Below are positions 1-64,000 of a stretch of 64,000 nt of DNA, piece after piece. The notes under the pieces are model-generated. The model saw only the letters and a list, made by a program, of their open reading frames with translations, ran no database searches and was not told the DNA's origin. Each line of letters begins with the position of its first letter. The stretch's first letter is position 1. Both the position numbers and the translations under genes were made by a program. The stretch comes from a virus, in IMG/VR virus record IMGVR_UViG_3300024344_002032, positions 23,859-87,858 of that record; one strand, given 5' to 3'.

Positions 1-1196
1 CGTTGTTTCATATCTGTGCCTTCAGAAATTATTTCTTCTTGCTTTTCAGACTTTGTAGAAGCAACAGCTTTAGATGCTGAGCCTTTATGTTCTTTAATAG
101 GTTTAATATTTTCGTTACTAAAATTCTCAGCTACAGTTGCATATACCAACTTGATTTCTCTAAGAGTTTTAGCTCGATCGAATGTTTCAACTACTTTCAT
201 CTTCTGCTCGTTATTCATTCCAAACGCTCTAAAGAGTTTGTTTGTGAATAAGAGTTTAGCATTAAGTAAATTGACTTCATTTAGTTTTTCACGTAGATAT
301 TTCACTACCTTGCGATGCTCTTTAAGGTCTCCCTTAAGCGTTTCAACTTCTTCAGTAGTAGCTGCTGCTTCATCTTCTGTAAGTGCTTTAATCACTTCTT
401 CTAAATCAACATCTTCTTCTACTTCCTCGGCTTCGTCAACTTCTTCAGCTTCGTCAACTTCTTCTGCTTCATCTACTGATTCGTCAGCTTCATCAACTTC
501 TTCTGCTTCTTTAAGTTTTCCTTTGCCAGGATCTTCCTCATCAGAACCCGAAGCTTGCTTCACGCCAGTACCTTTACCGATACCAGATGATGTTGATTGT
601 TCATCAACTTCTTCAGCTTCGTCAACTTCTTCTGCTTCATCTACTTCTTCAGCTTCATCTACAGAATCGTCTTCAAGTTCTTTTAGGATTTCGTCTAGAT
701 CTAAGTCTTCATCCATCTCATCATCATCTTCATCTTTCATCTCATCAACTTCTTCAGCTTCATCAACTTCTTCAGTTTCAGAAATAGGTGCATATTTAAC
801 ACCATTGATTTCGATAACGCCTTCATCTTCCATCTCTTCTTCGTCGCCCATGTCATCTTCGTCGCCCATATCGTCTTCAGGTGCTTCTTCGCCCATGTCT
901 TCTTCATCACCCATATCGTCTTCAGGTGCTTCATCATCCATCTCATCACCATCGCGAGACATATACTTGCTAGCCATTTCATCAGCTTCAGGAGCTTCTT
1001 CATCTTCATCTTCATCTTCAAGTTCATCGATATCTAATTCATCGACTGCATCTTCCATTTCAGATTGAATCTTTTTAGAAAGCATAGATTTTAAACGAGG
1101 AGTAAACGCTTCTTCAAGAGCCAGTTTTGCGTTAGCAAGTGCAGTTTCACGAACCGCTTTTGCGTCAGCAATTGCATCTTTTAAAAGTTCATCCAT
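1..1196 (-). CDS. Prohead core scaffold protein (T4 gp22-like), 3' end beyond the window; missing from the ORF track
   Basis: Hand translation: ATG at 1196 after a GGAG SD, MDELLKDAIADAKAVRETALANAKLALEEAFTPRLKSML..., a long acidic VDEAEE-repeat region, then ...LNEVNLLNAKLLFTNKLF.... The frame stays open to position 1. Lies downstream of portal and protease. Confidence 0.8.
   Translation of the reverse strand, partial: MDELLKDAIADAKAVRETALANAKLALEEAFTPRLKSMLSKKIQSEMEDAVDELDIDELEDEDEDEEAPEADEMASKYMSRDGDEMDDEAPEDDMGDEEDMGEEAPEDDMGDEDDMGDEEEMEDEGVIEINGVKYAPISETEEVDEAEEVDEMKDEDDDEMDEDLDLDEILKELEDDSVDEAEEVDEAEEVDEAEEVDEQSTSSGIGKGTGVKQASGSDEEDPGKGKLKEAEEVDEADESVDEAEEVDEAEEVDEAEEVEEDVDLEEVIKALTEDEAAATTEEVETLKGDLKEHRKVVKYLREKLNEVNLLNAKLLFTNKLFRAFGMNNEQKMKVVETFDRAKTLREIKLVYATVAENFSNENIKPIKEHKGSASKAVASTKSEKQEEIISEGTDMKQ
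420..790 (-). repeat. Imperfect 18-bp tandem repeats encoding VDEAEE in the scaffold
   Basis: tcaacttcttc(a/t)gcttc(g/a) recurs in clusters at about 425-510, 600-660 and 745-775. Confidence 0.85.
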
Positions 1197-1221
1197 TTTA
1201 ATTCTCCATAATTGGATTCAG

Positions 1222-1299
1222 TATAGTTATTGGGAACTATAATAAGTTGTATTAACTTCAGGTACACTTTATGATGTATTAGAATAATACGAAAGTGTA
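1222..1299 (-). promoter_or_regulatory. Structured 5' leader of the scaffold gene (two hairpins)
   Basis: Perfect inverted repeats at 1222-1228/1235-1241 and 1263-1270/1292-1299, the latter with an inner stem at 1276-1281/1285-1290. Confidence 0.5.
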
Positions 1300-1309
1300 T
1301 TTCGTTTTA

Positions 1310-1317
1310 TATAAATA
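1310..1317 (-). promoter_or_regulatory. Putative phage late promoter, TATTTATA on the coding strand
   Basis: The same octamer sits in intergenic gaps at 2182, 8816, 12919, 40664, 58673 and 59936. Confidence 0.65.
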
Positions 1318-1333
1318 TATAAAACTCTAAAAA

Positions 1334-1525
1334 TCAATCAAATTTTGATTGTCTTTTAGCTCTAGCTTTTGCTTTAGCTTTTTTCTCTTTTCTAATTTCT
1401 GATGGTTTAGTGTAAAATTCTCTTTCTCTTAATTCATAAAGAATCTTACTATCTTTAACCTTTTTTTTGAAAATTGATATTGCTTTTTCTATCGATTGTC
1501 CTTTTCGGACTTTTACTTCTATCAA
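1334..1525 (-). CDS. rpsU: Phage-encoded 30S ribosomal protein bS21
   Basis: 63 aa, V-x-V...SIEKAISIFKKKV...ELREREFYTKPS followed by a basic tail; TTG start with GAGG SD. Confidence 0.9.
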   Translation of the reverse strand: MIEVKVRKGQSIEKAISIFKKKVKDSKILYELREREFYTKPSEIRKEKKAKAKARAKRQSKFD

Positions 1526-1533
1526 ATAAACCT

Positions 1534-2163
1534 CTACTTTTTAACTGCTTTAGTAACTGCTTGTCTTCTTTTATGTAGATATCTGTCTGAATCGTCTGTA
1601 TCACCATCATTATCTATATCTTTATCATCTCTATCTTCAAAATCATCTTCAGGTTCTACTTTGCTTGGGTCGACTTTATCCATAGCTTCATCTAAATCAT
1701 AATATCTACCAAGAATGTGTCCCATATCTTCATATAGAGATTCCATTCTTTGTTGTAGTGCGTTTGCTTCTTTTGCTATCTTTGTAAACTCACCAGAAGT
1801 ATTTCCTAATGATTTCATATTCTTATTAATTGTAACTTTGTCAAACCAATCATCGGTTTCTTGTAAAGTTGCTATACGAGCTTTTTCAGCTAACTCAGAA
1901 AGACCTTTAGCGACATCACGAAGTGATCCTTCTCTATAAATCATTTCACCCATACGGCTGAAGTTCTTTACTTCTTCTACGAATGCTCCTGCATCCACAC
2001 GTTTTTTATCTTCACCAAACCATTCACCCTCTACTAAGTCTTTCATACCGGGTACTGATACAGTATTAGATGGTCTCAATGTAACTAAACCACCAACTGT
2101 AGAAAACGGTTGTGTTCCAAAGTTTTCTTTGATTAAATCTTTCATTTTTATGTCTTTAGCCAT
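1534..2163 (-). CDS. Hypothetical head-module protein with IKMKDLIKE N-terminus
   Basis: 209-aa ORF, AGGAG SD, own TATTTATA motif upstream, and a C-terminal D-rich DIDNDGDTDDSD segment resembling a Ca-binding loop. Confidence 0.6.
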   Translation of the reverse strand: MAKDIKMKDLIKENFGTQPFSTVGGLVTLRPSNTVSVPGMKDLVEGEWFGEDKKRVDAGAFVEEVKNFSRMGEMIYREGSLRDVAKGLSELAEKARIATLQETDDWFDKVTINKNMKSLGNTSGEFTKIAKEANALQQRMESLYEDMGHILGRYYDLDEAMDKVDPSKVEPEDDFEDRDDKDIDNDGDTDDSDRYLHKRRQAVTKAVKK

Positions 2164-2181
2164 AATTAACTCCTATATAGA

Positions 2182-2189
2182 TATAAATA
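2182..2189 (-). promoter_or_regulatory. Putative late promoter TATTTATA
   Basis: Recurrent intergenic octamer. Confidence 0.6.
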
Positions 2190-2194
2190 TAAAC

Positions 2195-3154
2195 TTATCT
2201 AAGTTTTCCTCTTTTTGAATATCTTCTGAACCCACTTCTTACTTTATTCCAAAGTACTCTCATAAAATCTCTTTCGCCTGTATGAGTATCTCTAATTGGA
2301 CCACTCATAATAGCTCTTTGTAAATCGAATGCATCATATTTTTTTGCTTTTACTCCATCCATCATTTTCTTAATTGACATTTGTGATGCTTTTCCTAAAA
2401 TCTTTGACATACCTATAATGTCTTTTTCAGCCATCTTCTGTGCTTCTGGTGAACTATAAGGTAATTGTGATGGTGAGGTAATTGGTGCTTCACTTACGGA
2501 TTCTTTTACTGGTGCTTGTCCTAACTTTTTTCTAATAACATTAATTTGTTTTTTAATTTTTTTCTGTGCTGGACTACCAGGTAATTGTTTCATAGCTTTA
2601 GCTAATAAGATAATCTGTTGCATTTCTAATGAACTCATTTTTCTAGCCATCATAATGCCTGATGTTGGATTTGATACTTCTTTTAATTGATGAGCCATCT
2701 TCAATTTTTGTTTTTTAGTATCTGAAGTACCTGTAACTTTATATCCTAATTGTTCTGCATTTTCTATTCTTGCTTTTTCGAACTTATCTCTATCTTTACC
2801 TTTAAGTTCTCCACCGAAACCCTCATCAGTTACCTTTTCAGGATCGTATTCGAAATCGGGATCTTCGGGCATTCTATAACCCTTTACAGTAACAGCTTTA
2901 GGTCTAACTGCCATAACAGTTTCTCTAACCCTTTTAGCACCATATTTAGCTATTAATCTTTTTAATTCTTCTTTTTTCACCTTATTTGGTAATCCCTTAT
3001 GTTTAGTTGAAGCATACTTTTTAGTATCTTTTTTCTTCATTCCCTTAGCGGCATCTTTTACATCCTTAGATACCTCTGAACCTTTAAGTTCACCCTTTTT
3101 ATAAGCATGAACCATTCCCATAAATCTTTGTTGTGCTTTAGACTTAGATGGCAT
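2195..3154 (-). CDS. Basic protein with N-terminal DUF3008-like domain
   Basis: N-terminus MPSKSKAQQ...ASTKHKGLP resembles the DUF3008 family pattern. Confidence 0.55.
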   Translation of the reverse strand: MPSKSKAQQRFMGMVHAYKKGELKGSEVSKDVKDAAKGMKKKDTKKYASTKHKGLPNKVKKEELKRLIAKYGAKRVRETVMAVRPKAVTVKGYRMPEDPDFEYDPEKVTDEGFGGELKGKDRDKFEKARIENAEQLGYKVTGTSDTKKQKLKMAHQLKEVSNPTSGIMMARKMSSLEMQQIILLAKAMKQLPGSPAQKKIKKQINVIRKKLGQAPVKESVSEAPITSPSQLPYSSPEAQKMAEKDIIGMSKILGKASQMSIKKMMDGVKAKKYDAFDLQRAIMSGPIRDTHTGERDFMRVLWNKVRSGFRRYSKRGKLR

Positions 3155-3513
3155 TACATCATCCTTTTTAATACCCTCAATATAGCTTTATGTGTATCAC
3201 CATATTGTGAATTATAATTATCTCTGTCAACTTCTACATCTATTTTAGATGCCAACATAGCTAATTGTCTAATTGCTTGTTTTCTATCACCAATCAAATA
3301 TCTTGTCATAGCATCAGCTAATTTTCTATCCATTTGTTCTGTAACAACTGGTTTATTTTCTTGATGTTTTTTCATCACACTTGATAGTGTAGGTAATGGT
3401 TCTCCAAACTCTCTATCAAGATTTTTATTTTCTGTTATAGATTCCTTTGTGGAACAACAATCTCCACCACATTCACAATCGTTTTCTTTTATTAAATCTT
3501 TTAATTTTATCAT
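3154..3513 (-). CDS. Putative internal head protein (MIKLKDLIKE N-terminus)
   Basis: Shared N-terminal motif; short Cys cluster CECGGDCC. Confidence 0.55.
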   Translation of the reverse strand: MIKLKDLIKENDCECGGDCCSTKESITENKNLDREFGEPLPTLSSVMKKHQENKPVVTEQMDRKLADAMTRYLIGDRKQAIRQLAMLASKIDVEVDRDNYNSQYGDTHKAILRVLKRMM

Positions 3514-3514
3514 T

Positions 3515-3850
3515 TTATCTCACCTTAATACTTAAAATTTTATCAGAAATCATATTTGGCATCATTCCCATTCTAGCTCTAAACCTAATATTAAGTTTCT
3601 TTTTATCTATTACAAACTCATAATTATTAAATACTTTTGGTTTTGGCTTCAGATTAGCTACAGTTATAAAATAAAAATTATCATTCTCATGTGTTTTCTT
3701 AACTCTAAACTTTGCTTTTTCTTTTCTCGGTGGTTTAACACGTGTGAGAATATATTCAGCCTCTATAAATTTAGGATTACGAAACTGCATAACTTTTCGT
3801 ACTATAGTTGGACTTACTCGTTCCATTATGATGTCTTTTAACTTAATCAT
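3515..3850 (-). CDS. Putative internal head protein (MIKLKDIIME N-terminus)
   Basis: Start revised to ATG 3850, which overlaps the upstream stop (ATGA) and exposes the shared motif. Confidence 0.55.
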   Translation of the reverse strand: MIKLKDIIMERVSPTIVRKVMQFRNPKFIEAEYILTRVKPPRKEKAKFRVKKTHENDNFYFITVANLKPKPKVFNNYEFVIDKKKLNIRFRARMGMMPNMISDKILSIKVR

Positions 3851-4317
3851 TTTAGTTCTTTCCAATCTTTTGGATTACTATATCGTGATACATAATACCA
3901 CTTATTATCTTTAACCGACCAAATGTACATATATTCTGTACCACCACTCCAACGATGTCTACCCTTGAGTAAATCTTCACGATCTTTTGATTTATTTATA
4001 GCACTAGATTTTTGACCTCTATCTCGACCATGAAATACAGTTTCACCTTTTTTAGCATCACCGAACTTATGACCTGGTCCACCTTTCATACTTTTATCAA
4101 TAGAAGAAATACCAGCTCTACCAAGTTTCAGCAATTGTTTAACTTTACCTGTATTAGAATAATATCTTTTTAACATCTTACCTGCATATTCTGGATAACC
4201 ATCCCAATGTCCGTAAGTTGTAGTTACTTTACCATTTGGCTCTTCAATTCCTACATTCCATCGAGTTGCTTCTGTAATTAAAGTGCTTTCTCTGATTATA
4301 TCTTTTAACTTAATCAT
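3847..4317 (-). CDS. Putative internal head protein with YGHWDGYP motif
   Basis: MIKLKDIIRE N-terminus; the Y-x-H-W-D-G-Y-P motif is common in phage hypothetical proteins. Confidence 0.55.
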   Translation of the reverse strand: MIKLKDIIRESTLITEATRWNVGIEEPNGKVTTTYGHWDGYPEYAGKMLKRYYSNTGKVKQLLKLGRAGISSIDKSMKGGPGHKFGDAKKGETVFHGRDRGQKSSAINKSKDREDLLKGRHRWSGGTEYMYIWSVKDNKWYYVSRYSNPKDWKELK

Positions 4318-5816
4318 TTTAATCCCTTAACATTTTTTGCAATATGCATTGTGAATTGACTCACACCACCTGGTCCAGCACCATGAATTGCACTACCTCT
4401 CATAGCTAATGTCATAGCTCTAATACCTTGTTGTTTAGTATAACTTTTTTGTTTCATAAGTTTCATAAATTCTTTACCATCTTTGGTGTCTGTATTAATG
4501 TAACTCATAGCTTGTTTTAAATTATTAACAAATGCTTCATTTACGGATTCATCTACTGGCATTTTTATGATTTGGTTCATAGATTTTTCCATATCTTTTA
4601 CAAGAGATGCAAGTCCAGTTCGTTTATTAGTTACAAATCCATCTACCACTCCCCAATCATTTGATTTCATAAAAGTATCAATTTTTCTTATAACACCCTT
4701 TACAAACTTTAAAGATGTCTTAAAATCTTTTTTAAGTTTTTCTCTCTTTGGATTTTTTCTTTCATTTACGAATTCTTCTTTGAATATTTTTCTACCACGT
4801 TTTTTCTGAACGACATTTAGTTTCCTAATGATATCTTTTTTCATTTTTTTCTCAGCAGGTGTTTTAAACTGATTCAAAACGTGTTGCATATAATTATCAA
4901 ATTGTTTTGGGTCTTTTAAATTTATTTCTTTTACGGATTCCACTGGTTCATACCCCCGTTTTTGTTTATCTTTACGTTTCTGTAATCCACCATCTACTTC
5001 ATAATCATCATCGTCAAAATCATAGGTTGCGTGTTCAGCACCTTGACCTTTTATATGAGGACCATTGTGAACTACGTGGTGTTTAAAAAATTCTTTTGCT
5101 TTTTTAGAGTCTTTAGGTGGTTTAACACCTTTTATCTTTTTAACTTGTTTTACTTTAGTTGGTAAAGAACCCTCTTTTAAAGGATTATACTTACCTAACA
5201 TCTTATCAATATACAATTTATCTAAATCGTGTAAAACACTTTCACCACCTTTTTGAACTTGTCTATATCCACTTTTACTTCCTAATGCTTTTGAACCTGG
5301 CTCTGGTGTATGTGCTATATCATTACCATGTTGCATATTTCCCTCAGGTGGTGTAGTGGGTTTTACTAAAATATCTTGTTCTTTATCACCTCCTGTAAAT
5401 ACAAAATCTGCAGACTCTCTTGGAATAGTATATTGAGGTGATTTGCCAAAAGCTCTTCTACCATAAACTCTTTGGTTTGGAGTAAGTGGTGGTTCATCTG
5501 ATCTAAGGTCTTTCCATGGATCTAAAACTGCATTAGTTGCAACTAACGCAGGAGTAATTTTTGTTCTTTTAAATGTTCCACCACCTAAATCTGGTTCAGG
5601 TATTTGACTACCATCTCCACCATAAATTACATCTGAAGCTGGTGCTACAATTTGTGTCATCCCTCGTGGCATTCCAGCTGGTCCTATATGTCGTCTTTCA
5701 CCATATCTTGTAAAAATACCATCTGGCCACGCATCTCCTGTATTTAATCCACCACCAACTGTAGTTAAAGATACTTCCATTAATTGTTTTTCAAATTTAT
5801 TGATAAACTTTTTCAC
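4314..5816 (-). CDS. Hypothetical 500-aa head-module protein with several E-S/F-V-x-E motifs
   Basis: Long coupled ORF containing VESVKE, EEFVNE and DESVNE. Confidence 0.55.
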   Translation of the reverse strand: MKKFINKFEKQLMEVSLTTVGGGLNTGDAWPDGIFTRYGERRHIGPAGMPRGMTQIVAPASDVIYGGDGSQIPEPDLGGGTFKRTKITPALVATNAVLDPWKDLRSDEPPLTPNQRVYGRRAFGKSPQYTIPRESADFVFTGGDKEQDILVKPTTPPEGNMQHGNDIAHTPEPGSKALGSKSGYRQVQKGGESVLHDLDKLYIDKMLGKYNPLKEGSLPTKVKQVKKIKGVKPPKDSKKAKEFFKHHVVHNGPHIKGQGAEHATYDFDDDDYEVDGGLQKRKDKQKRGYEPVESVKEINLKDPKQFDNYMQHVLNQFKTPAEKKMKKDIIRKLNVVQKKRGRKIFKEEFVNERKNPKREKLKKDFKTSLKFVKGVIRKIDTFMKSNDWGVVDGFVTNKRTGLASLVKDMEKSMNQIIKMPVDESVNEAFVNNLKQAMSYINTDTKDGKEFMKLMKQKSYTKQQGIRAMTLAMRGSAIHGAGPGGVSQFTMHIAKNVKGLK

Positions 5817-6187
5817 TATCGTATCCCCATAGCTCTTCTTTTACGTAATGATTTCCTTCTCTTTCTAATCATCATAGCTTTTTTGCCACGTTTTTTCATC
5901 CAAGCTCTTTTCATAGCTCGTCTTTTCTTAACTCTTGAAGCACCAGAAACTCTTACACAAGTTTTCTTGGCTGCATTATATCTTTTATTTCTTGGGCAAA
6001 TAACTCTGAGTTTGAGTTTTTTATTACGGATGACTCTTTTACGTCTAAGTTCAGTTAGATTATTGATGATTTCGTCAATGAAGACTTCAACCATAGTATT
6101 AAATTGTTCTTCATCGTTTAGAATATCTTCAGTTACTTCATCGAAAAATCCGTTTTCAATTGACTGTTCAACAATTTTGCTAAACAT
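5816..6187 (-). CDS. Prohead core protein, T4 gp68-like
   Basis: Acidic N-half and very basic C-half ending RKRRKSLRKRRAMG, like gp68; close to the prohead protease. Confidence 0.6.
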   Translation of the reverse strand: MFSKIVEQSIENGFFDEVTEDILNDEEQFNTMVEVFIDEIINNLTELRRKRVIRNKKLKLRVICPRNKRYNAAKKTCVRVSGASRVKKRRAMKRAWMKKRGKKAMMIRKRRKSLRKRRAMGIR

Positions 6188-6188
6188 T

Positions 6189-6428
6189 TTAAGCTTTCTT
6201 TAGAATTAGCTTTAATTCTATAATATATTTTTTATACGCTTTCATTAATGTCATGGCTTTTTTTCTATCACCAGCTTTATCAGCTTCTTTAATCATCATC
6301 TTAAAGTTCTTATCTAAACTGTCAATATCTTTTTGAGCAGATTTTTTAGCACCCTTATACATATTAGGTGCTTCATCTAATCTCCAATCTTTCCATTCAG
6401 CCCACATTTTTTGCGTATACTTTGGCAT
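6189..6428 (-). CDS. Hypothetical protein
   Basis: 79-aa ORF coupled to the protease stop (TAATG). Confidence 0.55.
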   Translation of the reverse strand: MPKYTQKMWAEWKDWRLDEAPNMYKGAKKSAQKDIDSLDKNFKMMIKEADKAGDRKKAMTLMKAYKKYIIELKLILKKA

Positions 6429-7069
6429 TACATTCCCCTAATGATATCATTTGCTATTGATTCTACTTTACACCACTGACCACACTCATTAGGATTTCTA
6501 TCATCTACTCTAACAACACTTTCATTAATTACACCCTCATTTGTTGGATGTAAGAAAGCACCTTGTGTTGATGGATTGGATACGAAATCGAATGCAATAA
6601 GTTCAAAATCAGGTTGTACTGCAACTGTTTGTTTTCCTTTTTCATCTTCATCTATAGTTTCTACTGAACCCATACCTCTTGAAGAGATACCTAACTTAAT
6701 ACCTGATCTAAATAATTCTTTTAAAATATTTCCTGCTGGTGTTGGTAAAACTTCTACTGTACCAACTAAATCGTCATTTTGCCACTTCATATCTCTAATA
6801 TTATGAGATACATTAGCCAAATTAACTACTGAACTCTCTGGATGGTCAAGTTCACCCATAGCGCGACGTTCTCTTATAAAAGTATCATTATACTTTTTTG
6901 CTTCCCTTACTAAAATCTCTTTAGGATAAATTCTACCATTCTGATTTTCAGCATTTGCTCTTTGTAAGATGCCGCTAACAATCAACTTTCCATCATTTTC
7001 TTTCATGGATTCATTAATTTGTGATGGTTGTATTTCAAATGGTAAATAATCTACTATGAGTTGTCTCAT
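6428..7069 (-). CDS. Prohead core protease (T4 gp21-like, peptidase U9)
   Basis: Motifs NQNGRIYP, GELDHP, GISSRGMG and FDFVSNPST. Confidence 0.93.
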   Translation of the reverse strand: MRQLIVDYLPFEIQPSQINESMKENDGKLIVSGILQRANAENQNGRIYPKEILVREAKKYNDTFIRERRAMGELDHPESSVVNLANVSHNIRDMKWQNDDLVGTVEVLPTPAGNILKELFRSGIKLGISSRGMGSVETIDEDEKGKQTVAVQPDFELIAFDFVSNPSTQGAFLHPTNEGVINESVVRVDDRNPNECGQWCKVESIANDIIRGM

Positions 7070-7079
7070 GATCGTGTCC

Positions 7080-7295
7080 TTAACTTCTTACTTTAATTAT
7101 TTCAGTTCTAATTTCTTCCAACTCTTCAATAAGTTTATCTACTTTTCCAAGAGCTTCCATTTTATTAAAACTATCTCTATCCCCATTCTTTAGGGATTCT
7201 TCACAAAATTTTTTAGTTAACGTTATAATATCTAACAACTTATAAATAAGTTGAAATTTAAAGTGCTCCCACTTTGGTTTTTGTTTCAGTTTCAC
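7080..7295 (-). CDS. Hypothetical protein
   Basis: 71-aa ORF with GTG start filling the gap. Confidence 0.5.
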   Translation of the reverse strand: MKLKQKPKWEHFKFQLIYKLLDIITLTKKFCEESLKNGDRDSFNKMEALGKVDKLIEELEEIRTEIIKVRS

Positions 7296-7303
7296 AAGAA
7301 ACC

Positions 7304-7942
7304 TTAATGTAACTGACCAACTTTATTAGCTAACTTAACTAACCTTTCACTAATCTTTTTCATAGCCACATGCGTTCTTTTCCAATAGGATGTAGAATCT
7401 ACTCCTATTTCATTCTTTAAACGAATGTTCATACCGACTATACTCTCAAGAGTTTTTAATGTATCACGAACTTCCATCATAGAACGACCAATCTTTTGTT
7501 TTGGTGTCATTGATTCGTCATTTCTGTAATCGTGGTATCTACCCTCATTTACACTTTCAAGTCTCTTATCAACTTGTTTTGCTTTACCAGCTTCAACTCT
7601 CTTAATACTTATAATTCCTTTTCTACCTTTTTTAAGATTCTTAGAAACCATCATTTCTGCTGCACCTTTAGAACCTGCATCAACTATAATAGTAGCTGTA
7701 TCACCTTTATCACTAATATTGAACTTTACAGCAAATTTAGCTTCAGCAATACTGTAACCACTTTGACTTGCTATTTTATTTCTTTTCTTTTTATCTTTTT
7801 TACGTTTACCACTAAAAGCAAATGGTGTTTTTGGAGGACCTGCTCCACCATCAATAGCACCTGTTACAGATGCTTCATCTAAGTCCTGTTGGATAAGCTC
7901 GCGTATCGTATTTTTAAGTTCTTCAAATTTAGTTTGCGACAT
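7304..7942 (-). CDS. Hypothetical head-module protein
   Basis: Start revised to ATG 7942 (GGAG SD); contains TPFAF and LESVNE motifs. Confidence 0.55.
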   Translation of the reverse strand: MSQTKFEELKNTIRELIQQDLDEASVTGAIDGGAGPPKTPFAFSGKRKKDKKKRNKIASQSGYSIAEAKFAVKFNISDKGDTATIIVDAGSKGAAEMMVSKNLKKGRKGIISIKRVEAGKAKQVDKRLESVNEGRYHDYRNDESMTPKQKIGRSMMEVRDTLKTLESIVGMNIRLKNEIGVDSTSYWKRTHVAMKKISERLVKLANKVGQLH

Positions 7943-8786
7943 TATCAATCTCCCCAATAAGTTGGTAATACCTCATCATAGAAACAACCTGCTTATCAGA
8001 AACAACTTTACCTTTTTTCAAACCATCGATTTGATTCATAACCTCTGTTAACTTAATTTGTGTAACTTTGTCGTCTACTTTTTTAATTTTAGATTTCAAA
8101 GTATCTTTCACTTCTTCAACCTCACTATCGACATATTCTCTTAACTTATTTGTATTAGAAATATTATTAATATATTCTTTGATTAATGTTTTCTGTTTTT
8201 CAGTTAAGTTGGAATATTTTTTATTAAATTTTTCTACTAATGTAGCATATGCTAACATTCTCAAATCTTTTTCTTGTTTTTTGAGATAGTCATATGTTTT
8301 GTTGGTTTTAGAAGATTTAGAATCAGCAGTTATGCTTTCTACAATTGTATATTTTGTTGAAACATATTTATCTGGAGCTATAGATTGTTCACTATGTGTA
8401 AATAAATTATAAATTGATGCTAAAACTTTATAATTGTTAATTTTTGTATTAAAAAAATCTTTTTCACTATAACAATTTCTAATTTCTTTAATAAGATTGT
8501 ATTTTTCCCTTTTAATAGAAGAATTATTTAACTTCTTTCTACTACCCATAACAGCATCGATCAGTGCTTCAGCACGAGATTCGGTACTATACTTGGTTTC
8601 TGTAAGTATTTTATACAATTCATACTCTTTACCGAGTTGTGTACCGTTTTTAAAATACGTTTTTACTATATCTACAGCTTTGGAACTATCTGATTCCATT
8701 AAATCTACTGTGATTTGTCTTGTTAACAACTCAAAAAGAATACCAGTATTCTTAATTTTATTGTGTTTCATCTTCTTATTTAACAT
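7929..8786 (-). CDS. Hypothetical protein immediately downstream of portal
   Basis: 285-aa helical-looking ORF (KHNKIKNTGILFELL), GGAG SD, TATTTATA motif upstream. Confidence 0.6.
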   Translation of the reverse strand: MLNKKMKHNKIKNTGILFELLTRQITVDLMESDSSKAVDIVKTYFKNGTQLGKEYELYKILTETKYSTESRAEALIDAVMGSRKKLNNSSIKREKYNLIKEIRNCYSEKDFFNTKINNYKVLASIYNLFTHSEQSIAPDKYVSTKYTIVESITADSKSSKTNKTYDYLKKQEKDLRMLAYATLVEKFNKKYSNLTEKQKTLIKEYINNISNTNKLREYVDSEVEEVKDTLKSKIKKVDDKVTQIKLTEVMNQIDGLKKGKVVSDKQVVSMMRYYQLIGEIDNVAN

Positions 8787-8815
8787 TAAAATGCTCCAGC
8801 GTTAAGTATGTCATA

Positions 8816-8823
8816 TATAAATA
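8816..8823 (-). promoter_or_regulatory. Putative late promoter TATTTATA
   Basis: Context ATATTTATATATGAC, identical to the site at 58668-58681. Confidence 0.65.
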
Positions 8824-8838
8824 TAAAAATATAAAAAA

Positions 8839-10656
8839 TTACTTTATTTTTACGTCTTTAAGTTCTTCTTTATATTCACTTTCAATCTTTTCAGCCTCAT
8901 TTATTAATTGATAGTCTTTTTGAGAAAACTTCTTCATATTCTTCTTCAAACCATCAAAATGAGCGAGTGCTAAACTTGGATTGTATTGTTTTCTTTTATC
9001 ATGTGCACCTAAAGGATCTCTACCTCTAGCTCCACTATCTTTTCCGTATTTTCCACCCTCTTTTGGTCTTCCTGCACCATTCCAACCACCTGGAGGTGAA
9101 CCACCCTCATCATCTAACTCATGTCCAGTTCTACCTGCTTGTGCATCGGATGGTGTTCCTTGTGCTTCACCACTCTTTGCAGGATCGTTACCCTCAGATT
9201 CTATCTGAGAGCGTCTAAATTTCTGTTTATAATCAAATACTATCTGATTATCCATCTCTTTAATCTTATCTTCTGTAAAATTAAATACATTCTTATAAAT
9301 CCACTCTGTAGAAACTATACCATCTTGTAACATTGAAGATGCCAATTGTGTTTTACTATTCCACAATTCAACTTTTTCGGTTTCATAAATTGTAGATGGA
9401 TTTGTAAGATTCAATTCAAAATTAACTAAGTCTGCATCTTGATAACCTTGTGAGTATAGATGAACAATAGCTATCTTAGTTAACTCTGATACAGTAATTC
9501 TTTGAATTCTTTCAATCGTTCTTGCAAACCTTACATCTTCTGCTGCAAGTGTTGCTTTACTTCCAAGTGATTCTTCATATCCAAGAAATGCTTTTGGAAC
9601 ACGAAGTGCTGCTAACATTTTATTCTTTAGATACTCAATATCTTCCACAGCTTCATAATTCAAACCTGGAAGTGATTCAATTCTCGTTCCACTATCTCCA
9701 CCACGAACAGGTAAGAAGAAATCTTCAGTAATATTTTGCATATTATATTTTAGATTATATTCACCAGTTGCTTGGTCGATGATAGGTGTTTTCTTCATCT
9801 TATTCAAAATCTTTTGCATATAGTTATCAACTTCTGCAGGTGGAATGTTTCCAATATCAATTTGGAAAACTCTCTTTTCAGGTGCTCTCATAATTCTATG
9901 AATCATCATAGCATCTTCCATAAGAGATAATTGTTTCCAAACTTTTCTACCTTGTTCAATCATCGACTTACCATATGGTAAGAAGTTAGAATCTGAAAGT
10001 AATCTGAAGTGTGCTACTTCAAAATTCTCTAATTCCATTTGATGAGGTTTCTGAGTACTATATGCTGAATGTTGATCTCCACCTTGTTCTAATATAAACT
10101 TAACATAATGTGGATTATTTTCATCAAGACCCTCTACCCTAGCTACATCGTATGCTGAAAGTGGTGCTACATTTGTAATACCATATTTTTCGTTAATTTC
10201 TAATTGTAAAAAGAAATCACCATACTTACACATATTGCGAACCCAAGGCCACAAGTTAAATTCAATATTCAATACATCATAAAATAAATTTTGTAGTATT
10301 GATTTAATATTGTCGTTATCAGTTGTTACTTCTAAAACACTTCCGTATTCACTTTTCATTGTTGATTCATCAGCGTATATATCTAATGCTGAAGAAACGA
10401 TACCATCACTATCCATCGATTCATAGTCTTTAAATAAACCCAACCTTAATGCTTTCTTGTGAACTGCATCCGAAGTTACGGAAGCACCATAACCAGAATA
10501 CAATTTTTGAAATCTATCAATAAGATTGTTTTTTGCTATATGCTGAATTTTATCTGTATCAGCTATCTTTAGTTTCTTACCACCAACATTCCTAACAATT
10601 ACGTTTGTTGAGAATAGTCGTTGTAGTCTTCCAAATAATGATTTATCAGCCATCAT
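8839..10656 (-). CDS. Portal protein (T4 gp20-like)
   Basis: QLSLMEDAMMIHRIMRAPEKRVFQIDIGNIP, EDFFLPVRG and LPG motifs; follows the terminase. Confidence 0.95.
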   Translation of the reverse strand: MMADKSLFGRLQRLFSTNVIVRNVGGKKLKIADTDKIQHIAKNNLIDRFQKLYSGYGASVTSDAVHKKALRLGLFKDYESMDSDGIVSSALDIYADESTMKSEYGSVLEVTTDNDNIKSILQNLFYDVLNIEFNLWPWVRNMCKYGDFFLQLEINEKYGITNVAPLSAYDVARVEGLDENNPHYVKFILEQGGDQHSAYSTQKPHQMELENFEVAHFRLLSDSNFLPYGKSMIEQGRKVWKQLSLMEDAMMIHRIMRAPEKRVFQIDIGNIPPAEVDNYMQKILNKMKKTPIIDQATGEYNLKYNMQNITEDFFLPVRGGDSGTRIESLPGLNYEAVEDIEYLKNKMLAALRVPKAFLGYEESLGSKATLAAEDVRFARTIERIQRITVSELTKIAIVHLYSQGYQDADLVNFELNLTNPSTIYETEKVELWNSKTQLASSMLQDGIVSTEWIYKNVFNFTEDKIKEMDNQIVFDYKQKFRRSQIESEGNDPAKSGEAQGTPSDAQAGRTGHELDDEGGSPPGGWNGAGRPKEGGKYGKDSGARGRDPLGAHDKRKQYNPSLALAHFDGLKKNMKKFSQKDYQLINEAEKIESEYKEELKDVKIK

Positions 10657-10665
10657 TTACCTCTT

Positions 10666-12286
10666 TTAATTAAGTAGCCATTCTAATGATTCATTTTTTC
10701 TATTTTCACCTACGCCAGGTTTCCAATTCCAAGAATCGTTATCTTTTTCATCAGGAGAATAAATACCCTGATGTGCATTTACATTTGAGAGAGTTCTTTT
10801 TGATAATTCAATACCCTCTGCTCTCAATCTCAATGCAGTTTCTCTTATCCACAATCCCATAGCAAAAGACATTACCAAGTCATCATTATATCCTTGCATT
10901 GCTTCTGCTCTCTGTCCATTATAAATAAAAACAAACAATTCATCTATCAATCTATGTGATTGAACTTGAACAGCTTTTTCTCTAAAAAATTCTTCTAATT
11001 TTGCTATAACTAACGGTCTTGTCTTCATAGACATTGTAAAACCAGGCACCAGGTCTTGTCTTCATAGACATTGTAAAACCAGGCACCATCTGTCTTTCTT
11101 CTCTATAGTGCTTATTAGTTATTTGCCTTTCAGTATCAACATACTTTAAATCTTTTGATGTGTAGAATAAATTTTGATATTCTCTATCTATTATTTGTTG
11201 AATTGCTGCCCAACCAATATTATTATTCTCCACAACAAGTAGTGCTTCATTATACTCTTGAGCTATGTTAACTAACATATTACCATAGTCTCTTGTAGAA
11301 ACTCTACCTTTATATTCTGCTACTTGATTACAACTTTCTAAATCTATAACATGAAAAGCAGAATAATCTGTAGAATCTCCTCTACTAACGTCAGCACATA
11401 CTATATAATCTTTTGTGTAATTTGGCGGCTCCCAAATCCACAAGTTACTATCAATACCACGTTTTTCGATAGGTTCTTTACACGTGCTATTTTTCATTTC
11501 TTCTAAAATAATACCATCAATAACATTTTGTCCAGAAGTGATAAAATCACAATCACATTCTTGAGCTGCTAATGATGGACCTAACAATGAATCTTGTTCA
11601 TCTCTCCATTCTTGTTCTCTATCAGGATGTACAGTCCAATGTAGTCTTGTGAAATTAAAATCATTTAAACCATCTTCTGCATCAACCCAAGTTCTATGAA
11701 ACCAATTACCAACACCATTTGGTGTTGAAAGTGCAATACATTGTCCACCAGTTGATAACGTCTGAGATGCTGCTGCCCATATCGTATCAATCTTATCAAT
11801 AAATGCTGCCTCATCAAGTATCAATAATGATAGTGCCTCTGAACGACCACTATCTTCACCACTTGATACAGCTTTTATTTGAGAACCATTCTTGTATCTC
11901 AAACTTAATTTGTTATCTTCAACACAAGGTTGCTTTAACCAACTTGGTAAGTTTGCGTGCATCACACGAACCTTTGTTACCAAGTTTTTTGCTACTTCTT
12001 GTTTCGTAGCAATAACCAAGATATTTTTATCTTGGTGAAACGTCATCATCCATAAAGAATATCCAGCAGTTAATGTAGATATACCTAGCTGCCTAGCTTT
12101 CAAAATAATTTGAAATCTATGCTGCATAAATTCTTCTACAGTTTTCTCCTGAAAATCATAAAGTGAAAAAGGTATTTTACCCTTAATAGGATGTTGTATA
12201 AATGAATATTTCTTTAAGAAATATACTGGATCATTTGCACATCTTACATATTCTTTCTTTATAATCTCTTTATAGTTTTTATCCAT
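10666..12286 (-). CDS. terL: Terminase large subunit (T4 gp17-like), frameshifted by a 37-bp tandem duplication
   Basis: KARQLGIST (Walker A), LLILDEAAF (Walker B), STPNG, ADVSRGDSTDYS and NDDLVMS nuclease motifs. Removing one repeat copy joins the two track ORFs into one 527-aa protein. Confidence 0.93.
11015..11088. repeat. Perfect 37-bp direct tandem duplication
   Basis: ggtcttgtcttcatagacattgtaaaaccaggcacca at 11015-11051 and 11052-11088. Confidence 0.97.
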
Positions 12287-12606
12287 TAGTGTATCTTTGG
12301 ATTACGTATTAATACATACACTGCTTTTGCGTTACAAGCTACTTCTTTTAATGAAAAATCATATTGTGTTCCAACTGTTAAATGTGCAAGATTTACTCTT
12401 CCACCGCCCGATAAATCAGCGTGTCCAGTTGTTGATGATTCTCCTACAATAAGTGCACCTGCGCCATAATTAGAAGCTGTAAAGCTACCCGTAGCATTAT
12501 TAACTGTTTGGATACCCTTATATTTTCCAGGATGTCCAAATTTTTGAAAATGATCGTAATCACTTGGATGAACATTCTGAGATGAGCTAGGTTGTAAGTT
12601 AGCCAT
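12286..12606 (-). CDS. Hypothetical protein, probably a small virion protein
   Basis: Gly/Ser/Thr-rich, contains ATGSFTAS; AGGAG SD. Confidence 0.55.
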   Translation of the reverse strand: MANLQPSSSQNVHPSDYDHFQKFGHPGKYKGIQTVNNATGSFTASNYGAGALIVGESSTTGHADLSGGGRVNLAHLTVGTQYDFSLKEVACNAKAVYVLIRNPKIH

Positions 12607-12615
12607 ATTATTCTC

Positions 12616-12915
12616 CTATCGACTACCAGCTCTTTTTATGCCAGTAGATTTTAATATTTCGTTAAATGTATATGAAGTTTTAACTCCCCCAAATTCTAAA
12701 GAATCTAAATCGTCAATTTTTAAAAATTTCTGAATTACAAATTCAAAAATAATCATTGCTTCTTCAAACCTTTCACTATCCTCTTCTAAACCCTCTACAT
12801 CAGATAAATAAATCTCTGCTAACTGTTTCATATCACTCAAAACAGTATGTATTTCGTTACAAGTCTGTCCAGGAACGAGGTAGTAATTATTCTTTTTAAA
12901 GTAAAGGTTCTTCAT
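12616..12915 (-). CDS. Hypothetical protein, possibly on a leaderless mRNA
   Basis: ATG lies 3 nt after TATTTATA (12919-12926); no SD. Confidence 0.5.
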   Translation of the reverse strand: MKNLYFKKNNYYLVPGQTCNEIHTVLSDMKQLAEIYLSDVEGLEEDSERFEEAMIIFEFVIQKFLKIDDLDSLEFGGVKTSYTFNEILKSTGIKRAGSR

Positions 12916-12918
12916 ATA

Positions 12919-12926
12919 TATAAATA
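12919..12926 (-). promoter_or_regulatory. Putative late promoter TATTTATA
   Basis: Recurrent octamer occupying a 12-nt intergenic gap. Confidence 0.6.
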
Positions 12927-12927
12927 G

Positions 12928-13452
12928 TTATTCTATTTCTTTTAGTGTTTTTCTGATAAATTCTTCTGCTTTATCAGCCATTTCTTTCATTTGTTCTTGA
13001 TTTTGTGTCCATTTTTCCTTTTCCATTTCTAAATCTTGAACTCCAACTTGTTCTTGAAACTCTATTTTAGCATTTTTCCACTCATCTAAAGATACCAACA
13101 AATCTTCAAGATATGCTTTCTGATTTCTTTTTACTTTACCGTTTTCCCACTCTTCATACTTACCCTCTATACGAAGTTTGTTTTCAAAATTAATCTGACA
13201 ATCAAAACAATGATTGTATAGTAACCACATCTTATTATCTAAACGTTTCTTCATTGTCTTCTTACAAGATGGACAAAACCAGGGCATCCTAGCATCTTTC
13301 ATAATATCAGATAGTCTATCTACCTTATCACCGTGCTTTGCTACCTCTTTCTTACCCTCATAACCAACCATCACTCTTTTTTCTGGAGTTTTTCCACTAA
13401 TTAAATCACCGAGAACCTTATTTTCTCTTTCTGAACTTTTACTATAACCCAT
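12928..13452 (-). CDS. Hypothetical zinc-finger protein
   Basis: CPSC...HCFDC. Confidence 0.55.
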   Translation of the reverse strand: MGYSKSSERENKVLGDLISGKTPEKRVMVGYEGKKEVAKHGDKVDRLSDIMKDARMPWFCPSCKKTMKKRLDNKMWLLYNHCFDCQINFENKLRIEGKYEEWENGKVKRNQKAYLEDLLVSLDEWKNAKIEFQEQVGVQDLEMEKEKWTQNQEQMKEMADKAEEFIRKTLKEIE

Positions 13453-13456
13453 ATAT

Positions 13457-16400
13457 TTACCTACTAAATTTTAATGCACCTACTATTTGATTTACTGGTG
13501 CAAATGCACCTGTAAATTTATACATTTTACCTTTATATTTAAAAACTAATCCCTCTGATGGAACTATGGATGCAGTTCCACCTATAGAATTTATTTTTTC
13601 TAAATTTTTCTTTAACAAACTTATTTTTTTAATATCCTTTGATGTTTTTAAACCAGATATTGCAGATTTCAAATCTTTTTTAATCTTTTGAACTGCTTTT
13701 TTTGGATTAACTGCCAAAAATCCCTCTAAATTCTTTAATATTTCTGCACCTAACTCTAAGAATAATAACTCAAGTGGTTTTATATTATTATAAGCTAACT
13801 TTTTATGATCAAACTTATCAACACCTTTAGTCCAACTCAAAAATTTATCATGTTTAATACTTTTTTTATCTAATCTGAACGACTTATCTAAATAAGCCCA
13901 CCTTTTTACTAATGATTCTAAAACAATTCTTGGAATCTTGTACTTATGTTGTTTTGCAGCATTAAAGATATATTCTCTCCAATACATCTCATTATGCATA
14001 CCCAAAGTATCATTATCCTTCAGTCTATAAATAGTCTGTAACTTTCTCAACTTCGATAAAAAATATTTTTTCTTTTTACTGAAGTCTTGGACTTTAGGTA
14101 AGTTTAAAACTACTGGTTTAGATACCTTAAATCTCTTTTGGATATTAGCGTTTGCTTGTCTAATCATTCCCTCTAACATTCTTGCACTATCTGTTACTTG
14201 ACTTTTTACAGTTCCATCTTCGTGAATCTCTACACTACCATGAAAGAATAATTCAGATACATCATAATCAATAACGTTTGCTGTAGCAGGATACATAATC
14301 TCTAAGTTCATCCATTTACTACCATTACCAAATACCTTTTCTTTTTGTTTATCTGATAATTTACCTATTGCATTCTCTAAATCTTTCATAGAACCAACAA
14401 ATGCTTTTTCTATATCACCTCTACCACTAAATACACTTTTCATACCAGCTACATTCAATGAGGTTTTACCAAACATCTTTAGATGTCCTTTATTGCGAGC
14501 CCCTCTTAGTTCTCCATCTATATAACTTACCATTAGGTTTTGTCCGTCAAGTTTCTCTGTAACATTATCTTCACGACTTAGTTTTCCCTCTAAACTCATA
14601 TTGATGATGTTTTTAAAATCACCAAAAGTTAGATTGTTGTCATCGAAAGGATGACTCATGTGACCTGCTGCTCCTCCCATTAATAATAACTCCTTTTTTT
14701 GTGGATTTAAATCTAATTCTTGTGTCCACCAATCTGGTGTAAACAATTTTGTTTCTGATAAACTTTTTCGATATTTCTGTGCTGCTTTAGAACCCTTATT
14801 CTTTGCTACCCATCTAACTGCACTTTGACGACTAATTGTTTTCTTTCTTCCTCTTGGGTTTGGATTCTTTACGGTGTCTGGAGCAGATATTTTCTTTTTT
14901 GCATCAGCTTTCTTTTTCTTGTGTGCTTTATAAGCTCTATAAGCACCAAACGAAACACCAGCTGCCATAGTTGCAGCACTACCTAAAACTTTTGTATAAG
15001 GTGCAGTCAAACCTGTAGTAGCACCTACAGCAGTTAACACTAAGAACTTAGTTCCCATCTCACCACTAAATAAATCTGCCATTGAATACTCACCAGCGGC
15101 TGCTGCAGTAGCTGCTGCAGATAAATCTAAATCATACTCTGGATCTCCGATGAATGTCATCTTAGTCCAAGCATAAGTTACACCAGCAGCTGCGGCTACA
15201 CCCATTACTCTTTTTAATTTTGGATGTTTTTGTAAATAATCATCTAATTTTTTTAATCCTTTTTCTTTCTTCTGTCCAAACTTTGTTTTTGCTAATTTCT
15301 TTGCTACTTTATCAGGAACATAATTAAGAACTTTCTGATATGCTTGGAAACCTTTTTTTGCACCATCTAATACTTTATCTACACTAAAATCATTTAACTT
15401 TGCAATAGAAAAAGTATTCTTATTCATCATTGTTTTTCTAACTTTAGATAATGGTTGTTTTCCTTTTTTAGACCAATCTTTTAGAAAGTTATTAAACTTA
15501 ACTCCCTCTTCTAATAACATACCATCTACTTCAAGAAGAAACTTTACCTCATCATCTAAATTAAAGACTTCTTTCAAATCACCATACAATTCTGTATTCT
15601 TTTCAGCATTATGTTTACCAGGTAAAACTGGTTGTGCTACATCAACTCCTGTCGTTTCACTAAAGTCATCTTTTAACCCAAACCACTTGACAATCTCAAA
15701 ACCTACATTGTTTAACACCCTATTCTCTACATTCTTTTTATACTTTGCGATAGCTACATTTTTGGGTGTATGTAAGTTTCCGTATGATATAGCAGGTACA
15801 GTATTTAATCTTATTGAAAAATCTAATAATGGATCCATAGCTTCTTTACTAATCATATAATTTATAACTTGCCAACCAAGTCCATCAAAATTTTTCTCTA
15901 ACCACTCTTTAGAACTTTTTTTATAATCAGTAAAACTTATATGAAATGTTGGTGGTCCATCATCTACAGGAGAACCAGACATCACACTACTTTCTTTTAT
16001 AATCTCTTTTATTTTATCTAAATTATTATCAATGAATTCGTACAACTTTTTAAACTTGTTATGCATCATAGTAAAGATACCTTTATCAAAGTATCCAAAT
16101 GCTTGTCTGAATAGTTTTTCTCTATTCTTTTTATATTGTGGTGAACCAAGTAAATCTCTCATTACCGTTCCACTTACTTCTTTACCACCAACTTTGATTG
16201 ATACGTGAGGTGCTGTAAGAACATATCCATTATCCTCATATCCTCTCATCTTGTTTTTGTTCTTTTTATAATCTTGAAAGTATTTACCACCTGATAATCT
16301 ACCAGCATCTTTAGCACCAAATATGTAAATAACTGCTGTAGTATCTTTATCATATTTCTTTAATACATTCTTTGCTACGTAAGGTGATTTTTCTTGTATG

Positions 16401-16777
16401 ATACGATTCTTAGGAATACCCATCTTAACCATATGACGAACCTTTTCACTAAAGTTCATTGGATGTCTTGGTGGTTGTTTTATATTAGATGTAGTGATAT
16501 ATGCATCATCTACTTGTTTAGATAACCATTGGTAGGTTTTCAAATGGTGGGGCCCAAACGGTTGAAACCGTCCACCATAAATGCCTACAACCTTTTTTAT
16601 TTTAGGCAAGTTTTCCTCAATTTCACTAACTGAATATACGGATCTTTGACCAGTCTTGTCAAGCCTTTTTTTCGCTTTTTTTATCTTTTTTTGACTTTGT
16701 GATGGTAACATCCCTGCGGGCGCACCAAACTCTTCCTCTATAAAAGGTTTCACAAGCCATTCAGTTAATTTATTCAT
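13457..16777 (-). CDS. Multidomain protein: N-terminal HIGH-type (cytidyltransferase-like) domain and C-terminal ligase-type nucleotidyltransferase domain
   Basis: N-terminal VGIYGGRFQPFGPHH...GAKD...SGT-x-MR; C-terminal TEKLDG (motif I), EGLVF (motif IV) and YKFTG (motif V); hydrophobic Ala/Gly-rich middle. Confidence 0.7.
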   Translation of the reverse strand: MNKLTEWLVKPFIEEEFGAPAGMLPSQSQKKIKKAKKRLDKTGQRSVYSVSEIEENLPKIKKVVGIYGGRFQPFGPHHLKTYQWLSKQVDDAYITTSNIKQPPRHPMNFSEKVRHMVKMGIPKNRIIQEKSPYVAKNVLKKYDKDTTAVIYIFGAKDAGRLSGGKYFQDYKKNKNKMRGYEDNGYVLTAPHVSIKVGGKEVSGTVMRDLLGSPQYKKNREKLFRQAFGYFDKGIFTMMHNKFKKLYEFIDNNLDKIKEIIKESSVMSGSPVDDGPPTFHISFTDYKKSSKEWLEKNFDGLGWQVINYMISKEAMDPLLDFSIRLNTVPAISYGNLHTPKNVAIAKYKKNVENRVLNNVGFEIVKWFGLKDDFSETTGVDVAQPVLPGKHNAEKNTELYGDLKEVFNLDDEVKFLLEVDGMLLEEGVKFNNFLKDWSKKGKQPLSKVRKTMMNKNTFSIAKLNDFSVDKVLDGAKKGFQAYQKVLNYVPDKVAKKLAKTKFGQKKEKGLKKLDDYLQKHPKLKRVMGVAAAAGVTYAWTKMTFIGDPEYDLDLSAAATAAAAGEYSMADLFSGEMGTKFLVLTAVGATTGLTAPYTKVLGSAATMAAGVSFGAYRAYKAHKKKKADAKKKISAPDTVKNPNPRGRKKTISRQSAVRWVAKNKGSKAAQKYRKSLSETKLFTPDWWTQELDLNPQKKELLLMGGAAGHMSHPFDDNNLTFGDFKNIINMSLEGKLSREDNVTEKLDGQNLMVSYIDGELRGARNKGHLKMFGKTSLNVAGMKSVFSGRGDIEKAFVGSMKDLENAIGKLSDKQKEKVFGNGSKWMNLEIMYPATANVIDYDVSELFFHGSVEIHEDGTVKSQVTDSARMLEGMIRQANANIQKRFKVSKPVVLNLPKVQDFSKKKKYFLSKLRKLQTIYRLKDNDTLGMHNEMYWREYIFNAAKQHKYKIPRIVLESLVKRWAYLDKSFRLDKKSIKHDKFLSWTKGVDKFDHKKLAYNNIKPLELLFLELGAEILKNLEGFLAVNPKKAVQKIKKDLKSAISGLKTSKDIKKISLLKKNLEKINSIGGTASIVPSEGLVFKYKGKMYKFTGAFAPVNQIVGALKFSR

Positions 16778-16980
16778 TACTTTATTACCAATGAAGCTAA
16801 TACTACTTTACCTTTTTTCTTTTTACCACTTACAACGTCTTGTAAATCATTACCCTTAAATTGTAGTTTTGCAGTAAGCTTTCTACCTTTAACAGTAATA
16901 TAATTCTTACCAATCATTTCAAAAGGTATATTAGTCTCTTGTTCAATAGCTTCGTTTATGATGTCTTTTAGTTTAATCAT
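16777..16980 (-). CDS. Small putative internal head protein (MIKLKDIINE)
   Basis: Shared N-terminal motif; ATGA/TAATG coupling to neighbours. Confidence 0.55.
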   Translation of the reverse strand: MIKLKDIINEAIEQETNIPFEMIGKNYITVKGRKLTAKLQFKGNDLQDVVSGKKKKGKVVLASLVIK

Positions 16981-17459
16981 ACTGAAAGTGCCCTCTTATA
17001 CCAACCGAATATGAATCGTTCTTGTTCGGGTTTCTTATTTACTAAATCATAATAGTGTTTTAATCTGTAACAGCGAACTCTTTCTAATTCAGGTGTATGT
17101 TTTGCTAATGCTGCTTTTGTACCAGGTCCGAATCCACCATCTACAGATATATCACCACCTTTACCATTAATTGCTCTCTGTAAAATCTTGACTGCAGTAC
17201 CTCTACCTTGATTTACACACATATCAAAAAATATATGTTTTAAATCGTCAGGTAAATCATCTACTTTATTCTTATCCCAATAATCTCTTTTGTAGATTTC
17301 TTTTGCACCATCTTCTGTTAAGTTCTTGATATCTACATCAGGATAGAATCGTTTTGCAATACCAAAATTAGTTTCACCACCTAAATCAGTTGGGTCGTGA
17401 ACGTATCCGCCCTCGTGATGTAAGGTTACTTCAATTATCTCATCAAATGTTGTTAACAT
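16977..17459 (-). CDS. GH108 family lysozyme with peptidoglycan-binding domain
   Basis: HEGGYVHDPTDLGGETNFGI, YWD, VDGGFGPGT and RFIFGW motifs; start revised to ATG 17459 (AGGAG SD). Confidence 0.9.
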   Translation of the reverse strand: MLTTFDEIIEVTLHHEGGYVHDPTDLGGETNFGIAKRFYPDVDIKNLTEDGAKEIYKRDYWDKNKVDDLPDDLKHIFFDMCVNQGRGTAVKILQRAINGKGGDISVDGGFGPGTKAALAKHTPELERVRCYRLKHYYDLVNKKPEQERFIFGWYKRALSV

Positions 17460-17460
17460 T

Positions 17461-18198
17461 TTAGACTCCTTGTTTTTTGAGGATTTTTTGTTTTTCAATC
17501 CATCGCTTTGCAATAGGATTTTTAATAGGTTTTTTAATAAATTTATCAACACCTTTTTTCACCAATATATTAAATTTGTTTTGTGCTTGTTTTGCATCTA
17601 AAGTTTTACTGTTATCTACTATCAAAAAGTTTTGTTTGAAAAGATTTTGAAATCTACCTAAATTTTTCTGAACATCTTCCCAAGATTTTTGTAATAACTT
17701 TGGTGGTAGTACTCTATCTCTTTCTTGATTTCTTTTTTGTGCTACTTCTAATGAAGTATTCACAAAGATCATATAAGTATCATAACCATCTTCTTCAAGT
17801 TCTCTTTTCATTTTAGCAAGTTTACCAAAGTCGTGACCAGTGCCATCAATAATCATACCTAATTTTCCGTCTTTATATAACTTCATCCGTTGAGCGGTAA
17901 GTTCTTTACTATAATCTCTTAATCCACTTTGACCTTTTGCTGTCAAATCTTTAAATACTTCATCTGGCATTTTATCTAAATCAGTACCAAATCCAAACTT
18001 TTTTAATAGAAATTTTAACTCTTTATCTGAGTTTACCATTTTCATACCAGAAGCAGAAATGTTAAGTCTATCTGGAATACCAAAAAGCTGCTTAACAACG
18101 AAAGTCTTACCACTTCCTGGACCGCCAGCAAGAAAAACTGCTTTAAATATGCCAGGATCGTTTACACCCTCTAATAATATATCCATTAACTTAATCAC
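17461..18198 (-). CDS. P-loop kinase (PNK / AAA_33 / zeta-toxin-like) with MIKLMDILLE N-terminus
   Basis: AGGPGSGKT Walker A, IIDGT, lid KRNQERDR; GTG start with GGAG SD. Confidence 0.75.
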   Translation of the reverse strand: MIKLMDILLEGVNDPGIFKAVFLAGGPGSGKTFVVKQLFGIPDRLNISASGMKMVNSDKELKFLLKKFGFGTDLDKMPDEVFKDLTAKGQSGLRDYSKELTAQRMKLYKDGKLGMIIDGTGHDFGKLAKMKRELEEDGYDTYMIFVNTSLEVAQKRNQERDRVLPPKLLQKSWEDVQKNLGRFQNLFKQNFLIVDNSKTLDAKQAQNKFNILVKKGVDKFIKKPIKNPIAKRWIEKQKILKKQGV

Positions 18199-18219
18199 AA
18201 AAAACTCCAGTATGTTACT

Positions 18220-18227
18220 AATAAATA
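18220..18227 (-). promoter_or_regulatory. Variant late promoter TATTTATT
   Basis: One-mismatch copy of the octamer in the gap at the end of the glycan island. Confidence 0.45.
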
Positions 18228-18229
18228 TC

Positions 18230-19717
18230 TTATTTAGTAAAAACCTTTACTCCATAACGATCTTCAAAGTCTTGTGCATCTTTCTCATCATTGACGATTG
18301 GTTGACCTTTTATATTCAAACTTGTATTTAAAACCATAGGACAACCTGTTTCTTTATAAAATTCTTTAATTAATCTGTAATAATTAGGATTATCTTCTTT
18401 AGAAACAGTTTGAACTCTTGATGTTCCGTCAACATGACAAATAGCAGGATATTTATCAGGATACTTACAATTTGCTACAAACTGCATAAACTGAGACTTA
18501 CGAACTGGCATATCAAATATCTCATGAGCGTGTTCTTCCAATACACTTGGTGCGAATGGTCTAAATTCTTGTCTATGTTTAATCTTATTTACTTTATCTT
18601 TTATATCTTTACCTCTTGGATCAGCAAGTAAACTTCTATTACCTAATGCTCGTGGACCATATTCAGCTTTACCATTTGCTACACCAACTATGTTACCCTT
18701 TAGTAACTCACCAAGAACTTTCTTTACAGGATATCTACCTTTTATATTATGTCCGATAAAACATTGTTCAAAGTTAATCTTATCACCATAAACATAAGCT
18801 GCTGAACCTAATGATGAACCTGCATCACCTGGATTTGGCATAATCCATATATCTGGATACATATGTTTAGCTACAAGTGTATTAGCTACACAATTTAATG
18901 CAACTCCACCCATATAAACACAATTATTTGTTTGAGGAACTAATAACTTTGCTAATTTCATAATTTTTAATATTTCTTCTTCACATATCCGTTGAACATT
19001 AGCAGCGATAGTAAAATTCCATTCGTCTGATTCATCGTCTGGATAATATTGAGAATCCCAATCTAAACATCCCCTATGTAAATTTCGTTTAAGGTTTAAA
19101 GTGTCATCATTAAAGAAACTATCCCGTATCTCATATGATATGTGTTCATCCCATTTTCCCCAACCAGCCATACCCATTAGGATGTATTCATCTTCTTGTG
19201 GTTTCAATTCTAATCTTTGTGTCATAGCTGAATACCATAAACCTAATGAATGTGGATACTTTCTACTCCACTTTTTTTCAAACTTACCATCCTTTACGTA
19301 CCAAATAGTAGCACAATCCCACTCACCGATTGCATCTATTACTACAACAACTGCTTCATCAAATGGTGAAGTGTAATATCCTGCTGATGCGTGTGATAGA
19401 TGATGATGAACATAATGTATTTTTTGGTTTATACCAAATTGTTTTAGATACTGTTTAGGTGTATTTTGTCTTGTGAAGACTTCACTATATTGACCTGCGT
19501 AAAGTTGTCGTGTCTTTTTGAGATATGGTTTTTCAAACCAAACTACTTTATCTGGTTTACCAAAAGATAGAGCTTCATCTATTATCTCTTGATTTAGATC
19601 CGAATCGTTTTTCTTACCACTATATCTTTCTGAATGTGCTCCGAATAGTATTTCACCATCTTCAATGACACAAACTGCCGCATCGTGGTTTAATGCGTTA
19701 ATGCCTAATATTCTCAT
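18230..19717 (-). CDS. Carbamoyltransferase (NodU/CmcH/TobZ family)
   Basis: HDAA...ERYS, HHLSH, DAIGE, GGVALNC, GDAG, EYGPRALGNRS, RPFAP, HVDGTSRVQTV and LNTSLN motifs. Confidence 0.95.
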   Translation of the reverse strand: MRILGINALNHDAAVCVIEDGEILFGAHSERYSGKKNDSDLNQEIIDEALSFGKPDKVVWFEKPYLKKTRQLYAGQYSEVFTRQNTPKQYLKQFGINQKIHYVHHHLSHASAGYYTSPFDEAVVVVIDAIGEWDCATIWYVKDGKFEKKWSRKYPHSLGLWYSAMTQRLELKPQEDEYILMGMAGWGKWDEHISYEIRDSFFNDDTLNLKRNLHRGCLDWDSQYYPDDESDEWNFTIAANVQRICEEEILKIMKLAKLLVPQTNNCVYMGGVALNCVANTLVAKHMYPDIWIMPNPGDAGSSLGSAAYVYGDKINFEQCFIGHNIKGRYPVKKVLGELLKGNIVGVANGKAEYGPRALGNRSLLADPRGKDIKDKVNKIKHRQEFRPFAPSVLEEHAHEIFDMPVRKSQFMQFVANCKYPDKYPAICHVDGTSRVQTVSKEDNPNYYRLIKEFYKETGCPMVLNTSLNIKGQPIVNDEKDAQDFEDRYGVKVFTK

Positions 19718-19725
19718 TATAACCT

Positions 19726-21012
19726 CTAACCATTAAATGAACTATACTCCATAGACTCTGGATTTAATTTGTTTAACCAATGATACAAATCTTCAAACCT
19801 TGCTTCTAAATCTTTATTTCTAGCCAACAACTTTCCACTTTCTTTTTCATATAAGTTTACATGACTTTTTGATGGATAAGACTGAACATATTCTCTAAAC
19901 CTTTTATGTATTATCTCTACACCATAGAAATCAGGATTCATATAAATAGGTGTGCCAGGATAAGGTGTGAATAATAAACAAATCCACTTATCAGGTTTTA
20001 AATCTAATACAAACTTCTTTGTTGCTTCTATTGATTCTTTTGTTTCACCAGGTAAACCTGTAATAATATAAACCTTAGCTTTCATTCCCCACTTCTGTAT
20101 AACTTGAACTGCATCTTTGTGCATATTATTAGTTGCTTTACCAGCTTTATTAATAAGTTTTAGTATGTCGTCATCTGCTGATTCGAATCCTATACCAACT
20201 TCTCTACAACCTGCATGATATAATAACTCACAATACTCATCATTTAATAATACTGAACTAATGGAACATCTAAATCTGATATCCAATTCGTGTAACATTG
20301 GTGCTAATCTTTCGAACCTTTTTTTATCTATGATTATATTATCGTCTAAAAATCTAAAATGTTTTACACCATACTTATCAATCATAAGTTTTATTTCTTC
20401 TACGATATTCTCAGCACTTCTAAATCTTGTTTTTTGTTGTAGGTTAGCACAAAAAGCACAAGCGAAAGGGCAACCTCTACTTGACATAAGTGTTGCACCA
20501 ATCACATTACTTTCATAGTTGTATCCACCCCACAAATCTGCACTAGCTGCTCTATGGTCAGGTAATAAATGTCTAGCTGGATGTGGTATTGTATCTAAAT
20601 CAACAACTCTATCACCTCTATGAACACCTGTAGGTTTATCTGTACATATTTTAGTTATGATTGCTTCTGCTTCATCTTGAACTACACAATCGAAATGATC
20701 GACACAATCATCTGGTAACCAAGTTGCGTGAGGACCACCAATAATAGTATATGCTTTATCACCATATTTCTTTTTGATATTACTAGCCACTTCTTTCATG
20801 TCATCTATTTGTGGTGTAACTGCAGTTAAACAATAGATATCACCTGGTGGTGGATTATCATATGTATTGAAGTCTTCTCTTAAATCCCACAACTCACATT
20901 CAAAACCATCTCTTTCTAAGACAGCCGCAATGTATAATGGACCCAAAGGTGCGTATGCAAATTGTTTTGCATCCATTTTAGCATCGGGATTTACTATAAT
21001 TACCTTTTCCAT
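19726..21012 (-). CDS. B12-binding radical SAM protein (class B methyltransferase-like)
   Basis: PLGPLYIAA, GGPH, SRGCPFACAFC, DDN, GFES, GLPGET, PYPGT; start revised to 21012. Confidence 0.9.
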   Translation of the reverse strand: MEKVIIVNPDAKMDAKQFAYAPLGPLYIAAVLERDGFECELWDLREDFNTYDNPPPGDIYCLTAVTPQIDDMKEVASNIKKKYGDKAYTIIGGPHATWLPDDCVDHFDCVVQDEAEAIITKICTDKPTGVHRGDRVVDLDTIPHPARHLLPDHRAASADLWGGYNYESNVIGATLMSSRGCPFACAFCANLQQKTRFRSAENIVEEIKLMIDKYGVKHFRFLDDNIIIDKKRFERLAPMLHELDIRFRCSISSVLLNDEYCELLYHAGCREVGIGFESADDDILKLINKAGKATNNMHKDAVQVIQKWGMKAKVYIITGLPGETKESIEATKKFVLDLKPDKWICLLFTPYPGTPIYMNPDFYGVEIIHKRFREYVQSYPSKSHVNLYEKESGKLLARNKDLEARFEDLYHWLNKLNPESMEYSSFNG

Positions 21013-22031
21013 TAATTTTCTCTCCAAACATCAGCAGTTACACAATGAAATGAACCACCAAGCGTTCTTGAATGTCTTATTTGTAAAGGAACACTATCAA
21101 TTTTATGTTTTTGCAATAATTTTCGTAATTTTACTTGACTTTTATCCAAAATAACTGTATTTTCATCAATTGACAACAAATTTAACCCAATCCAAGTCGA
21201 TGCGTGATTAAAATCACCATAATATCCGATATCTTCACAAGGTGGACACCAAATCTTATCCCAACTCTTCAAAACTTCTGGCATATTGTCTTCATTTACT
21301 CTTTCTGGGTTCAATAAACACAATCCCTCTCTCAAAAGAGCTATAGTTGAATCAATATGAACATAAGAATACATATTTTCAAGAACATGAACCTTATATT
21401 CATCACCTAAAAAGTTTTGTAACCATTTTGCACCAAGTTTATTACCTGTGTTCGATAATAAATATAAGATATCATCGTTACATCTTAAAATATTTGCTGC
21501 ATCAAAGATTGGTTCTGCATTTGTAAGTGTTAACTCATCTAAGTTATATCTCTGATAGTTATCATCAGTTAATCTTGGTTTTGGTGCTGATACCCATCTT
21601 GCACCATCTTTCATATAGTCAATAAACTGATCTCTGAATCCAAATGTTTCAAAATAACGAGACCTTAAAGTCATTGGTGATTCTATAATTGTATCACCGA
21701 TTACTGTAACACTATCTCTTGGACAAAATGTATAATATCCGTCTGACATCCAATCTGGTGTTTGAAATATTTTTGTATTTTCCATAGGTTTCATTCTACG
21801 AACTTTAATGTTGAAAAAAGTTTTTAGAGATTGAGAAAGAATATCCAAATCTTCTTTTGTTTCTTCTATAACTTGTTCGGGATAATATCCTACATACACA
21901 TCGTCAATATTATTCATATGTGCATAATTAATACAATGTAAATCTTTACTTTTAATTGGATTGTTTGCATACTCTGCAGTTCCAACAAAGACTTCTCTTA
22001 ATCTATCCCATTCGTTATTAACTCTAACCAT
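21012..22031 (-). CDS. Amidinotransferase (glycine / inosamine-phosphate amidinotransferase family)
   Basis: NEWDRL, CPRD, FDAAN, HIDST and GGSFHCVT motifs. Confidence 0.92.
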   Translation of the reverse strand: MVRVNNEWDRLREVFVGTAEYANNPIKSKDLHCINYAHMNNIDDVYVGYYPEQVIEETKEDLDILSQSLKTFFNIKVRRMKPMENTKIFQTPDWMSDGYYTFCPRDSVTVIGDTIIESPMTLRSRYFETFGFRDQFIDYMKDGARWVSAPKPRLTDDNYQRYNLDELTLTNAEPIFDAANILRCNDDILYLLSNTGNKLGAKWLQNFLGDEYKVHVLENMYSYVHIDSTIALLREGLCLLNPERVNEDNMPEVLKSWDKIWCPPCEDIGYYGDFNHASTWIGLNLLSIDENTVILDKSQVKLRKLLQKHKIDSVPLQIRHSRTLGGSFHCVTADVWREN

Positions 22032-23176
22032 TAGAAAAATCCTTTTTCATGTCCAGTCTTCAATTCATTTTCTGAATACTTGTAATGACCATCACTTATT
22101 CTAGCTGCATATTTATTGTAATCATAATATCTACATTGACTACTACATTTTTTCCAACTAAGAAAGTTTTTCATCTTGTCCAACAAATCATCTCTCTGTA
22201 AAAAATCAAGTCCATTTTCTATCCAATCATCAATAACATAATCTTGATTTCCTAAATGTTCACAACACCACAAAACATTACCATTAGAATTTACAACCAC
22301 ATAAAATAAAGGTGCAAAGCATTGTTTTACGTGATGTGTCCAATCTATATCAGACCAAGAATAATTCTCTATATTAGAACTTGGTTCATTAATTAATTTT
22401 GAATGTCGTTGTTTACCAAACGTTCCTTTGTAACTTATACCTTTTTCTTCACAATAATTTCTAACTTCAACTTCTACCTCTTCCCAAGTATACCCATCAG
22501 GTGGTTCTAATGTTCTTTTACCAGCTCTTTCCATTGTTGCAGTTCTATCACTAAAATAAACAATTCTTTGAAAATATTCATCAAAACCCATTTCAACTGC
22601 TAAATCAACATTAGCTTTTAAATCAGAAATTTCTTTGTTGTAATCATTAATCAAAACTTTATAAGTAAAAAAAGTACCATAACTTTGAAACTGATTCATT
22701 TTTTCGGATATACTTTTTTTAACCTTTTCTAAGTTACCTTTTCTTATAATAAAATATTTTTCTGGATCTGCAGTATCAATATCTATACCTACCCAACTTG
22801 GTTTATAATCTTCTGTAAAATTTAGATGTCTAAATCTTGCTCCATTAGTTATTAATCCTACCTTATATCCTTTTCTTAAAACATGATTTATAATTTTATC
22901 AGCATCTTTATGATCTAATGGTTCTCCACCTCCTGAAAAGGTAACATCATTAATACCATCGGGTAAATTATCTATAAAATTTATCCAATCCTCAGTAGTT
23001 GCTTTATCAGGATTATGTTCTCTAAATATTTCCGAATTACAATAATAGCAAGCTTGATGACAAGTATTAGTTATTTGCAATTCAATACTTAATGGTACTG
23101 GTGTTTTACCATGATTTATAATATCATTTAATCTTTCGAAATGATATTGTGCTTTGTTGACTAATCCCTCACTCAC
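22031..23176 (-). CDS. Radical SAM protein with C-terminal SPASM/twitch-like Cys cluster
   Basis: CHQACYYC, SGGGEP, ITNG; C-terminal C...WCC...C-x3-C. Confidence 0.85.
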   Translation of the reverse strand: MSEGLVNKAQYHFERLNDIINHGKTPVPLSIELQITNTCHQACYYCNSEIFREHNPDKATTEDWINFIDNLPDGINDVTFSGGGEPLDHKDADKIINHVLRKGYKVGLITNGARFRHLNFTEDYKPSWVGIDIDTADPEKYFIIRKGNLEKVKKSISEKMNQFQSYGTFFTYKVLINDYNKEISDLKANVDLAVEMGFDEYFQRIVYFSDRTATMERAGKRTLEPPDGYTWEEVEVEVRNYCEEKGISYKGTFGKQRHSKLINEPSSNIENYSWSDIDWTHHVKQCFAPLFYVVVNSNGNVLWCCEHLGNQDYVIDDWIENGLDFLQRDDLLDKMKNFLSWKKCSSQCRYYDYNKYAARISDGHYKYSENELKTGHEKGFF

Positions 23177-24024
23177 AATAATTTCCTTATATCATCAATT
23201 AAAAAATCTACTACATCAGAATGAATTTGTTTACCATCATGACCATTATCTCTTGCTTTATCATTAGATTTGTTATGTATAATTTTTAAACTATCTTTTT
23301 CTATAAATCCAAAAGGTTTATTACCACTTTCAAAATCACCAGACCAAGTCCAATGATAAACGGGAACATCTAAAGCTTTCCATAAAGTATCTACAGAATA
23401 GAAATTAAAAAAAGTATCTTTATAAACTTCTCCATATTCTTTTAACCATCTAGTTTTATACCAACGACTATCTTTATTTGAAATATCACTATTCACTTTA
23501 AAATTAATAAAATTTAATTGAGAGTGAAAGGATTTTTTAAATGTAGGTAGTCGTAGAGTATGTGCAAAGCTTCTTCTAAAAGCTTGTGGCCATTGATAAA
23601 TTACTAATTTTGGTTTATGTTTAATTAAGTTTTTAACATACAATATAGTATTGTTATAACAAATATCACTACCACTACCATGTTTTGCTAAATTAAAAAC
23701 ATCAATACCAAGTTCTTTACATAACTTCTCACACCATATATCCTTTTGATATAATCCAACACCCTCTGTATAACTACAACCAAATACTAAAGCAAAGTCT
23801 TTATCTAAATCATTTATGTTTTTAGTTCTATATCCCCATTCATTAAAATTATATACTAAGTCTTCACTATTTTCATATTCCCAACCAGGTTTATTATTTT
23901 TATTATACTCTGCTTCAGAATCAGTACTCCAAAATTTTAATGTTTGTGATTGAACCTCATCATCAATTAATATAGGATAATCTTTGAACTTCCTCTGCTT
24001 CAATTTTAATAATCTCAGCTTCAC
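23173..24024 (-). CDS. SGNH-like hydrolase / acyltransferase candidate
   Basis: FGCSYTEG, NLA-x2-G-x-G and C-terminal DNGH. Confidence 0.55.
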   Translation of the reverse strand: MKLRLLKLKQRKFKDYPILIDDEVQSQTLKFWSTDSEAEYNKNNKPGWEYENSEDLVYNFNEWGYRTKNINDLDKDFALVFGCSYTEGVGLYQKDIWCEKLCKELGIDVFNLAKHGSGSDICYNNTILYVKNLIKHKPKLVIYQWPQAFRRSFAHTLRLPTFKKSFHSQLNFINFKVNSDISNKDSRWYKTRWLKEYGEVYKDTFFNFYSVDTLWKALDVPVYHWTWSGDFESGNKPFGFIEKDSLKIIHNKSNDKARDNGHDGKQIHSDVVDFLIDDIRKLL

Positions 24025-24740
24025 TTGAAAACCTTTCTTTTAGATATATCATAATAATTTTCCCAACTATAAACATCTTCATTTACTTCTGGTACTGAAT
24101 CTATTAGTAATATTCCTCTAGCAGCATCTTCAGGTATCATATTCATATGCCAACCTATAATAGCAAATTCATCATCTCCATAATGTACATTCATATTACG
24201 ACCATCATGACTTGCAAGTTTTAACCATTCATATTCTTTTTTATCATCGGTTAGTATCATACCACCTGCACCAATCGGAATTCTTTTTTTAACTTGAAAA
24301 GATACTACTTGTAAAGCACCATCACCAACATACATATCTTTTGTCCATCTTGTAGCACCATCTACAAGATTAAATGGTTCTAAATCATAAATACCTTTCC
24401 ATTTTATATCTTCAAACTTAACTTCAAAACCTGCATTTATAACAGTCATTGGAACTGAAATATAAGTTCTTGATGGAACTGTAATTGTAGTTGGAAAATC
24501 TTTTTGATTTCCATACATAGCTTGATAATACTTTAAACATAAAAATATTCCACTACTTGAACTATTTACAGCAACACCATATTTACTACCTGCAAACTTT
24601 GCTACCTTTTTTTCAAAAATATCAATGATATCAATTGGGTCTGAAAAATCATATCCAGCTTCTTTTAATTCAGTAAGTTCTGAACGTTCTTTTTTTCCTA
24701 ATTTTCCATAAGGCCAAGGTAAGTATTTTACATCATCCAT
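24021..24740 (-). CDS. DegT/DnrJ/EryC1/StrS sugar aminotransferase, short form
   Basis: FEKKVAKFAG...AVNS, VDGA, SFQVKK (PLP Lys), GGMILT. Confidence 0.85.
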   Translation of the reverse strand: MDDVKYLPWPYGKLGKKERSELTELKEAGYDFSDPIDIIDIFEKKVAKFAGSKYGVAVNSSSSGIFLCLKYYQAMYGNQKDFPTTITVPSRTYISVPMTVINAGFEVKFEDIKWKGIYDLEPFNLVDGATRWTKDMYVGDGALQVVSFQVKKRIPIGAGGMILTDDKKEYEWLKLASHDGRNMNVHYGDDEFAIIGWHMNMIPEDAARGILLIDSVPEVNEDVYSWENYYDISKRKVFK

Positions 24741-25869
24741 TTTTTTCTACCATGTTTATATAATCATCTCTATCTGATTTTTTAAATTTATTTTCTGGAT
24801 ATATTCCTGGTATTTTATTATAATCTTGTGCAAAAGTACTCCATGTTGATTGTCCAAATTTAATTAAAAATGAACAATGAGCTAAAGAAAACAAATCCAC
24901 TATATTTTTGAAAACATATCTATGAAATCCAGATGGTGCTTCCAAACTTTTATTGCGTCTCATTTCTCTCCTAATTACAGGTGAAGAATTAACAATACTA
25001 TCATAATCAACAATATCATATTTATCATAAAATATTTGTAAATTACTTTTAGGAATATCTGTACTAATATAAAACTTTTGATTTGGGTTTATTTTTAACA
25101 TCTCATCCATCACATACATATAAGTACTATTATTAATAGCAGTATAACCAATTGAATCTCCTGTATACTTACATATAAAATTTCCATTCTCATCAACCCA
25201 ACCCTTTAATTCTTCCACACGTTCCTCTAATGTTTGTGATTTATTTTTTCCAGCTACATTTATATCTATTGTATCTAATAGTTCTTTATGATCAAGTTTC
25301 CAATCTATTGGTTCACCATTTCTAAAATTTTTATCATCATCTTCATCTCTATGAACTCCAGTAGGCCATCTTCGTATATGTATTCCTACAACATTTTTTG
25401 TATTTTGTTTTATATATTTATCGACAACTTTATTTTCAATAGTTATTAATTGGAAAGGTCTACTTATTAATTCAGGAGTATCACCTACAAATTCACTAAA
25501 TTCATCTATAAAATTAAATCCAAAATCTGCATACCAATCTTTATTTATATCTAACCTATAATCTTTGGTTTTTGACATTTTACCCATTAATTTTTTCGTA
25601 ATTGGATCGTGTCCATAATAAAATTTTGCTGCTATAACATTATATCTTTTATCTCTTAAATCATCTGTTTTAACAATAGATGTGTGTGGAATATTCAAAT
25701 ATTGTAATTCTGGCCAAAAAGCTTGTTCAACTAATATATTAAATTTAAAATTATTAACTTTATTTATACCATAAGCTATTTCCCAATGCATAAGTCTATT
25801 ACACAATCCTGTATCTTCTGGTAACATAGACCCACCCCAGGGTTCTTTCCATCTTAAATTATTCATCAA
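24733..25869 (-). CDS. Fucosyltransferase-like glycosyltransferase (GT11 / NodZ-like)
   Basis: GLCNRL, VGIHIRR, FYISTD, DLFSLAHC and STWS motifs. Confidence 0.7.
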   Translation of the reverse strand: MMNNLRWKEPWGGSMLPEDTGLCNRLMHWEIAYGINKVNNFKFNILVEQAFWPELQYLNIPHTSIVKTDDLRDKRYNVIAAKFYYGHDPITKKLMGKMSKTKDYRLDINKDWYADFGFNFIDEFSEFVGDTPELISRPFQLITIENKVVDKYIKQNTKNVVGIHIRRWPTGVHRDEDDDKNFRNGEPIDWKLDHKELLDTIDINVAGKNKSQTLEERVEELKGWVDENGNFICKYTGDSIGYTAINNSTYMYVMDEMLKINPNQKFYISTDIPKSNLQIFYDKYDIVDYDSIVNSSPVIRREMRRNKSLEAPSGFHRYVFKNIVDLFSLAHCSFLIKFGQSTWSTFAQDYNKIPGIYPENKFKKSDRDDYINMVEKNG

Positions 25870-26503
25870 TTCTTTTTTTCCATGTTTCAGGTAATTCTCT
25901 ATCTTGTTCTAAAGAAAAGCCTGTCAATACATATCTTTCTGCTAAAGCCCATGTATTTGTTGGTGTTACCCAATGTCCTATTCTAGCACCATGATTTGTT
26001 AACACTAATCTATTTGGATTTGGTAATATTGTGCTTATATTATTGTTTTTTGTAAAATGCAATAACCCACCCCAATCATATTTCCATTGTGTATCATTGA
26101 CATAAAATATGTATCCACACAAACCCATATAATCATCATAATGTAATCTGATAAAATCTTTACCATCGTTTTGATATTTATTTGCTTGATGCATAAATCT
26201 ATCAACTTTGTTTTCTGTAAGTTTAAGCATACGTGGTTTTATATAATCTTCGAAAACTTGTTCAAATATTTCATGTTTTAATATAGACTTACTATCCCAC
26301 ATATGAGCTAAATAATCTTCATTTTCTGATGGGAAGTTTTTATCATTTTCTGTTTTCCAAATTTCATATCTTCCTTGTCTGATTTGTGTAACCTCTTCAT
26401 AATCTTTTGCATATCTACAGACATCATTTATTTTATTGTACATATGCTCAGGTAATAAATCATCAATTATTACATAACCATTTTTTTCATAATCAGAGAA
26501 CAT
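25859..26503 (-). CDS. 2OG-Fe(II) oxygenase
   Basis: HYD...WGG...PNRLV...H-x-V...R. Confidence 0.8.
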   Translation of the reverse strand: MFSDYEKNGYVIIDDLLPEHMYNKINDVCRYAKDYEEVTQIRQGRYEIWKTENDKNFPSENEDYLAHMWDSKSILKHEIFEQVFEDYIKPRMLKLTENKVDRFMHQANKYQNDGKDFIRLHYDDYMGLCGYIFYVNDTQWKYDWGGLLHFTKNNNISTILPNPNRLVLTNHGARIGHWVTPTNTWALAERYVLTGFSLEQDRELPETWKKRIDE

Positions 26504-27401
26504 GATTTTCCTTATACCATTTGATTGTCTTTTCTAATCCCTCTTTCAATGTGTATTTACATTTCCAACCTAACTCATTCATTATCTTTGTAGAATCAAT
26601 TTTACGTACTGGTATCATTGGTTTCATACCACCTACGTATTCTATTGGTGCATCATAGTTTTCAATTTCCATACACATTGATAATACTTCATTTACAGAA
26701 TGGGCTGTATTACTTCCAATGTTCCATATAGAATAATCATCTACTTTTTTGACAATAAGTTCTAAAGCAGTAACCACATCATCTATATGAATCAAATCTC
26801 TTATTTCAGAACCATCTCCCCAAACTTTAATTGGATTATGTTTATCTACTACTTTTCTAATTGTAGCAGGTGTTACATGACATTTATCAAAATCCCATTT
26901 ATCTCCAGGTCCAAATATATTCGCAGGTCTAACAACTATACACTGCATAGTTTTATCTAAACGATTAGAATACATATCACATAATACTTCTGCATATCTT
27001 TTCATCCAACCAACAGGAAAATATGCAGGATATGGTTCATCAAAAATATAGTCAGTTTCTTTTACTGATCTCTCATTTGATGGTGGATAAATTGTAGAAC
27101 TACTGATAAAAATAAACTTCTTCACACCACTATGATAAGAAGCATCCATTACATTAGCATTCATAGCGACATTTGGTGTAACGTGAACTAATGGTGATTT
27201 CTCTGTATCAAAAGCGTTTGATGTATTTGCTGCACAATGAATGACAGTATCATAACCCTCAATAATACTTTTACATTTACTTAATGATGTTAAATCTGCA
27301 TCCTTTGAACCAATACCATCAACATCCATTCCTTTTTCTTTTAAGTGTATATATAAATTTGAACCAATCAAACCTGTATATCCTGTTATTAATATTCTCA
27401 T
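26493..27401 (-). CDS. NDP-sugar epimerase/reductase (GDP-fucose synthase-like SDR)
   Basis: ITGYTGLIG, RPANIFGPGD, WGDGSEIRD; VGWMK at the YxxxK position. Confidence 0.85.
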   Translation of the reverse strand: MRILITGYTGLIGSNLYIHLKEKGMDVDGIGSKDADLTSLSKCKSIIEGYDTVIHCAANTSNAFDTEKSPLVHVTPNVAMNANVMDASYHSGVKKFIFISSSTIYPPSNERSVKETDYIFDEPYPAYFPVGWMKRYAEVLCDMYSNRLDKTMQCIVVRPANIFGPGDKWDFDKCHVTPATIRKVVDKHNPIKVWGDGSEIRDLIHIDDVVTALELIVKKVDDYSIWNIGSNTAHSVNEVLSMCMEIENYDAPIEYVGGMKPMIPVRKIDSTKIMNELGWKCKYTLKEGLEKTIKWYKENHVL

Positions 27402-28363
27402 AATGCTGCCCCATATGTTAAAGGAAATCCATTTCTAAAATGACTTGTATCATTATTTATTATTATTTGATAAGCCATTATTAATTCTTTTATACCATCA
27501 TCTAAATTATATTTAGGTAGCCAACCTGTGCTTTCTACTTTTTCATTACTTACAATGTAATCTCTTTTGTCAGGATCCTCATAATAATCAGAATAAGTAA
27601 TAGCAAAATCTGAAATATATTTTTTAATCAACTCAGCTAATTGTTGTTTGTTAATATTTGCATCCGATAATCCTACATTGAATATCTCACCTCTATGTAT
27701 ATCACGAAGAACAACCATCCATTCAAATACTGAAGCTACATCTCTGATATGAATATAGTTACGAACTGCTTTTCTTTCAAAGATAGTAATATATTTATCC
27801 GTCAATGCTTTATAAACAAATTCATTAACTAATAAATCTAATCTCATTCTTGGTGATACACCAAACACCGTAGCAAATCTAAAGATAATTGCATTACCAT
27901 TTTGTAATAATATATCTTCTGCATTACATTTGGTTATTCCATAATGACTAATTGGTTGTAATTTTTGGTTTTCCTTACATATACCACTTGAACGAGTTCC
28001 ATAACCACTATTTGTATTTGGAAAAATAATAGTTTGTTCTTTAGATGTATTAGTTATTAAATCATATATCTGATTATAATTTACCTCTTCTGCTAATTGT
28101 TTATCTTTTTCACAAGCAGGAAAACCAACTATCGCAGCCAATGGTATTATCACATCTGCTTTCTGTACATACTCATTTAATTTTTTATAATCTCTAACAT
28201 CACCGTATACAAATTTAAAATTAGATTTATAGCATAAATCACTCAATGTTAATTGATTATACATTAAGTTATCATATACAGTTACATCATATCCCTTATT
28301 TACTAAAAGAGGTGTAATAACTGATCCTAAATATCCTGCTCCACCTGTAATTAATATATTCAT
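27398..28363 (-). CDS. NAD-dependent epimerase/dehydratase
   Basis: ITGGAGYLG, YGITK, FRFATVFG. Confidence 0.9.
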   Translation of the reverse strand: MNILITGGAGYLGSVITPLLVNKGYDVTVYDNLMYNQLTLSDLCYKSNFKFVYGDVRDYKKLNEYVQKADVIIPLAAIVGFPACEKDKQLAEEVNYNQIYDLITNTSKEQTIIFPNTNSGYGTRSSGICKENQKLQPISHYGITKCNAEDILLQNGNAIIFRFATVFGVSPRMRLDLLVNEFVYKALTDKYITIFERKAVRNYIHIRDVASVFEWMVVLRDIHRGEIFNVGLSDANINKQQLAELIKKYISDFAITYSDYYEDPDKRDYIVSNEKVESTGWLPKYNLDDGIKELIMAYQIIINNDTSHFRNGFPLTYGAAL

Positions 28364-29239
28364 CTAATGTATGTAATCTCCTATATGTTTTGAAATACAT
28401 AATCTATTTACTTCTGTACCTCTATTTAATTCTTTATGTTCGTCTCCACCAAAAGCAAACCCAACACAATCACTTTGTTCTAAATTGTGTTCTTTACAAA
28501 ATTTTTTAGATTCATTTCCCCATGTTTTCCAAGCATAATCTGGTTCAAACTCTTCTAATAATTTAATACCAATATATGCTGATAAATGATTGAATTGTTT
28601 CCATTCATTCATAATGTGTATATTATCATCATGATATTTTCGTGAATATCTCACACCAGCTCTTAATTTATTAGCATCATGAAAACCTTTACTCAAACTA
28701 AAGGTAATATCTTCAATACAACTATATTTTGAAAAATCAAAATCAATATTTTTTGCAATTAAATACCAAGCACAATCAATTAATACAGGAGCTCCTACTT
28801 CTTCACACTTGTCTAATACTTCTTTCATTCTTGGATGTTCTTTACAATAATCAGAAAATGGTAAACTTATAATAACTGCGTCATTAAAAGAAATACCTGC
28901 ATCATCAATATAATCCCAATCATGATATTTCTTCCAATTAGCTTTATGATAAAAGAACTCACCTTTAAAACATTTAAATCTTCTTTTGTTGTGTCTCATC
29001 CAAAATGAATCAAATGCTTGACTTGTTCCATTAATATAAGCCTTATATTTAAAATCCTCTAAACCACTCAATTTATTATACTTAGATGCCTTTATATATT
29101 TATCAAATACATTACAAAATCCTTGTGATATTGTCTTAGCTTGGAAAAATAATACATTACCATAATCATCTTTCTCTGTATTTATTTTTTTTAAAATAGT
29201 ATTCCAAAAATGACTAACATCTTTATCTGGAACAGCTTT
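28364..29239 (-). CDS. PLP-dependent transferase-like protein; frame is open 56 codons beyond the track start and may be fused to the upstream ORF
   Basis: LIDCAW and FSLSK motifs. The frame has no stop up to 29239 (KAVPDKDVSHFW...) and no canonical start in that extension. Confidence 0.55.
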   Translation of the reverse strand, partial: KAVPDKDVSHFWNTILKKINTEKDDYGNVLFFQAKTISQGFCNVFDKYIKASKYNKLSGLEDFKYKAYINGTSQAFDSFWMRHNKRRFKCFKGEFFYHKANWKKYHDWDYIDDAGISFNDAVIISLPFSDYCKEHPRMKEVLDKCEEVGAPVLIDCAWYLIAKNIDFDFSKYSCIEDITFSLSKGFHDANKLRAGVRYSRKYHDDNIHIMNEWKQFNHLSAYIGIKLLEEFEPDYAWKTWGNESKKFCKEHNLEQSDCVGFAFGGDEHKELNRGTEVNRLCISKHIGDYIH

Positions 29240-29750
29240 TTAATTTATCAGGATCTAACTCTGAATAAAATTCCTTTTGTCGTTTTTTTATAAATTCATA
29301 TTCTTTAGCTTGTGCATCAAAATCTTCTCTCAGAATACAAGGTATCAAAACTTCATTAATATCAATATGTGGATATTGTGTTAATAAAATATGTTTTACA
29401 CAAACCATACGATGAGATCCATCCCACATTTCATAATCGCCTGTATCAAATTGTGGTCTAATACATATAGGTTCTTTCATACCATGTTCAAGAATACTTC
29501 CTTCCATCATTTCATATTCCCAAGTAGCTTGTTTTTTAAAATCTTCTGGACTATACCAATTATGAATAAACATTTCAGCATCTACTGCACCAACTCTTTT
29601 AGGACTTGTATGATTGCCAGGATGTACTTTACCATCATTACCAGTCCAACGACCAGTTCTTATTACTAAATGTTTCATTTTAATATAAAGTACTTCTTCT
29701 CTAACTTCTTCAAAGATATTTTCTATTGCTAAAAATTTTAATTCTTCCAT
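29223..29750 (-). CDS. ParB/sulfiredoxin-like domain protein
   Basis: SILEHGMKEPICI...WDGSHR. Confidence 0.6.
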   Translation of the reverse strand: MEELKFLAIENIFEEVREEVLYIKMKHLVIRTGRWTGNDGKVHPGNHTSPKRVGAVDAEMFIHNWYSPEDFKKQATWEYEMMEGSILEHGMKEPICIRPQFDTGDYEMWDGSHRMVCVKHILLTQYPHIDINEVLIPCILREDFDAQAKEYEFIKKRQKEFYSELDPDKLKSCSR

Positions 29751-29761
29751 TATATATGTCC

Positions 29762-30283
29762 TTATATATGTCCTGTTAATTGTAATGAATATCTATAGTC
29801 TATTCCTATATTTGATGCAGCGTGTTCCATATCGCCTGGCCACCAAACCCAATATCCTGCTTTCCAATCTACAATTGGTTTACCATTCACTTCAAGATAG
29901 TGACCAGGTTTCCAATCTTCTAACAAAAGTAAAACTCTCTCTGATTGACGTTGCGTAAGATTAAATTTTTTTGTATATTCTTGATATAAATCTGCGTGTG
30001 TAGGTAATATAACTCCTGTTTCCATTCTGTAAAAGTTAGCGCCAATATCTTTCCAACCAAAATCTTTTTCTAGCCACTCTACTATTTTAGATGTCCAACT
30101 CGGATGTTTCTCACCATGAGGACACATAGCTCCAGTAAAAAGTTCATCGGGATGTGTGTATCCCTCTTTTCTCCATCTTTTCATATCTTGAGGATTATTA
30201 TGAACAACTTTATAATAATTTAAATCTTTATATTGTTCATCCCAAAATGGTTCAATACTTCCTAATCTAAATTTACTCATCAT
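29762..30283 (-). CDS. 2OG-Fe(II) / cupin-fold hydroxylase-like protein
   Basis: LPTHAD...EHAASN...RYSLQ; start revised to MMSKF. Confidence 0.65.
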   Translation of the reverse strand: MMSKFRLGSIEPFWDEQYKDLNYYKVVHNNPQDMKRWRKEGYTHPDELFTGAMCPHGEKHPSWTSKIVEWLEKDFGWKDIGANFYRMETGVILPTHADLYQEYTKKFNLTQRQSERVLLLLEDWKPGHYLEVNGKPIVDWKAGYWVWWPGDMEHAASNIGIDYRYSLQLTGHI

Positions 30284-30965
30284 ATAATCTCGTGTGTGTA
30301 TATTCATCAGAATCATAAATACTTCTATGTGGTGGATCGTTTTCATCATAATCACTTGAACTAATATAGTAAAAAATTCTCAATGCAGTTCTTACCTGAT
30401 TCTTAGGACAAGTTAATTGTTTTACTGAATGGTATGGTGATTCTTTTTTATTTTCAAACATTATAAATCGATTAAACATTGGTGCTACTTCATCAATCAA
30501 CTCTCCATGCCTACCAGTCCAATATTGTTGATGACCACCCCAAGTTTCTTTCCAATCTGGATTTAAAAATAAAAAACAAGTTAATTTTCTATGTAATCTT
30601 AATCTATCATTCCAATTGAAATCATGATGAATTTTTAAATCTTTACCTTTTCTAAATCTACTAAATCCTGCTCCAACTAAGTGAGGGTCTGGCATCAGTC
30701 CTACAATACCTGTAAGTTGTTCTAATTCATAAATAAATTCTCCACTATGAAATAAATCGTAAGTTATTTTATGTGCAGTTTTTGTATAAAATAAATCATT
30801 ATACTCTTCCATAGCAGAACCAGCTCTACTGAATAATGTCCATCCACCTTTTGGTGCACTTAAACATTCATCGTGTAATTCTAAACAAGTTTTTTCATCT
30901 AAGAAATTATCTACATAGATAAAGGGAACTTCAGATTCATCCCATTGTCTTTTTTTGTAAATCAC
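30273..30965 (-). CDS. 2OG-Fe(II) oxygenase
   Basis: IHHD, LNPDW...WGG, FNR, YHSV, R. Confidence 0.85.
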   Translation of the reverse strand: MIYKKRQWDESEVPFIYVDNFLDEKTCLELHDECLSAPKGGWTLFSRAGSAMEEYNDLFYTKTAHKITYDLFHSGEFIYELEQLTGIVGLMPDPHLVGAGFSRFRKGKDLKIHHDFNWNDRLRLHRKLTCFLFLNPDWKETWGGHQQYWTGRHGELIDEVAPMFNRFIMFENKKESPYHSVKQLTCPKNQVRTALRIFYYISSSDYDENDPPHRSIYDSDEYTHTRLYDE

Positions 30966-32904
30966 CTTTATTGTTCTCCATTATTGATTTATAACGACCT
31001 TCTTTTCTTCCCCACCAAAATAAATCTCTACACCATTTAATATAATCACCTTTATAATTCTTTCCAGCATTTGAATCAACTGTTAATTCATAACCACCAT
31101 TAGTTAAAGGTTTTCCTTTATTAATAACATCGTGAATATTATATGGTAACTTTAATTTATATGGATATTTTTTATCTGGATTAACTATTGCATTTTTTTG
31201 AAAATAAATTACAGTATCAAGAATAGTTTCATCTGAAATATAATTACTTTCTAAAATAAAATCTTTAATTTCTTGATAAAATAAATCTACTTTTTTCCAA
31301 ATCTTTACAATAGAACCCTCATCAAATTCCCAAGTTCTTTTATCTTCTAAATACCATCCCCAATGACGATCATTAATAAACACATCTTTTAATGCAACTT
31401 TAAACTCTTTTATCTCTTTACCTAAGACCGTATCTTGTTTATTAGAAAAATATTTATGTAATTTTTTATAAAAATCTTCAAAAGTTATATTAGAATAATT
31501 CTTTAAAAATCTAGACACAAACTGAGTTAAACCAAAGAAATGAGTTATCATTATAAACCATCTAAATTCATGTGCTTGTAACAATTCATCAAAACTCATA
31601 GTAGCTGTTTGAATCGCTATATTTTCCTCTTCACTTTCATCTATTTCAGTTTCAGTTATATGATAATACAATGCTTTAGTCTTGGTATATTTAATTTTAT
31701 ACTTATCAATATATTCTGGATCACCAAATGGTGTATTTGGTAATATACTCAATGGATAAATTCCTAAATAATTATGAAGTCCATAATTCATCAATTTAAA
31801 TATACCATCTTTAAAACTATCAAGAGTTTCTTCTGGCAAACCAACAATTAATTCTGCATATATCGGTAAATTAATTTCATTACATTTATCAATAAATTCT
31901 TTCATATCATCACCAACAATATTTTTTCTCATTACTGCTTTTAAAGTATCTGGATTAAATGATTGTAAAGCCATAGTTAATCCTTTTGCCATATTACCAT
32001 CTTTTAATTTTTGAGCAATAGGTATAAGTTTTATTCCTCTATCTTTTGCCCAATCATTTCGAAACACCATTGGAAAACCATATTTCTTTTTCAATTCAAC
32101 TAAAAGTTCTGCTATTTTATAATCTCTTTCAAAATATAATCCAAAATTAGAATCTGCATTATCAATATACTCAACTTTATTTTCTGCCATCCACATAAAT
32201 TCTTTTTGTATCTTCTGATAACTTTGTGGTTTTATTTTTTGAAAATATAAATCCCCAATCTCACAATAAGTACATCTATAAGGACAACCTCTAACAGATT
32301 CTACTGTAGCAGTGAAAACATATTTATCTTTCCACTTATCAACAAATCTATCCATCAATCCATTTAGATATGGACTTGGCATAGAATCAATATCTGCAAT
32401 TCTTTGTTGAGTTGGATTTGTTTTAAATTTATCATCTTTAAGTTTGTATGTAATACCATTTACTTTTGACCAATCTTTATCTTTTAAATTTTCTAATAAA
32501 ATTTGTTCAAAAGTTAATTCTCCCTCACCATGAACTAAAATATCAACATACGGATGTTCTTTAAAAAAATCTTGTTCATGTTTTAATCTATCTGCTGATG
32601 GTTGATGTTGTCCACCATAAATAATAATACAATCTGGATATTTTTCTTTTACTTTTGTTGCAACTTCATTATTAAATGCCCAATTCCAAACAAAACAAGA
32701 AAATCCAATTACTGATGGATTGTCAATATCATCAACAAATTTATCTATCTCATCACGAACAAATAAAATATCAGTAAGATTATAATTCTTTTCTATAGTT
32801 TTATTTGTTTGACAATGAGACCAAAGCAAACCTGTAGAGTATGGTAAACGAACTTGTCTACCATCAAAAACATATGATGCTTCAATTAGATATAAGTTTT
32901 TAAT
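30937..32904 (-). CDS. B12-binding radical SAM protein with non-canonical ATT start
   Basis: LPYSTG, GFSCFVWN, GEGE, RGCPYRCTYC, DSNFG, GLPEET. The frame extends 25 codons beyond the track TTG to an ATT 6 nt after GGAG. Confidence 0.85.
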   Translation of the reverse strand: MKNLYLIEASYVFDGRQVRLPYSTGLLWSHCQTNKTIEKNYNLTDILFVRDEIDKFVDDIDNPSVIGFSCFVWNWAFNNEVATKVKEKYPDCIIIYGGQHQPSADRLKHEQDFFKEHPYVDILVHGEGELTFEQILLENLKDKDWSKVNGITYKLKDDKFKTNPTQQRIADIDSMPSPYLNGLMDRFVDKWKDKYVFTATVESVRGCPYRCTYCEIGDLYFQKIKPQSYQKIQKEFMWMAENKVEYIDNADSNFGLYFERDYKIAELLVELKKKYGFPMVFRNDWAKDRGIKLIPIAQKLKDGNMAKGLTMALQSFNPDTLKAVMRKNIVGDDMKEFIDKCNEINLPIYAELIVGLPEETLDSFKDGIFKLMNYGLHNYLGIYPLSILPNTPFGDPEYIDKYKIKYTKTKALYYHITETEIDESEEENIAIQTATMSFDELLQAHEFRWFIMITHFFGLTQFVSRFLKNYSNITFEDFYKKLHKYFSNKQDTVLGKEIKEFKVALKDVFINDRHWGWYLEDKRTWEFDEGSIVKIWKKVDLFYQEIKDFILESNYISDETILDTVIYFQKNAIVNPDKKYPYKLKLPYNIHDVINKGKPLTNGGYELTVDSNAGKNYKGDYIKWCRDLFWWGRKEGRYKSIMENNKGDLQKKTMG

Positions 32905-34159
32905 TATTGTCTCCTATACGTATTACTTTACATCCCTCTTTATCTGGAATGTATCTCCATGGATCAATAATTATCGACTCATCATCAAAAGGGAAGTTTA
33001 CAAAGTCCTCATGCTTAGTTCCGATAAAATAACATTGAGGAAGTCCATCATACTCTGACATATCTTGCCAATCACCAAAAGGTTCATCTATATAAGGATC
33101 ATACATAGTTGCAGACAAACCTCTTTCTTTTAAAATATTAGATAATAATATTGACGGGCTTCCTGTAGTAATATTAGTTTGTGGTTTAAATGATTTACCA
33201 AGTATTGTTATAGGTAATCCATTTGATTCCTTTTCAATCATATCAGCTAACCACTCTGTCTGAACTTCTCTCTGTTTCATTATATTATCAAACCAATTAA
33301 ACCTCAATCCAAGTTCATCACTCAACCAACTCAATGCTATGTTATCTCTTGGATGACAACCACCACCATCTCCCATACCACCACTTAGATACTTGTCTGA
33401 GATAATACGTTTGTTACACATCTTTAGTGCATTCATTACTTCATCTACATTTGTATTTGGTAGATGATGACACATCTCCATAAGTGTATTTACATATGCT
33501 ATCTTAGTTCCTATAAAAGTATTATAAGCAACCTTAATTAATTCTGCGTTCTCAATAGTTGTTTCGTAGAATGGTGCATGATTAATTGTTCTGTAAAACT
33601 TCTTTGCTTTTTTTGCAGCTTCTTCATCATCTACACCAAACAAAATAATCTCTGGTCTAAGAAAGTCTTCCATTGTAGTTCCCATAGCAATAAAGAATGG
33701 ATTATAACATAGTTTAGTATACTCACTTAATAAAGGTTTTATATCTCTTCGTATTGTGCCAGGAAGAACTGTAGATATAACAATTACAGTCATTTCTTTT
33801 TTCTGTTGAAACAACTCATAGTCAAGTTCAGTTAAACCATCAATCAAATAACTATAATCAAAATCTTCTCTTTCATCAGGTATTCTTGTTGTTCCCTCAA
33901 ACTTCTCACCATGTGGTGTCTGTATAGGAACAAATATAATATCTGAATGTTCTACTAATTCTTTTACACTCTTGATTTCTATATTACTTTTATCTAAATA
34001 ATCTTGAGCCCATATTTCTTTATATGGAAGTTTCTTAGTGTCAAGTATTTTCTTAACACTTGGTGAAGGATCGTAACCTATAACTTTATGACCTCTTATT
34101 TCTACTGCTAAAGCACAAGGTAATCCTAATTTTCCTAAACCCATAAATCCTACGTTCAT
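32900..34159 (-). CDS. ugd: UDP-glucose/GDP-mannose 6-dehydrogenase family
   Basis: GLGKLG, STVLPG, YNP, AELIK-x3-N, GGGCHPRD, FKP. Confidence 0.92.
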   Translation of the reverse strand: MNVGFMGLGKLGLPCALAVEIRGHKVIGYDPSPSVKKILDTKKLPYKEIWAQDYLDKSNIEIKSVKELVEHSDIIFVPIQTPHGEKFEGTTRIPDEREDFDYSYLIDGLTELDYELFQQKKEMTVIVISTVLPGTIRRDIKPLLSEYTKLCYNPFFIAMGTTMEDFLRPEIILFGVDDEEAAKKAKKFYRTINHAPFYETTIENAELIKVAYNTFIGTKIAYVNTLMEMCHHLPNTNVDEVMNALKMCNKRIISDKYLSGGMGDGGGCHPRDNIALSWLSDELGLRFNWFDNIMKQREVQTEWLADMIEKESNGLPITILGKSFKPQTNITTGSPSILLSNILKERGLSATMYDPYIDEPFGDWQDMSEYDGLPQCYFIGTKHEDFVNFPFDDESIIIDPWRYIPDKEGCKVIRIGDNN

Positions 34160-35259
34160 TTTGATATCTCCGTTAAATCTTTTATAAATTCTCTTTCAAA
34201 AATTAAGTCAAAATCTAAAAAATTATTTTTATTATGTATTAATTTATCTTCTACACTTTTATATAATTCAGATAAATATTCATTACTCATATTACACAAT
34301 CTTTTAATTTCTTTTTGTACAAATCTAAATCTTACATCATTATCTTCTATCTCATCATATGATTCATCAAACCATTCTGGAAAAGTTTCGAATCCATATT
34401 TTTTTAATAATTTTAAATAACCAATACCCACATCACTAAATACTATAAATGGATGATAATAAAACAATGGTTTATTTATTTTCTCTGAAAGCATCGTTCC
34501 ACTATTAGTTTCAGCAACTATAGAAAAATAACAATCTTGATGATACTCCACTAAATTATCAGTTAAAAGATTTGACTCACCATTTAAAATTCTTTTTTTA
34601 TCATCTTTGTGAGACCAGCTATTTGGTAAAATAACATCTTTATCTAAATAAGAAATGTGTCCTTGTTCTTTTACAAAATTATTCTCTTGATAAAAATTCC
34701 ACATTTCATCTCTCGATGTAGTCTTTCTACCCATCAAACATATAAATTTTTTACTAAGTTCTTCATTTTCTCTTACATATGTATCTGTACATTCATGTGT
34801 GTGTAATTCTCTATTAGCGCATGTACATTCTTTACTTGACCACCCTTTTTTAGGTCCTCTCATAGTTAACATTCTAAGTAGATAAGATTGAAAATATATT
34901 ACATTTATTTTTTCTTTAATACCCATTGTTTTACACCAATCAGAATAATGTTTTTCAACATGATAATCATTAGTAATAAATAAAATATCTTGTGGTGGTA
35001 TCTTCGCTTCTTTAAGAACTTTATGTAAATTTATATGTAATTTACAATCCATCCAATGTGCTTCTGTATCTTCGATTATTACAACGAATCTTTTATTTTG
35101 TTCTTTCATCTCTTTATATTTTTCAATAAATAAATCAACATATAAGCTATCAGCAATATCTAGTTCAAATCTATTTTTATCTGGATACACAACACAATTA
35201 TCAAGTAAATATTTCCAAGAATTTGAAGTCATTGATTTTCCATAATCTTCAAACATCAT
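34156..35259 (-). CDS. Putative glycosyltransferase, paralog family A
   Basis: C-terminal ET...SEK-x2-K...HPF...GFETF...DESYD block shared by five ORFs. Confidence 0.5.
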   Translation of the reverse strand: MMFEDYGKSMTSNSWKYLLDNCVVYPDKNRFELDIADSLYVDLFIEKYKEMKEQNKRFVVIIEDTEAHWMDCKLHINLHKVLKEAKIPPQDILFITNDYHVEKHYSDWCKTMGIKEKINVIYFQSYLLRMLTMRGPKKGWSSKECTCANRELHTHECTDTYVRENEELSKKFICLMGRKTTSRDEMWNFYQENNFVKEQGHISYLDKDVILPNSWSHKDDKKRILNGESNLLTDNLVEYHQDCYFSIVAETNSGTMLSEKINKPLFYYHPFIVFSDVGIGYLKLLKKYGFETFPEWFDESYDEIEDNDVRFRFVQKEIKRLCNMSNEYLSELYKSVEDKLIHNKNNFLDFDLIFEREFIKDLTEISK

Positions 35260-36316
35260 AAATCCTTTTAATTTTATCTGTAAATTGTTTTATTATTTCC
35301 TCACAGCTGAATAATACCTTTTGATTGTGAATACATTTTTCTTCAACCGATTCACAAATCTTGTGAAGTTCCTCTTGATTCATAGTACCAACTCTTAGTA
35401 TTTCCTTTTTAATAAAAGCATCTCTTTTATCCATATCTTCTATCTCATCGTAAGACTCATCAAATAATTCTGGAAATGTTTCAAACCCATAATCTCTTAA
35501 TTGTTTTAATGCACCAACAGAACACATCATAATAAATGGGTGTCCATGAGCTAATACCTTTGTTGTTTTTTCTGTTAAAAATAATGAATTAGGTGCAACA
35601 GTCCATTTGTTAGATTCTGGTATAAATGAAAAATAGGAACGATTAAAATAATATCCTAAATTATCTGTTTTTGCTGTAGAATTTCTTTGAGTAATATTTT
35701 TTATTATTCCACTATCTTCTAATACTATTGGATCCTTCCATTCATTGTTTCCAATATAACTAATATAATTACTATCCCATAAATTATTATCATTAAAAAA
35801 TTTCTGTAAAGAGTTTCTATGTCGTGAATAGATTCCCATAAGACACATAAAATTTCTGTTAGGGTGTATAGGTCTATCTTTATATTTTATTATTTCATGA
35901 ATATTAGTTAATTTATATTCAAGTGCTCTATGTTGAAATAAACTTGGATGTCCTATTACATTCATTTTATATTTTATATTTTTTTGTTCACACCATTTAT
36001 TATATAATGTTTCAAAGTTACAATCTTCCGTCATCAAAATAACTTTTTTTGCATTTATATTTTCTAATAAAAAATTATGTAATTTTGTAAATGAATCTTC
36101 ACCACTACGATTAAAAATATCACACTCCCAATATTCATTTAAATCTATTAATATAAATGATTTATCCAAACTATCCATTTTATTAATAGCTTCAAGTAAT
36201 TCTTTTTCTTTTACTGGATTATCTTCTAATTCATAATTAAAAGGTCTTTCATCAAAAATAAAAATTTTATCAGTAATCAGTTTTTGTATATTAGAATTAA
36301 AATTATCCAAGTACAT
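35249..36316 (-). CDS. Putative glycosyltransferase, paralog family A
   Basis: ES...LTEKTTK...HPF...GFETFPELFDESYD. Confidence 0.5.
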   Translation of the reverse strand: MYLDNFNSNIQKLITDKIFIFDERPFNYELEDNPVKEKELLEAINKMDSLDKSFILIDLNEYWECDIFNRSGEDSFTKLHNFLLENINAKKVILMTEDCNFETLYNKWCEQKNIKYKMNVIGHPSLFQHRALEYKLTNIHEIIKYKDRPIHPNRNFMCLMGIYSRHRNSLQKFFNDNNLWDSNYISYIGNNEWKDPIVLEDSGIIKNITQRNSTAKTDNLGYYFNRSYFSFIPESNKWTVAPNSLFLTEKTTKVLAHGHPFIMMCSVGALKQLRDYGFETFPELFDESYDEIEDMDKRDAFIKKEILRVGTMNQEELHKICESVEEKCIHNQKVLFSCEEIIKQFTDKIKRIYDV

Positions 36317-37139
36317 ATTTTTTACCTTTTAAATCTTTACCTATCATCTCTATAATGTATTTAGAAAATTTACTCAATCGAAAACCTTTTTTAAAACAAA
36401 ATGATCCTACATTCAAATTAAATTGTTTATAATAAAATTTACACAACTCTTCACCTAACGATTTAGTAAATTGATATTCATCTACATATATATCATCCTT
36501 TGGCATACAACTAATATAAAATATCTGAGCATATTTGGAATTTTCCCATTTATGTCCTATAAATTCTGTAATTCTTTCGTTATTTCTCCTATCTATATCT
36601 TCTTTATGTTGACCATGAATAGCAAATTCAAGCATATTTTTAGTACTAATAACATTAGCATCAAGTGAATCCATAGGAAACGAAATACCAGTATGTTGAT
36701 ATTCTTTAAAATGATCAACATTTTTAGCTACATCAAGTACATGAGTTAATCCTGCACAATGAATTATTATATCTGGATTTCCAATTTGATAACCATTTGT
36801 ATGATAGTTTTCTGGCTGACCAAGATCACAATCTAATAAATTATCAAAAACTCTACCAGTTCTTCGTCTTACTTTCATACTACCATCTTTATCTTTATGA
36901 TCTGGTCTTCTGTATGGTTTGGCTATATCACAAACTAAATACCTAACACCTAACATTTTTTTTGAATCATCTATTTTTTTACTAGTAGAATAATTGTCAA
37001 GAGAAATAATGTTAAGTTTAACATCTTTCTTTCCATCATATTCATAGTCTGCTTGAAAATTGAGTAATTCTCTAATCACACTTCTCCCAATAACACCTCC
37101 TCCGCCAGTTACTAATACTCTTAAAGAACTATCCTTCAT
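36303..37139 (-). CDS. Divergent, C-terminally short NAD-dependent epimerase (SDR)
   Basis: LVTGGGGVIG, IIHCAG and YQFTK, with insertions. Confidence 0.6.
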   Translation of the reverse strand: MKDSSLRVLVTGGGGVIGRSVIRELLNFQADYEYDGKKDVKLNIISLDNYSTSKKIDDSKKMLGVRYLVCDIAKPYRRPDHKDKDGSMKVRRRTGRVFDNLLDCDLGQPENYHTNGYQIGNPDIIIHCAGLTHVLDVAKNVDHFKEYQHTGISFPMDSLDANVISTKNMLEFAIHGQHKEDIDRRNNERITEFIGHKWENSKYAQIFYISCMPKDDIYVDEYQFTKSLGEELCKFYYKQFNLNVGSFCFKKGFRLSKFSKYIIEMIGKDLKGKKYVLG

Positions 37140-38055
37140 TTGAATACCACTCTATAGTTTCTGTAATTCCATCTTCTAGTGTATAGTTTGGTTTAAACCC
37201 AACCGACTCTGCTCTACTTGTATCCATTTGTCGTCTCATATCACCATTTGGTTTTGTTGTATCATAATCTATTTCTTGTTCAAAATAATTTGCGATTATC
37301 TCTGCAATATCTGAAATTCTTACCTCTTTACCACTACCAAGATTTACTGGTACATTTATTTTATTTTCAACCATGTGTAACATACCACGAGCTACATCTT
37401 TAGAATAAATAAAATCTCTTATAGGTGAACCATCACCCCATACCTCTAATATATCATTGTTGTCGTGATATGCTTTTTTAATTAATGAAGCTATAACAGT
37501 AGATTCATCTCCAAAATTATCGTGAGGTCCATATATGTTAGCAGGTCTAACTATAGATATATTATCATATCCATATGTAGCTCTAATAGCATAACAACTT
37601 AACTCACCCATCCGTTTTATATAAGCTGGAACTTTATCATTCTCACTTGGAACTTTATTCCATACATCATCTTCTTTATAATATTCACTTGGTGGATAAA
37701 CTCCGATTGAACTTGTGTATAAAAACCAATCTGGTTTCCATTGTCCAACTGCCTGTATAACATTAGTATCAAACTGTACCATTGGTAAATAATCTGCAGG
37801 TTTTTCTTTTGCTCTAAGTGGTGAACCTTTAATTCCTGCTAAATGATAAACATGATCATAATCTGCAATTATACTTGTATTGGTTTTAAATGTCATATCA
37901 CAAGGTTCATAATCAACATTATCTGGCAAATCTTGTGGTATCTTAAAACCAACATCTGCAACACAAACCTCATCGTAAACCTTAGAACACAACTCTGTAA
38001 GTTGTCTTCCAACCATTCCTCTTCCACCTATTATGAGTGCAGTTTTATTTATCAT
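37129..38055 (-). CDS. NDP-sugar epimerase/reductase (GDP-fucose synthase-like SDR)
   Basis: IGGRGMVG, HLAG, RPANIYGPHD, WGDGSPIRDF; PAYIK at the YxxxK position; start revised. Confidence 0.85.
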   Translation of the reverse strand: MINKTALIIGGRGMVGRQLTELCSKVYDEVCVADVGFKIPQDLPDNVDYEPCDMTFKTNTSIIADYDHVYHLAGIKGSPLRAKEKPADYLPMVQFDTNVIQAVGQWKPDWFLYTSSIGVYPPSEYYKEDDVWNKVPSENDKVPAYIKRMGELSCYAIRATYGYDNISIVRPANIYGPHDNFGDESTVIASLIKKAYHDNNDILEVWGDGSPIRDFIYSKDVARGMLHMVENKINVPVNLGSGKEVRISDIAEIIANYFEQEIDYDTTKPNGDMRRQMDTSRAESVGFKPNYTLEDGITETIEWYSNEG

Positions 38056-38575
38056 TATAATAGTCTCCATACTCTATCAATAAAGTTGACCTATCAGCAT
38101 TATATGCATTTTCAAATTCTCTAAATATATCATCTGGCTCTTCTAATAACACTACGTCTACTTCATGTAACATTGATTTAAAACTCATAGTATAATCTTG
38201 TGTATGTTGAACACCACCATTAAGTGGATTCTTAGAACCAATTGAAGTTCTCATAATAACTTTAGGTTTAAATGTACCCTCTGTCATATGTTGCATTTTA
38301 TCTAAGTGGTTTACCAAACTATCCATACACCTTAACATAAAATCAAATCGTGGAAAACAACAAATAGGAACTAAACCATTCATAGCCATTCCTGTACACA
38401 TACCCATTTGAACTTCTTCAAATACTGGTACTTCAATCCTTTTATCAATATCTATTGTTTTTAAAGTATTGTATATTGCATTACCACTATAAGCAACTGA
38501 TTGTCCGATAAAAGTTGTATCTTCTTTTTTAGCCAACCACTCCATACTTCTTATTAGTTCATCTTTATACTTCAT
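38045..38575 (-). CDS. TPP enzyme E1-beta / transketolase pyrimidine-binding domain only
   Basis: EVPVFEEVQMGMCTGMAMNG and GVQH motifs; start revised to MKYKD. Confidence 0.8.
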   Translation of the reverse strand: MKYKDELIRSMEWLAKKEDTTFIGQSVAYSGNAIYNTLKTIDIDKRIEVPVFEEVQMGMCTGMAMNGLVPICCFPRFDFMLRCMDSLVNHLDKMQHMTEGTFKPKVIMRTSIGSKNPLNGGVQHTQDYTMSFKSMLHEVDVVLLEEPDDIFREFENAYNADRSTLLIEYGDYYNDK

Positions 38576-39159
38576 TAGAATAACACCCAATTTCCTGTTC
38601 CATGATGTGGGTAATCACTTTTATATTCATAGTGATATACATCTGCTGGTACTGTTTGCTTTCCACCCCAAGTTTCATCAACTGGAGTATTAGTGGAAAG
38701 ATTATTATCTTCAATTACAAACTCTAAAGGTAAGTTAAAGTTTCTGGCATATTTATATGTCTCATAAAACAATCCTGTTTCAAAAGTCATATCACCCACA
38801 AAACACCAAACCTTATTCTCCTCACCTTTCATTTTAATTGACATAGCAGTTCCAAGAGCTATCGGTAATATTCCACCAACAATAGATGATGAATAGAATT
38901 TTGGTTTATCTGAATATACACTCATACTCTTACCACGAACAATCATATCCATAAGTGTATCTCTTGGAATACCATGCAGTAATGCATGATAATGATTTCT
39001 CCAACTACAAAATACCCAATCATCTTTATCAATGTTTTTAAATATTTCAATTAATGGTTCTTCATTATTAGAACTTAAATGAACTGGTGCTTTAATCTCA
39101 CCAGCTTCATATCTCTCTTTAACTTCTGTTTCAAAGTCTATTAAATATTGTTTATCCAT
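38575..39159 (-). CDS. TPP enzyme E1-alpha-like subunit (short)
   Basis: HLS, R-x-H, SIVG and TPP-binding GD...EDNN motifs. Confidence 0.85.
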   Translation of the reverse strand: MDKQYLIDFETEVKERYEAGEIKAPVHLSSNNEEPLIEIFKNIDKDDWVFCSWRNHYHALLHGIPRDTLMDMIVRGKSMSVYSDKPKFYSSSIVGGILPIALGTAMSIKMKGEENKVWCFVGDMTFETGLFYETYKYARNFNLPLEFVIEDNNLSTNTPVDETWGGKQTVPADVYHYEYKSDYPHHGTGNWVLF

Positions 39160-40028
39160 TTTGACACTACCTCTTTTGCAAATTTGTTATGTGCTATATT
39201 AGATGGATGTTCATCTACTGCTGATCCATCTCTATTTTTTCTATCTCCTGTAATATATCTTTCTTCAAATGGTAGATTATCTACACTCCATTCTGTTATA
39301 CCACCTAATTTTTTGTGAAACCAAAAATTATCCCAATCTATCATTTTCCACAGGTGTCTTATTTCGATAGGATATCTTGGTATCTTTGGTAATTGATAAA
39401 ATATATTCCAACCACCAAACATTTTGTATTTAATATCTTTAGATTTAAAATACCATTGTAGTCTTAAAATATGTTCTAAAGTTTTTGTTACAGAAAATAC
39501 TTCATTACTATAATATTTGTAATGATACTTTGACATCGATTCTTTAGCATAACTATGCTTTAACCACATCATATTTTTATTAATTCTTGTAACTGCTTCC
39601 CAATTTATATTACCCTCACCCGTACCTCCGCCATCTAATGCTGGTATAAAGTGTGTAAGTAAATTTTTATCTGTTTTACTACTAGCGTCAATTATATCTA
39701 CTAAAAATTCTTCTCTTTCAGGTGCAGTTAATTGAACACAAACATAATCAACTTTTAAATTTAATTCTAATAATTGTTCTACTTTATAAATTACTGCTCT
39801 TGATATGTAACCATTACCTGCTCCTGGTAAAGCAGTATTATATACTTTAGATTTTGGAATGATATCTTCTAAATGTAATGCCCAACTTTTATAACCACTC
39901 TCAGGTTGATAATCATCAAGATTATCCTGCATACCATGAGAAGCATAATCTATACAATTTCTTGTTTCAGTAAAACTACATCCAGCTGTAACTATATTTT
40001 TCTTAACTCCTTTATATCTGATACTCAT
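39141..40028 (-). CDS. SGNH-like hydrolase / acyltransferase candidate
   Basis: AGCSFTE, N-x-A-x2-GAGN and C-terminal DEHP. Confidence 0.55.
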   Translation of the reverse strand: MSIRYKGVKKNIVTAGCSFTETRNCIDYASHGMQDNLDDYQPESGYKSWALHLEDIIPKSKVYNTALPGAGNGYISRAVIYKVEQLLELNLKVDYVCVQLTAPEREEFLVDIIDASSKTDKNLLTHFIPALDGGGTGEGNINWEAVTRINKNMMWLKHSYAKESMSKYHYKYYSNEVFSVTKTLEHILRLQWYFKSKDIKYKMFGGWNIFYQLPKIPRYPIEIRHLWKMIDWDNFWFHKKLGGITEWSVDNLPFEERYITGDRKNRDGSAVDEHPSNIAHNKFAKEVVSKWINNI

Positions 40029-40543
40029 CTATCTCTCGCACTCAATATTGGTTTAACTCCAGTAGGCCAATCAATACCCAATCTAACATCATTCCATTTC
40101 AATGTCTCTTGTCCATCAATATCAACATAATCTTCTGGATAAGATTGTGTATAATGAAACAAACATTCATCACTTAGACAGAGATGTCCATTAGCAAAAC
40201 CTGGTGGTACTAAAACACTCAAATGATTTCTATCTGTAATTGTAAAGCTATCCCATTTTAAATAATTGACTGAATCGGGACGATTGTCCACTACGACTAA
40301 ATATATTTCTCCCCACACACAACTGATATATTTCCAAGTAACACCATCTGTGTGTAATCCACGTAATACATCTTTTCTAGAACGGGTAAATTTAGATATT
40401 TTCCATATATTATTTTTTGGTAAAAGATTACGACCTTTTTCCCAAAACGTCCACATTTCACCACGATAATCGTGAAATGGTTTTGGTTGAAGTAATTTCA
40501 CCTCAGGAAGTATTTCTGATCCTGTAACTTTAGTTTTAAACAT
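40025..40543 (-). CDS. rfbC: dTDP-4-dehydrorhamnose 3,5-epimerase family
   Basis: DYRG, VLRGLH, VVDNR, VPPGFANG, WND...WP...LSARD; start revised to ATG 40543 (GGAGG SD). Confidence 0.9.
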   Translation of the reverse strand: MFKTKVTGSEILPEVKLLQPKPFHDYRGEMWTFWEKGRNLLPKNNIWKISKFTRSRKDVLRGLHTDGVTWKYISCVWGEIYLVVVDNRPDSVNYLKWDSFTITDRNHLSVLVPPGFANGHLCLSDECLFHYTQSYPEDYVDIDGQETLKWNDVRLGIDWPTGVKPILSARDR

Positions 40544-40568
40544 AAAAAAAGCCTCCAATTCAGGAGGC
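40544..40568 (-). terminator. Intrinsic terminator and SD-sequestering hairpin
   Basis: GCCTCC-TGAATT-GGAGGC-TTTTTTT directly before the ATG. Confidence 0.75.
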
Positions 40569-40662
40569 ATCAACTAATTTGATGCCACTCTTGTTTTATA
40601 GTCATTTGTGTAGAGAGTTTGGACTTTCAAGTTTTCACTTGGGTTAGCTCTACCCGACTCAT
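40544..40662 (-). promoter_or_regulatory. Riboswitch/attenuator-like 5' leader
   Basis: Nested stems with a GAAA-tetraloop hairpin, then an 8-bp hairpin overlapping a GCCTCC/GGAGGC+U7 terminator that also hides the SD. Confidence 0.7.
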
Positions 40663-40663
40663 A

Positions 40664-40671
40664 TATAAATA
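40664..40671 (-). promoter_or_regulatory. Putative late promoter TATTTATA
   Basis: Context GATATTTATATATGAG. Confidence 0.65.
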
Positions 40672-40674
40672 TCA

Positions 40675-41973
40675 TTATTGCGTTAAAAAATACAGTTTAT
40701 TATACAAATCTGTAAATGGATTAGGATTATATTCTAAAATTCGTCTCCAATTATGTAATAGTACTTCATCCATACTATAATACCATTTATGTATCTCTTG
40801 TTTACTCATATTACACAATCTTTTAATTTCATCTACTATCATCAACATTCTTTTTTCACAATCTTTTTCTTTATCATATGATTCATCAATCCAGGGAGAA
40901 AAAGATTTAAATCCTAATCTTCTTAAACTATCCAATGAGTTTGGTGGACCTATCCAAATAAACGGATGAAACTGCCCAAGTGGTTTCCAAAACTTTTCAT
41001 CAGGATGAAACCAGGGTGTATCAAAACTTGTAGAAGTAACTAAAGAAAAATATGCATCATTATAAGTTTTAGGATAAATTCCTTTCCAAGAAGATATATA
41101 ACCATCAACCAAAATATCACTTGGAATATCTATTATCATTGGTGATTTTTCTTTTACCTTTTCCCAATATGGTTTAATTTCTTCTTTTAATTTATCTGAA
41201 TATATTGGTGTTTTCCAATTTCTCGAAGATGGTTTCCAGTCATCTCCATCTTCTGTATTTATTCTATCTATCGATCCTAAACTAACTAAACCTTTATCTA
41301 ATAAATTTTCTTTTAATAAAAAAGATATCAATACCGTTCTATGTAATTTTGGTGATCTATTATAACATAAAAAATAGTTATTTCTTATTTTTTCATAATC
41401 AAGATTTTCTAATTTATTAATTCTACAATCAGATGTTGCGTGTTTATAATCTTGTCGATAAACTGTAGATACGTGGTTGTAATAATAATCTATACTAAAA
41501 ATATTATCTGTTTGTTTTATATTTGGATTATTAGTTAAAAACATAAAATTGTTTTCGGAAATAGAATTATCATTACAAAATTTATTAACATCTTTATAAA
41601 AGTCTTTATGATTATCTCCCTCATGAATATAAGATATACACAATATAGCATTACCATTTTGAATATCTTTAAATACATCTTTATTAATAAGTTCTAGTAA
41701 AGATTCGAATAAATCAGTATGTACACTTTGTGGTTCTACCACATAAATGTATTTTTTACTTCTATCATTAGTTAATACTATTTTAAATTCACTTTGATAG
41801 TTTTTATAATTTTGTTCACCAACTGCTTTTGTTATTAAAAAACCAAAATGACTAAATGTAAATCCTTTATTATTCGGTGTACAATTTGGAATTAAATTTA
41901 ATTCTTCAGCTGATTGATTTTTCCAAACTATATCTTTAGATAAACAATCGTAATATAACCTTATTTCTTTCAC
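40675..41973 (-). CDS. Putative glycosyltransferase, paralog family A
   Basis: FLCYNR...HR, DEKFWKP...HPF...GFKSF...DESYD. Confidence 0.5.
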   Translation of the reverse strand: MKEIRLYYDCLSKDIVWKNQSAEELNLIPNCTPNNKGFTFSHFGFLITKAVGEQNYKNYQSEFKIVLTNDRSKKYIYVVEPQSVHTDLFESLLELINKDVFKDIQNGNAILCISYIHEGDNHKDFYKDVNKFCNDNSISENNFMFLTNNPNIKQTDNIFSIDYYYNHVSTVYRQDYKHATSDCRINKLENLDYEKIRNNYFLCYNRSPKLHRTVLISFLLKENLLDKGLVSLGSIDRINTEDGDDWKPSSRNWKTPIYSDKLKEEIKPYWEKVKEKSPMIIDIPSDILVDGYISSWKGIYPKTYNDAYFSLVTSTSFDTPWFHPDEKFWKPLGQFHPFIWIGPPNSLDSLRRLGFKSFSPWIDESYDKEKDCEKRMLMIVDEIKRLCNMSKQEIHKWYYSMDEVLLHNWRRILEYNPNPFTDLYNKLYFLTQ

Positions 41974-43523
41974 TTAACTACTTTTTCATAAACTTTTAAA
42001 AATTGTAAACCACTTTTTTGTAAATGCGTATTTGTCATAAAATGATTATAATTATGAATCAATGTATCTGATTGTTCTCCATACCAATCTAATAATTCAT
42101 TAATTGACATATCACATAACCTTTGCATTTCTTTTAATAAAAGAGTAGTTCTTTTTTCAGGAATATATTCTGTATCATAATACTCATCTATAAAAGGTTC
42201 AAAAGTTTTATAACCATTTTTTCTAAGATATTTCATTGTATCTGGATTTGTCCATGTTAGAAAAGGATGAAAATTAAGTATACACTTATAAATTTTCTCT
42301 GAATAAAATACCATATTTGTAGAATAATGCCAAGTTTCATATACATAAGAAAACATTGTATTCTTATATATTTCACTATCCCAATGATGGAATGAATCAA
42401 GAGTATCAAAATGTTTTTTATCAACTGTTAAAGGAAGTTTAAGTAAAAAATCTTTTACATTTTTTGCAGAACGTACTTTATAAAGAAATTTACTTCTACC
42501 TAAATCTGTTAATTCTGGTTTAAGTCTTGTTTGATACTCATCTACTATATCTGCTAATCGTGGGAAATCTTTTAATGTTTTATTAAATTCATAATCATCC
42601 AAACTAGCACAATCACTAAAAGTTACCTCACCCTCATTAGCCATTTCAATTTTACTTCTATCTAAATCTTTAAAGACAGAACGGATATCCCATTTAGCAA
42701 GAATAGCTGACACAGAACCTTTTTCTAATAAATTAAAATAATTAAGTGCCATATGATGAAATACTCTTGGCATCTTCCATCTTCTCATCAAACAAAGATA
42801 GTGTTTTAACTTATCTATATTTTTAAATTTATAATTAAAGTTATCTTCAAATGTATCTTCTAAATGTGAATAATCTGATGATATTGCTCTTTCACACCAA
42901 TCTAATAATATCCAATTAACTGGAGTCTTATTATTTTCTTCACACCATTTTTTATAATTTTCAGGATCTTTATGATTAGCACTTAATATAACAATTTTAT
43001 CGACAGGAAAATTTTCTTCTTCAGCACGTTTATGAATAGTTTCTGCAATATGTGGATTGTCTCCCATATCAATTCTACTTAACCAATCACTACCATCCAT
43101 TGGAAATCCCTCAAATGACATATCAATAGTTACTAATACCTTACCATCTCTAATATGTTGTTTTGTATGTTCTTTAATATTATGAAACAAAGTACCTCTT
43201 TCATTTTCACCACCACACCAAAGTCTTGGCCCTCCGTTTGTAGCTATCAAATATACAAATGATTCACCATCTTTTATAAAATCTGTAGTATCCTTATGGG
43301 TTAAATCATATCTAATAGATAAATGTCTACTTAATATATTAACAATATTGTGCCAAGCGTTTGTTGGCTGATAGTTTGAATCAAATAGTGGAAGTGTGTC
43401 TGAATCATTTGGGTATGTTCCATCAGGAGAAAAACCACTAAAGTCTTTCTGTATAACTTTTTTTATTTCTGGTTCTTGAGAATAATTGTAATAATCCCAA
43501 CCGAATTTAATAGTCTTGTTCAT
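41970..43523 (-). CDS. Putative glycosyltransferase, paralog family A
   Basis: ET...SEKIYK...HPF...GYKTF...DEYYD; N-terminus clearly similar to 43520-45169. Confidence 0.5.
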   Translation of the reverse strand: MNKTIKFGWDYYNYSQEPEIKKVIQKDFSGFSPDGTYPNDSDTLPLFDSNYQPTNAWHNIVNILSRHLSIRYDLTHKDTTDFIKDGESFVYLIATNGGPRLWCGGENERGTLFHNIKEHTKQHIRDGKVLVTIDMSFEGFPMDGSDWLSRIDMGDNPHIAETIHKRAEEENFPVDKIVILSANHKDPENYKKWCEENNKTPVNWILLDWCERAISSDYSHLEDTFEDNFNYKFKNIDKLKHYLCLMRRWKMPRVFHHMALNYFNLLEKGSVSAILAKWDIRSVFKDLDRSKIEMANEGEVTFSDCASLDDYEFNKTLKDFPRLADIVDEYQTRLKPELTDLGRSKFLYKVRSAKNVKDFLLKLPLTVDKKHFDTLDSFHHWDSEIYKNTMFSYVYETWHYSTNMVFYSEKIYKCILNFHPFLTWTNPDTMKYLRKNGYKTFEPFIDEYYDTEYIPEKRTTLLLKEMQRLCDMSINELLDWYGEQSDTLIHNYNHFMTNTHLQKSGLQFLKVYEKVVK

Positions 43524-45169
43524 AATACTTTATATAACTCCATAATTTTATTTATTGTTTCTTTGGCTGGGTTTAATTTAACAAAATGTTTAAAGTTGTG
43601 AACAAGAACATCTGCTTGTTTAACATACCAATCCAATAATTGTGTTTTACTCATCTCACATAATCTATTAACTTCTGATAACAACATCTTTGACCTTTTA
43701 TCAAAATCTTTTTCATCATCATAACTTTCATCAATATATGGTGAAAATGTTTTATAACCTAAATTTTTTAACTGTTTAAGTGAACCATAATTTGAAACTA
43801 AAAGAAATGGATGAAAACACATTATATCTTTCCAAATTTTTTCTGTTAGATATATCGTATCGTTACTTGTAGCAAATGTATTATAAGTATATGAAAAGAA
43901 AGTGTTATTGTAAAAACTTTCATCCCAAGCTGTAAATCCATTCACATCATCAAAAGATTTTTTATCAATATACAATGGTAATTTGTTTAGTAAATCTTTA
44001 ATATTATCATGATGTTTAATTTCGTCATTATTAAATAATTCACATTGTAAATTAATAGTTAAAGAAAACTTATCAATTATATCTTTATCAGAAATAATTT
44101 TATTAAGTTCGTAATCTGTATTATCTTTTAATTTATCTTTTAATTTTTCTGATATATATGGTGAATTAAATAATCTTTCTTTTGATAAAATAAATGAAGT
44201 TAAACCTTTTTCGTGCAATCCATGATAGTTTAATCCTAATGAATGAAATAGTCTCCAATCCTTAACTAATTTACAAAGACATAAAAAACTTTTCATATCA
44301 GATAAATTATCTTTTTTATAATTAAAAGCCTCTTCAAATTTATTTTCAGCCCACTTATCTAAAGAATCAACACCTATATTAATTTCTGGATTAACATCAT
44401 CAGTTGAAACTCCAAAACCATTCCAAACATCTATTGTACTTAAATGATATTTGTTAAGATTAGGTATAGGATTTGGTTCACGATTTTTCATAATAACTTC
44501 TGTCCAATTAAGAACCATTTGATTCATAGATTTATATTTGTCTTCTATCTTATAATTGGATGTTAAATAAACTATATTATCTAATGGAAAATTTTCTTTA
44601 GTTGCTAAATTATAAATTTCTTCTCCTATGTGTTCATAGTAACCTGCTTCCGATATTGACATATCATCTATAGATTGCATTGGAAATCCCTCATCTGACA
44701 TATCCACTACTAATAAAACTTTACCTTTTCTGATATATTCTTTAGTATGTTGTTTTATGTTAATAAATAATTTACCTCTGTCTTCTTTCCAATTATGAGG
44801 TCCAGATTTAGTTCCGATGATATAAATAAAAGGTATATCTTTTTTAATAAGATGTGTTGTATCGAAATTATATACCTTAAAGTTTTGATTATAAAAATAT
44901 CTCATTACACTATATAAATTATGCCAATCATTAGTTGTTTCATAATCATCAAACAATGGTAATGTATCAGCATCGTTTGACCAAATATTAGTTGGTCTAA
45001 TATGAGAAAATTTTTCTTCCATAATCTTTTGTATATTTGATTGTTGAGACCAATTATAATAATCCCAACCAAAATAAACATCATCTAAAAGACTTTGATC
45101 GACATATAAAGGATATGGTGATATACCATTGTTTGCTAAAGTTATATCATCAATCATAAACAAATTCAT
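43520..45169 (-). CDS. Putative glycosyltransferase, paralog family A
   Basis: LTEKIWK...HPF...GYKTF...DESYD. Confidence 0.5.
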   Translation of the reverse strand: MNLFMIDDITLANNGISPYPLYVDQSLLDDVYFGWDYYNWSQQSNIQKIMEEKFSHIRPTNIWSNDADTLPLFDDYETTNDWHNLYSVMRYFYNQNFKVYNFDTTHLIKKDIPFIYIIGTKSGPHNWKEDRGKLFINIKQHTKEYIRKGKVLLVVDMSDEGFPMQSIDDMSISEAGYYEHIGEEIYNLATKENFPLDNIVYLTSNYKIEDKYKSMNQMVLNWTEVIMKNREPNPIPNLNKYHLSTIDVWNGFGVSTDDVNPEINIGVDSLDKWAENKFEEAFNYKKDNLSDMKSFLCLCKLVKDWRLFHSLGLNYHGLHEKGLTSFILSKERLFNSPYISEKLKDKLKDNTDYELNKIISDKDIIDKFSLTINLQCELFNNDEIKHHDNIKDLLNKLPLYIDKKSFDDVNGFTAWDESFYNNTFFSYTYNTFATSNDTIYLTEKIWKDIMCFHPFLLVSNYGSLKQLKNLGYKTFSPYIDESYDDEKDFDKRSKMLLSEVNRLCEMSKTQLLDWYVKQADVLVHNFKHFVKLNPAKETINKIMELYKVL

Positions 45170-46403
45170 CCAAGTCAGGAATATAATTAATTATGTGTTG
45201 TTTTCTGTGCATATCAAGTTTTTTTGTATAAATTTTAAATTTGTATATTGCTTCTTCATCATCTAAAGTTTCTTGAAGTGTCGATAAATTACTTTTTAAA
45301 ATTCCTAACCATTGTTCTTCACCTGCACTCCACTCTACATCTTTTTTACTCTCAATAAAATTATCTATTCTCCCTATAGCAAGATTTTTTAATTTAGTTG
45401 GTAATATTCTACAATCATACCAATTAGGATATGTTACCCAATTACTAAAAGGAATTCTCCAAAAACCCAAATCACCTAATGAGTATACCCACTCTAATAA
45501 CTTATCATAATTCAAAACATTCAATGCTTGAAATGTAGAATGAACTTGTAAATCCATACTAAGTCCCTTTTTCCAATCAGATACCTGTTTTATATTTTTT
45601 TCTATCTTATCCCATCTAGATGGATATCTAATATAATCATCAACTTCTTTGTAACCATCAATACTCACTCCAAGATAAATATGTCTAAATTCTTTCCATA
45701 TATAAAACAACTCATCTTTTAATACAGTAAGATTTGTTGTATAAAATAAAACCATATTTTTTGCAATACCATGCTTAATACATTGGTTAAGAAAATCTGT
45801 ATGTTCTTTTATGATTAAAGGTTCTCCACCAAGAAAATTAACTTGCTTTAAATGCTTAAAATTATTTTCAAAGAAATCATCACTTAAAAATCTATCATCT
45901 ACTGATATGTTTGTTGTCGGTAATTCAAAATTATCCTTATATAATAATTTAGATTCTTTTTCCCATAAGTTAGAATTATCTACATTACACATTCTACATA
46001 TCAAATTACATTTATTACCTACAGTAAAATCTAAAAAAGTAACATATGGATCGTCAATCCGACCCTTATCATTCATAGACTCTAACATAATCTCTTTATA
46101 GAAACCACTTGCTAAAGTATTATTCCAAATAGTTCTATAACTTTCAGCACCATTATCCTCTGTTTGCCAACATCTAAAACAACCAGGGTCTTTTTTGTTT
46201 TCTAATATGTTTTTTCTTATTCTTGTATGTACATCACTATTAAATGCTTTTTCCATAGTAAAGTGTGGATTTGTAATTGATATTGGATTACCATCTTTGT
46301 CTTCTGGTATTTCATAATTATTACAACAAACTCTAACCTGTCCTTTTTGATCAAAGCTTAATGAAGTAAATAAATGTGAACAAAAATATTTTAAATCTTC
46401 CAT
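45150..46403 (-). CDS. Radical SAM protein with N-terminal twitch-like domain
   Basis: FC...CC...CFRC precedes CNLICRMC, GGEP, TTN and SIDG. Confidence 0.88.
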   Translation of the reverse strand: MEDLKYFCSHLFTSLSFDQKGQVRVCCNNYEIPEDKDGNPISITNPHFTMEKAFNSDVHTRIRKNILENKKDPGCFRCWQTEDNGAESYRTIWNNTLASGFYKEIMLESMNDKGRIDDPYVTFLDFTVGNKCNLICRMCNVDNSNLWEKESKLLYKDNFELPTTNISVDDRFLSDDFFENNFKHLKQVNFLGGEPLIIKEHTDFLNQCIKHGIAKNMVLFYTTNLTVLKDELFYIWKEFRHIYLGVSIDGYKEVDDYIRYPSRWDKIEKNIKQVSDWKKGLSMDLQVHSTFQALNVLNYDKLLEWVYSLGDLGFWRIPFSNWVTYPNWYDCRILPTKLKNLAIGRIDNFIESKKDVEWSAGEEQWLGILKSNLSTLQETLDDEEAIYKFKIYTKKLDMHRKQHIINYIPDLDEFVYD

Positions 46404-48634
46404 TAGTGTTTTCCTGTCATAAAAGTTCTTTTTAAATTAATTTTATATTTTTCAATATCTAAAGCATCAAGATAATTTGGTACACCATATTTCTTTTGTA
46501 AATATTCTTCATCCTCATATCTATCATTTAAATTTCCAATATCATGAAATCTATCATGAAAACTAATATCATATAAACTAATAAGAGTTTGTTCTTCTTT
46601 AGTTTGTGATAAATGAATGTGACCAGGATGAACTGGATTTTTATCCTCTTTAAATTTTCTAATAATCTGTTGTCTTCTATCTGTCCATGCTTGTTTATGT
46701 GAATATTTATATTTAATAGGTAATTGTATATGTACTGTTTTCTTTGCTCTCTCATCTATCGTTAATTTATTATCTATAGATAATCTATAAGTACCATCAA
46801 AATTTGATTCCCATTTAAACTTAGTAACCATTCTAGCACCATCTATATTTCTTTCACTATAATCTTCATCAAACTCAACCTCTATTTCATAAGGACCATT
46901 TAACTGATGCATTAACCAACACCAAACTCTTATTTCATTTCTTGTTTCTATTTTTATAGTATCTTCTATACTGACTGAAGGATCGTATTCTCCTGTTTCT
47001 GGTATATTAGCAAACTCCAAATAAGGAACATTATAATCTATATCTTTTATAGCAAATTGATGTGGAAATTGTCTTCTATTATGTGTTTGTTGCCAAAATG
47101 TTCCATTATGTTTTGGAGTCCATTCTTTAAATTCTTTTTGATTAAATATAGAATCCTTATCTTTAAACTTCAAATATTTTATATCATCACTTACAGTCCA
47201 AAACCCTGAATAATATATCTTATATATGTTCAAAAACATATGACATAACTTTAATCTTAAAAATCTATTAATATATGTATTTTTTAAATCCCAACTAATC
47301 CAATCATAAAATATATTTCCCAAATCAGTAATATTAAATACATCTCTATATTGATCAAGTGCCGTACCTGGAGTTACTCCTGCAGGAAATTGATTTGCTG
47401 CTACTACAGGAATATAATGTTTGTTCTTATATAAGAAATATAAACTGATTATCCAATCAACGTGATTTTCTTTTGGGTATCCTGATATCCAATTAGCATC
47501 CATACGAATACCATTTCTCCAACATGCTTCCCAAAGTTGTTCTACTCCCTCAACTGTCTGTCTCTTTTCTATAACCTCAAGTATCTTAGGTGTTCCACTC
47601 TCCACTCCAATAGACAACCACTTAAATCCTGCTTTAGAAGCTACTTTCATTAAATCATTATTCATCTCTTTATGTGTTCTTGCATAACCACCAAAACTTA
47701 AATCTTTTAGTCTTGGGTCTTTCTCTACTTCTTTAGCCATCTCATTTACAAATACTTTGAATTGTGGCATAGAACCATTGACAAGAGAATCTACAAATGA
47801 GAAGTGTGTAACTCCATACTTGTTAACTTGTTCAAGAACTTCTTCTTTAATATCAAGACCTTTTCTAAATCTAAAAATTCTTGTCTCTGAACAAAATGTA
47901 CATTTATAAGTACAACCACGTGAACCTTGTAATGGTAAATGTGTATGTCCCTCATAATGAAATTGTGCATATGCTGGCAAGTCTACACCATCCCAATTAG
48001 CATTTGGTATAACAGTTAAATCTTTTTGTGGTTCTCTCATACCTGTAGATATTGGTTCTCCGTAATCATCCCATGTCCATATACCACTTACTTCTTTATA
48101 ATCTGTTTTATTTTCATAACAATCTACCAAATCATTTATAATTAACTCACCCTCAGTATCACAAGAAACTTTAATCCAATATCTATCTGGTTCTCCCTCA
48201 GGTGTAGATTGTCTCAAACCACCTTTAGGTGCATTCCAACAATAAGCACCACCATAAAAAATATGTATTTTTGGATTTTTATTATACAATCGTTTAGCAA
48301 TATAATCTGTTACTACAATGTTTGAGAAGTAAGTTGTAAATGTAACAATATCAAACTGTGCCATTTCTTCTATCAACGTATCCCAATACTCTTTATAAGC
48401 AGGAAGAATTCTATCTTCAAAAGAATGATCATTAGTCCAAAAGAAATGACCAGTTGGTGCCCACAATTCTTCTTGTGAATCTTGGTCTACGTGTATAGCA
48501 GATAGTAAGTTAACATGAAATTGTTTTACTTTTCTACCTTTGGTTTTTAAAGCACCAGCTAATAAACCAAGACTTAGTGGTGGTGTTTCTAAAGACCAAG
48601 CGGGACACATTACTACTGCTACTTTAGCTTTCAT
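46403..48634 (-). CDS. Large B12-binding radical SAM protein
   Basis: PPLSLGLL, EGE, SRGCTYKCTFC, GVESG, GYPKE. Confidence 0.88.
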   Translation of the reverse strand: MKAKVAVVMCPAWSLETPPLSLGLLAGALKTKGRKVKQFHVNLLSAIHVDQDSQEELWAPTGHFFWTNDHSFEDRILPAYKEYWDTLIEEMAQFDIVTFTTYFSNIVVTDYIAKRLYNKNPKIHIFYGGAYCWNAPKGGLRQSTPEGEPDRYWIKVSCDTEGELIINDLVDCYENKTDYKEVSGIWTWDDYGEPISTGMREPQKDLTVIPNANWDGVDLPAYAQFHYEGHTHLPLQGSRGCTYKCTFCSETRIFRFRKGLDIKEEVLEQVNKYGVTHFSFVDSLVNGSMPQFKVFVNEMAKEVEKDPRLKDLSFGGYARTHKEMNNDLMKVASKAGFKWLSIGVESGTPKILEVIEKRQTVEGVEQLWEACWRNGIRMDANWISGYPKENHVDWIISLYFLYKNKHYIPVVAANQFPAGVTPGTALDQYRDVFNITDLGNIFYDWISWDLKNTYINRFLRLKLCHMFLNIYKIYYSGFWTVSDDIKYLKFKDKDSIFNQKEFKEWTPKHNGTFWQQTHNRRQFPHQFAIKDIDYNVPYLEFANIPETGEYDPSVSIEDTIKIETRNEIRVWCWLMHQLNGPYEIEVEFDEDYSERNIDGARMVTKFKWESNFDGTYRLSIDNKLTIDERAKKTVHIQLPIKYKYSHKQAWTDRRQQIIRKFKEDKNPVHPGHIHLSQTKEEQTLISLYDISFHDRFHDIGNLNDRYEDEEYLQKKYGVPNYLDALDIEKYKINLKRTFMTGKH

Positions 48635-49643
48635 TTATCTCTTCTTTTTTTATTATTCTAAACTCTTCATTTTTTCTTGTTTTAGGTATTATAACATCCG
48701 TTCCACAAGTACAATGATTTTTAGGACATATAACAGGACTTCCTATATGATTTAAATCTTCTACTTTCCAAGTATTAATATTACTAAATATATCACTAAC
48801 ACCACAACTACCAGCGCTAACATCACCTCTTGGACTTATAAAAATTGCATCATTTAAATAACAAGTCCATCCTTGAAAATTAGTTAATTTTTCTGCTGAT
48901 AATCTATTAGAATTTACAGGTCTGACTTTACCATCGTTCCAAACCTCTAAACTATAAGCAGGTTTGAACTTTCTTCTTTCATTTACCTTTCCCCATTTCC
49001 TCATATAACCATCTGTCTCCTTAAAAAAGTCATTTTTCCAATCTTCATCATAATCCCACATCTCTGCACTTGTAGATAAATCTTTTAATAATGGGACCCA
49101 TTCTACAACACAATTATCCATTTCGTCATAAATCTTTTTACCAATATCAATACATTCTTGAAATCTACTCTCTTCCATCATAATTCTCAATGCTAAATAA
49201 TTCATTTTATCTTGTAAAAATTTAGCATTCTTAATATATTTATCATACTTAATATATTCAATATGATAACTTGCTACAACATCTTGAAAGTAATAATAAT
49301 TATCTAACCACCAATTTAAAGGGTTACTTAAATTTGTATTAATAGCTAAAAGTGGTGTATTACATTTTTCGTGTAAAAATTTTGCTATTGGTATAAGTGG
49401 TTTCCAATAAGTTGGTTCACCTCCTGAAAAAAAGAACTTAAATGATTCATAACCAAGTGATTGATATTTTGATATCATAATATCTAAAAATTCTATATAC
49501 TTGTCTGTATCTTTATTTAAATTATTGCCACCCCAATTACCCTCATTACAATAAGAGCATCTAAAGTTACACCAATCATTAACTTGCCAAGTAACATTCA
49601 TATACTTGTTTTCACCTGGTAATATTTTTAATAACTCAGTCAT
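48624..49643 (-). CDS. Radical SAM protein with C-terminal Cys cluster
   Basis: CNFRCSYC, SGGEPT; C-terminal C...C...C-x4-CxC. Confidence 0.88.
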   Translation of the reverse strand: MTELLKILPGENKYMNVTWQVNDWCNFRCSYCNEGNWGGNNLNKDTDKYIEFLDIMISKYQSLGYESFKFFFSGGEPTYWKPLIPIAKFLHEKCNTPLLAINTNLSNPLNWWLDNYYYFQDVVASYHIEYIKYDKYIKNAKFLQDKMNYLALRIMMEESRFQECIDIGKKIYDEMDNCVVEWVPLLKDLSTSAEMWDYDEDWKNDFFKETDGYMRKWGKVNERRKFKPAYSLEVWNDGKVRPVNSNRLSAEKLTNFQGWTCYLNDAIFISPRGDVSAGSCGVSDIFSNINTWKVEDLNHIGSPVICPKNHCTCGTDVIIPKTRKNEEFRIIKKEEINES

Positions 49644-51063
49644 CTATCCACCAATTAGGTGTTTGTAAATGTAAATCAAGACTTCTTTCGTACTCTTCCT
49701 TTAAATCTTCAAATTCTAAAAAGGTATCAAAAAAACTATGTCCTCTAACCTTATCCATAAAGTTTGTGTATTGATAAAACATATATCTCTGATTTTCTTC
49801 TGTTTGTTCTACACCTTGACAATATTTTCCGTAACTACCATGTGCTTCCCAATTACTTTCTAAGTAAGAAATAATTTTATTAGCTGCACCATGTAAATCT
49901 AAATATTTATTATCATATGTAGAATAATCATAAAATTCTCTATAACGTTCTGCAGCAACTCCTCTATAACTCCAGGGAATTACTGTTGCTCTTAAATGTA
50001 ATGGTTGATCTATTATTATAGGCCAAAATGCTACTTCCCTTTTTAACTCTAAACGATTTAACCATCTCATTATTTTATAAGTTTCAAACATATTATATAC
50101 CTGAAATACATTATATATCTGAATCCTTACTTTATTTGGTAGTTGTATTAATTTTTTAAAATTAGTTTCTATATCTTTCCATACTGAACCATATCTTATA
50201 TATTCTTGTGAAGTTTTATAACCATCAATACTAACCTGAACCTCACTCTTATCAAAGAAAGATAATTTATCATATAAATTCATATTCCAAGTTGTAAGGT
50301 TAGTAGTAAATGATACATGACATTCTTTATTACCTATTTCAATTAAATGATTTATCATATCATCATTTGCTTTTATTATACTTGGTTCACCACCTGTTAC
50401 ATACAATCTTTTTAATGTTGGTGCTATCTTCTTAAAGTTATCTAAGAACTTTGGATTCTCATGCCACATCATATTAATTTTTGATATTTCATATTCTGAT
50501 GGATACCACATATCATATAACCAACTTGGCATAGAAGTTCCATACTTCTTAACTATATCTAATCGTTCAGCATTAATCCTACTACTACTATATCCCCAAC
50601 ACATTGTACATTTGAGATTACAATGATTACCTAATCTAAGTTCTAAACTATTTAATGTATCTTTAATAAATCCATCGTCATCCATCATCTTTATATTATT
50701 CTCTATGATATCTTTCATATGAGAATATACACCATCATCACTCATATAACTTTTTATACTGTCTAATCTTGTACTTGTTGGTGCGTCATGACCACCATAT
50801 GTCTTTTCTAAATTTTCAACATTCCAACATACATTACATTCTTGTATTTGTTCTCCATTTAAAAGTTTTTTTCTAATATCTCTCATGTGTTTAGAATTCC
50901 AAACTTCATCTATATCATCAGTAGCTACATTAAATGTAGAACCATCATCTTTCTTTAAATGTAAGTTTTCATTTTGAGCACAACATATCTTCATAGAACC
51001 ATCAGTATTATTATTTAGGTTCATAAAAGGAAACGGACAAAATGTTTTTGATTTAATGTTCAT
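49636..51063 (-). CDS. Radical SAM protein with N-terminal twitch-like domain
   Basis: FCPFPF...CC...CNVC precedes CNLKCTMC and GGEP; start revised. Confidence 0.88.
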   Translation of the reverse strand: MNIKSKTFCPFPFMNLNNNTDGSMKICCAQNENLHLKKDDGSTFNVATDDIDEVWNSKHMRDIRKKLLNGEQIQECNVCWNVENLEKTYGGHDAPTSTRLDSIKSYMSDDGVYSHMKDIIENNIKMMDDDGFIKDTLNSLELRLGNHCNLKCTMCWGYSSSRINAERLDIVKKYGTSMPSWLYDMWYPSEYEISKINMMWHENPKFLDNFKKIAPTLKRLYVTGGEPSIIKANDDMINHLIEIGNKECHVSFTTNLTTWNMNLYDKLSFFDKSEVQVSIDGYKTSQEYIRYGSVWKDIETNFKKLIQLPNKVRIQIYNVFQVYNMFETYKIMRWLNRLELKREVAFWPIIIDQPLHLRATVIPWSYRGVAAERYREFYDYSTYDNKYLDLHGAANKIISYLESNWEAHGSYGKYCQGVEQTEENQRYMFYQYTNFMDKVRGHSFFDTFLEFEDLKEEYERSLDLHLQTPNWWIDD

Positions 51064-52288
51064 AATCTCTAAAAAATTCAAGTTCAGGAGCTACTTGGTA
51101 TAAAGACTCTCCTCTTAGTTTATCTAATGGTGTATTCCTATCTATAAAATCAGGTACAAGATTTTCATAATTCTCTTGTTGTAAGAAATCAAGAACTGAT
51201 TCAAATCCTCTTTTTGCAGCACCATCTCCAAAGTTATCATCAATCCATTTTATATGATCTGTATATTTGTTAATAAATTTCTTTCTTTCTTTTGGTGGTA
51301 TAATCTGTATTCTATATTCTGTAGGATAAGTCAATATATTCATTCTAACATTTTGTGGTTCTAATAATCCTTTATCAATCCATTCTTTATGAAAGTCTGG
51401 TAAATGATATACATTCATAATACTGACTGTAGGTGTTATTTCAAAGTATACATCAGGACATTCTTTTATCATTCGTCTACGATTCTCTTCTATTACATCC
51501 CAATTAGTTCCTGCCCTAATCAACTCACCTCTTGCACCCATAGCATCAAGACTTGCAGCTATTCTTACATCTTTAAAACTATTCCAATACTCTAATATAG
51601 ATTTCTTTTTAAAATAAAGATTACTAAAGTTAGTTGTATATCTAAGTCTTACATCAATATCATTCTCAATCCAAAAATCTAATATCTTGTAATGTTCTTC
51701 TGTAATAATTGGTTCACCACCTGCCCAACATGCTTCCTCTACTGTCAATAACAATGGTTGTAAATCATCCCAAAATTTTTTATTCTCTAAGATATTCATC
51801 ATCTTTGGGTCTTCGGGTGTATAACCATATAATTTTACGTGTTCTTCATACCAAGCACTACTTAATTCTGGTCCACAAGTTCTACATCTAAAATTACAAA
51901 TATTAGAAACTCTAATATCCATATAACCCATATTTAATTCTTCTACAGTTCCATCAACTTGTGTAGTCTCTACTCTATCCCAATGTTTTCCATAATATTG
52001 ATTAACCATATTTCTTAATGTAAATACATTAGACTTTTCCATCTCATAACATCTACTACATTCTTTAGTCTCATCGTCATTTAACATATTCTTTCTAAGT
52101 TGTCTATACTTTTCGTTATTCCAAATCTCTGCTAAACTATTATCATTTAAATTACCATATTCAACTGTACTATCCGACATACAACAAGGAAATGCTTTAC
52201 CACTTGGCCACACGTGTGTGTGTATCCAGGGCATCATACAGAATACTTTTGATTCTTTAAGTTTTAATATTTTATCTCTAATACTCAT
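51053..52288 (-). CDS. Radical SAM protein with N-terminal twitch-like domain
   Basis: FCMMPW...PCC...CSRC precedes CNFRCRTC and GGEP. Confidence 0.88.
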   Translation of the reverse strand: MSIRDKILKLKESKVFCMMPWIHTHVWPSGKAFPCCMSDSTVEYGNLNDNSLAEIWNNEKYRQLRKNMLNDDETKECSRCYEMEKSNVFTLRNMVNQYYGKHWDRVETTQVDGTVEELNMGYMDIRVSNICNFRCRTCGPELSSAWYEEHVKLYGYTPEDPKMMNILENKKFWDDLQPLLLTVEEACWAGGEPIITEEHYKILDFWIENDIDVRLRYTTNFSNLYFKKKSILEYWNSFKDVRIAASLDAMGARGELIRAGTNWDVIEENRRRMIKECPDVYFEITPTVSIMNVYHLPDFHKEWIDKGLLEPQNVRMNILTYPTEYRIQIIPPKERKKFINKYTDHIKWIDDNFGDGAAKRGFESVLDFLQQENYENLVPDFIDRNTPLDKLRGESLYQVAPELEFFRDYEH

Positions 52289-52392
52289 TATTTGTATATA
52301 AAAGGATCTCTCTTTTTCAATTCTTTAATCTTTTTTCTATATCTTATTTCTAATCGTATTTTAGAAACTAATTTTTTAATCCACTTTATCAT
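52288..52392 (-). CDS. Small basic 34-aa protein (not in ORF track)
   Basis: MIKWIKKLVSKIRLEIRYRKKIKELKKRDPFIYK fills the gap exactly and is TAATG-coupled to the next gene. Confidence 0.75.
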   Translation of the reverse strand: MIKWIKKLVSKIRLEIRYRKKIKELKKRDPFIYK

Positions 52393-53881
52393 TTTGTTTT
52401 CTCCTTAACATTTCAGCTCTTCTTTGTTCTAATCGAATAGCTCTTTGTGTTTTAGTAGTGCTTTGTCTACAACTATTATAAAATTCTTCATACTCAGGAA
52501 ATGCTTTCAAAAAATCTGTATCTCTTCTCTTATCATGTTCAGTAAAGAAATTATAAAAATCACTTCTTCCTTTTCTAAGATAATCCTCACTAACTTCTGC
52601 TGATTTAAAATAATCTACAACTCTTCTAAACTTTTCTACTTCTAATGTTTTAAATTTAGTATTATCTTCATCATTCTGAAAATTCATCATAAACTCTAAG
52701 TGTCTATTCATATAATGAGTAAAATCTTCTTTAGGTAAAATATTCATATCATAGTGTGGTGGTTCTTTTAAATATGGTGTATCCATCTGTATTCTCTGAA
52801 GTGGTATTGGTTGATTTATATTACCACGTTCTTTTGCACCTTTATCGTTATACTTTTCTCTCCACTTTAATATCTGCTCTAATAATGAATCAAAATTAGA
52901 AACACATAAATTATTAAAAGTAATCATTAATGATAATTTAGAATCTTTAATTTCAGTTAAATACTTATCAAAATTTCTCTTAAATAATTCTATATCTAAA
53001 CCATTTCTTATATATTCAGCTTTATCTTTATCCCAAGTATCTATAGAAGTAAATAGTTTAAACTCTTTTACTTTTTTCTCCTCTATAATTGGTTTTAACT
53101 TTTCTATAAACCTATCAAAGAGTTTTGGATTTGCACCAAGATTAGAATTTATGTTTAACTCAAGATTTGGCATAGGGTTCTTATTAATCTCATCTAATAA
53201 TCTATATGTACTACCATGTATTGTTGGTTCACCACCTGTAATCCTTAATATATTTAATGTCTTAGAAACTTCTGGCCACCACTTCCACCATGCTTCAATA
53301 TATGGATTATCTTCTTCTGATTCATATAACTTGTCAATAAACCAATCTACATCATATGTGCCAGTATAATTCTTTGTATAAGGACCAAATTTTTTAATCT
53401 CATCTAAAAATCTTGAACTGTATCTTGGATGACAATAACCACATTTAAAGTTACAAGAATTTCCAAATGAAAGTTCAATGTATTCTGGATTAACATTCAT
53501 ATCCCAGGGGTTATTTATGATATCATCTAATCTACTTTTATCTCCCTCATGTATTGATAGTGTTCTTTGTTTTCTATCACTTATATAATCAGAACCCATA
53601 GATTCTACATTCCAACAATAAGTACATCCTGCAGGTTTCTCACCCTCTAACATCATCTTTCGTTCTAACTTCTTTTGTTTGGTATTGTGTAAAGCAGATG
53701 GATTGTCTTTCAACTCATCTAAAGGAATAACGTGTGGTTGTGGATGGTAACAGCTATGAGTCTCACCTAAATGTAGATAGATGGTAACATGATGCCATTT
53801 GGCAAGACAAAAAGTAGGACTTGTTCTTGCTTCTATCTGTGGTAAAATCTCTTTTATACGATCGTGTTCGTAATTACTCAT
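52376..53881 (-). CDS. Radical SAM protein with N-terminal twitch-like domain
   Basis: FCLAKW...SCYH...CTYC precedes CNFKCGYC and GGEP; start revised. Confidence 0.88.
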   Translation of the reverse strand: MSNYEHDRIKEILPQIEARTSPTFCLAKWHHVTIYLHLGETHSCYHPQPHVIPLDELKDNPSALHNTKQKKLERKMMLEGEKPAGCTYCWNVESMGSDYISDRKQRTLSIHEGDKSRLDDIINNPWDMNVNPEYIELSFGNSCNFKCGYCHPRYSSRFLDEIKKFGPYTKNYTGTYDVDWFIDKLYESEEDNPYIEAWWKWWPEVSKTLNILRITGGEPTIHGSTYRLLDEINKNPMPNLELNINSNLGANPKLFDRFIEKLKPIIEEKKVKEFKLFTSIDTWDKDKAEYIRNGLDIELFKRNFDKYLTEIKDSKLSLMITFNNLCVSNFDSLLEQILKWREKYNDKGAKERGNINQPIPLQRIQMDTPYLKEPPHYDMNILPKEDFTHYMNRHLEFMMNFQNDEDNTKFKTLEVEKFRRVVDYFKSAEVSEDYLRKGRSDFYNFFTEHDKRRDTDFLKAFPEYEEFYNSCRQSTTKTQRAIRLEQRRAEMLRRKQNDKVD

Positions 53882-55301
53882 CCACAAACCTCACATTAAT
53901 CATTTTATGATTTTTATAAACTTCTTCAATATTATCTATTTTATATTTCATATTTTTTACACCATATTGATCATTATCAATATCAATTTTATTCTCTTGC
54001 ATTTCTAATCTATATAATCTCTCATTTACTTGAGTAGTATCTTTTGCAAATGTATCACCTACTATACCCTCATCTTCGTGTGGTAAACATTTAAATCTAC
54101 TAAATCTTCTATGTGGAACAACTGTAAATGGTATTTTGTCAATAACTTCTTGAGTTATACTAGCAGTATTTCCATTCCACAATTGACCATGATTTTCATA
54201 ACCACTTTTATCAATAATAAATTTATAATCTTTAACAGTTTCAAAATCATAATCCAACACTACTTCGTCTCTATGATTTATTATCTTAAAATAAGCTAAA
54301 CTACCATTAAATGTTTTATGATATTCATTATTGTCATCTCCTTTACCAAGAAACATATCAGAACCACCATATCTTTTAAGTGGTGTAAAATATTCTAATG
54401 GTGATTCTGTTCCTGTACCATGTCTTGTATCAGAATCTTCTCCGTTTATTTGTAATCTTATATGTTTCTTTCTATCGTCAACTTTAACATTAACTAATGT
54501 CCATTCATTAGGATATCTTTTAGCCCAACTATATAATATATCATTCTTCCAACTCCACATTGTATTGGATATTGCTCTTGCATTAGTATAACTAATTGTA
54601 TGATCCCACCCTCTTCTACAAAAAATTGGATATTGTAAATGTTTATGATTATCATCCCCAATTAAATATTGATTATCATAATCATGTTGTGGTTTAACTA
54701 ACATTTCAATTTCAAAATTTCTACTATTGAAATTATGTAATGATCTTGATGATGGTATTTTAACGTAACTATATCCTAAATTGAGAATACTTGTTACTCC
54801 TGGTCCTTTAAGATATCTATCATTTGTCATTCCTTTTAAATGACATCTCCAAAACAAATCATCGTCTTCCATTCCCCATCCCCAATAGTTGGCATGGTAT
54901 CCATTTACTTTTTCAAATTGTTCTATAGTAAATAAAACAACACCACCAAAGTATTCTACATCTCTGAGATTATAATCCCATTGTGATAAGTAAGTTGCTA
55001 TGTGAACTGGATTGTCTTTTGGATAACTATAGTCTGCACCATCTTCAGGTAACATATCTACATCATGAAATGCTACATAATCACAACCCTCTTCTTTAGC
55101 TGCTAGAAATGCAGCATTTTTTGTACCACTTCGATTGAATAATTTATCATCTACTTGATGACCAATAAAAATTTTGTGTTTTATATTCCTATCATTAAGA
55201 AATTTAGTTAGATAGGGAACTAATGTATCTAAATGTTTTTTTCTAACACCATCACCAGTATCTCTATAAGGAATGCAGACACCCAAATAATGTTCTGACA
55301 T
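53874..55301 (-). CDS. GT7 (beta-1,4-galactosyltransferase-like) with inserted LamG/ConA-like domain
   Basis: IPYRD, FNR, FHDVD, FGGV, VNG, WGWGMEDDD, then a beta-sandwich insert ending DKSG-x-NHG. Confidence 0.85.
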   Translation of the reverse strand: MSEHYLGVCIPYRDTGDGVRKKHLDTLVPYLTKFLNDRNIKHKIFIGHQVDDKLFNRSGTKNAAFLAAKEEGCDYVAFHDVDMLPEDGADYSYPKDNPVHIATYLSQWDYNLRDVEYFGGVVLFTIEQFEKVNGYHANYWGWGMEDDDLFWRCHLKGMTNDRYLKGPGVTSILNLGYSYVKIPSSRSLHNFNSRNFEIEMLVKPQHDYDNQYLIGDDNHKHLQYPIFCRRGWDHTISYTNARAISNTMWSWKNDILYSWAKRYPNEWTLVNVKVDDRKKHIRLQINGEDSDTRHGTGTESPLEYFTPLKRYGGSDMFLGKGDDNNEYHKTFNGSLAYFKIINHRDEVVLDYDFETVKDYKFIIDKSGYENHGQLWNGNTASITQEVIDKIPFTVVPHRRFSRFKCLPHEDEGIVGDTFAKDTTQVNERLYRLEMQENKIDIDNDQYGVKNMKYKIDNIEEVYKNHKMINVRFVDE

Positions 55302-56860
55302 TACAACTCCACACTAATCAATGTAGTATTATCTGATAATTCCTTTTTATCTACAAACTTATATTTTAAAGTATTTAATCCGTCAATGTGCCAATCTTCT
55401 AAACCATTCTTTACTTTATTAAAAAATCTTGTTTGATTTCCTCTTGTCTCTGGATGTATCCAATGTAATCCGTCAGCTGCCCAAGCAGATTTCTTATGTT
55501 CTTGTGATGAAAAACCACCATATCTACGATGTGGTATACTCAAAAAAGTTCCCAACGATCCCACCTTTTGTCCTTTTTTAGCTCCAACTATATCACCACT
55601 ATTAAACCAACCACTATTATCTAAAACTTGATTTCCTACAATATGTTTGAAATCATAATATAAAAGTAAATTATTAGAACTTACATACTCATCAAAACTA
55701 TCAGTTAAACTTTTTATATAATTGTTATTATATAATGACTTAACTTCTTTCATATCTAAAGCACTATTCCAAATAGCAACCTCAGATATCTTTCCTTTAA
55801 AATTATAAGAGTATTCTTTATTATCTGAATGAGCACAACCTAAATAAATAAAATCTTCTTTTGTATAATCATATAACTTTTCTATCTTTTTAGAATCTAC
55901 TATCTCACCATTTTGATAGAAAGTGAATCTATCTGCTTCTTTGTTATAAACCATAGTTAAATGATTAAAGTATTCTGTTTCTATATCTGTAAGGATTGCT
56001 TGTGATTTTAAATCAGAATCAAATATATCTGCTTTATATCTTCTATGACTTGTATAAGATAAACCACAATGATAACCAGGTATAGAAAAAACAAAATGTT
56101 CATCATATGGTATATCCTCTACTTGATGTTGTGTATCTGGTTTTAAACTAACTGTAACACTAAAGCTATTTTGAGTTAATTTTTTAAGTTCATCCGTAAC
56201 AGTTATTTTTACATAATCGTCAAAACCATCAAAAATTAAAAAATCATAAAGGTTTTGATTTTTCACACCAAAAAACTTATTATCTATTGGTAATCCTGCT
56301 TCTTTACATCTAAACAATAAGTCATCATCCTCAAATCCCCATCCCCAATAGTTATTTGATCTACCATTTACTAATTCATATTGATCTCTTGTAAATAAAG
56401 TTACACCACCAAAGTAATCAGCAAATTGTAATTGATAATCGTATTCACTTGTATAACCAGCAAGATGTATTGGATAGTGTTCAGGATAAGAATAGTCAAC
56501 ATCTTTTTCTGGCAATAAGTCAACATCATGAAATGCATAATGAGTAAAATCCCAATCAGAACATTTATGGTCTCTCCATTTCCTACGAAAAGATTTAGCT
56601 AAACTATAACTTGTTCTTGTTCTTAACTCAGAATCAAAGTTTTGTCTATTAGATGGATATTCTTTTCTTATAGTTGAAGCGAAACCAATATTTAATAACT
56701 TACCCTGATTAAATGATTTGTTATCTGATTGTTCTACTACAAAAATATGATAATCTGTATCTTTATCAGAAAAAAACTTATCTATATGCTTGATAAATCT
56801 ATCAAGTTGTTTTTTTCTATTCCGATACGGAACTATTATCGCTAGCTTCGACTTTTTCAT
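55301..56860 (-). CDS. GT7 with inserted LamG domain
   Basis: VPYRNR, FHDVD, WGWGFEDDD; LamG-type FKGKISEVAIWNSAL; C-terminal GLNTLKY; start revised. Confidence 0.85.
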   Translation of the reverse strand: MKKSKLAIIVPYRNRKKQLDRFIKHIDKFFSDKDTDYHIFVVEQSDNKSFNQGKLLNIGFASTIRKEYPSNRQNFDSELRTRTSYSLAKSFRRKWRDHKCSDWDFTHYAFHDVDLLPEKDVDYSYPEHYPIHLAGYTSEYDYQLQFADYFGGVTLFTRDQYELVNGRSNNYWGWGFEDDDLLFRCKEAGLPIDNKFFGVKNQNLYDFLIFDGFDDYVKITVTDELKKLTQNSFSVTVSLKPDTQHQVEDIPYDEHFVFSIPGYHCGLSYTSHRRYKADIFDSDLKSQAILTDIETEYFNHLTMVYNKEADRFTFYQNGEIVDSKKIEKLYDYTKEDFIYLGCAHSDNKEYSYNFKGKISEVAIWNSALDMKEVKSLYNNNYIKSLTDSFDEYVSSNNLLLYYDFKHIVGNQVLDNSGWFNSGDIVGAKKGQKVGSLGTFLSIPHRRYGGFSSQEHKKSAWAADGLHWIHPETRGNQTRFFNKVKNGLEDWHIDGLNTLKYKFVDKKELSDNTTLISVEL

Positions 56861-57053
56861 TTCTTCTTGGTGGTCTATTTGGATTACCCTCAACTTGCGC
56901 TTTTAATAGATTGTAAAATTCATAATAATACCACTCTATTCTTTCTTGATGTTGAACTAAATCAAGTTCAAGTAATGTATCTTCCATTGTTTGTAAAGAT
57001 GTAGCAATACTTTCAAGAGATTTTACTAATCTATCTATTTGTTGTTCTTCCAT
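56817..57053 (-). CDS. Small coiled-coil hypothetical protein
   Basis: ATG 57053 with AGGAG SD; heptad-like LESIATSLQTME. Confidence 0.55.
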   Translation of the reverse strand: MEEQQIDRLVKSLESIATSLQTMEDTLLELDLVQHQERIEWYYYEFYNLLKAQVEGNPNRPPRRNEKVEASDNSSVSE

Positions 57054-57061
57054 AAGAACTC

Positions 57062-58651
57062 CTATGTTATTATTTCTAACCATTCATGGTTTGTTTCATA
57101 TTCTTTTCTACTACCAAGTTTGTAGTCTAAATTATTTAAACCTATATCATCTATATCTATTGTACCTAACCTAACTTCACCAAAAAATATATCCCCATTT
57201 TGTAATATATCTGGATCATATGATTTTAATTGTGTAAGAATATGTTCTTTATAATTTAATTCTTTTCCATCATCTAAAGTTTTATATACACCAAATCTTC
57301 GCATAGGTACTTTTATTTCATTCCCTAATATTATTTCTTCTTTATCGTGAGTTATAAATTTGTTACCAACCATTTTAGCTTTATTACCTATTAGAGCTAA
57401 TCTCTCTGTACTACCAAAGGGAAATTTATCAGTATTCCAATCTCTATACTTATTTTTACCACTTCTATCAGCTTTTTGTTTTGCTATATATTGATTAGGA
57501 TTTTTAGTATTGGTAGTAAAAACTCCATTGTTTTCATTTCGTGTTTCATCTAATATGAAACTTCCGTAACCTTTATCACATCTATAAAATAATAATGGAT
57601 TATATCTTAAATCTTCTATCTTATCCACATATAATGTTCTAACATCTTCTAAATTTAAATTAGTATTCCAAAAAGAAATTTCACTAATATCACCTGTAAA
57701 ACAATGTTCTTTTTCTGAATCTGAACCAATATAAAACCATTCATCTTTAAAATCTTCTAATGTAGTTATTTTTTTAATATCAATTAAAGAACCATTTATA
57801 TATGCTTTAAACTCTTTACTATCTTTATCATATACCATACATAAATGATACCATTCATTTGGTATTCTATAATCTTCTATTACATAAGCATTATTTTTAT
57901 CATCCCAAAGAGTAAATTTAAACTTATCTTCTGGAGTATAAGTTATACCAAATCCTATAGGTGGCCTTGTAAAAATAAATTGTTCATAATCATTATGTTT
58001 TGGGTTTACCCATATAGAAAAAGAAAAACTTTTACTTGTTAAACCATTTATAGAATCTGAAGTTTCTATTTCTATACAAGTATTTCTTTCAAGAGTAATT
58101 TTATTTAAATCTTTTCTTATATAATTGTTATGTAAATAAATTTGCTCAAATGAATATCTTGAATTTTTTGATACTGATGAAATATCTATAAAGTTTTCTA
58201 ATGGTAATTCTTTCTCAACCATTCTATGCAACAAATCATTATCTTCATATCCCCAACCCCAATATTCATCAGAAAATCCATTGATTTGTTCAAAGTGTTC
58301 TTTATTGATTAAGAATACTCCACTAATAAACTCTTCGTATGGAATATATTGATCATCTACAATTGAAGCTAAATGAGTTGGTTCATCAGTATAGGAATAA
58401 TCACACTCATCTGTCATAGGTAATAGGTTAACATCGTGAAAGCAGAAGTAATCAAAATCATCTTTAATTACATCAAAAACTGAATTAAACAATTGACCTC
58501 TATTAAAAGGTCTATCGTCTCTTTGTTCTGCTACGATAATTTGATAATCGATTCCTTTATTTTCTAAAAAGGAATCCATATGTGGTATGAAAATGTCTAA
58601 TTGTTTACGTCTATCACGATACGGAACAATTATTGCTAATCTTTTATCCAT
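57062..58651 (-). CDS. GT7 with inserted LamG domain (DxD changed to DxN)
   Basis: VPYRDR, FNRG, FHDVN, WGWGYEDND; LamG-type WYHLCMVY...FTGDISEISFWN; C-terminal GLNNLDY. Confidence 0.85.
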   Translation of the reverse strand: MDKRLAIIVPYRDRRKQLDIFIPHMDSFLENKGIDYQIIVAEQRDDRPFNRGQLFNSVFDVIKDDFDYFCFHDVNLLPMTDECDYSYTDEPTHLASIVDDQYIPYEEFISGVFLINKEHFEQINGFSDEYWGWGYEDNDLLHRMVEKELPLENFIDISSVSKNSRYSFEQIYLHNNYIRKDLNKITLERNTCIEIETSDSINGLTSKSFSFSIWVNPKHNDYEQFIFTRPPIGFGITYTPEDKFKFTLWDDKNNAYVIEDYRIPNEWYHLCMVYDKDSKEFKAYINGSLIDIKKITTLEDFKDEWFYIGSDSEKEHCFTGDISEISFWNTNLNLEDVRTLYVDKIEDLRYNPLLFYRCDKGYGSFILDETRNENNGVFTTNTKNPNQYIAKQKADRSGKNKYRDWNTDKFPFGSTERLALIGNKAKMVGNKFITHDKEEIILGNEIKVPMRRFGVYKTLDDGKELNYKEHILTQLKSYDPDILQNGDIFFGEVRLGTIDIDDIGLNNLDYKLGSRKEYETNHEWLEIIT

Positions 58652-58672
58652 TAAAACCTACTTTTTGTCATA

Positions 58673-58680
58673 TATAAATA
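58673..58680 (-). promoter_or_regulatory. Putative late promoter TATTTATA heading the GT7 / radical SAM operon
   Basis: Context ATATTTATATATGAC. Confidence 0.65.
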
Positions 58681-58713
58681 TATAATAAAATTACCAAAAT
58701 AAATTATATTTAA

Positions 58714-59907
58714 TTAAATTGCAGTTCCACCTACTCCTGGATCTTCAACGAATGTATGTGCTGAATCTGATACTGGTGCACTCTCACTACCTTTATTATG
58801 AACTAATACATTTTCTGCAAAATATGTGTTGTTACCATCCACATCTACATTTACAATTTCTATTTCTTCTTCTATTTCTTCTATAGTATCTATTGAAATT
58901 TCTTTCATATCTTTATCATGCATAATTTGACCAACTTTTAGATTACGAACATATTCCCAACACCAAAATTCTTTACTATCTTTTCCCTCTGTTTCTAAAT
59001 AAAATCCCTCTGGAATTTTAACAAAAAATGGATGTTCACCTGTAACTTTTATTTCACCATTAATAAGAAAATAACTATCAGCAAAATCAAAGAACATATT
59101 AATTATTTTAGATGTAACCACTTCAGATTCACCTAACTCTGTAATACAATATTCAGCAAATGATACTTCACTTGCAATCATTGGATGTTCATCTTCTGTT
59201 TTTGCATTTGGCATTCTCATAGAAAGAAGTTCATCACCAATAGCTAATTCTTGTATTTCTCTTTGTGTTCCATCTGCTAATGTAAGTTTAGTATCTGGTG
59301 TAAAACAAGTAATAGCAACACTATTGTATGTATCTTCTACTTGAGTAACACCAACAATATATTTATTATAATTTGTTGCGTGATCATTAAATCCACTTGA
59401 TACTCTATCGTCAACATATGCTGCTGACATAGATACTTTAAAATCTCTTGTATGTGCTGCTGAGAACTCAGGTCTTGTACCATCTCCATCACCTGGTACA
59501 CCAGATGTTCTATTTGATATTGCACCTGCTGTAAACGAACCTGTATAATTTGGTTGTGTCGCTGAAGAAGTATTATAAACTGTACCAGCAGATCCTGATA
59601 ATTGGATAGCGTGCCAAACAAAGTTATGATGCCAAGTTCCTATTCTTGAAAGAAATCGTGAACCTGCATCAGAAAATTCCATTTTAACTATTTCATTAGT
59701 TCCTTCATCATGAAATTTACTTTTTGAAAGTGCTGCGGTTACTGATGAAATAGAGAAATCCGACATTTTAAAATCATTGCCGCTAGTAGTACCACCAGCG
59801 TCTGCACGCAATTTTGAATCTGCTGTAGTATCACTACTAACATTTGCTGGATCTGTAGCTCTTCTCAGTTTTCCTAACGATAAATTTTGTCCTGAATCAG
59901 TTGCCAT
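58714..59907 (-). CDS. Virion-like protein with C-terminal Hint (BIL / PT-HINT-like) domain
   Basis: Hint domain about 58795-59307: CFTPDT-x-L-x-LADG, TGEHPF, TYFAENVLVHN followed by K. Confidence 0.8.
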   Translation of the reverse strand: MATDSGQNLSLGKLRRATDPANVSSDTTADSKLRADAGGTTSGNDFKMSDFSISSVTAALSKSKFHDEGTNEIVKMEFSDAGSRFLSRIGTWHHNFVWHAIQLSGSAGTVYNTSSATQPNYTGSFTAGAISNRTSGVPGDGDGTRPEFSAAHTRDFKVSMSAAYVDDRVSSGFNDHATNYNKYIVGVTQVEDTYNSVAITCFTPDTKLTLADGTQREIQELAIGDELLSMRMPNAKTEDEHPMIASEVSFAEYCITELGESEVVTSKIINMFFDFADSYFLINGEIKVTGEHPFFVKIPEGFYLETEGKDSKEFWCWEYVRNLKVGQIMHDKDMKEISIDTIEEIEEEIEIVNVDVDGNNTYFAENVLVHNKGSESAPVSDSAHTFVEDPGVGGTAI

Positions 59908-59935
59908 TAATTGTTCCTATATATAGTTTGTCATT

Positions 59936-59943
59936 TATAAATA
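59936..59943 (-). promoter_or_regulatory. Putative late promoter TATTTATA
   Basis: Context GATATTTATAAATGAC. Confidence 0.6.
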
Positions 59944-61002
59944 TCAAGAATTATATATTTCTAAATATTTGTTCACCCATTCTTTTTTATCCGTATACCT
60001 ATCTAATTTATCTTTTAGATAATCAATGTAACCTTGTCTTTTATTTATGTCTAATTCACATATTTGTTTCCAACACTCTTCAAATTTTTCTTTTGTAGAA
60101 GCTCTAAATGGATATTCTATCTCATTTAACCAATCTTCTGATAATATAGGTATTTTACCATAATCAACTGCTTGAAATATACTATAACCAAATGGTTCGT
60201 ATATGTGAGCTGAATGTGATATTCCCCAATCATCTCTTTGTAAAAAACTCTCTAATCTTTCCCACCTATATTGATATAACCTTGATTTATTAAATTTTAA
60301 ATTTAATTTTTCTTTCCATTCTTTAAAATGATCTACTCTTGTAAAAAAATAAGATGGAATGTCTTCTAAAAAATGAGGTGCTTTTCTTGTTTCCATTCTT
60401 GAACAAAAACCAACTCTATTACTTTCTACTGCTTTACTATCTCCTTTAAACTCATAAAAATTTGGTATGTCTATAATATCATAATCTTTATGATAAGTGG
60501 TATCACTTAAACCTATCCATATAGTCTTTTTAGCTATATCTAACATTTCTTTTTCCCAACTATCATCTGCTGAAAAATGTTTTAACCAAGATAAACCCAA
60601 ATCTTTATGTGCTCTTAATGATTTATAAAGAGAGCAATGCATCACATTAGATTCTATCTTATCTGCATTATCTAATATAACCTTTGTTGGTTCATAATAA
60701 CTATGAAGTATATGAATCTTTTCTGCACCATTAAGTATTGTATAAAAATCTGGATGATTTCTATAAATTGCTTCTACACAAATCGTACTATATGGAAAAT
60801 GCTTTATATCTTTATCTGTATTTAATCTATTTCTATCTATTAATAGAAAAAAAGGTTTATTTAATTTAGGTGCTATTTCTTTAATCCAATAATTAACCCA
60901 AACATCAGAACCACCACCTATATTAGAAGCTCCGCCTGTACTATAATAAACATCATATTCTTTTAATGATATTGTTCCTGCAATTAATTTTATTGACGAC
61001 AT
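59944..61002 (-). CDS. GT-B (GT4-like) glycosyltransferase
   Basis: N-terminal GGG loop, R-x4-K and EPFGYSIFQA-x3-G-x2-PI motifs. Confidence 0.65.
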   Translation of the reverse strand: MSSIKLIAGTISLKEYDVYYSTGGASNIGGGSDVWVNYWIKEIAPKLNKPFFLLIDRNRLNTDKDIKHFPYSTICVEAIYRNHPDFYTILNGAEKIHILHSYYEPTKVILDNADKIESNVMHCSLYKSLRAHKDLGLSWLKHFSADDSWEKEMLDIAKKTIWIGLSDTTYHKDYDIIDIPNFYEFKGDSKAVESNRVGFCSRMETRKAPHFLEDIPSYFFTRVDHFKEWKEKLNLKFNKSRLYQYRWERLESFLQRDDWGISHSAHIYEPFGYSIFQAVDYGKIPILSEDWLNEIEYPFRASTKEKFEECWKQICELDINKRQGYIDYLKDKLDRYTDKKEWVNKYLEIYNS

Positions 61003-61688
61003 AAGTAACCGTTTGCAAAATATGTGTGTATATTTCTTAAACCAAGAGTTACTATTTCAAAATCACCATGCATTTTTTCTATTGTTGTAACTTCTTCTAA
61101 TTCAAAATTTGAAGTAACCATTTTATCTCCTATTTCTACAGCTTGTGCTTGCCACCACTCAAATGTTTGAAGTTTATCTTTCCAAACAAATGCTGGATGT
61201 TTTTCTGTAGTATAATATTTTTCATTTATGTTCACATATCTACTGATAAAATCAAATGTTAATTGTTTTACCAAACCCACATCTTTTGTAAAACCATCTA
61301 AATTTTCTATACTATATTCTCTATAATTCTCTTCTGTCATATCAGGCATTACTGCTGAACACACTTCATCATCTATCAGTAAATCTTCAACTAACTTGAT
61401 ACTTCCATCTGCCATAAGTATTTCAGTTCCAACTAAAACACAAGAATTATATTTGTAACTATAAAACTCATTCATTCCATATGGTCCTGCAAGTAGATTA
61501 GCTCTTGAAGTACTTCCCTCTGTATTAGCTCTTGCTGAATATTCAGATGAAAGACCAGCTAAATCACTATTAGCAGTTTGGTCATTAAAATCCATCGCTT
61601 CACTTGTTTGTGTTGTCGTACCATCACCTGACATAATTTCATAATTAAGCATTCCAACAGATATTGTTCCTGAGCTTGGTAGTGTCAT
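60990..61688 (-). CDS. Tail-tip-like small domain fused to a Hint domain lacking terminal His-Asn
   Basis: MTLPSSGTIS...MNEFYSY, then CVLVGTEILMADG, TEKHP and TYFANGYLCRQ-stop. Confidence 0.75.
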   Translation of the reverse strand: MTLPSSGTISVGMLNYEIMSGDGTTTQTSEAMDFNDQTANSDLAGLSSEYSARANTEGSTSRANLLAGPYGMNEFYSYKYNSCVLVGTEILMADGSIKLVEDLLIDDEVCSAVMPDMTEENYREYSIENLDGFTKDVGLVKQLTFDFISRYVNINEKYYTTEKHPAFVWKDKLQTFEWWQAQAVEIGDKMVTSNFELEEVTTIEKMHGDFEIVTLGLRNIHTYFANGYLCRQ

Positions 61689-61689
61689 T

Positions 61690-61959
61690 TTATAATCCTA
61701 AACTGCCGCTAAACTCTCCCTGCATAGAAGATGATAGGTATAATTCATACATTTCTTCTTTTTGTGTATTATTCCACGAACCTGTAAATTCGGATAAAAT
61801 ATAATCTCTACCAAATTTAGATGATGTCTTTGGATAAACAGTATTCAAAGTTTCTATTGTTTGAAATAAATCTACATTACGAGATCCAGAATACCAATCT
61901 ACTAACCAATCAGGATACCAACCATATGGTATTGATCCTGAATATTGCCTTTTAGCCAT
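61690..61959 (-). CDS. Small tail-associated protein with repeated aromatic-[ST]-G-S motifs
   Basis: 89 aa containing YSGS, YSGS, FTGS, LSSS and FSGS; AGGAG SD. Confidence 0.6.
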   Translation of the reverse strand: MAKRQYSGSIPYGWYPDWLVDWYSGSRNVDLFQTIETLNTVYPKTSSKFGRDYILSEFTGSWNNTQKEEMYELYLSSSMQGEFSGSLGL

Positions 61960-64000
61960 TTTGTAACTCCTTTATTTGTTTTTCTTGTTTGTTAACTTTA
62001 TCTGTAAGTTCATTGACTGCATTAACTAAAACACCAACTAAATTTGAATATTTTAAAGAAAGTTCTCCATATTGAGGATCTTCTTCTACAAGTTCAGGTA
62101 AAACTTTTTGAACTTCTTGTGCTATCATACCTACTTGTCTTCCTACTGGATTATCTACTAAGCTTTTACCATATCTATCTGGCGCTATTTCTTCAGGCTT
62201 TTTCCAATCAAATCTAACACCTCTTAATTGATTTATTAAGTTTAATGAACCAGAAATAAATTCTATATTTTTCTTAGATCTTCTATCAGAATATGCTGTT
62301 ATATTACTTGTAGCGTAAATTTCTCCAGTTACGTGTAATGCATAACTTGGATTTTTTATATTAATACCTACTCTATTTTCGTGAGTTGCACCAAATTTAG
62401 TTCTTGGATATGCTATAAAACAATAATCGTGATTAGTATTACTTGGTTCTGAAGCACTTCCTGTCCAAGCATTTCCTACAATAAGAGGTCCACCACGAAA
62501 CATACCAGCACAATTATTTTCTTGCCAATCTGATCCATCTAAACCAATATCACCGCCAACACATTCACCAAGAACTCCAGCAACGTGTCCTCTATTTACA
62601 ATACCAAAGACACCTACAGCTGCAGCACCACCAGCTCCTCTACTATTTGAACCAATTACTGAAGCATTTACTTCATTGTCAGCTAAATTACCACCTAAAT
62701 TAGAACTAATTCCCATTATACCTGCATCATATCTTCTAGGACCACAAGTTCCTTCTGCTCCACCTAGCCAAGTTCCACCAATACCATGAGCTGACGGATC
62801 TGAAGAACCACCACCGCCAGAATGAATATACCAATGTCTTAATCTACCAGGTGTTACATAAAGGTCATTTTCATAATCCACATTAATAGCCATATCTGTA
62901 TCAGTACCAGCTATGATGTGGCATTTATTAGCTGTAGACCCATCACCAACTTGTGCAGTTCCATAAGATATAGTCAAACCTTCATCAATATCCGTTACAT
63001 CATCAGCAATTACAATTTTTGAATTACCTTGATCTAATAAAACTTTATCTCCACCTGTAAGTGTGGTAGTACCTAATGTCCACCCACCTACTGTTCCTGA
63101 TGTAGCTTTTAATACACCTGCATTTGTAACACTAAATTCAGCATCAGCGAAAGTTGAATCTCCCATTTGGATACCAGTTCCTGGTATTAAACCTATATAA
63201 TCTGCATCTGATCCTGCAGATAATTTATCATTTGCTAAAGTCCATCCACCTATAGTTCCACTTGTTGATGTTATTGCACCACCACTACTTACTTGGAAAA
63301 CACTATTAATGTTAAGTGAACCACCAGTAATAGTTATATTACTTGCAGTCATCGCACCATCTTTAGTAACTTGAAATGGTGCTGAACCCTGCGTTGCGTT
63401 TCCAATCCACATATCCCCATCAGTATCTACTCTGAAAATACTATTACTACTACCGATTGACAAACCACCACCCGTAATCGTTATATCACTTGCAGTAACT
63501 GCTCCATCTTTAGTAACTTGAAATGGTGCTGAACCCTGTGTAGCGTGTCCTATCCATAAATCTCCATCACTAGCTACTCTGAAAATACTATTACTACTTC
63601 CTACTGACAGTTCACCACCAGAAATTGTTATATTACTTGCTGTAACTGCTCCATCTTTAGTAACTTGAAATGGTGCTGAACCTTGAGTTGCGTGTCCTAT
63701 CCATAAATCTCCATCAGTATCTACTCTCAAAATACTATTACTACTACCTATACTTAACGAACCACCAGTAATTGAACCATTAAAGGATGCTGCTCCACTT
63801 GCATCAATTGAAACATTACTACCTATTGTAATAGTTCCGTCTGCTGCAAGCGTCATTTTATTGGTGGTATTATTTCTTAAATTAATTGCACCACTTGTAA
63901 TCTGAACATTTGATTTACTTGAACCAACTTCTCCAACAATTACTGCACCACTTGATAGTTGTATAGTATCAACATTATTTTCCCTTATAGTTATTCCACT
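61952..64000 (-). CDS. Tail fibre protein with C-terminal peptidase S74 chaperone, 5' end beyond the window
   Basis: Gly/Ser/Thr-rich; YSDRRSK, GMIAQEV and a terminal coiled coil. The frame is open from 63856 to 64000. Confidence 0.9.
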   Translation of the reverse strand, partial: SGITIRENNVDTIQLSSGAVIVGEVGSSKSNVQITSGAINLRNNTTNKMTLAADGTITIGSNVSIDASGAASFNGSITGGSLSIGSSNSILRVDTDGDLWIGHATQGSAPFQVTKDGAVTASNITISGGELSVGSSNSIFRVASDGDLWIGHATQGSAPFQVTKDGAVTASDITITGGGLSIGSSNSIFRVDTDGDMWIGNATQGSAPFQVTKDGAMTASNITITGGSLNINSVFQVSSGGAITSTSGTIGGWTLANDKLSAGSDADYIGLIPGTGIQMGDSTFADAEFSVTNAGVLKATSGTVGGWTLGTTTLTGGDKVLLDQGNSKIVIADDVTDIDEGLTISYGTAQVGDGSTANKCHIIAGTDTDMAINVDYENDLYVTPGRLRHWYIHSGGGGSSDPSAHGIGGTWLGGAEGTCGPRRYDAGIMGISSNLGGNLADNEVNASVIGSNSRGAGGAAAVGVFGIVNRGHVAGVLGECVGGDIGLDGSDWQENNCAGMFRGGPLIVGNAWTGSASEPSNTNHDYCFIAYPRTKFGATHENRVGINIKNPSYALHVTGEIYATSNITAYSDRRSKKNIEFISGSLNLINQLRGVRFDWKKPEEIAPDRYGKSLVDNPVGRQVGMIAQEVQKVLPELVEEDPQYGELSLKYSNLVGVLVNAVNELTDKVNKQEKQIKELQNG
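63320..63775 (-). repeat. Three 147-bp (49-aa) tandem repeats in the tail fibre
   Basis: ctttagtaacttgaaatggtgctgaacc at 63361, 63508 and 63655. Confidence 0.95.

Follow-up and report, generated by a model that had tools for sequence, protein, structure and literature searches.

The wcaG motif (RF01761) is an orphan riboswitch candidate known almost exclusively from marine metagenomes and T4-like marine phages, in which it lies upstream of exopolysaccharide and nucleotide-sugar genes, for example those for wcaG/fcl-type epimerases (PMC2864571). The manA motif (RF01745), a cis-regulatory candidate of marine phages and cyanophages, occurs near mannose and nucleotide-sugar genes. EAR and JUMPstart/ops elements are leaders of long polysaccharide gene clusters and govern read-through by processive antitermination. 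SAM-II/V, preQ1, fluoride and ZTP riboswitches are built on H-type pseudoknots and use terminators or Shine-Dalgarno (SD) sequences as expression platforms. To our knowledge, riboswitch candidates carried by phages are rare, and we know of no riboswitch for nucleotide-sugars. The leader described here belongs to an uncatalogued RNA family, which is new within a known kind of system and is carried by uncultured marine tailed phages.

The locus lies in a 64-kb stretch (the window) of an 87.9-kb IMG/VR virus record with a CheckV completeness of 43%. All genes of the window are on the minus strand. The record stems from a tailed phage, as indicated by a portal protein (phrog_213, E 6e-72), a large terminase and tail fibres. 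The portal shares 53-55% identity with its counterparts in Flavobacterium phage immuto and Microcystis phage Mel-JY01, suggesting that the phage is a distant T4-like myovirus. The leader occupies a gap of 131 nt (40544-40674) between a 432-aa open reading frame and an RfbC-like cupin gene. Its elements and the flanking genes are as follows.

40675-41973, minus strand: upstream open reading frame of 432 aa, without Pfam or PHROG family match; its stop codon lies 3 nt ahead of the promoter-like box
40661-40671, minus strand: promoter-like box TATTTATATAT, immediately ahead of the RNA and ending one base before the core
40583-40660, minus strand: conserved aptamer-like core (P1-P2-P3 and pseudoknot, 3' end GGCA), matched by covariance model R2 with 84.8 bits (E 2.7e-15)
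40655-40659, minus strand: P1 5' strand AGUCG, partner UGACU at 40600-40604
40648-40653, minus strand: P2 5' strand GUAGAG, partner CUCUAC at 40610-40615
40628-40641, minus strand: P3 hairpin CAAGU-GAAA-ACUUG, whose length varies within the family
40615-40622, minus strand: pseudoknot 5' strand CCAAACUC, on the 3' side of the P2/P3 internal loop, partner at 40585-40590
40610-40615, minus strand: P2 3' strand CUCUAC, whose first C (40615) has an alternative partner in the pseudoknot
40600-40604, minus strand: P1 3' strand UGACU, partner AGUCG at 40655-40659
40591-40599, minus strand: A-rich linker AUAAAACAA between P1 and the pseudoknot, near-invariant in 42 copies
40585-40590, minus strand: pseudoknot 3' strand GAGUGG, whose final GG is the first GG of hairpin H1
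40566-40586, minus strand: hairpin H1 GGCAUCAA/UUGAUGCC, putative antiterminator and anti-sequestor, found in all copies and always beginning with GGCA
40551-40568, minus strand: terminator-like hairpin GCCUCC/GGAGGC, with the SD sequence GGAGG (40552-40556) in its 3' arm and GCC (40566-40568) in common with H1
40544-40550, minus strand: U7 tract, both terminator tail and spacer between SD and AUG; a run of at least 5 U residues is present in most copies
40025-40543, minus strand: first downstream gene, RfbC-like cupin (dTDP-4-dehydrorhamnose 3,5-epimerase family; PF00908, E 2.2e-33)

The initial annotation had described the gap as more GC-rich than its surroundings, which was borne out. With a GC fraction of 0.359 (0.41 in the core), the leader gap is the most GC-rich of all intergenic gaps in the window; the others range from 0.11 to 0.32, and the window as a whole has 0.30. 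The gap had also been called the only long one in the island, and this is wrong: others lie at 29072-29222, 32830-32899, 52289-52375 and 56894-57061. The window contains an 11-codon open reading frame that starts at 40605 within the leader. Attenuation by a leader peptide was considered and rejected, because the ATG is absent from the other copies.

By eye, the leader had not matched any known riboswitch class, and database searches agreed with this impression. A scan of the 64-kb window against Rfam 15 at gathering thresholds was empty, and so were direct comparisons with the wcaG and manA models. Rfam scans by E-value of a 451-nt region (E up to 10) and of nine other member loci (E up to 1) returned only noise driven by the terminators (Phe_leader, RyhB and similar), all of it far below cut-off.

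The wcaG motif is the closest of the described elements in biology, since habitat, phage type and gene class are all common to the two families. Nevertheless, the RF01761 model (cut-off 42 bits) found no match at E values up to 10 in the whole 87.8-kb record. In the published wcaG alignment, both the sequence blocks and the stems are unlike those of the leader family (PMC2864571). According to the supplement of the same work, the motif carries UGGYG twice, whereas the core in the window has only GUGGCA (PMC2864571). A CCNAACC/GGNGG pseudoknot is not visible in the wcaG alignment, although this was not checked formally. Several of the wcaG sequences have an AGUCU...GACUAUAAAAG hairpin just upstream of the motif or in its 5' part (PMC2864571, supplement). 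This hairpin resembles P1 and the A-rich linker of the leader family. The likeness is unexplained; judged from the sequences, it could reflect a signal shared among phages or a distant relationship.

The manA motif, too, shares with the leader family its marine phage and cyanophage setting, its standing as a cis-regulatory candidate and the proximity of nucleotide-sugar genes. However, it is much larger (192 model positions versus about 80 in the leader core), and the RF01745 model (cut-off 55.2 bits) gave no candidate at E values up to 10 in the whole record. EAR and JUMPstart/ops resemble the leader in preceding long polysaccharide gene clusters and controlling read-through. They differ in output, which is processive antitermination in their case and a local terminator/SD hairpin here. 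EAR gave no Rfam hit, and the ops octamer GGCGGTAG, associated with RfaH, was absent from 40544-40674 on direct reading. The likeness to SAM-II/V, preQ1, fluoride and ZTP riboswitches is one of analogy only. It consists in a compact pseudoknot with a 3' strand that overlaps the expression platform, an A-rich strand beside the knot, and the placement of the SD sequence within the terminator. In contrast to these riboswitches, which it resembles neither in sequence nor by model and to which it gave no Rfam match, the leader has a P1 helix that encloses the knot. Full-text literature searches did not find any description of this leader motif, and the Melnitz paper concerns glutamine riboswitches only.

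Homologues were collected in four steps. Among 13 viral loci with RfbC-like relatives, the leader was obviously conserved in 5. Pattern scans with the conserved blocks then added a few more viral contigs and about 33 marine metagenome contigs; one of the scans of viral contigs gave chance hits only and nothing else was gained from it. The covariance model R2, built from 28 distinct cores, subsequently revealed divergent copies 1-2.6 kb upstream of rfbC in six further RfbC loci. A looser pattern scan finally yielded more copies. Altogether, 42 distinct copies were obtained from marine viral and metagenome contigs, all in the sense orientation and upstream of sugar-tailoring genes. As most copies were found with patterns that fix some of the blocks, apparent conservation is inflated.

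The R2 match at 40583-40660 is the sole hit in the window. Of ten phage records that were searched whole, nine, including a complete genome of 216 kb, contained one copy each, and a 30-kb fragment contained none. A metagenome contig of 2.9 kb (PVBE011530526.1) has two copies on its minus strand, at 225-305 and 2359-2451, about 2.1 kb apart. One precedes an Fcl-like SDR gene and the other a Gmd-like gene, so that each gene appears to have its own switch. In the GenBank phage collection, neither a megablast search with 5 kb around the leader nor a blastn search with a consensus-like leader produced a match. A pattern scan of 185,579 prokaryote genomes gave 4 chance hits only. The pattern covered just the main sequence type, and absence from host genomes is therefore unproven.

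The conserved core comprises about 78 nt and folds into P1 (AGUC/GACU), P2 and a variable P3. The stems that had been picked out from the window sequence alone (AGUC at 40656-40659 with GACU at 40600-40603, GUAGAG with CUCUAC, and the CAAGU-GAAA-ACUUG hairpin) are present on the minus strand as claimed. In the alignment of 42 copies, 94.2% of cells are paired, compared to 35-49% when the partners are slid. Changes on both sides affect 12 of the 21 pairs, and the observed values were not reached by any of 500 shuffles. The prediction that RNAalifold made on its own recovers P1 to P3, with compensatory changes in 8 of 13 pairs. It must be noted that the alignment (A4) was fitted to P1-P3 and thus favours these helices, while the pseudoknot was not fitted. 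The key compensatory changes were also read directly in the raw hits, outside the alignment.

The helices contribute unequally. The AGUC/GACU pairs of P1 do not change in any of the 42 copies, and hence these four pairs carry no covariation evidence. The fifth pair of P1 is variable (UA in 18 copies, AU in 3, GU in 3, CG in 2, GC in 1, unpaired in 15). P2 has compensatory changes in 4 of 5 pairs, with variants such as GUGGU/ACCAC, GUAGU/ACUAC, AUAGU/ACUAU and UAUGAU/AUCAUA. P3 alternates between CG and GC at the closing pair and among GU, AU, GC and UA or GC, AU and CG at others, and its longer versions carry inserts capped by UUCG. G-U pairs are frequent (one P3 pair is GU in 25 copies), a pattern compatible with a transcript in the gene-sense direction but not in the opposite one. 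The junctions (A/C)UAAC, GAAAG and AUAAAAC are near-invariant. For the AUAAAACAA linker, a role in groove contacts or in a ligand pocket, for example, can only be inferred.

A pseudoknot that the initial annotation did not contain links the aptamer-like core to the antiterminator. Throughout the family, the 3' side of the internal loop has the pattern CC-N-AA-CC-N and can pair with N-GG-N-GG located just ahead of an invariant CA. Paired cells make up 97.2% of the total, against 37-71% in slid controls. Three of the six pairs are compensatory, which is not the case for any pair in any slid control, and the covariation score was reached by none of 500 shuffles. The compensatory columns are the middle pair (28 AU, 8 UA, 2 CG), the pair that adjoins P2 (35 CG, 3 GC) and a third pair (40 CG, 1 UA), in which the window itself supplies the single UA (U-A at 40616/40589). 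As these columns were unpaired in the model used for aligning, the alignment was not fitted to the pseudoknot helix. The loop strand runs straight into the 3' strand of P2, identifying the pseudoknot as H-type. As judged from the alignment, the core is an H-type pseudoknot closed by P1, with near-invariant junctions.

Alignment columns 14, 83 and 114, corresponding to window positions 40648, 40615 and 40590, vary together (G/C/G in 35 copies, G/G/C in 3, A/A/C in 2). In copies with a G in the column of 40615, the partner of this G is a C in the 3' tail and not the G of column 14. The pattern suggests a base triple or, alternatively, competition between the final P2 pair and the first pseudoknot pair.

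Downstream of the core, the initial annotation had proposed a hairpin that overlaps a terminator whose 3' arm is the SD sequence of rfbC. All parts of this arrangement are present in the window: H1 at 40566-40586, a terminator GCCUCC/GGAGGC with U7 at 40544-40568 that has GCC in common with the preceding hairpin, and GGAGG 8 nt ahead of the ATG at 40543. The terminator has the features of an intrinsic terminator, namely a 6-bp stem (5 GC), a loop of 6 nt and a tail of seven U residues, which together span 40568 to 40544, and it is the only strong terminator-like site on the minus strand within 20 kb; termination itself was not tested. The overlapping arrangement recurs in every copy of the family with differing sequences. 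The arms of H1 covary (GGCAUC/GAUGCC, GGCACU/AGUGCC, GGCAUU/AAUGCC, GGCAC/GUGUC), and so do those of the terminator-like hairpin (GUCUCC/GGAGAU, UCCUCU/AGAGGA, UCCUUCAU/AUGAAGGA). In all copies, the GG of H1 is formed by the last two residues of the pseudoknot strand, and 2-3 nt are common to the 3' arm of H1 and the 5' arm of the hairpin containing the SD sequence. The latter is usually followed by 5-9 U residues and then by the start codon.

Three types of expression platform can be distinguished. In one type, H1 is followed by a terminator that holds the SD sequence. In another, H1 is followed by a separate strong terminator and then by the SD hairpin, the extra terminator being located inside or after H1. 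The third type, an SD hairpin without a run of U residues, is represented by a single copy (L178). The combination of a conserved core with varied expression platforms is a hallmark of riboswitches.

When the two shared G residues were barred from pairing, the SD/terminator hairpin gained 1-3 bp in the predicted fold, and this cost 0.2-0.6 kcal/mol. For the platform in the window, the hairpin grew from 3 to 6 bp (-14.0 versus -13.8 kcal/mol). The small cost implies that the two states are nearly isoenergetic, as a switch requires. In platforms of the GGCAC/GUGUC type, blocking of the GG altered the SD hairpin by just 1 bp, and the mean accessibility of the SD sequence barely changed (0.14 versus 0.09). 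In view of this small effect and of relay overlaps of only 2-3 nt, the ON/OFF logic is thermodynamically subtle, and its direction could be wrong.

The leader has what is expected of a riboswitch in a 5' UTR: a structured and conserved aptamer whose helices covary. That it is a real, conserved and pseudoknotted cis-regulatory RNA seems to us beyond serious doubt, short of certainty. We also think it probable, with considerable reserve, that it works as an OFF switch of the riboswitch type, by means of a hairpin that combines termination with sequestration of the SD sequence. The 131-nt gap would then be the 5' leader of an mRNA that starts with the rfbC-like gene. If something kept the pseudoknot closed, a small-molecule ligand being the likeliest candidate, the 3' strand of the knot would retain the two G residues that H1 needs. 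H1 would be weakened, freeing the 2-3 nt that it has in common with the next hairpin. This hairpin could then form fully, as an intrinsic terminator with the SD sequence in its 3' arm, and both transcription and translation of the sugar genes would drop. Without ligand, H1 would form, the terminator would be truncated and the ribosome binding site would be freer.

The first gene after the leader varies. By our own reading of the open reading frames, it is Gmd-like in about 15 copies, RfbC-like in 8, another SDR in 6, a 2OG oxygenase in 5, DUF6071 in 4, E1-beta-like in 3 and a B12-radical SAM gene in 1. One aptamer thus occurs with three types of platform and seven classes of first gene, all of them for sugar tailoring, as would be expected of a riboswitch-type element. 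The ligand is unknown, and neither ligand binding nor a termination event has been observed. The most economical guess is a product or intermediate of the NDP-sugar pathway of the phage. We offer only as a tentative proposal, more doubtful than not, that the leader represents a new class of riboswitches, with the core as aptamer and with a nucleotide-sugar, or a metabolite of the pathway closely akin to one, as ligand. If this were true, nucleotide-sugars would have their first known riboswitch, and marine phages would use it to silence their operon for glycan precursors as soon as the pool is full. The element is compact (about 80 nt), well defined by covariation including the pseudoknot, and tied to one clear pathway, so that direct bench tests could be confined to a few candidate ligands. 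It would also reveal by what means large marine phages control the timing or the amount of their costly synthesis of unusual sugars, which probably serve the glycosylation of virion or host surface components. If validated, it could also provide a small sensor part for synthetic biology.

A protein might take the place of the ligand. In this case, the leader would be an operator for an RNA-binding protein of phage or host, which clamps the pseudoknot or the junction and thereby sets the balance between H1 and terminator, in analogy to T4 translational operators and ribosomal-protein leaders. The single-stranded junctions GAAAG, (A/C)UAAC and AUAAAAC are long as well as near-invariant, and P1 is invariant, a constraint that is typical of recognition by proteins, so that these stretches would serve a protein-binding site just as well; moreover, the phages that carry the element are distant T4-like myoviruses, and T4-like myoviruses are known to use translational repressors. 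However, the first gene differs among seven enzyme classes and there is no obvious product that could regulate itself, no candidate RNA-binding protein was identified, and metabolite riboswitches are usually recognised by just this combination of a compact H-type pseudoknot and varied platforms. We consider a protein operator unlikely, while keeping it in mind as a serious alternative. A self-cleaving ribozyme, or an element for processing or stability of the 5' UTR in the manner of glmS, would involve no conformational switch at all. The very strong conservation and the compact pseudoknotted fold would suit a ribozyme, as would the location of a phage-borne element ahead of sugar metabolism genes, given that glmS precedes an amino-sugar gene. 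On the other hand, no Rfam ribozyme family matched, even at E values up to 10, and a ribozyme would have no use for the conserved overlaps that connect the pseudoknot with H1 and H1 with the terminator/SD hairpin, which leaves this explanation with very little support.

Two further explanations were weighed. The promoter-like box at the 5' end and the terminator hairpin with U-run at the 3' end could delimit a free-standing small RNA gene that merely abuts its neighbour. Yet in nearly all copies the 3' arm of the terminator doubles as the SD sequence and the U-run as the spacer of 6-9 nt ahead of the sugar gene's start codon, L178 has an SD hairpin but no U-run, and every copy is in sense orientation with a gene immediately downstream; a separate small RNA gene is therefore highly improbable. 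The structures might also be chance hairpins next to an ordinary terminator of the upstream gene. For the window copy alone this could not be dismissed, because the single-sequence fold of the 146-nt leader was not significantly better than shuffles (z -1.45; 13 of 200 shuffles equally stable), and a scan for sigma-70 promoters was at the background level of AT-rich DNA (129 found versus 148 expected). The evidence against chance is thus comparative: the compensatory changes among the 42 homologues, which affect three helices as well as the pseudoknot, lie far above shuffled and slid controls and make an accident scarcely credible. The covarying homologues that the initial annotation called for are indeed found, with 42 distinct copies and compensatory changes in P2, P3 and the pseudoknot. 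Neither of the outcomes that had been set beforehand as refuting it (lack of covarying homologues, or an Rfam hit) occurred, which supports its interpretation of the leader as a regulatory switch.

The promoter motif noted ahead of the leader is real in the sense of a recurring box: the minus strand of the window has seven copies of ATTTATATA, five of them in short gaps directly upstream of genes. These gene-proximal (T)ATTTATATA(T) boxes, at 1308-1316, 8814-8822, 12917-12925, 40662-40670 and 58671-58679, likely represent a phage promoter consensus. In most copies of the family, the box, or TATAAATA in other lineages, lies 1-6 nt ahead of AGUC. We infer that the box is a phage promoter and that the transcript starts at about the first base of P1, although no transcript start has been observed. 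The box at 12917 ends one base before an ATG, which would imply either a leaderless mRNA or a later start codon. GACTATAAAAC was considered as an internal late promoter of the T4 type and discarded, as ACTATAAA is not enriched in the window and not found upstream of its other genes.

Marine Logan metatranscriptome contigs from two runs of one study contained pieces of rfbC (within window positions 40032-40447) at 100% identity. One contig from a relative with 90% identity spans 40578-41104, extending across the core and into the 3' end of the preceding gene. Such contigs cannot show the start, end or strand of a transcript and say nothing on regulation. The platform of this relative diverges past GGCA.

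With regard to the proposed control of a 22-kb sugar-tailoring operon, the stretch from 40543 to about 18230 consists of sugar-tailoring enzyme genes with two small gaps only and no obvious terminator. Control of the full 22 kb by the leader is plausible, but not shown. A Zeta-toxin/AAA_33-like kinase gene (17461-18198) and a GH108 endolysin gene with PG_binding_3 (16977-17552) end the block of sugar genes. Two genes after rfbC, at 38045-39159, lies a minimal pair of TPP-enzyme genes, E1-alpha-like (194 aa) and E1-beta-like (181 aa). In three other phages (L125, L147 and L178), the leader is itself followed first by an E1-beta-like gene.

The glycan island as a whole is very large and is placed between the tail-fibre and packaging genes. 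It encodes GT7-type glycosyltransferases, six radical-SAM proteins, SDR epimerases/dehydratases, UDP-glucose/GDP-mannose dehydrogenase, 2OG oxygenases, a DegT aminotransferase, B12-radical SAM proteins and a carbamoyltransferase. Radical chemistry is unusually abundant for a phage. The six radical-SAM/SPASM-type genes form a tandem array at 45150-53887, upstream of the leader, and three GT7 glycosyltransferases with Laminin_G_3 inserts are encoded at 53874-58651.
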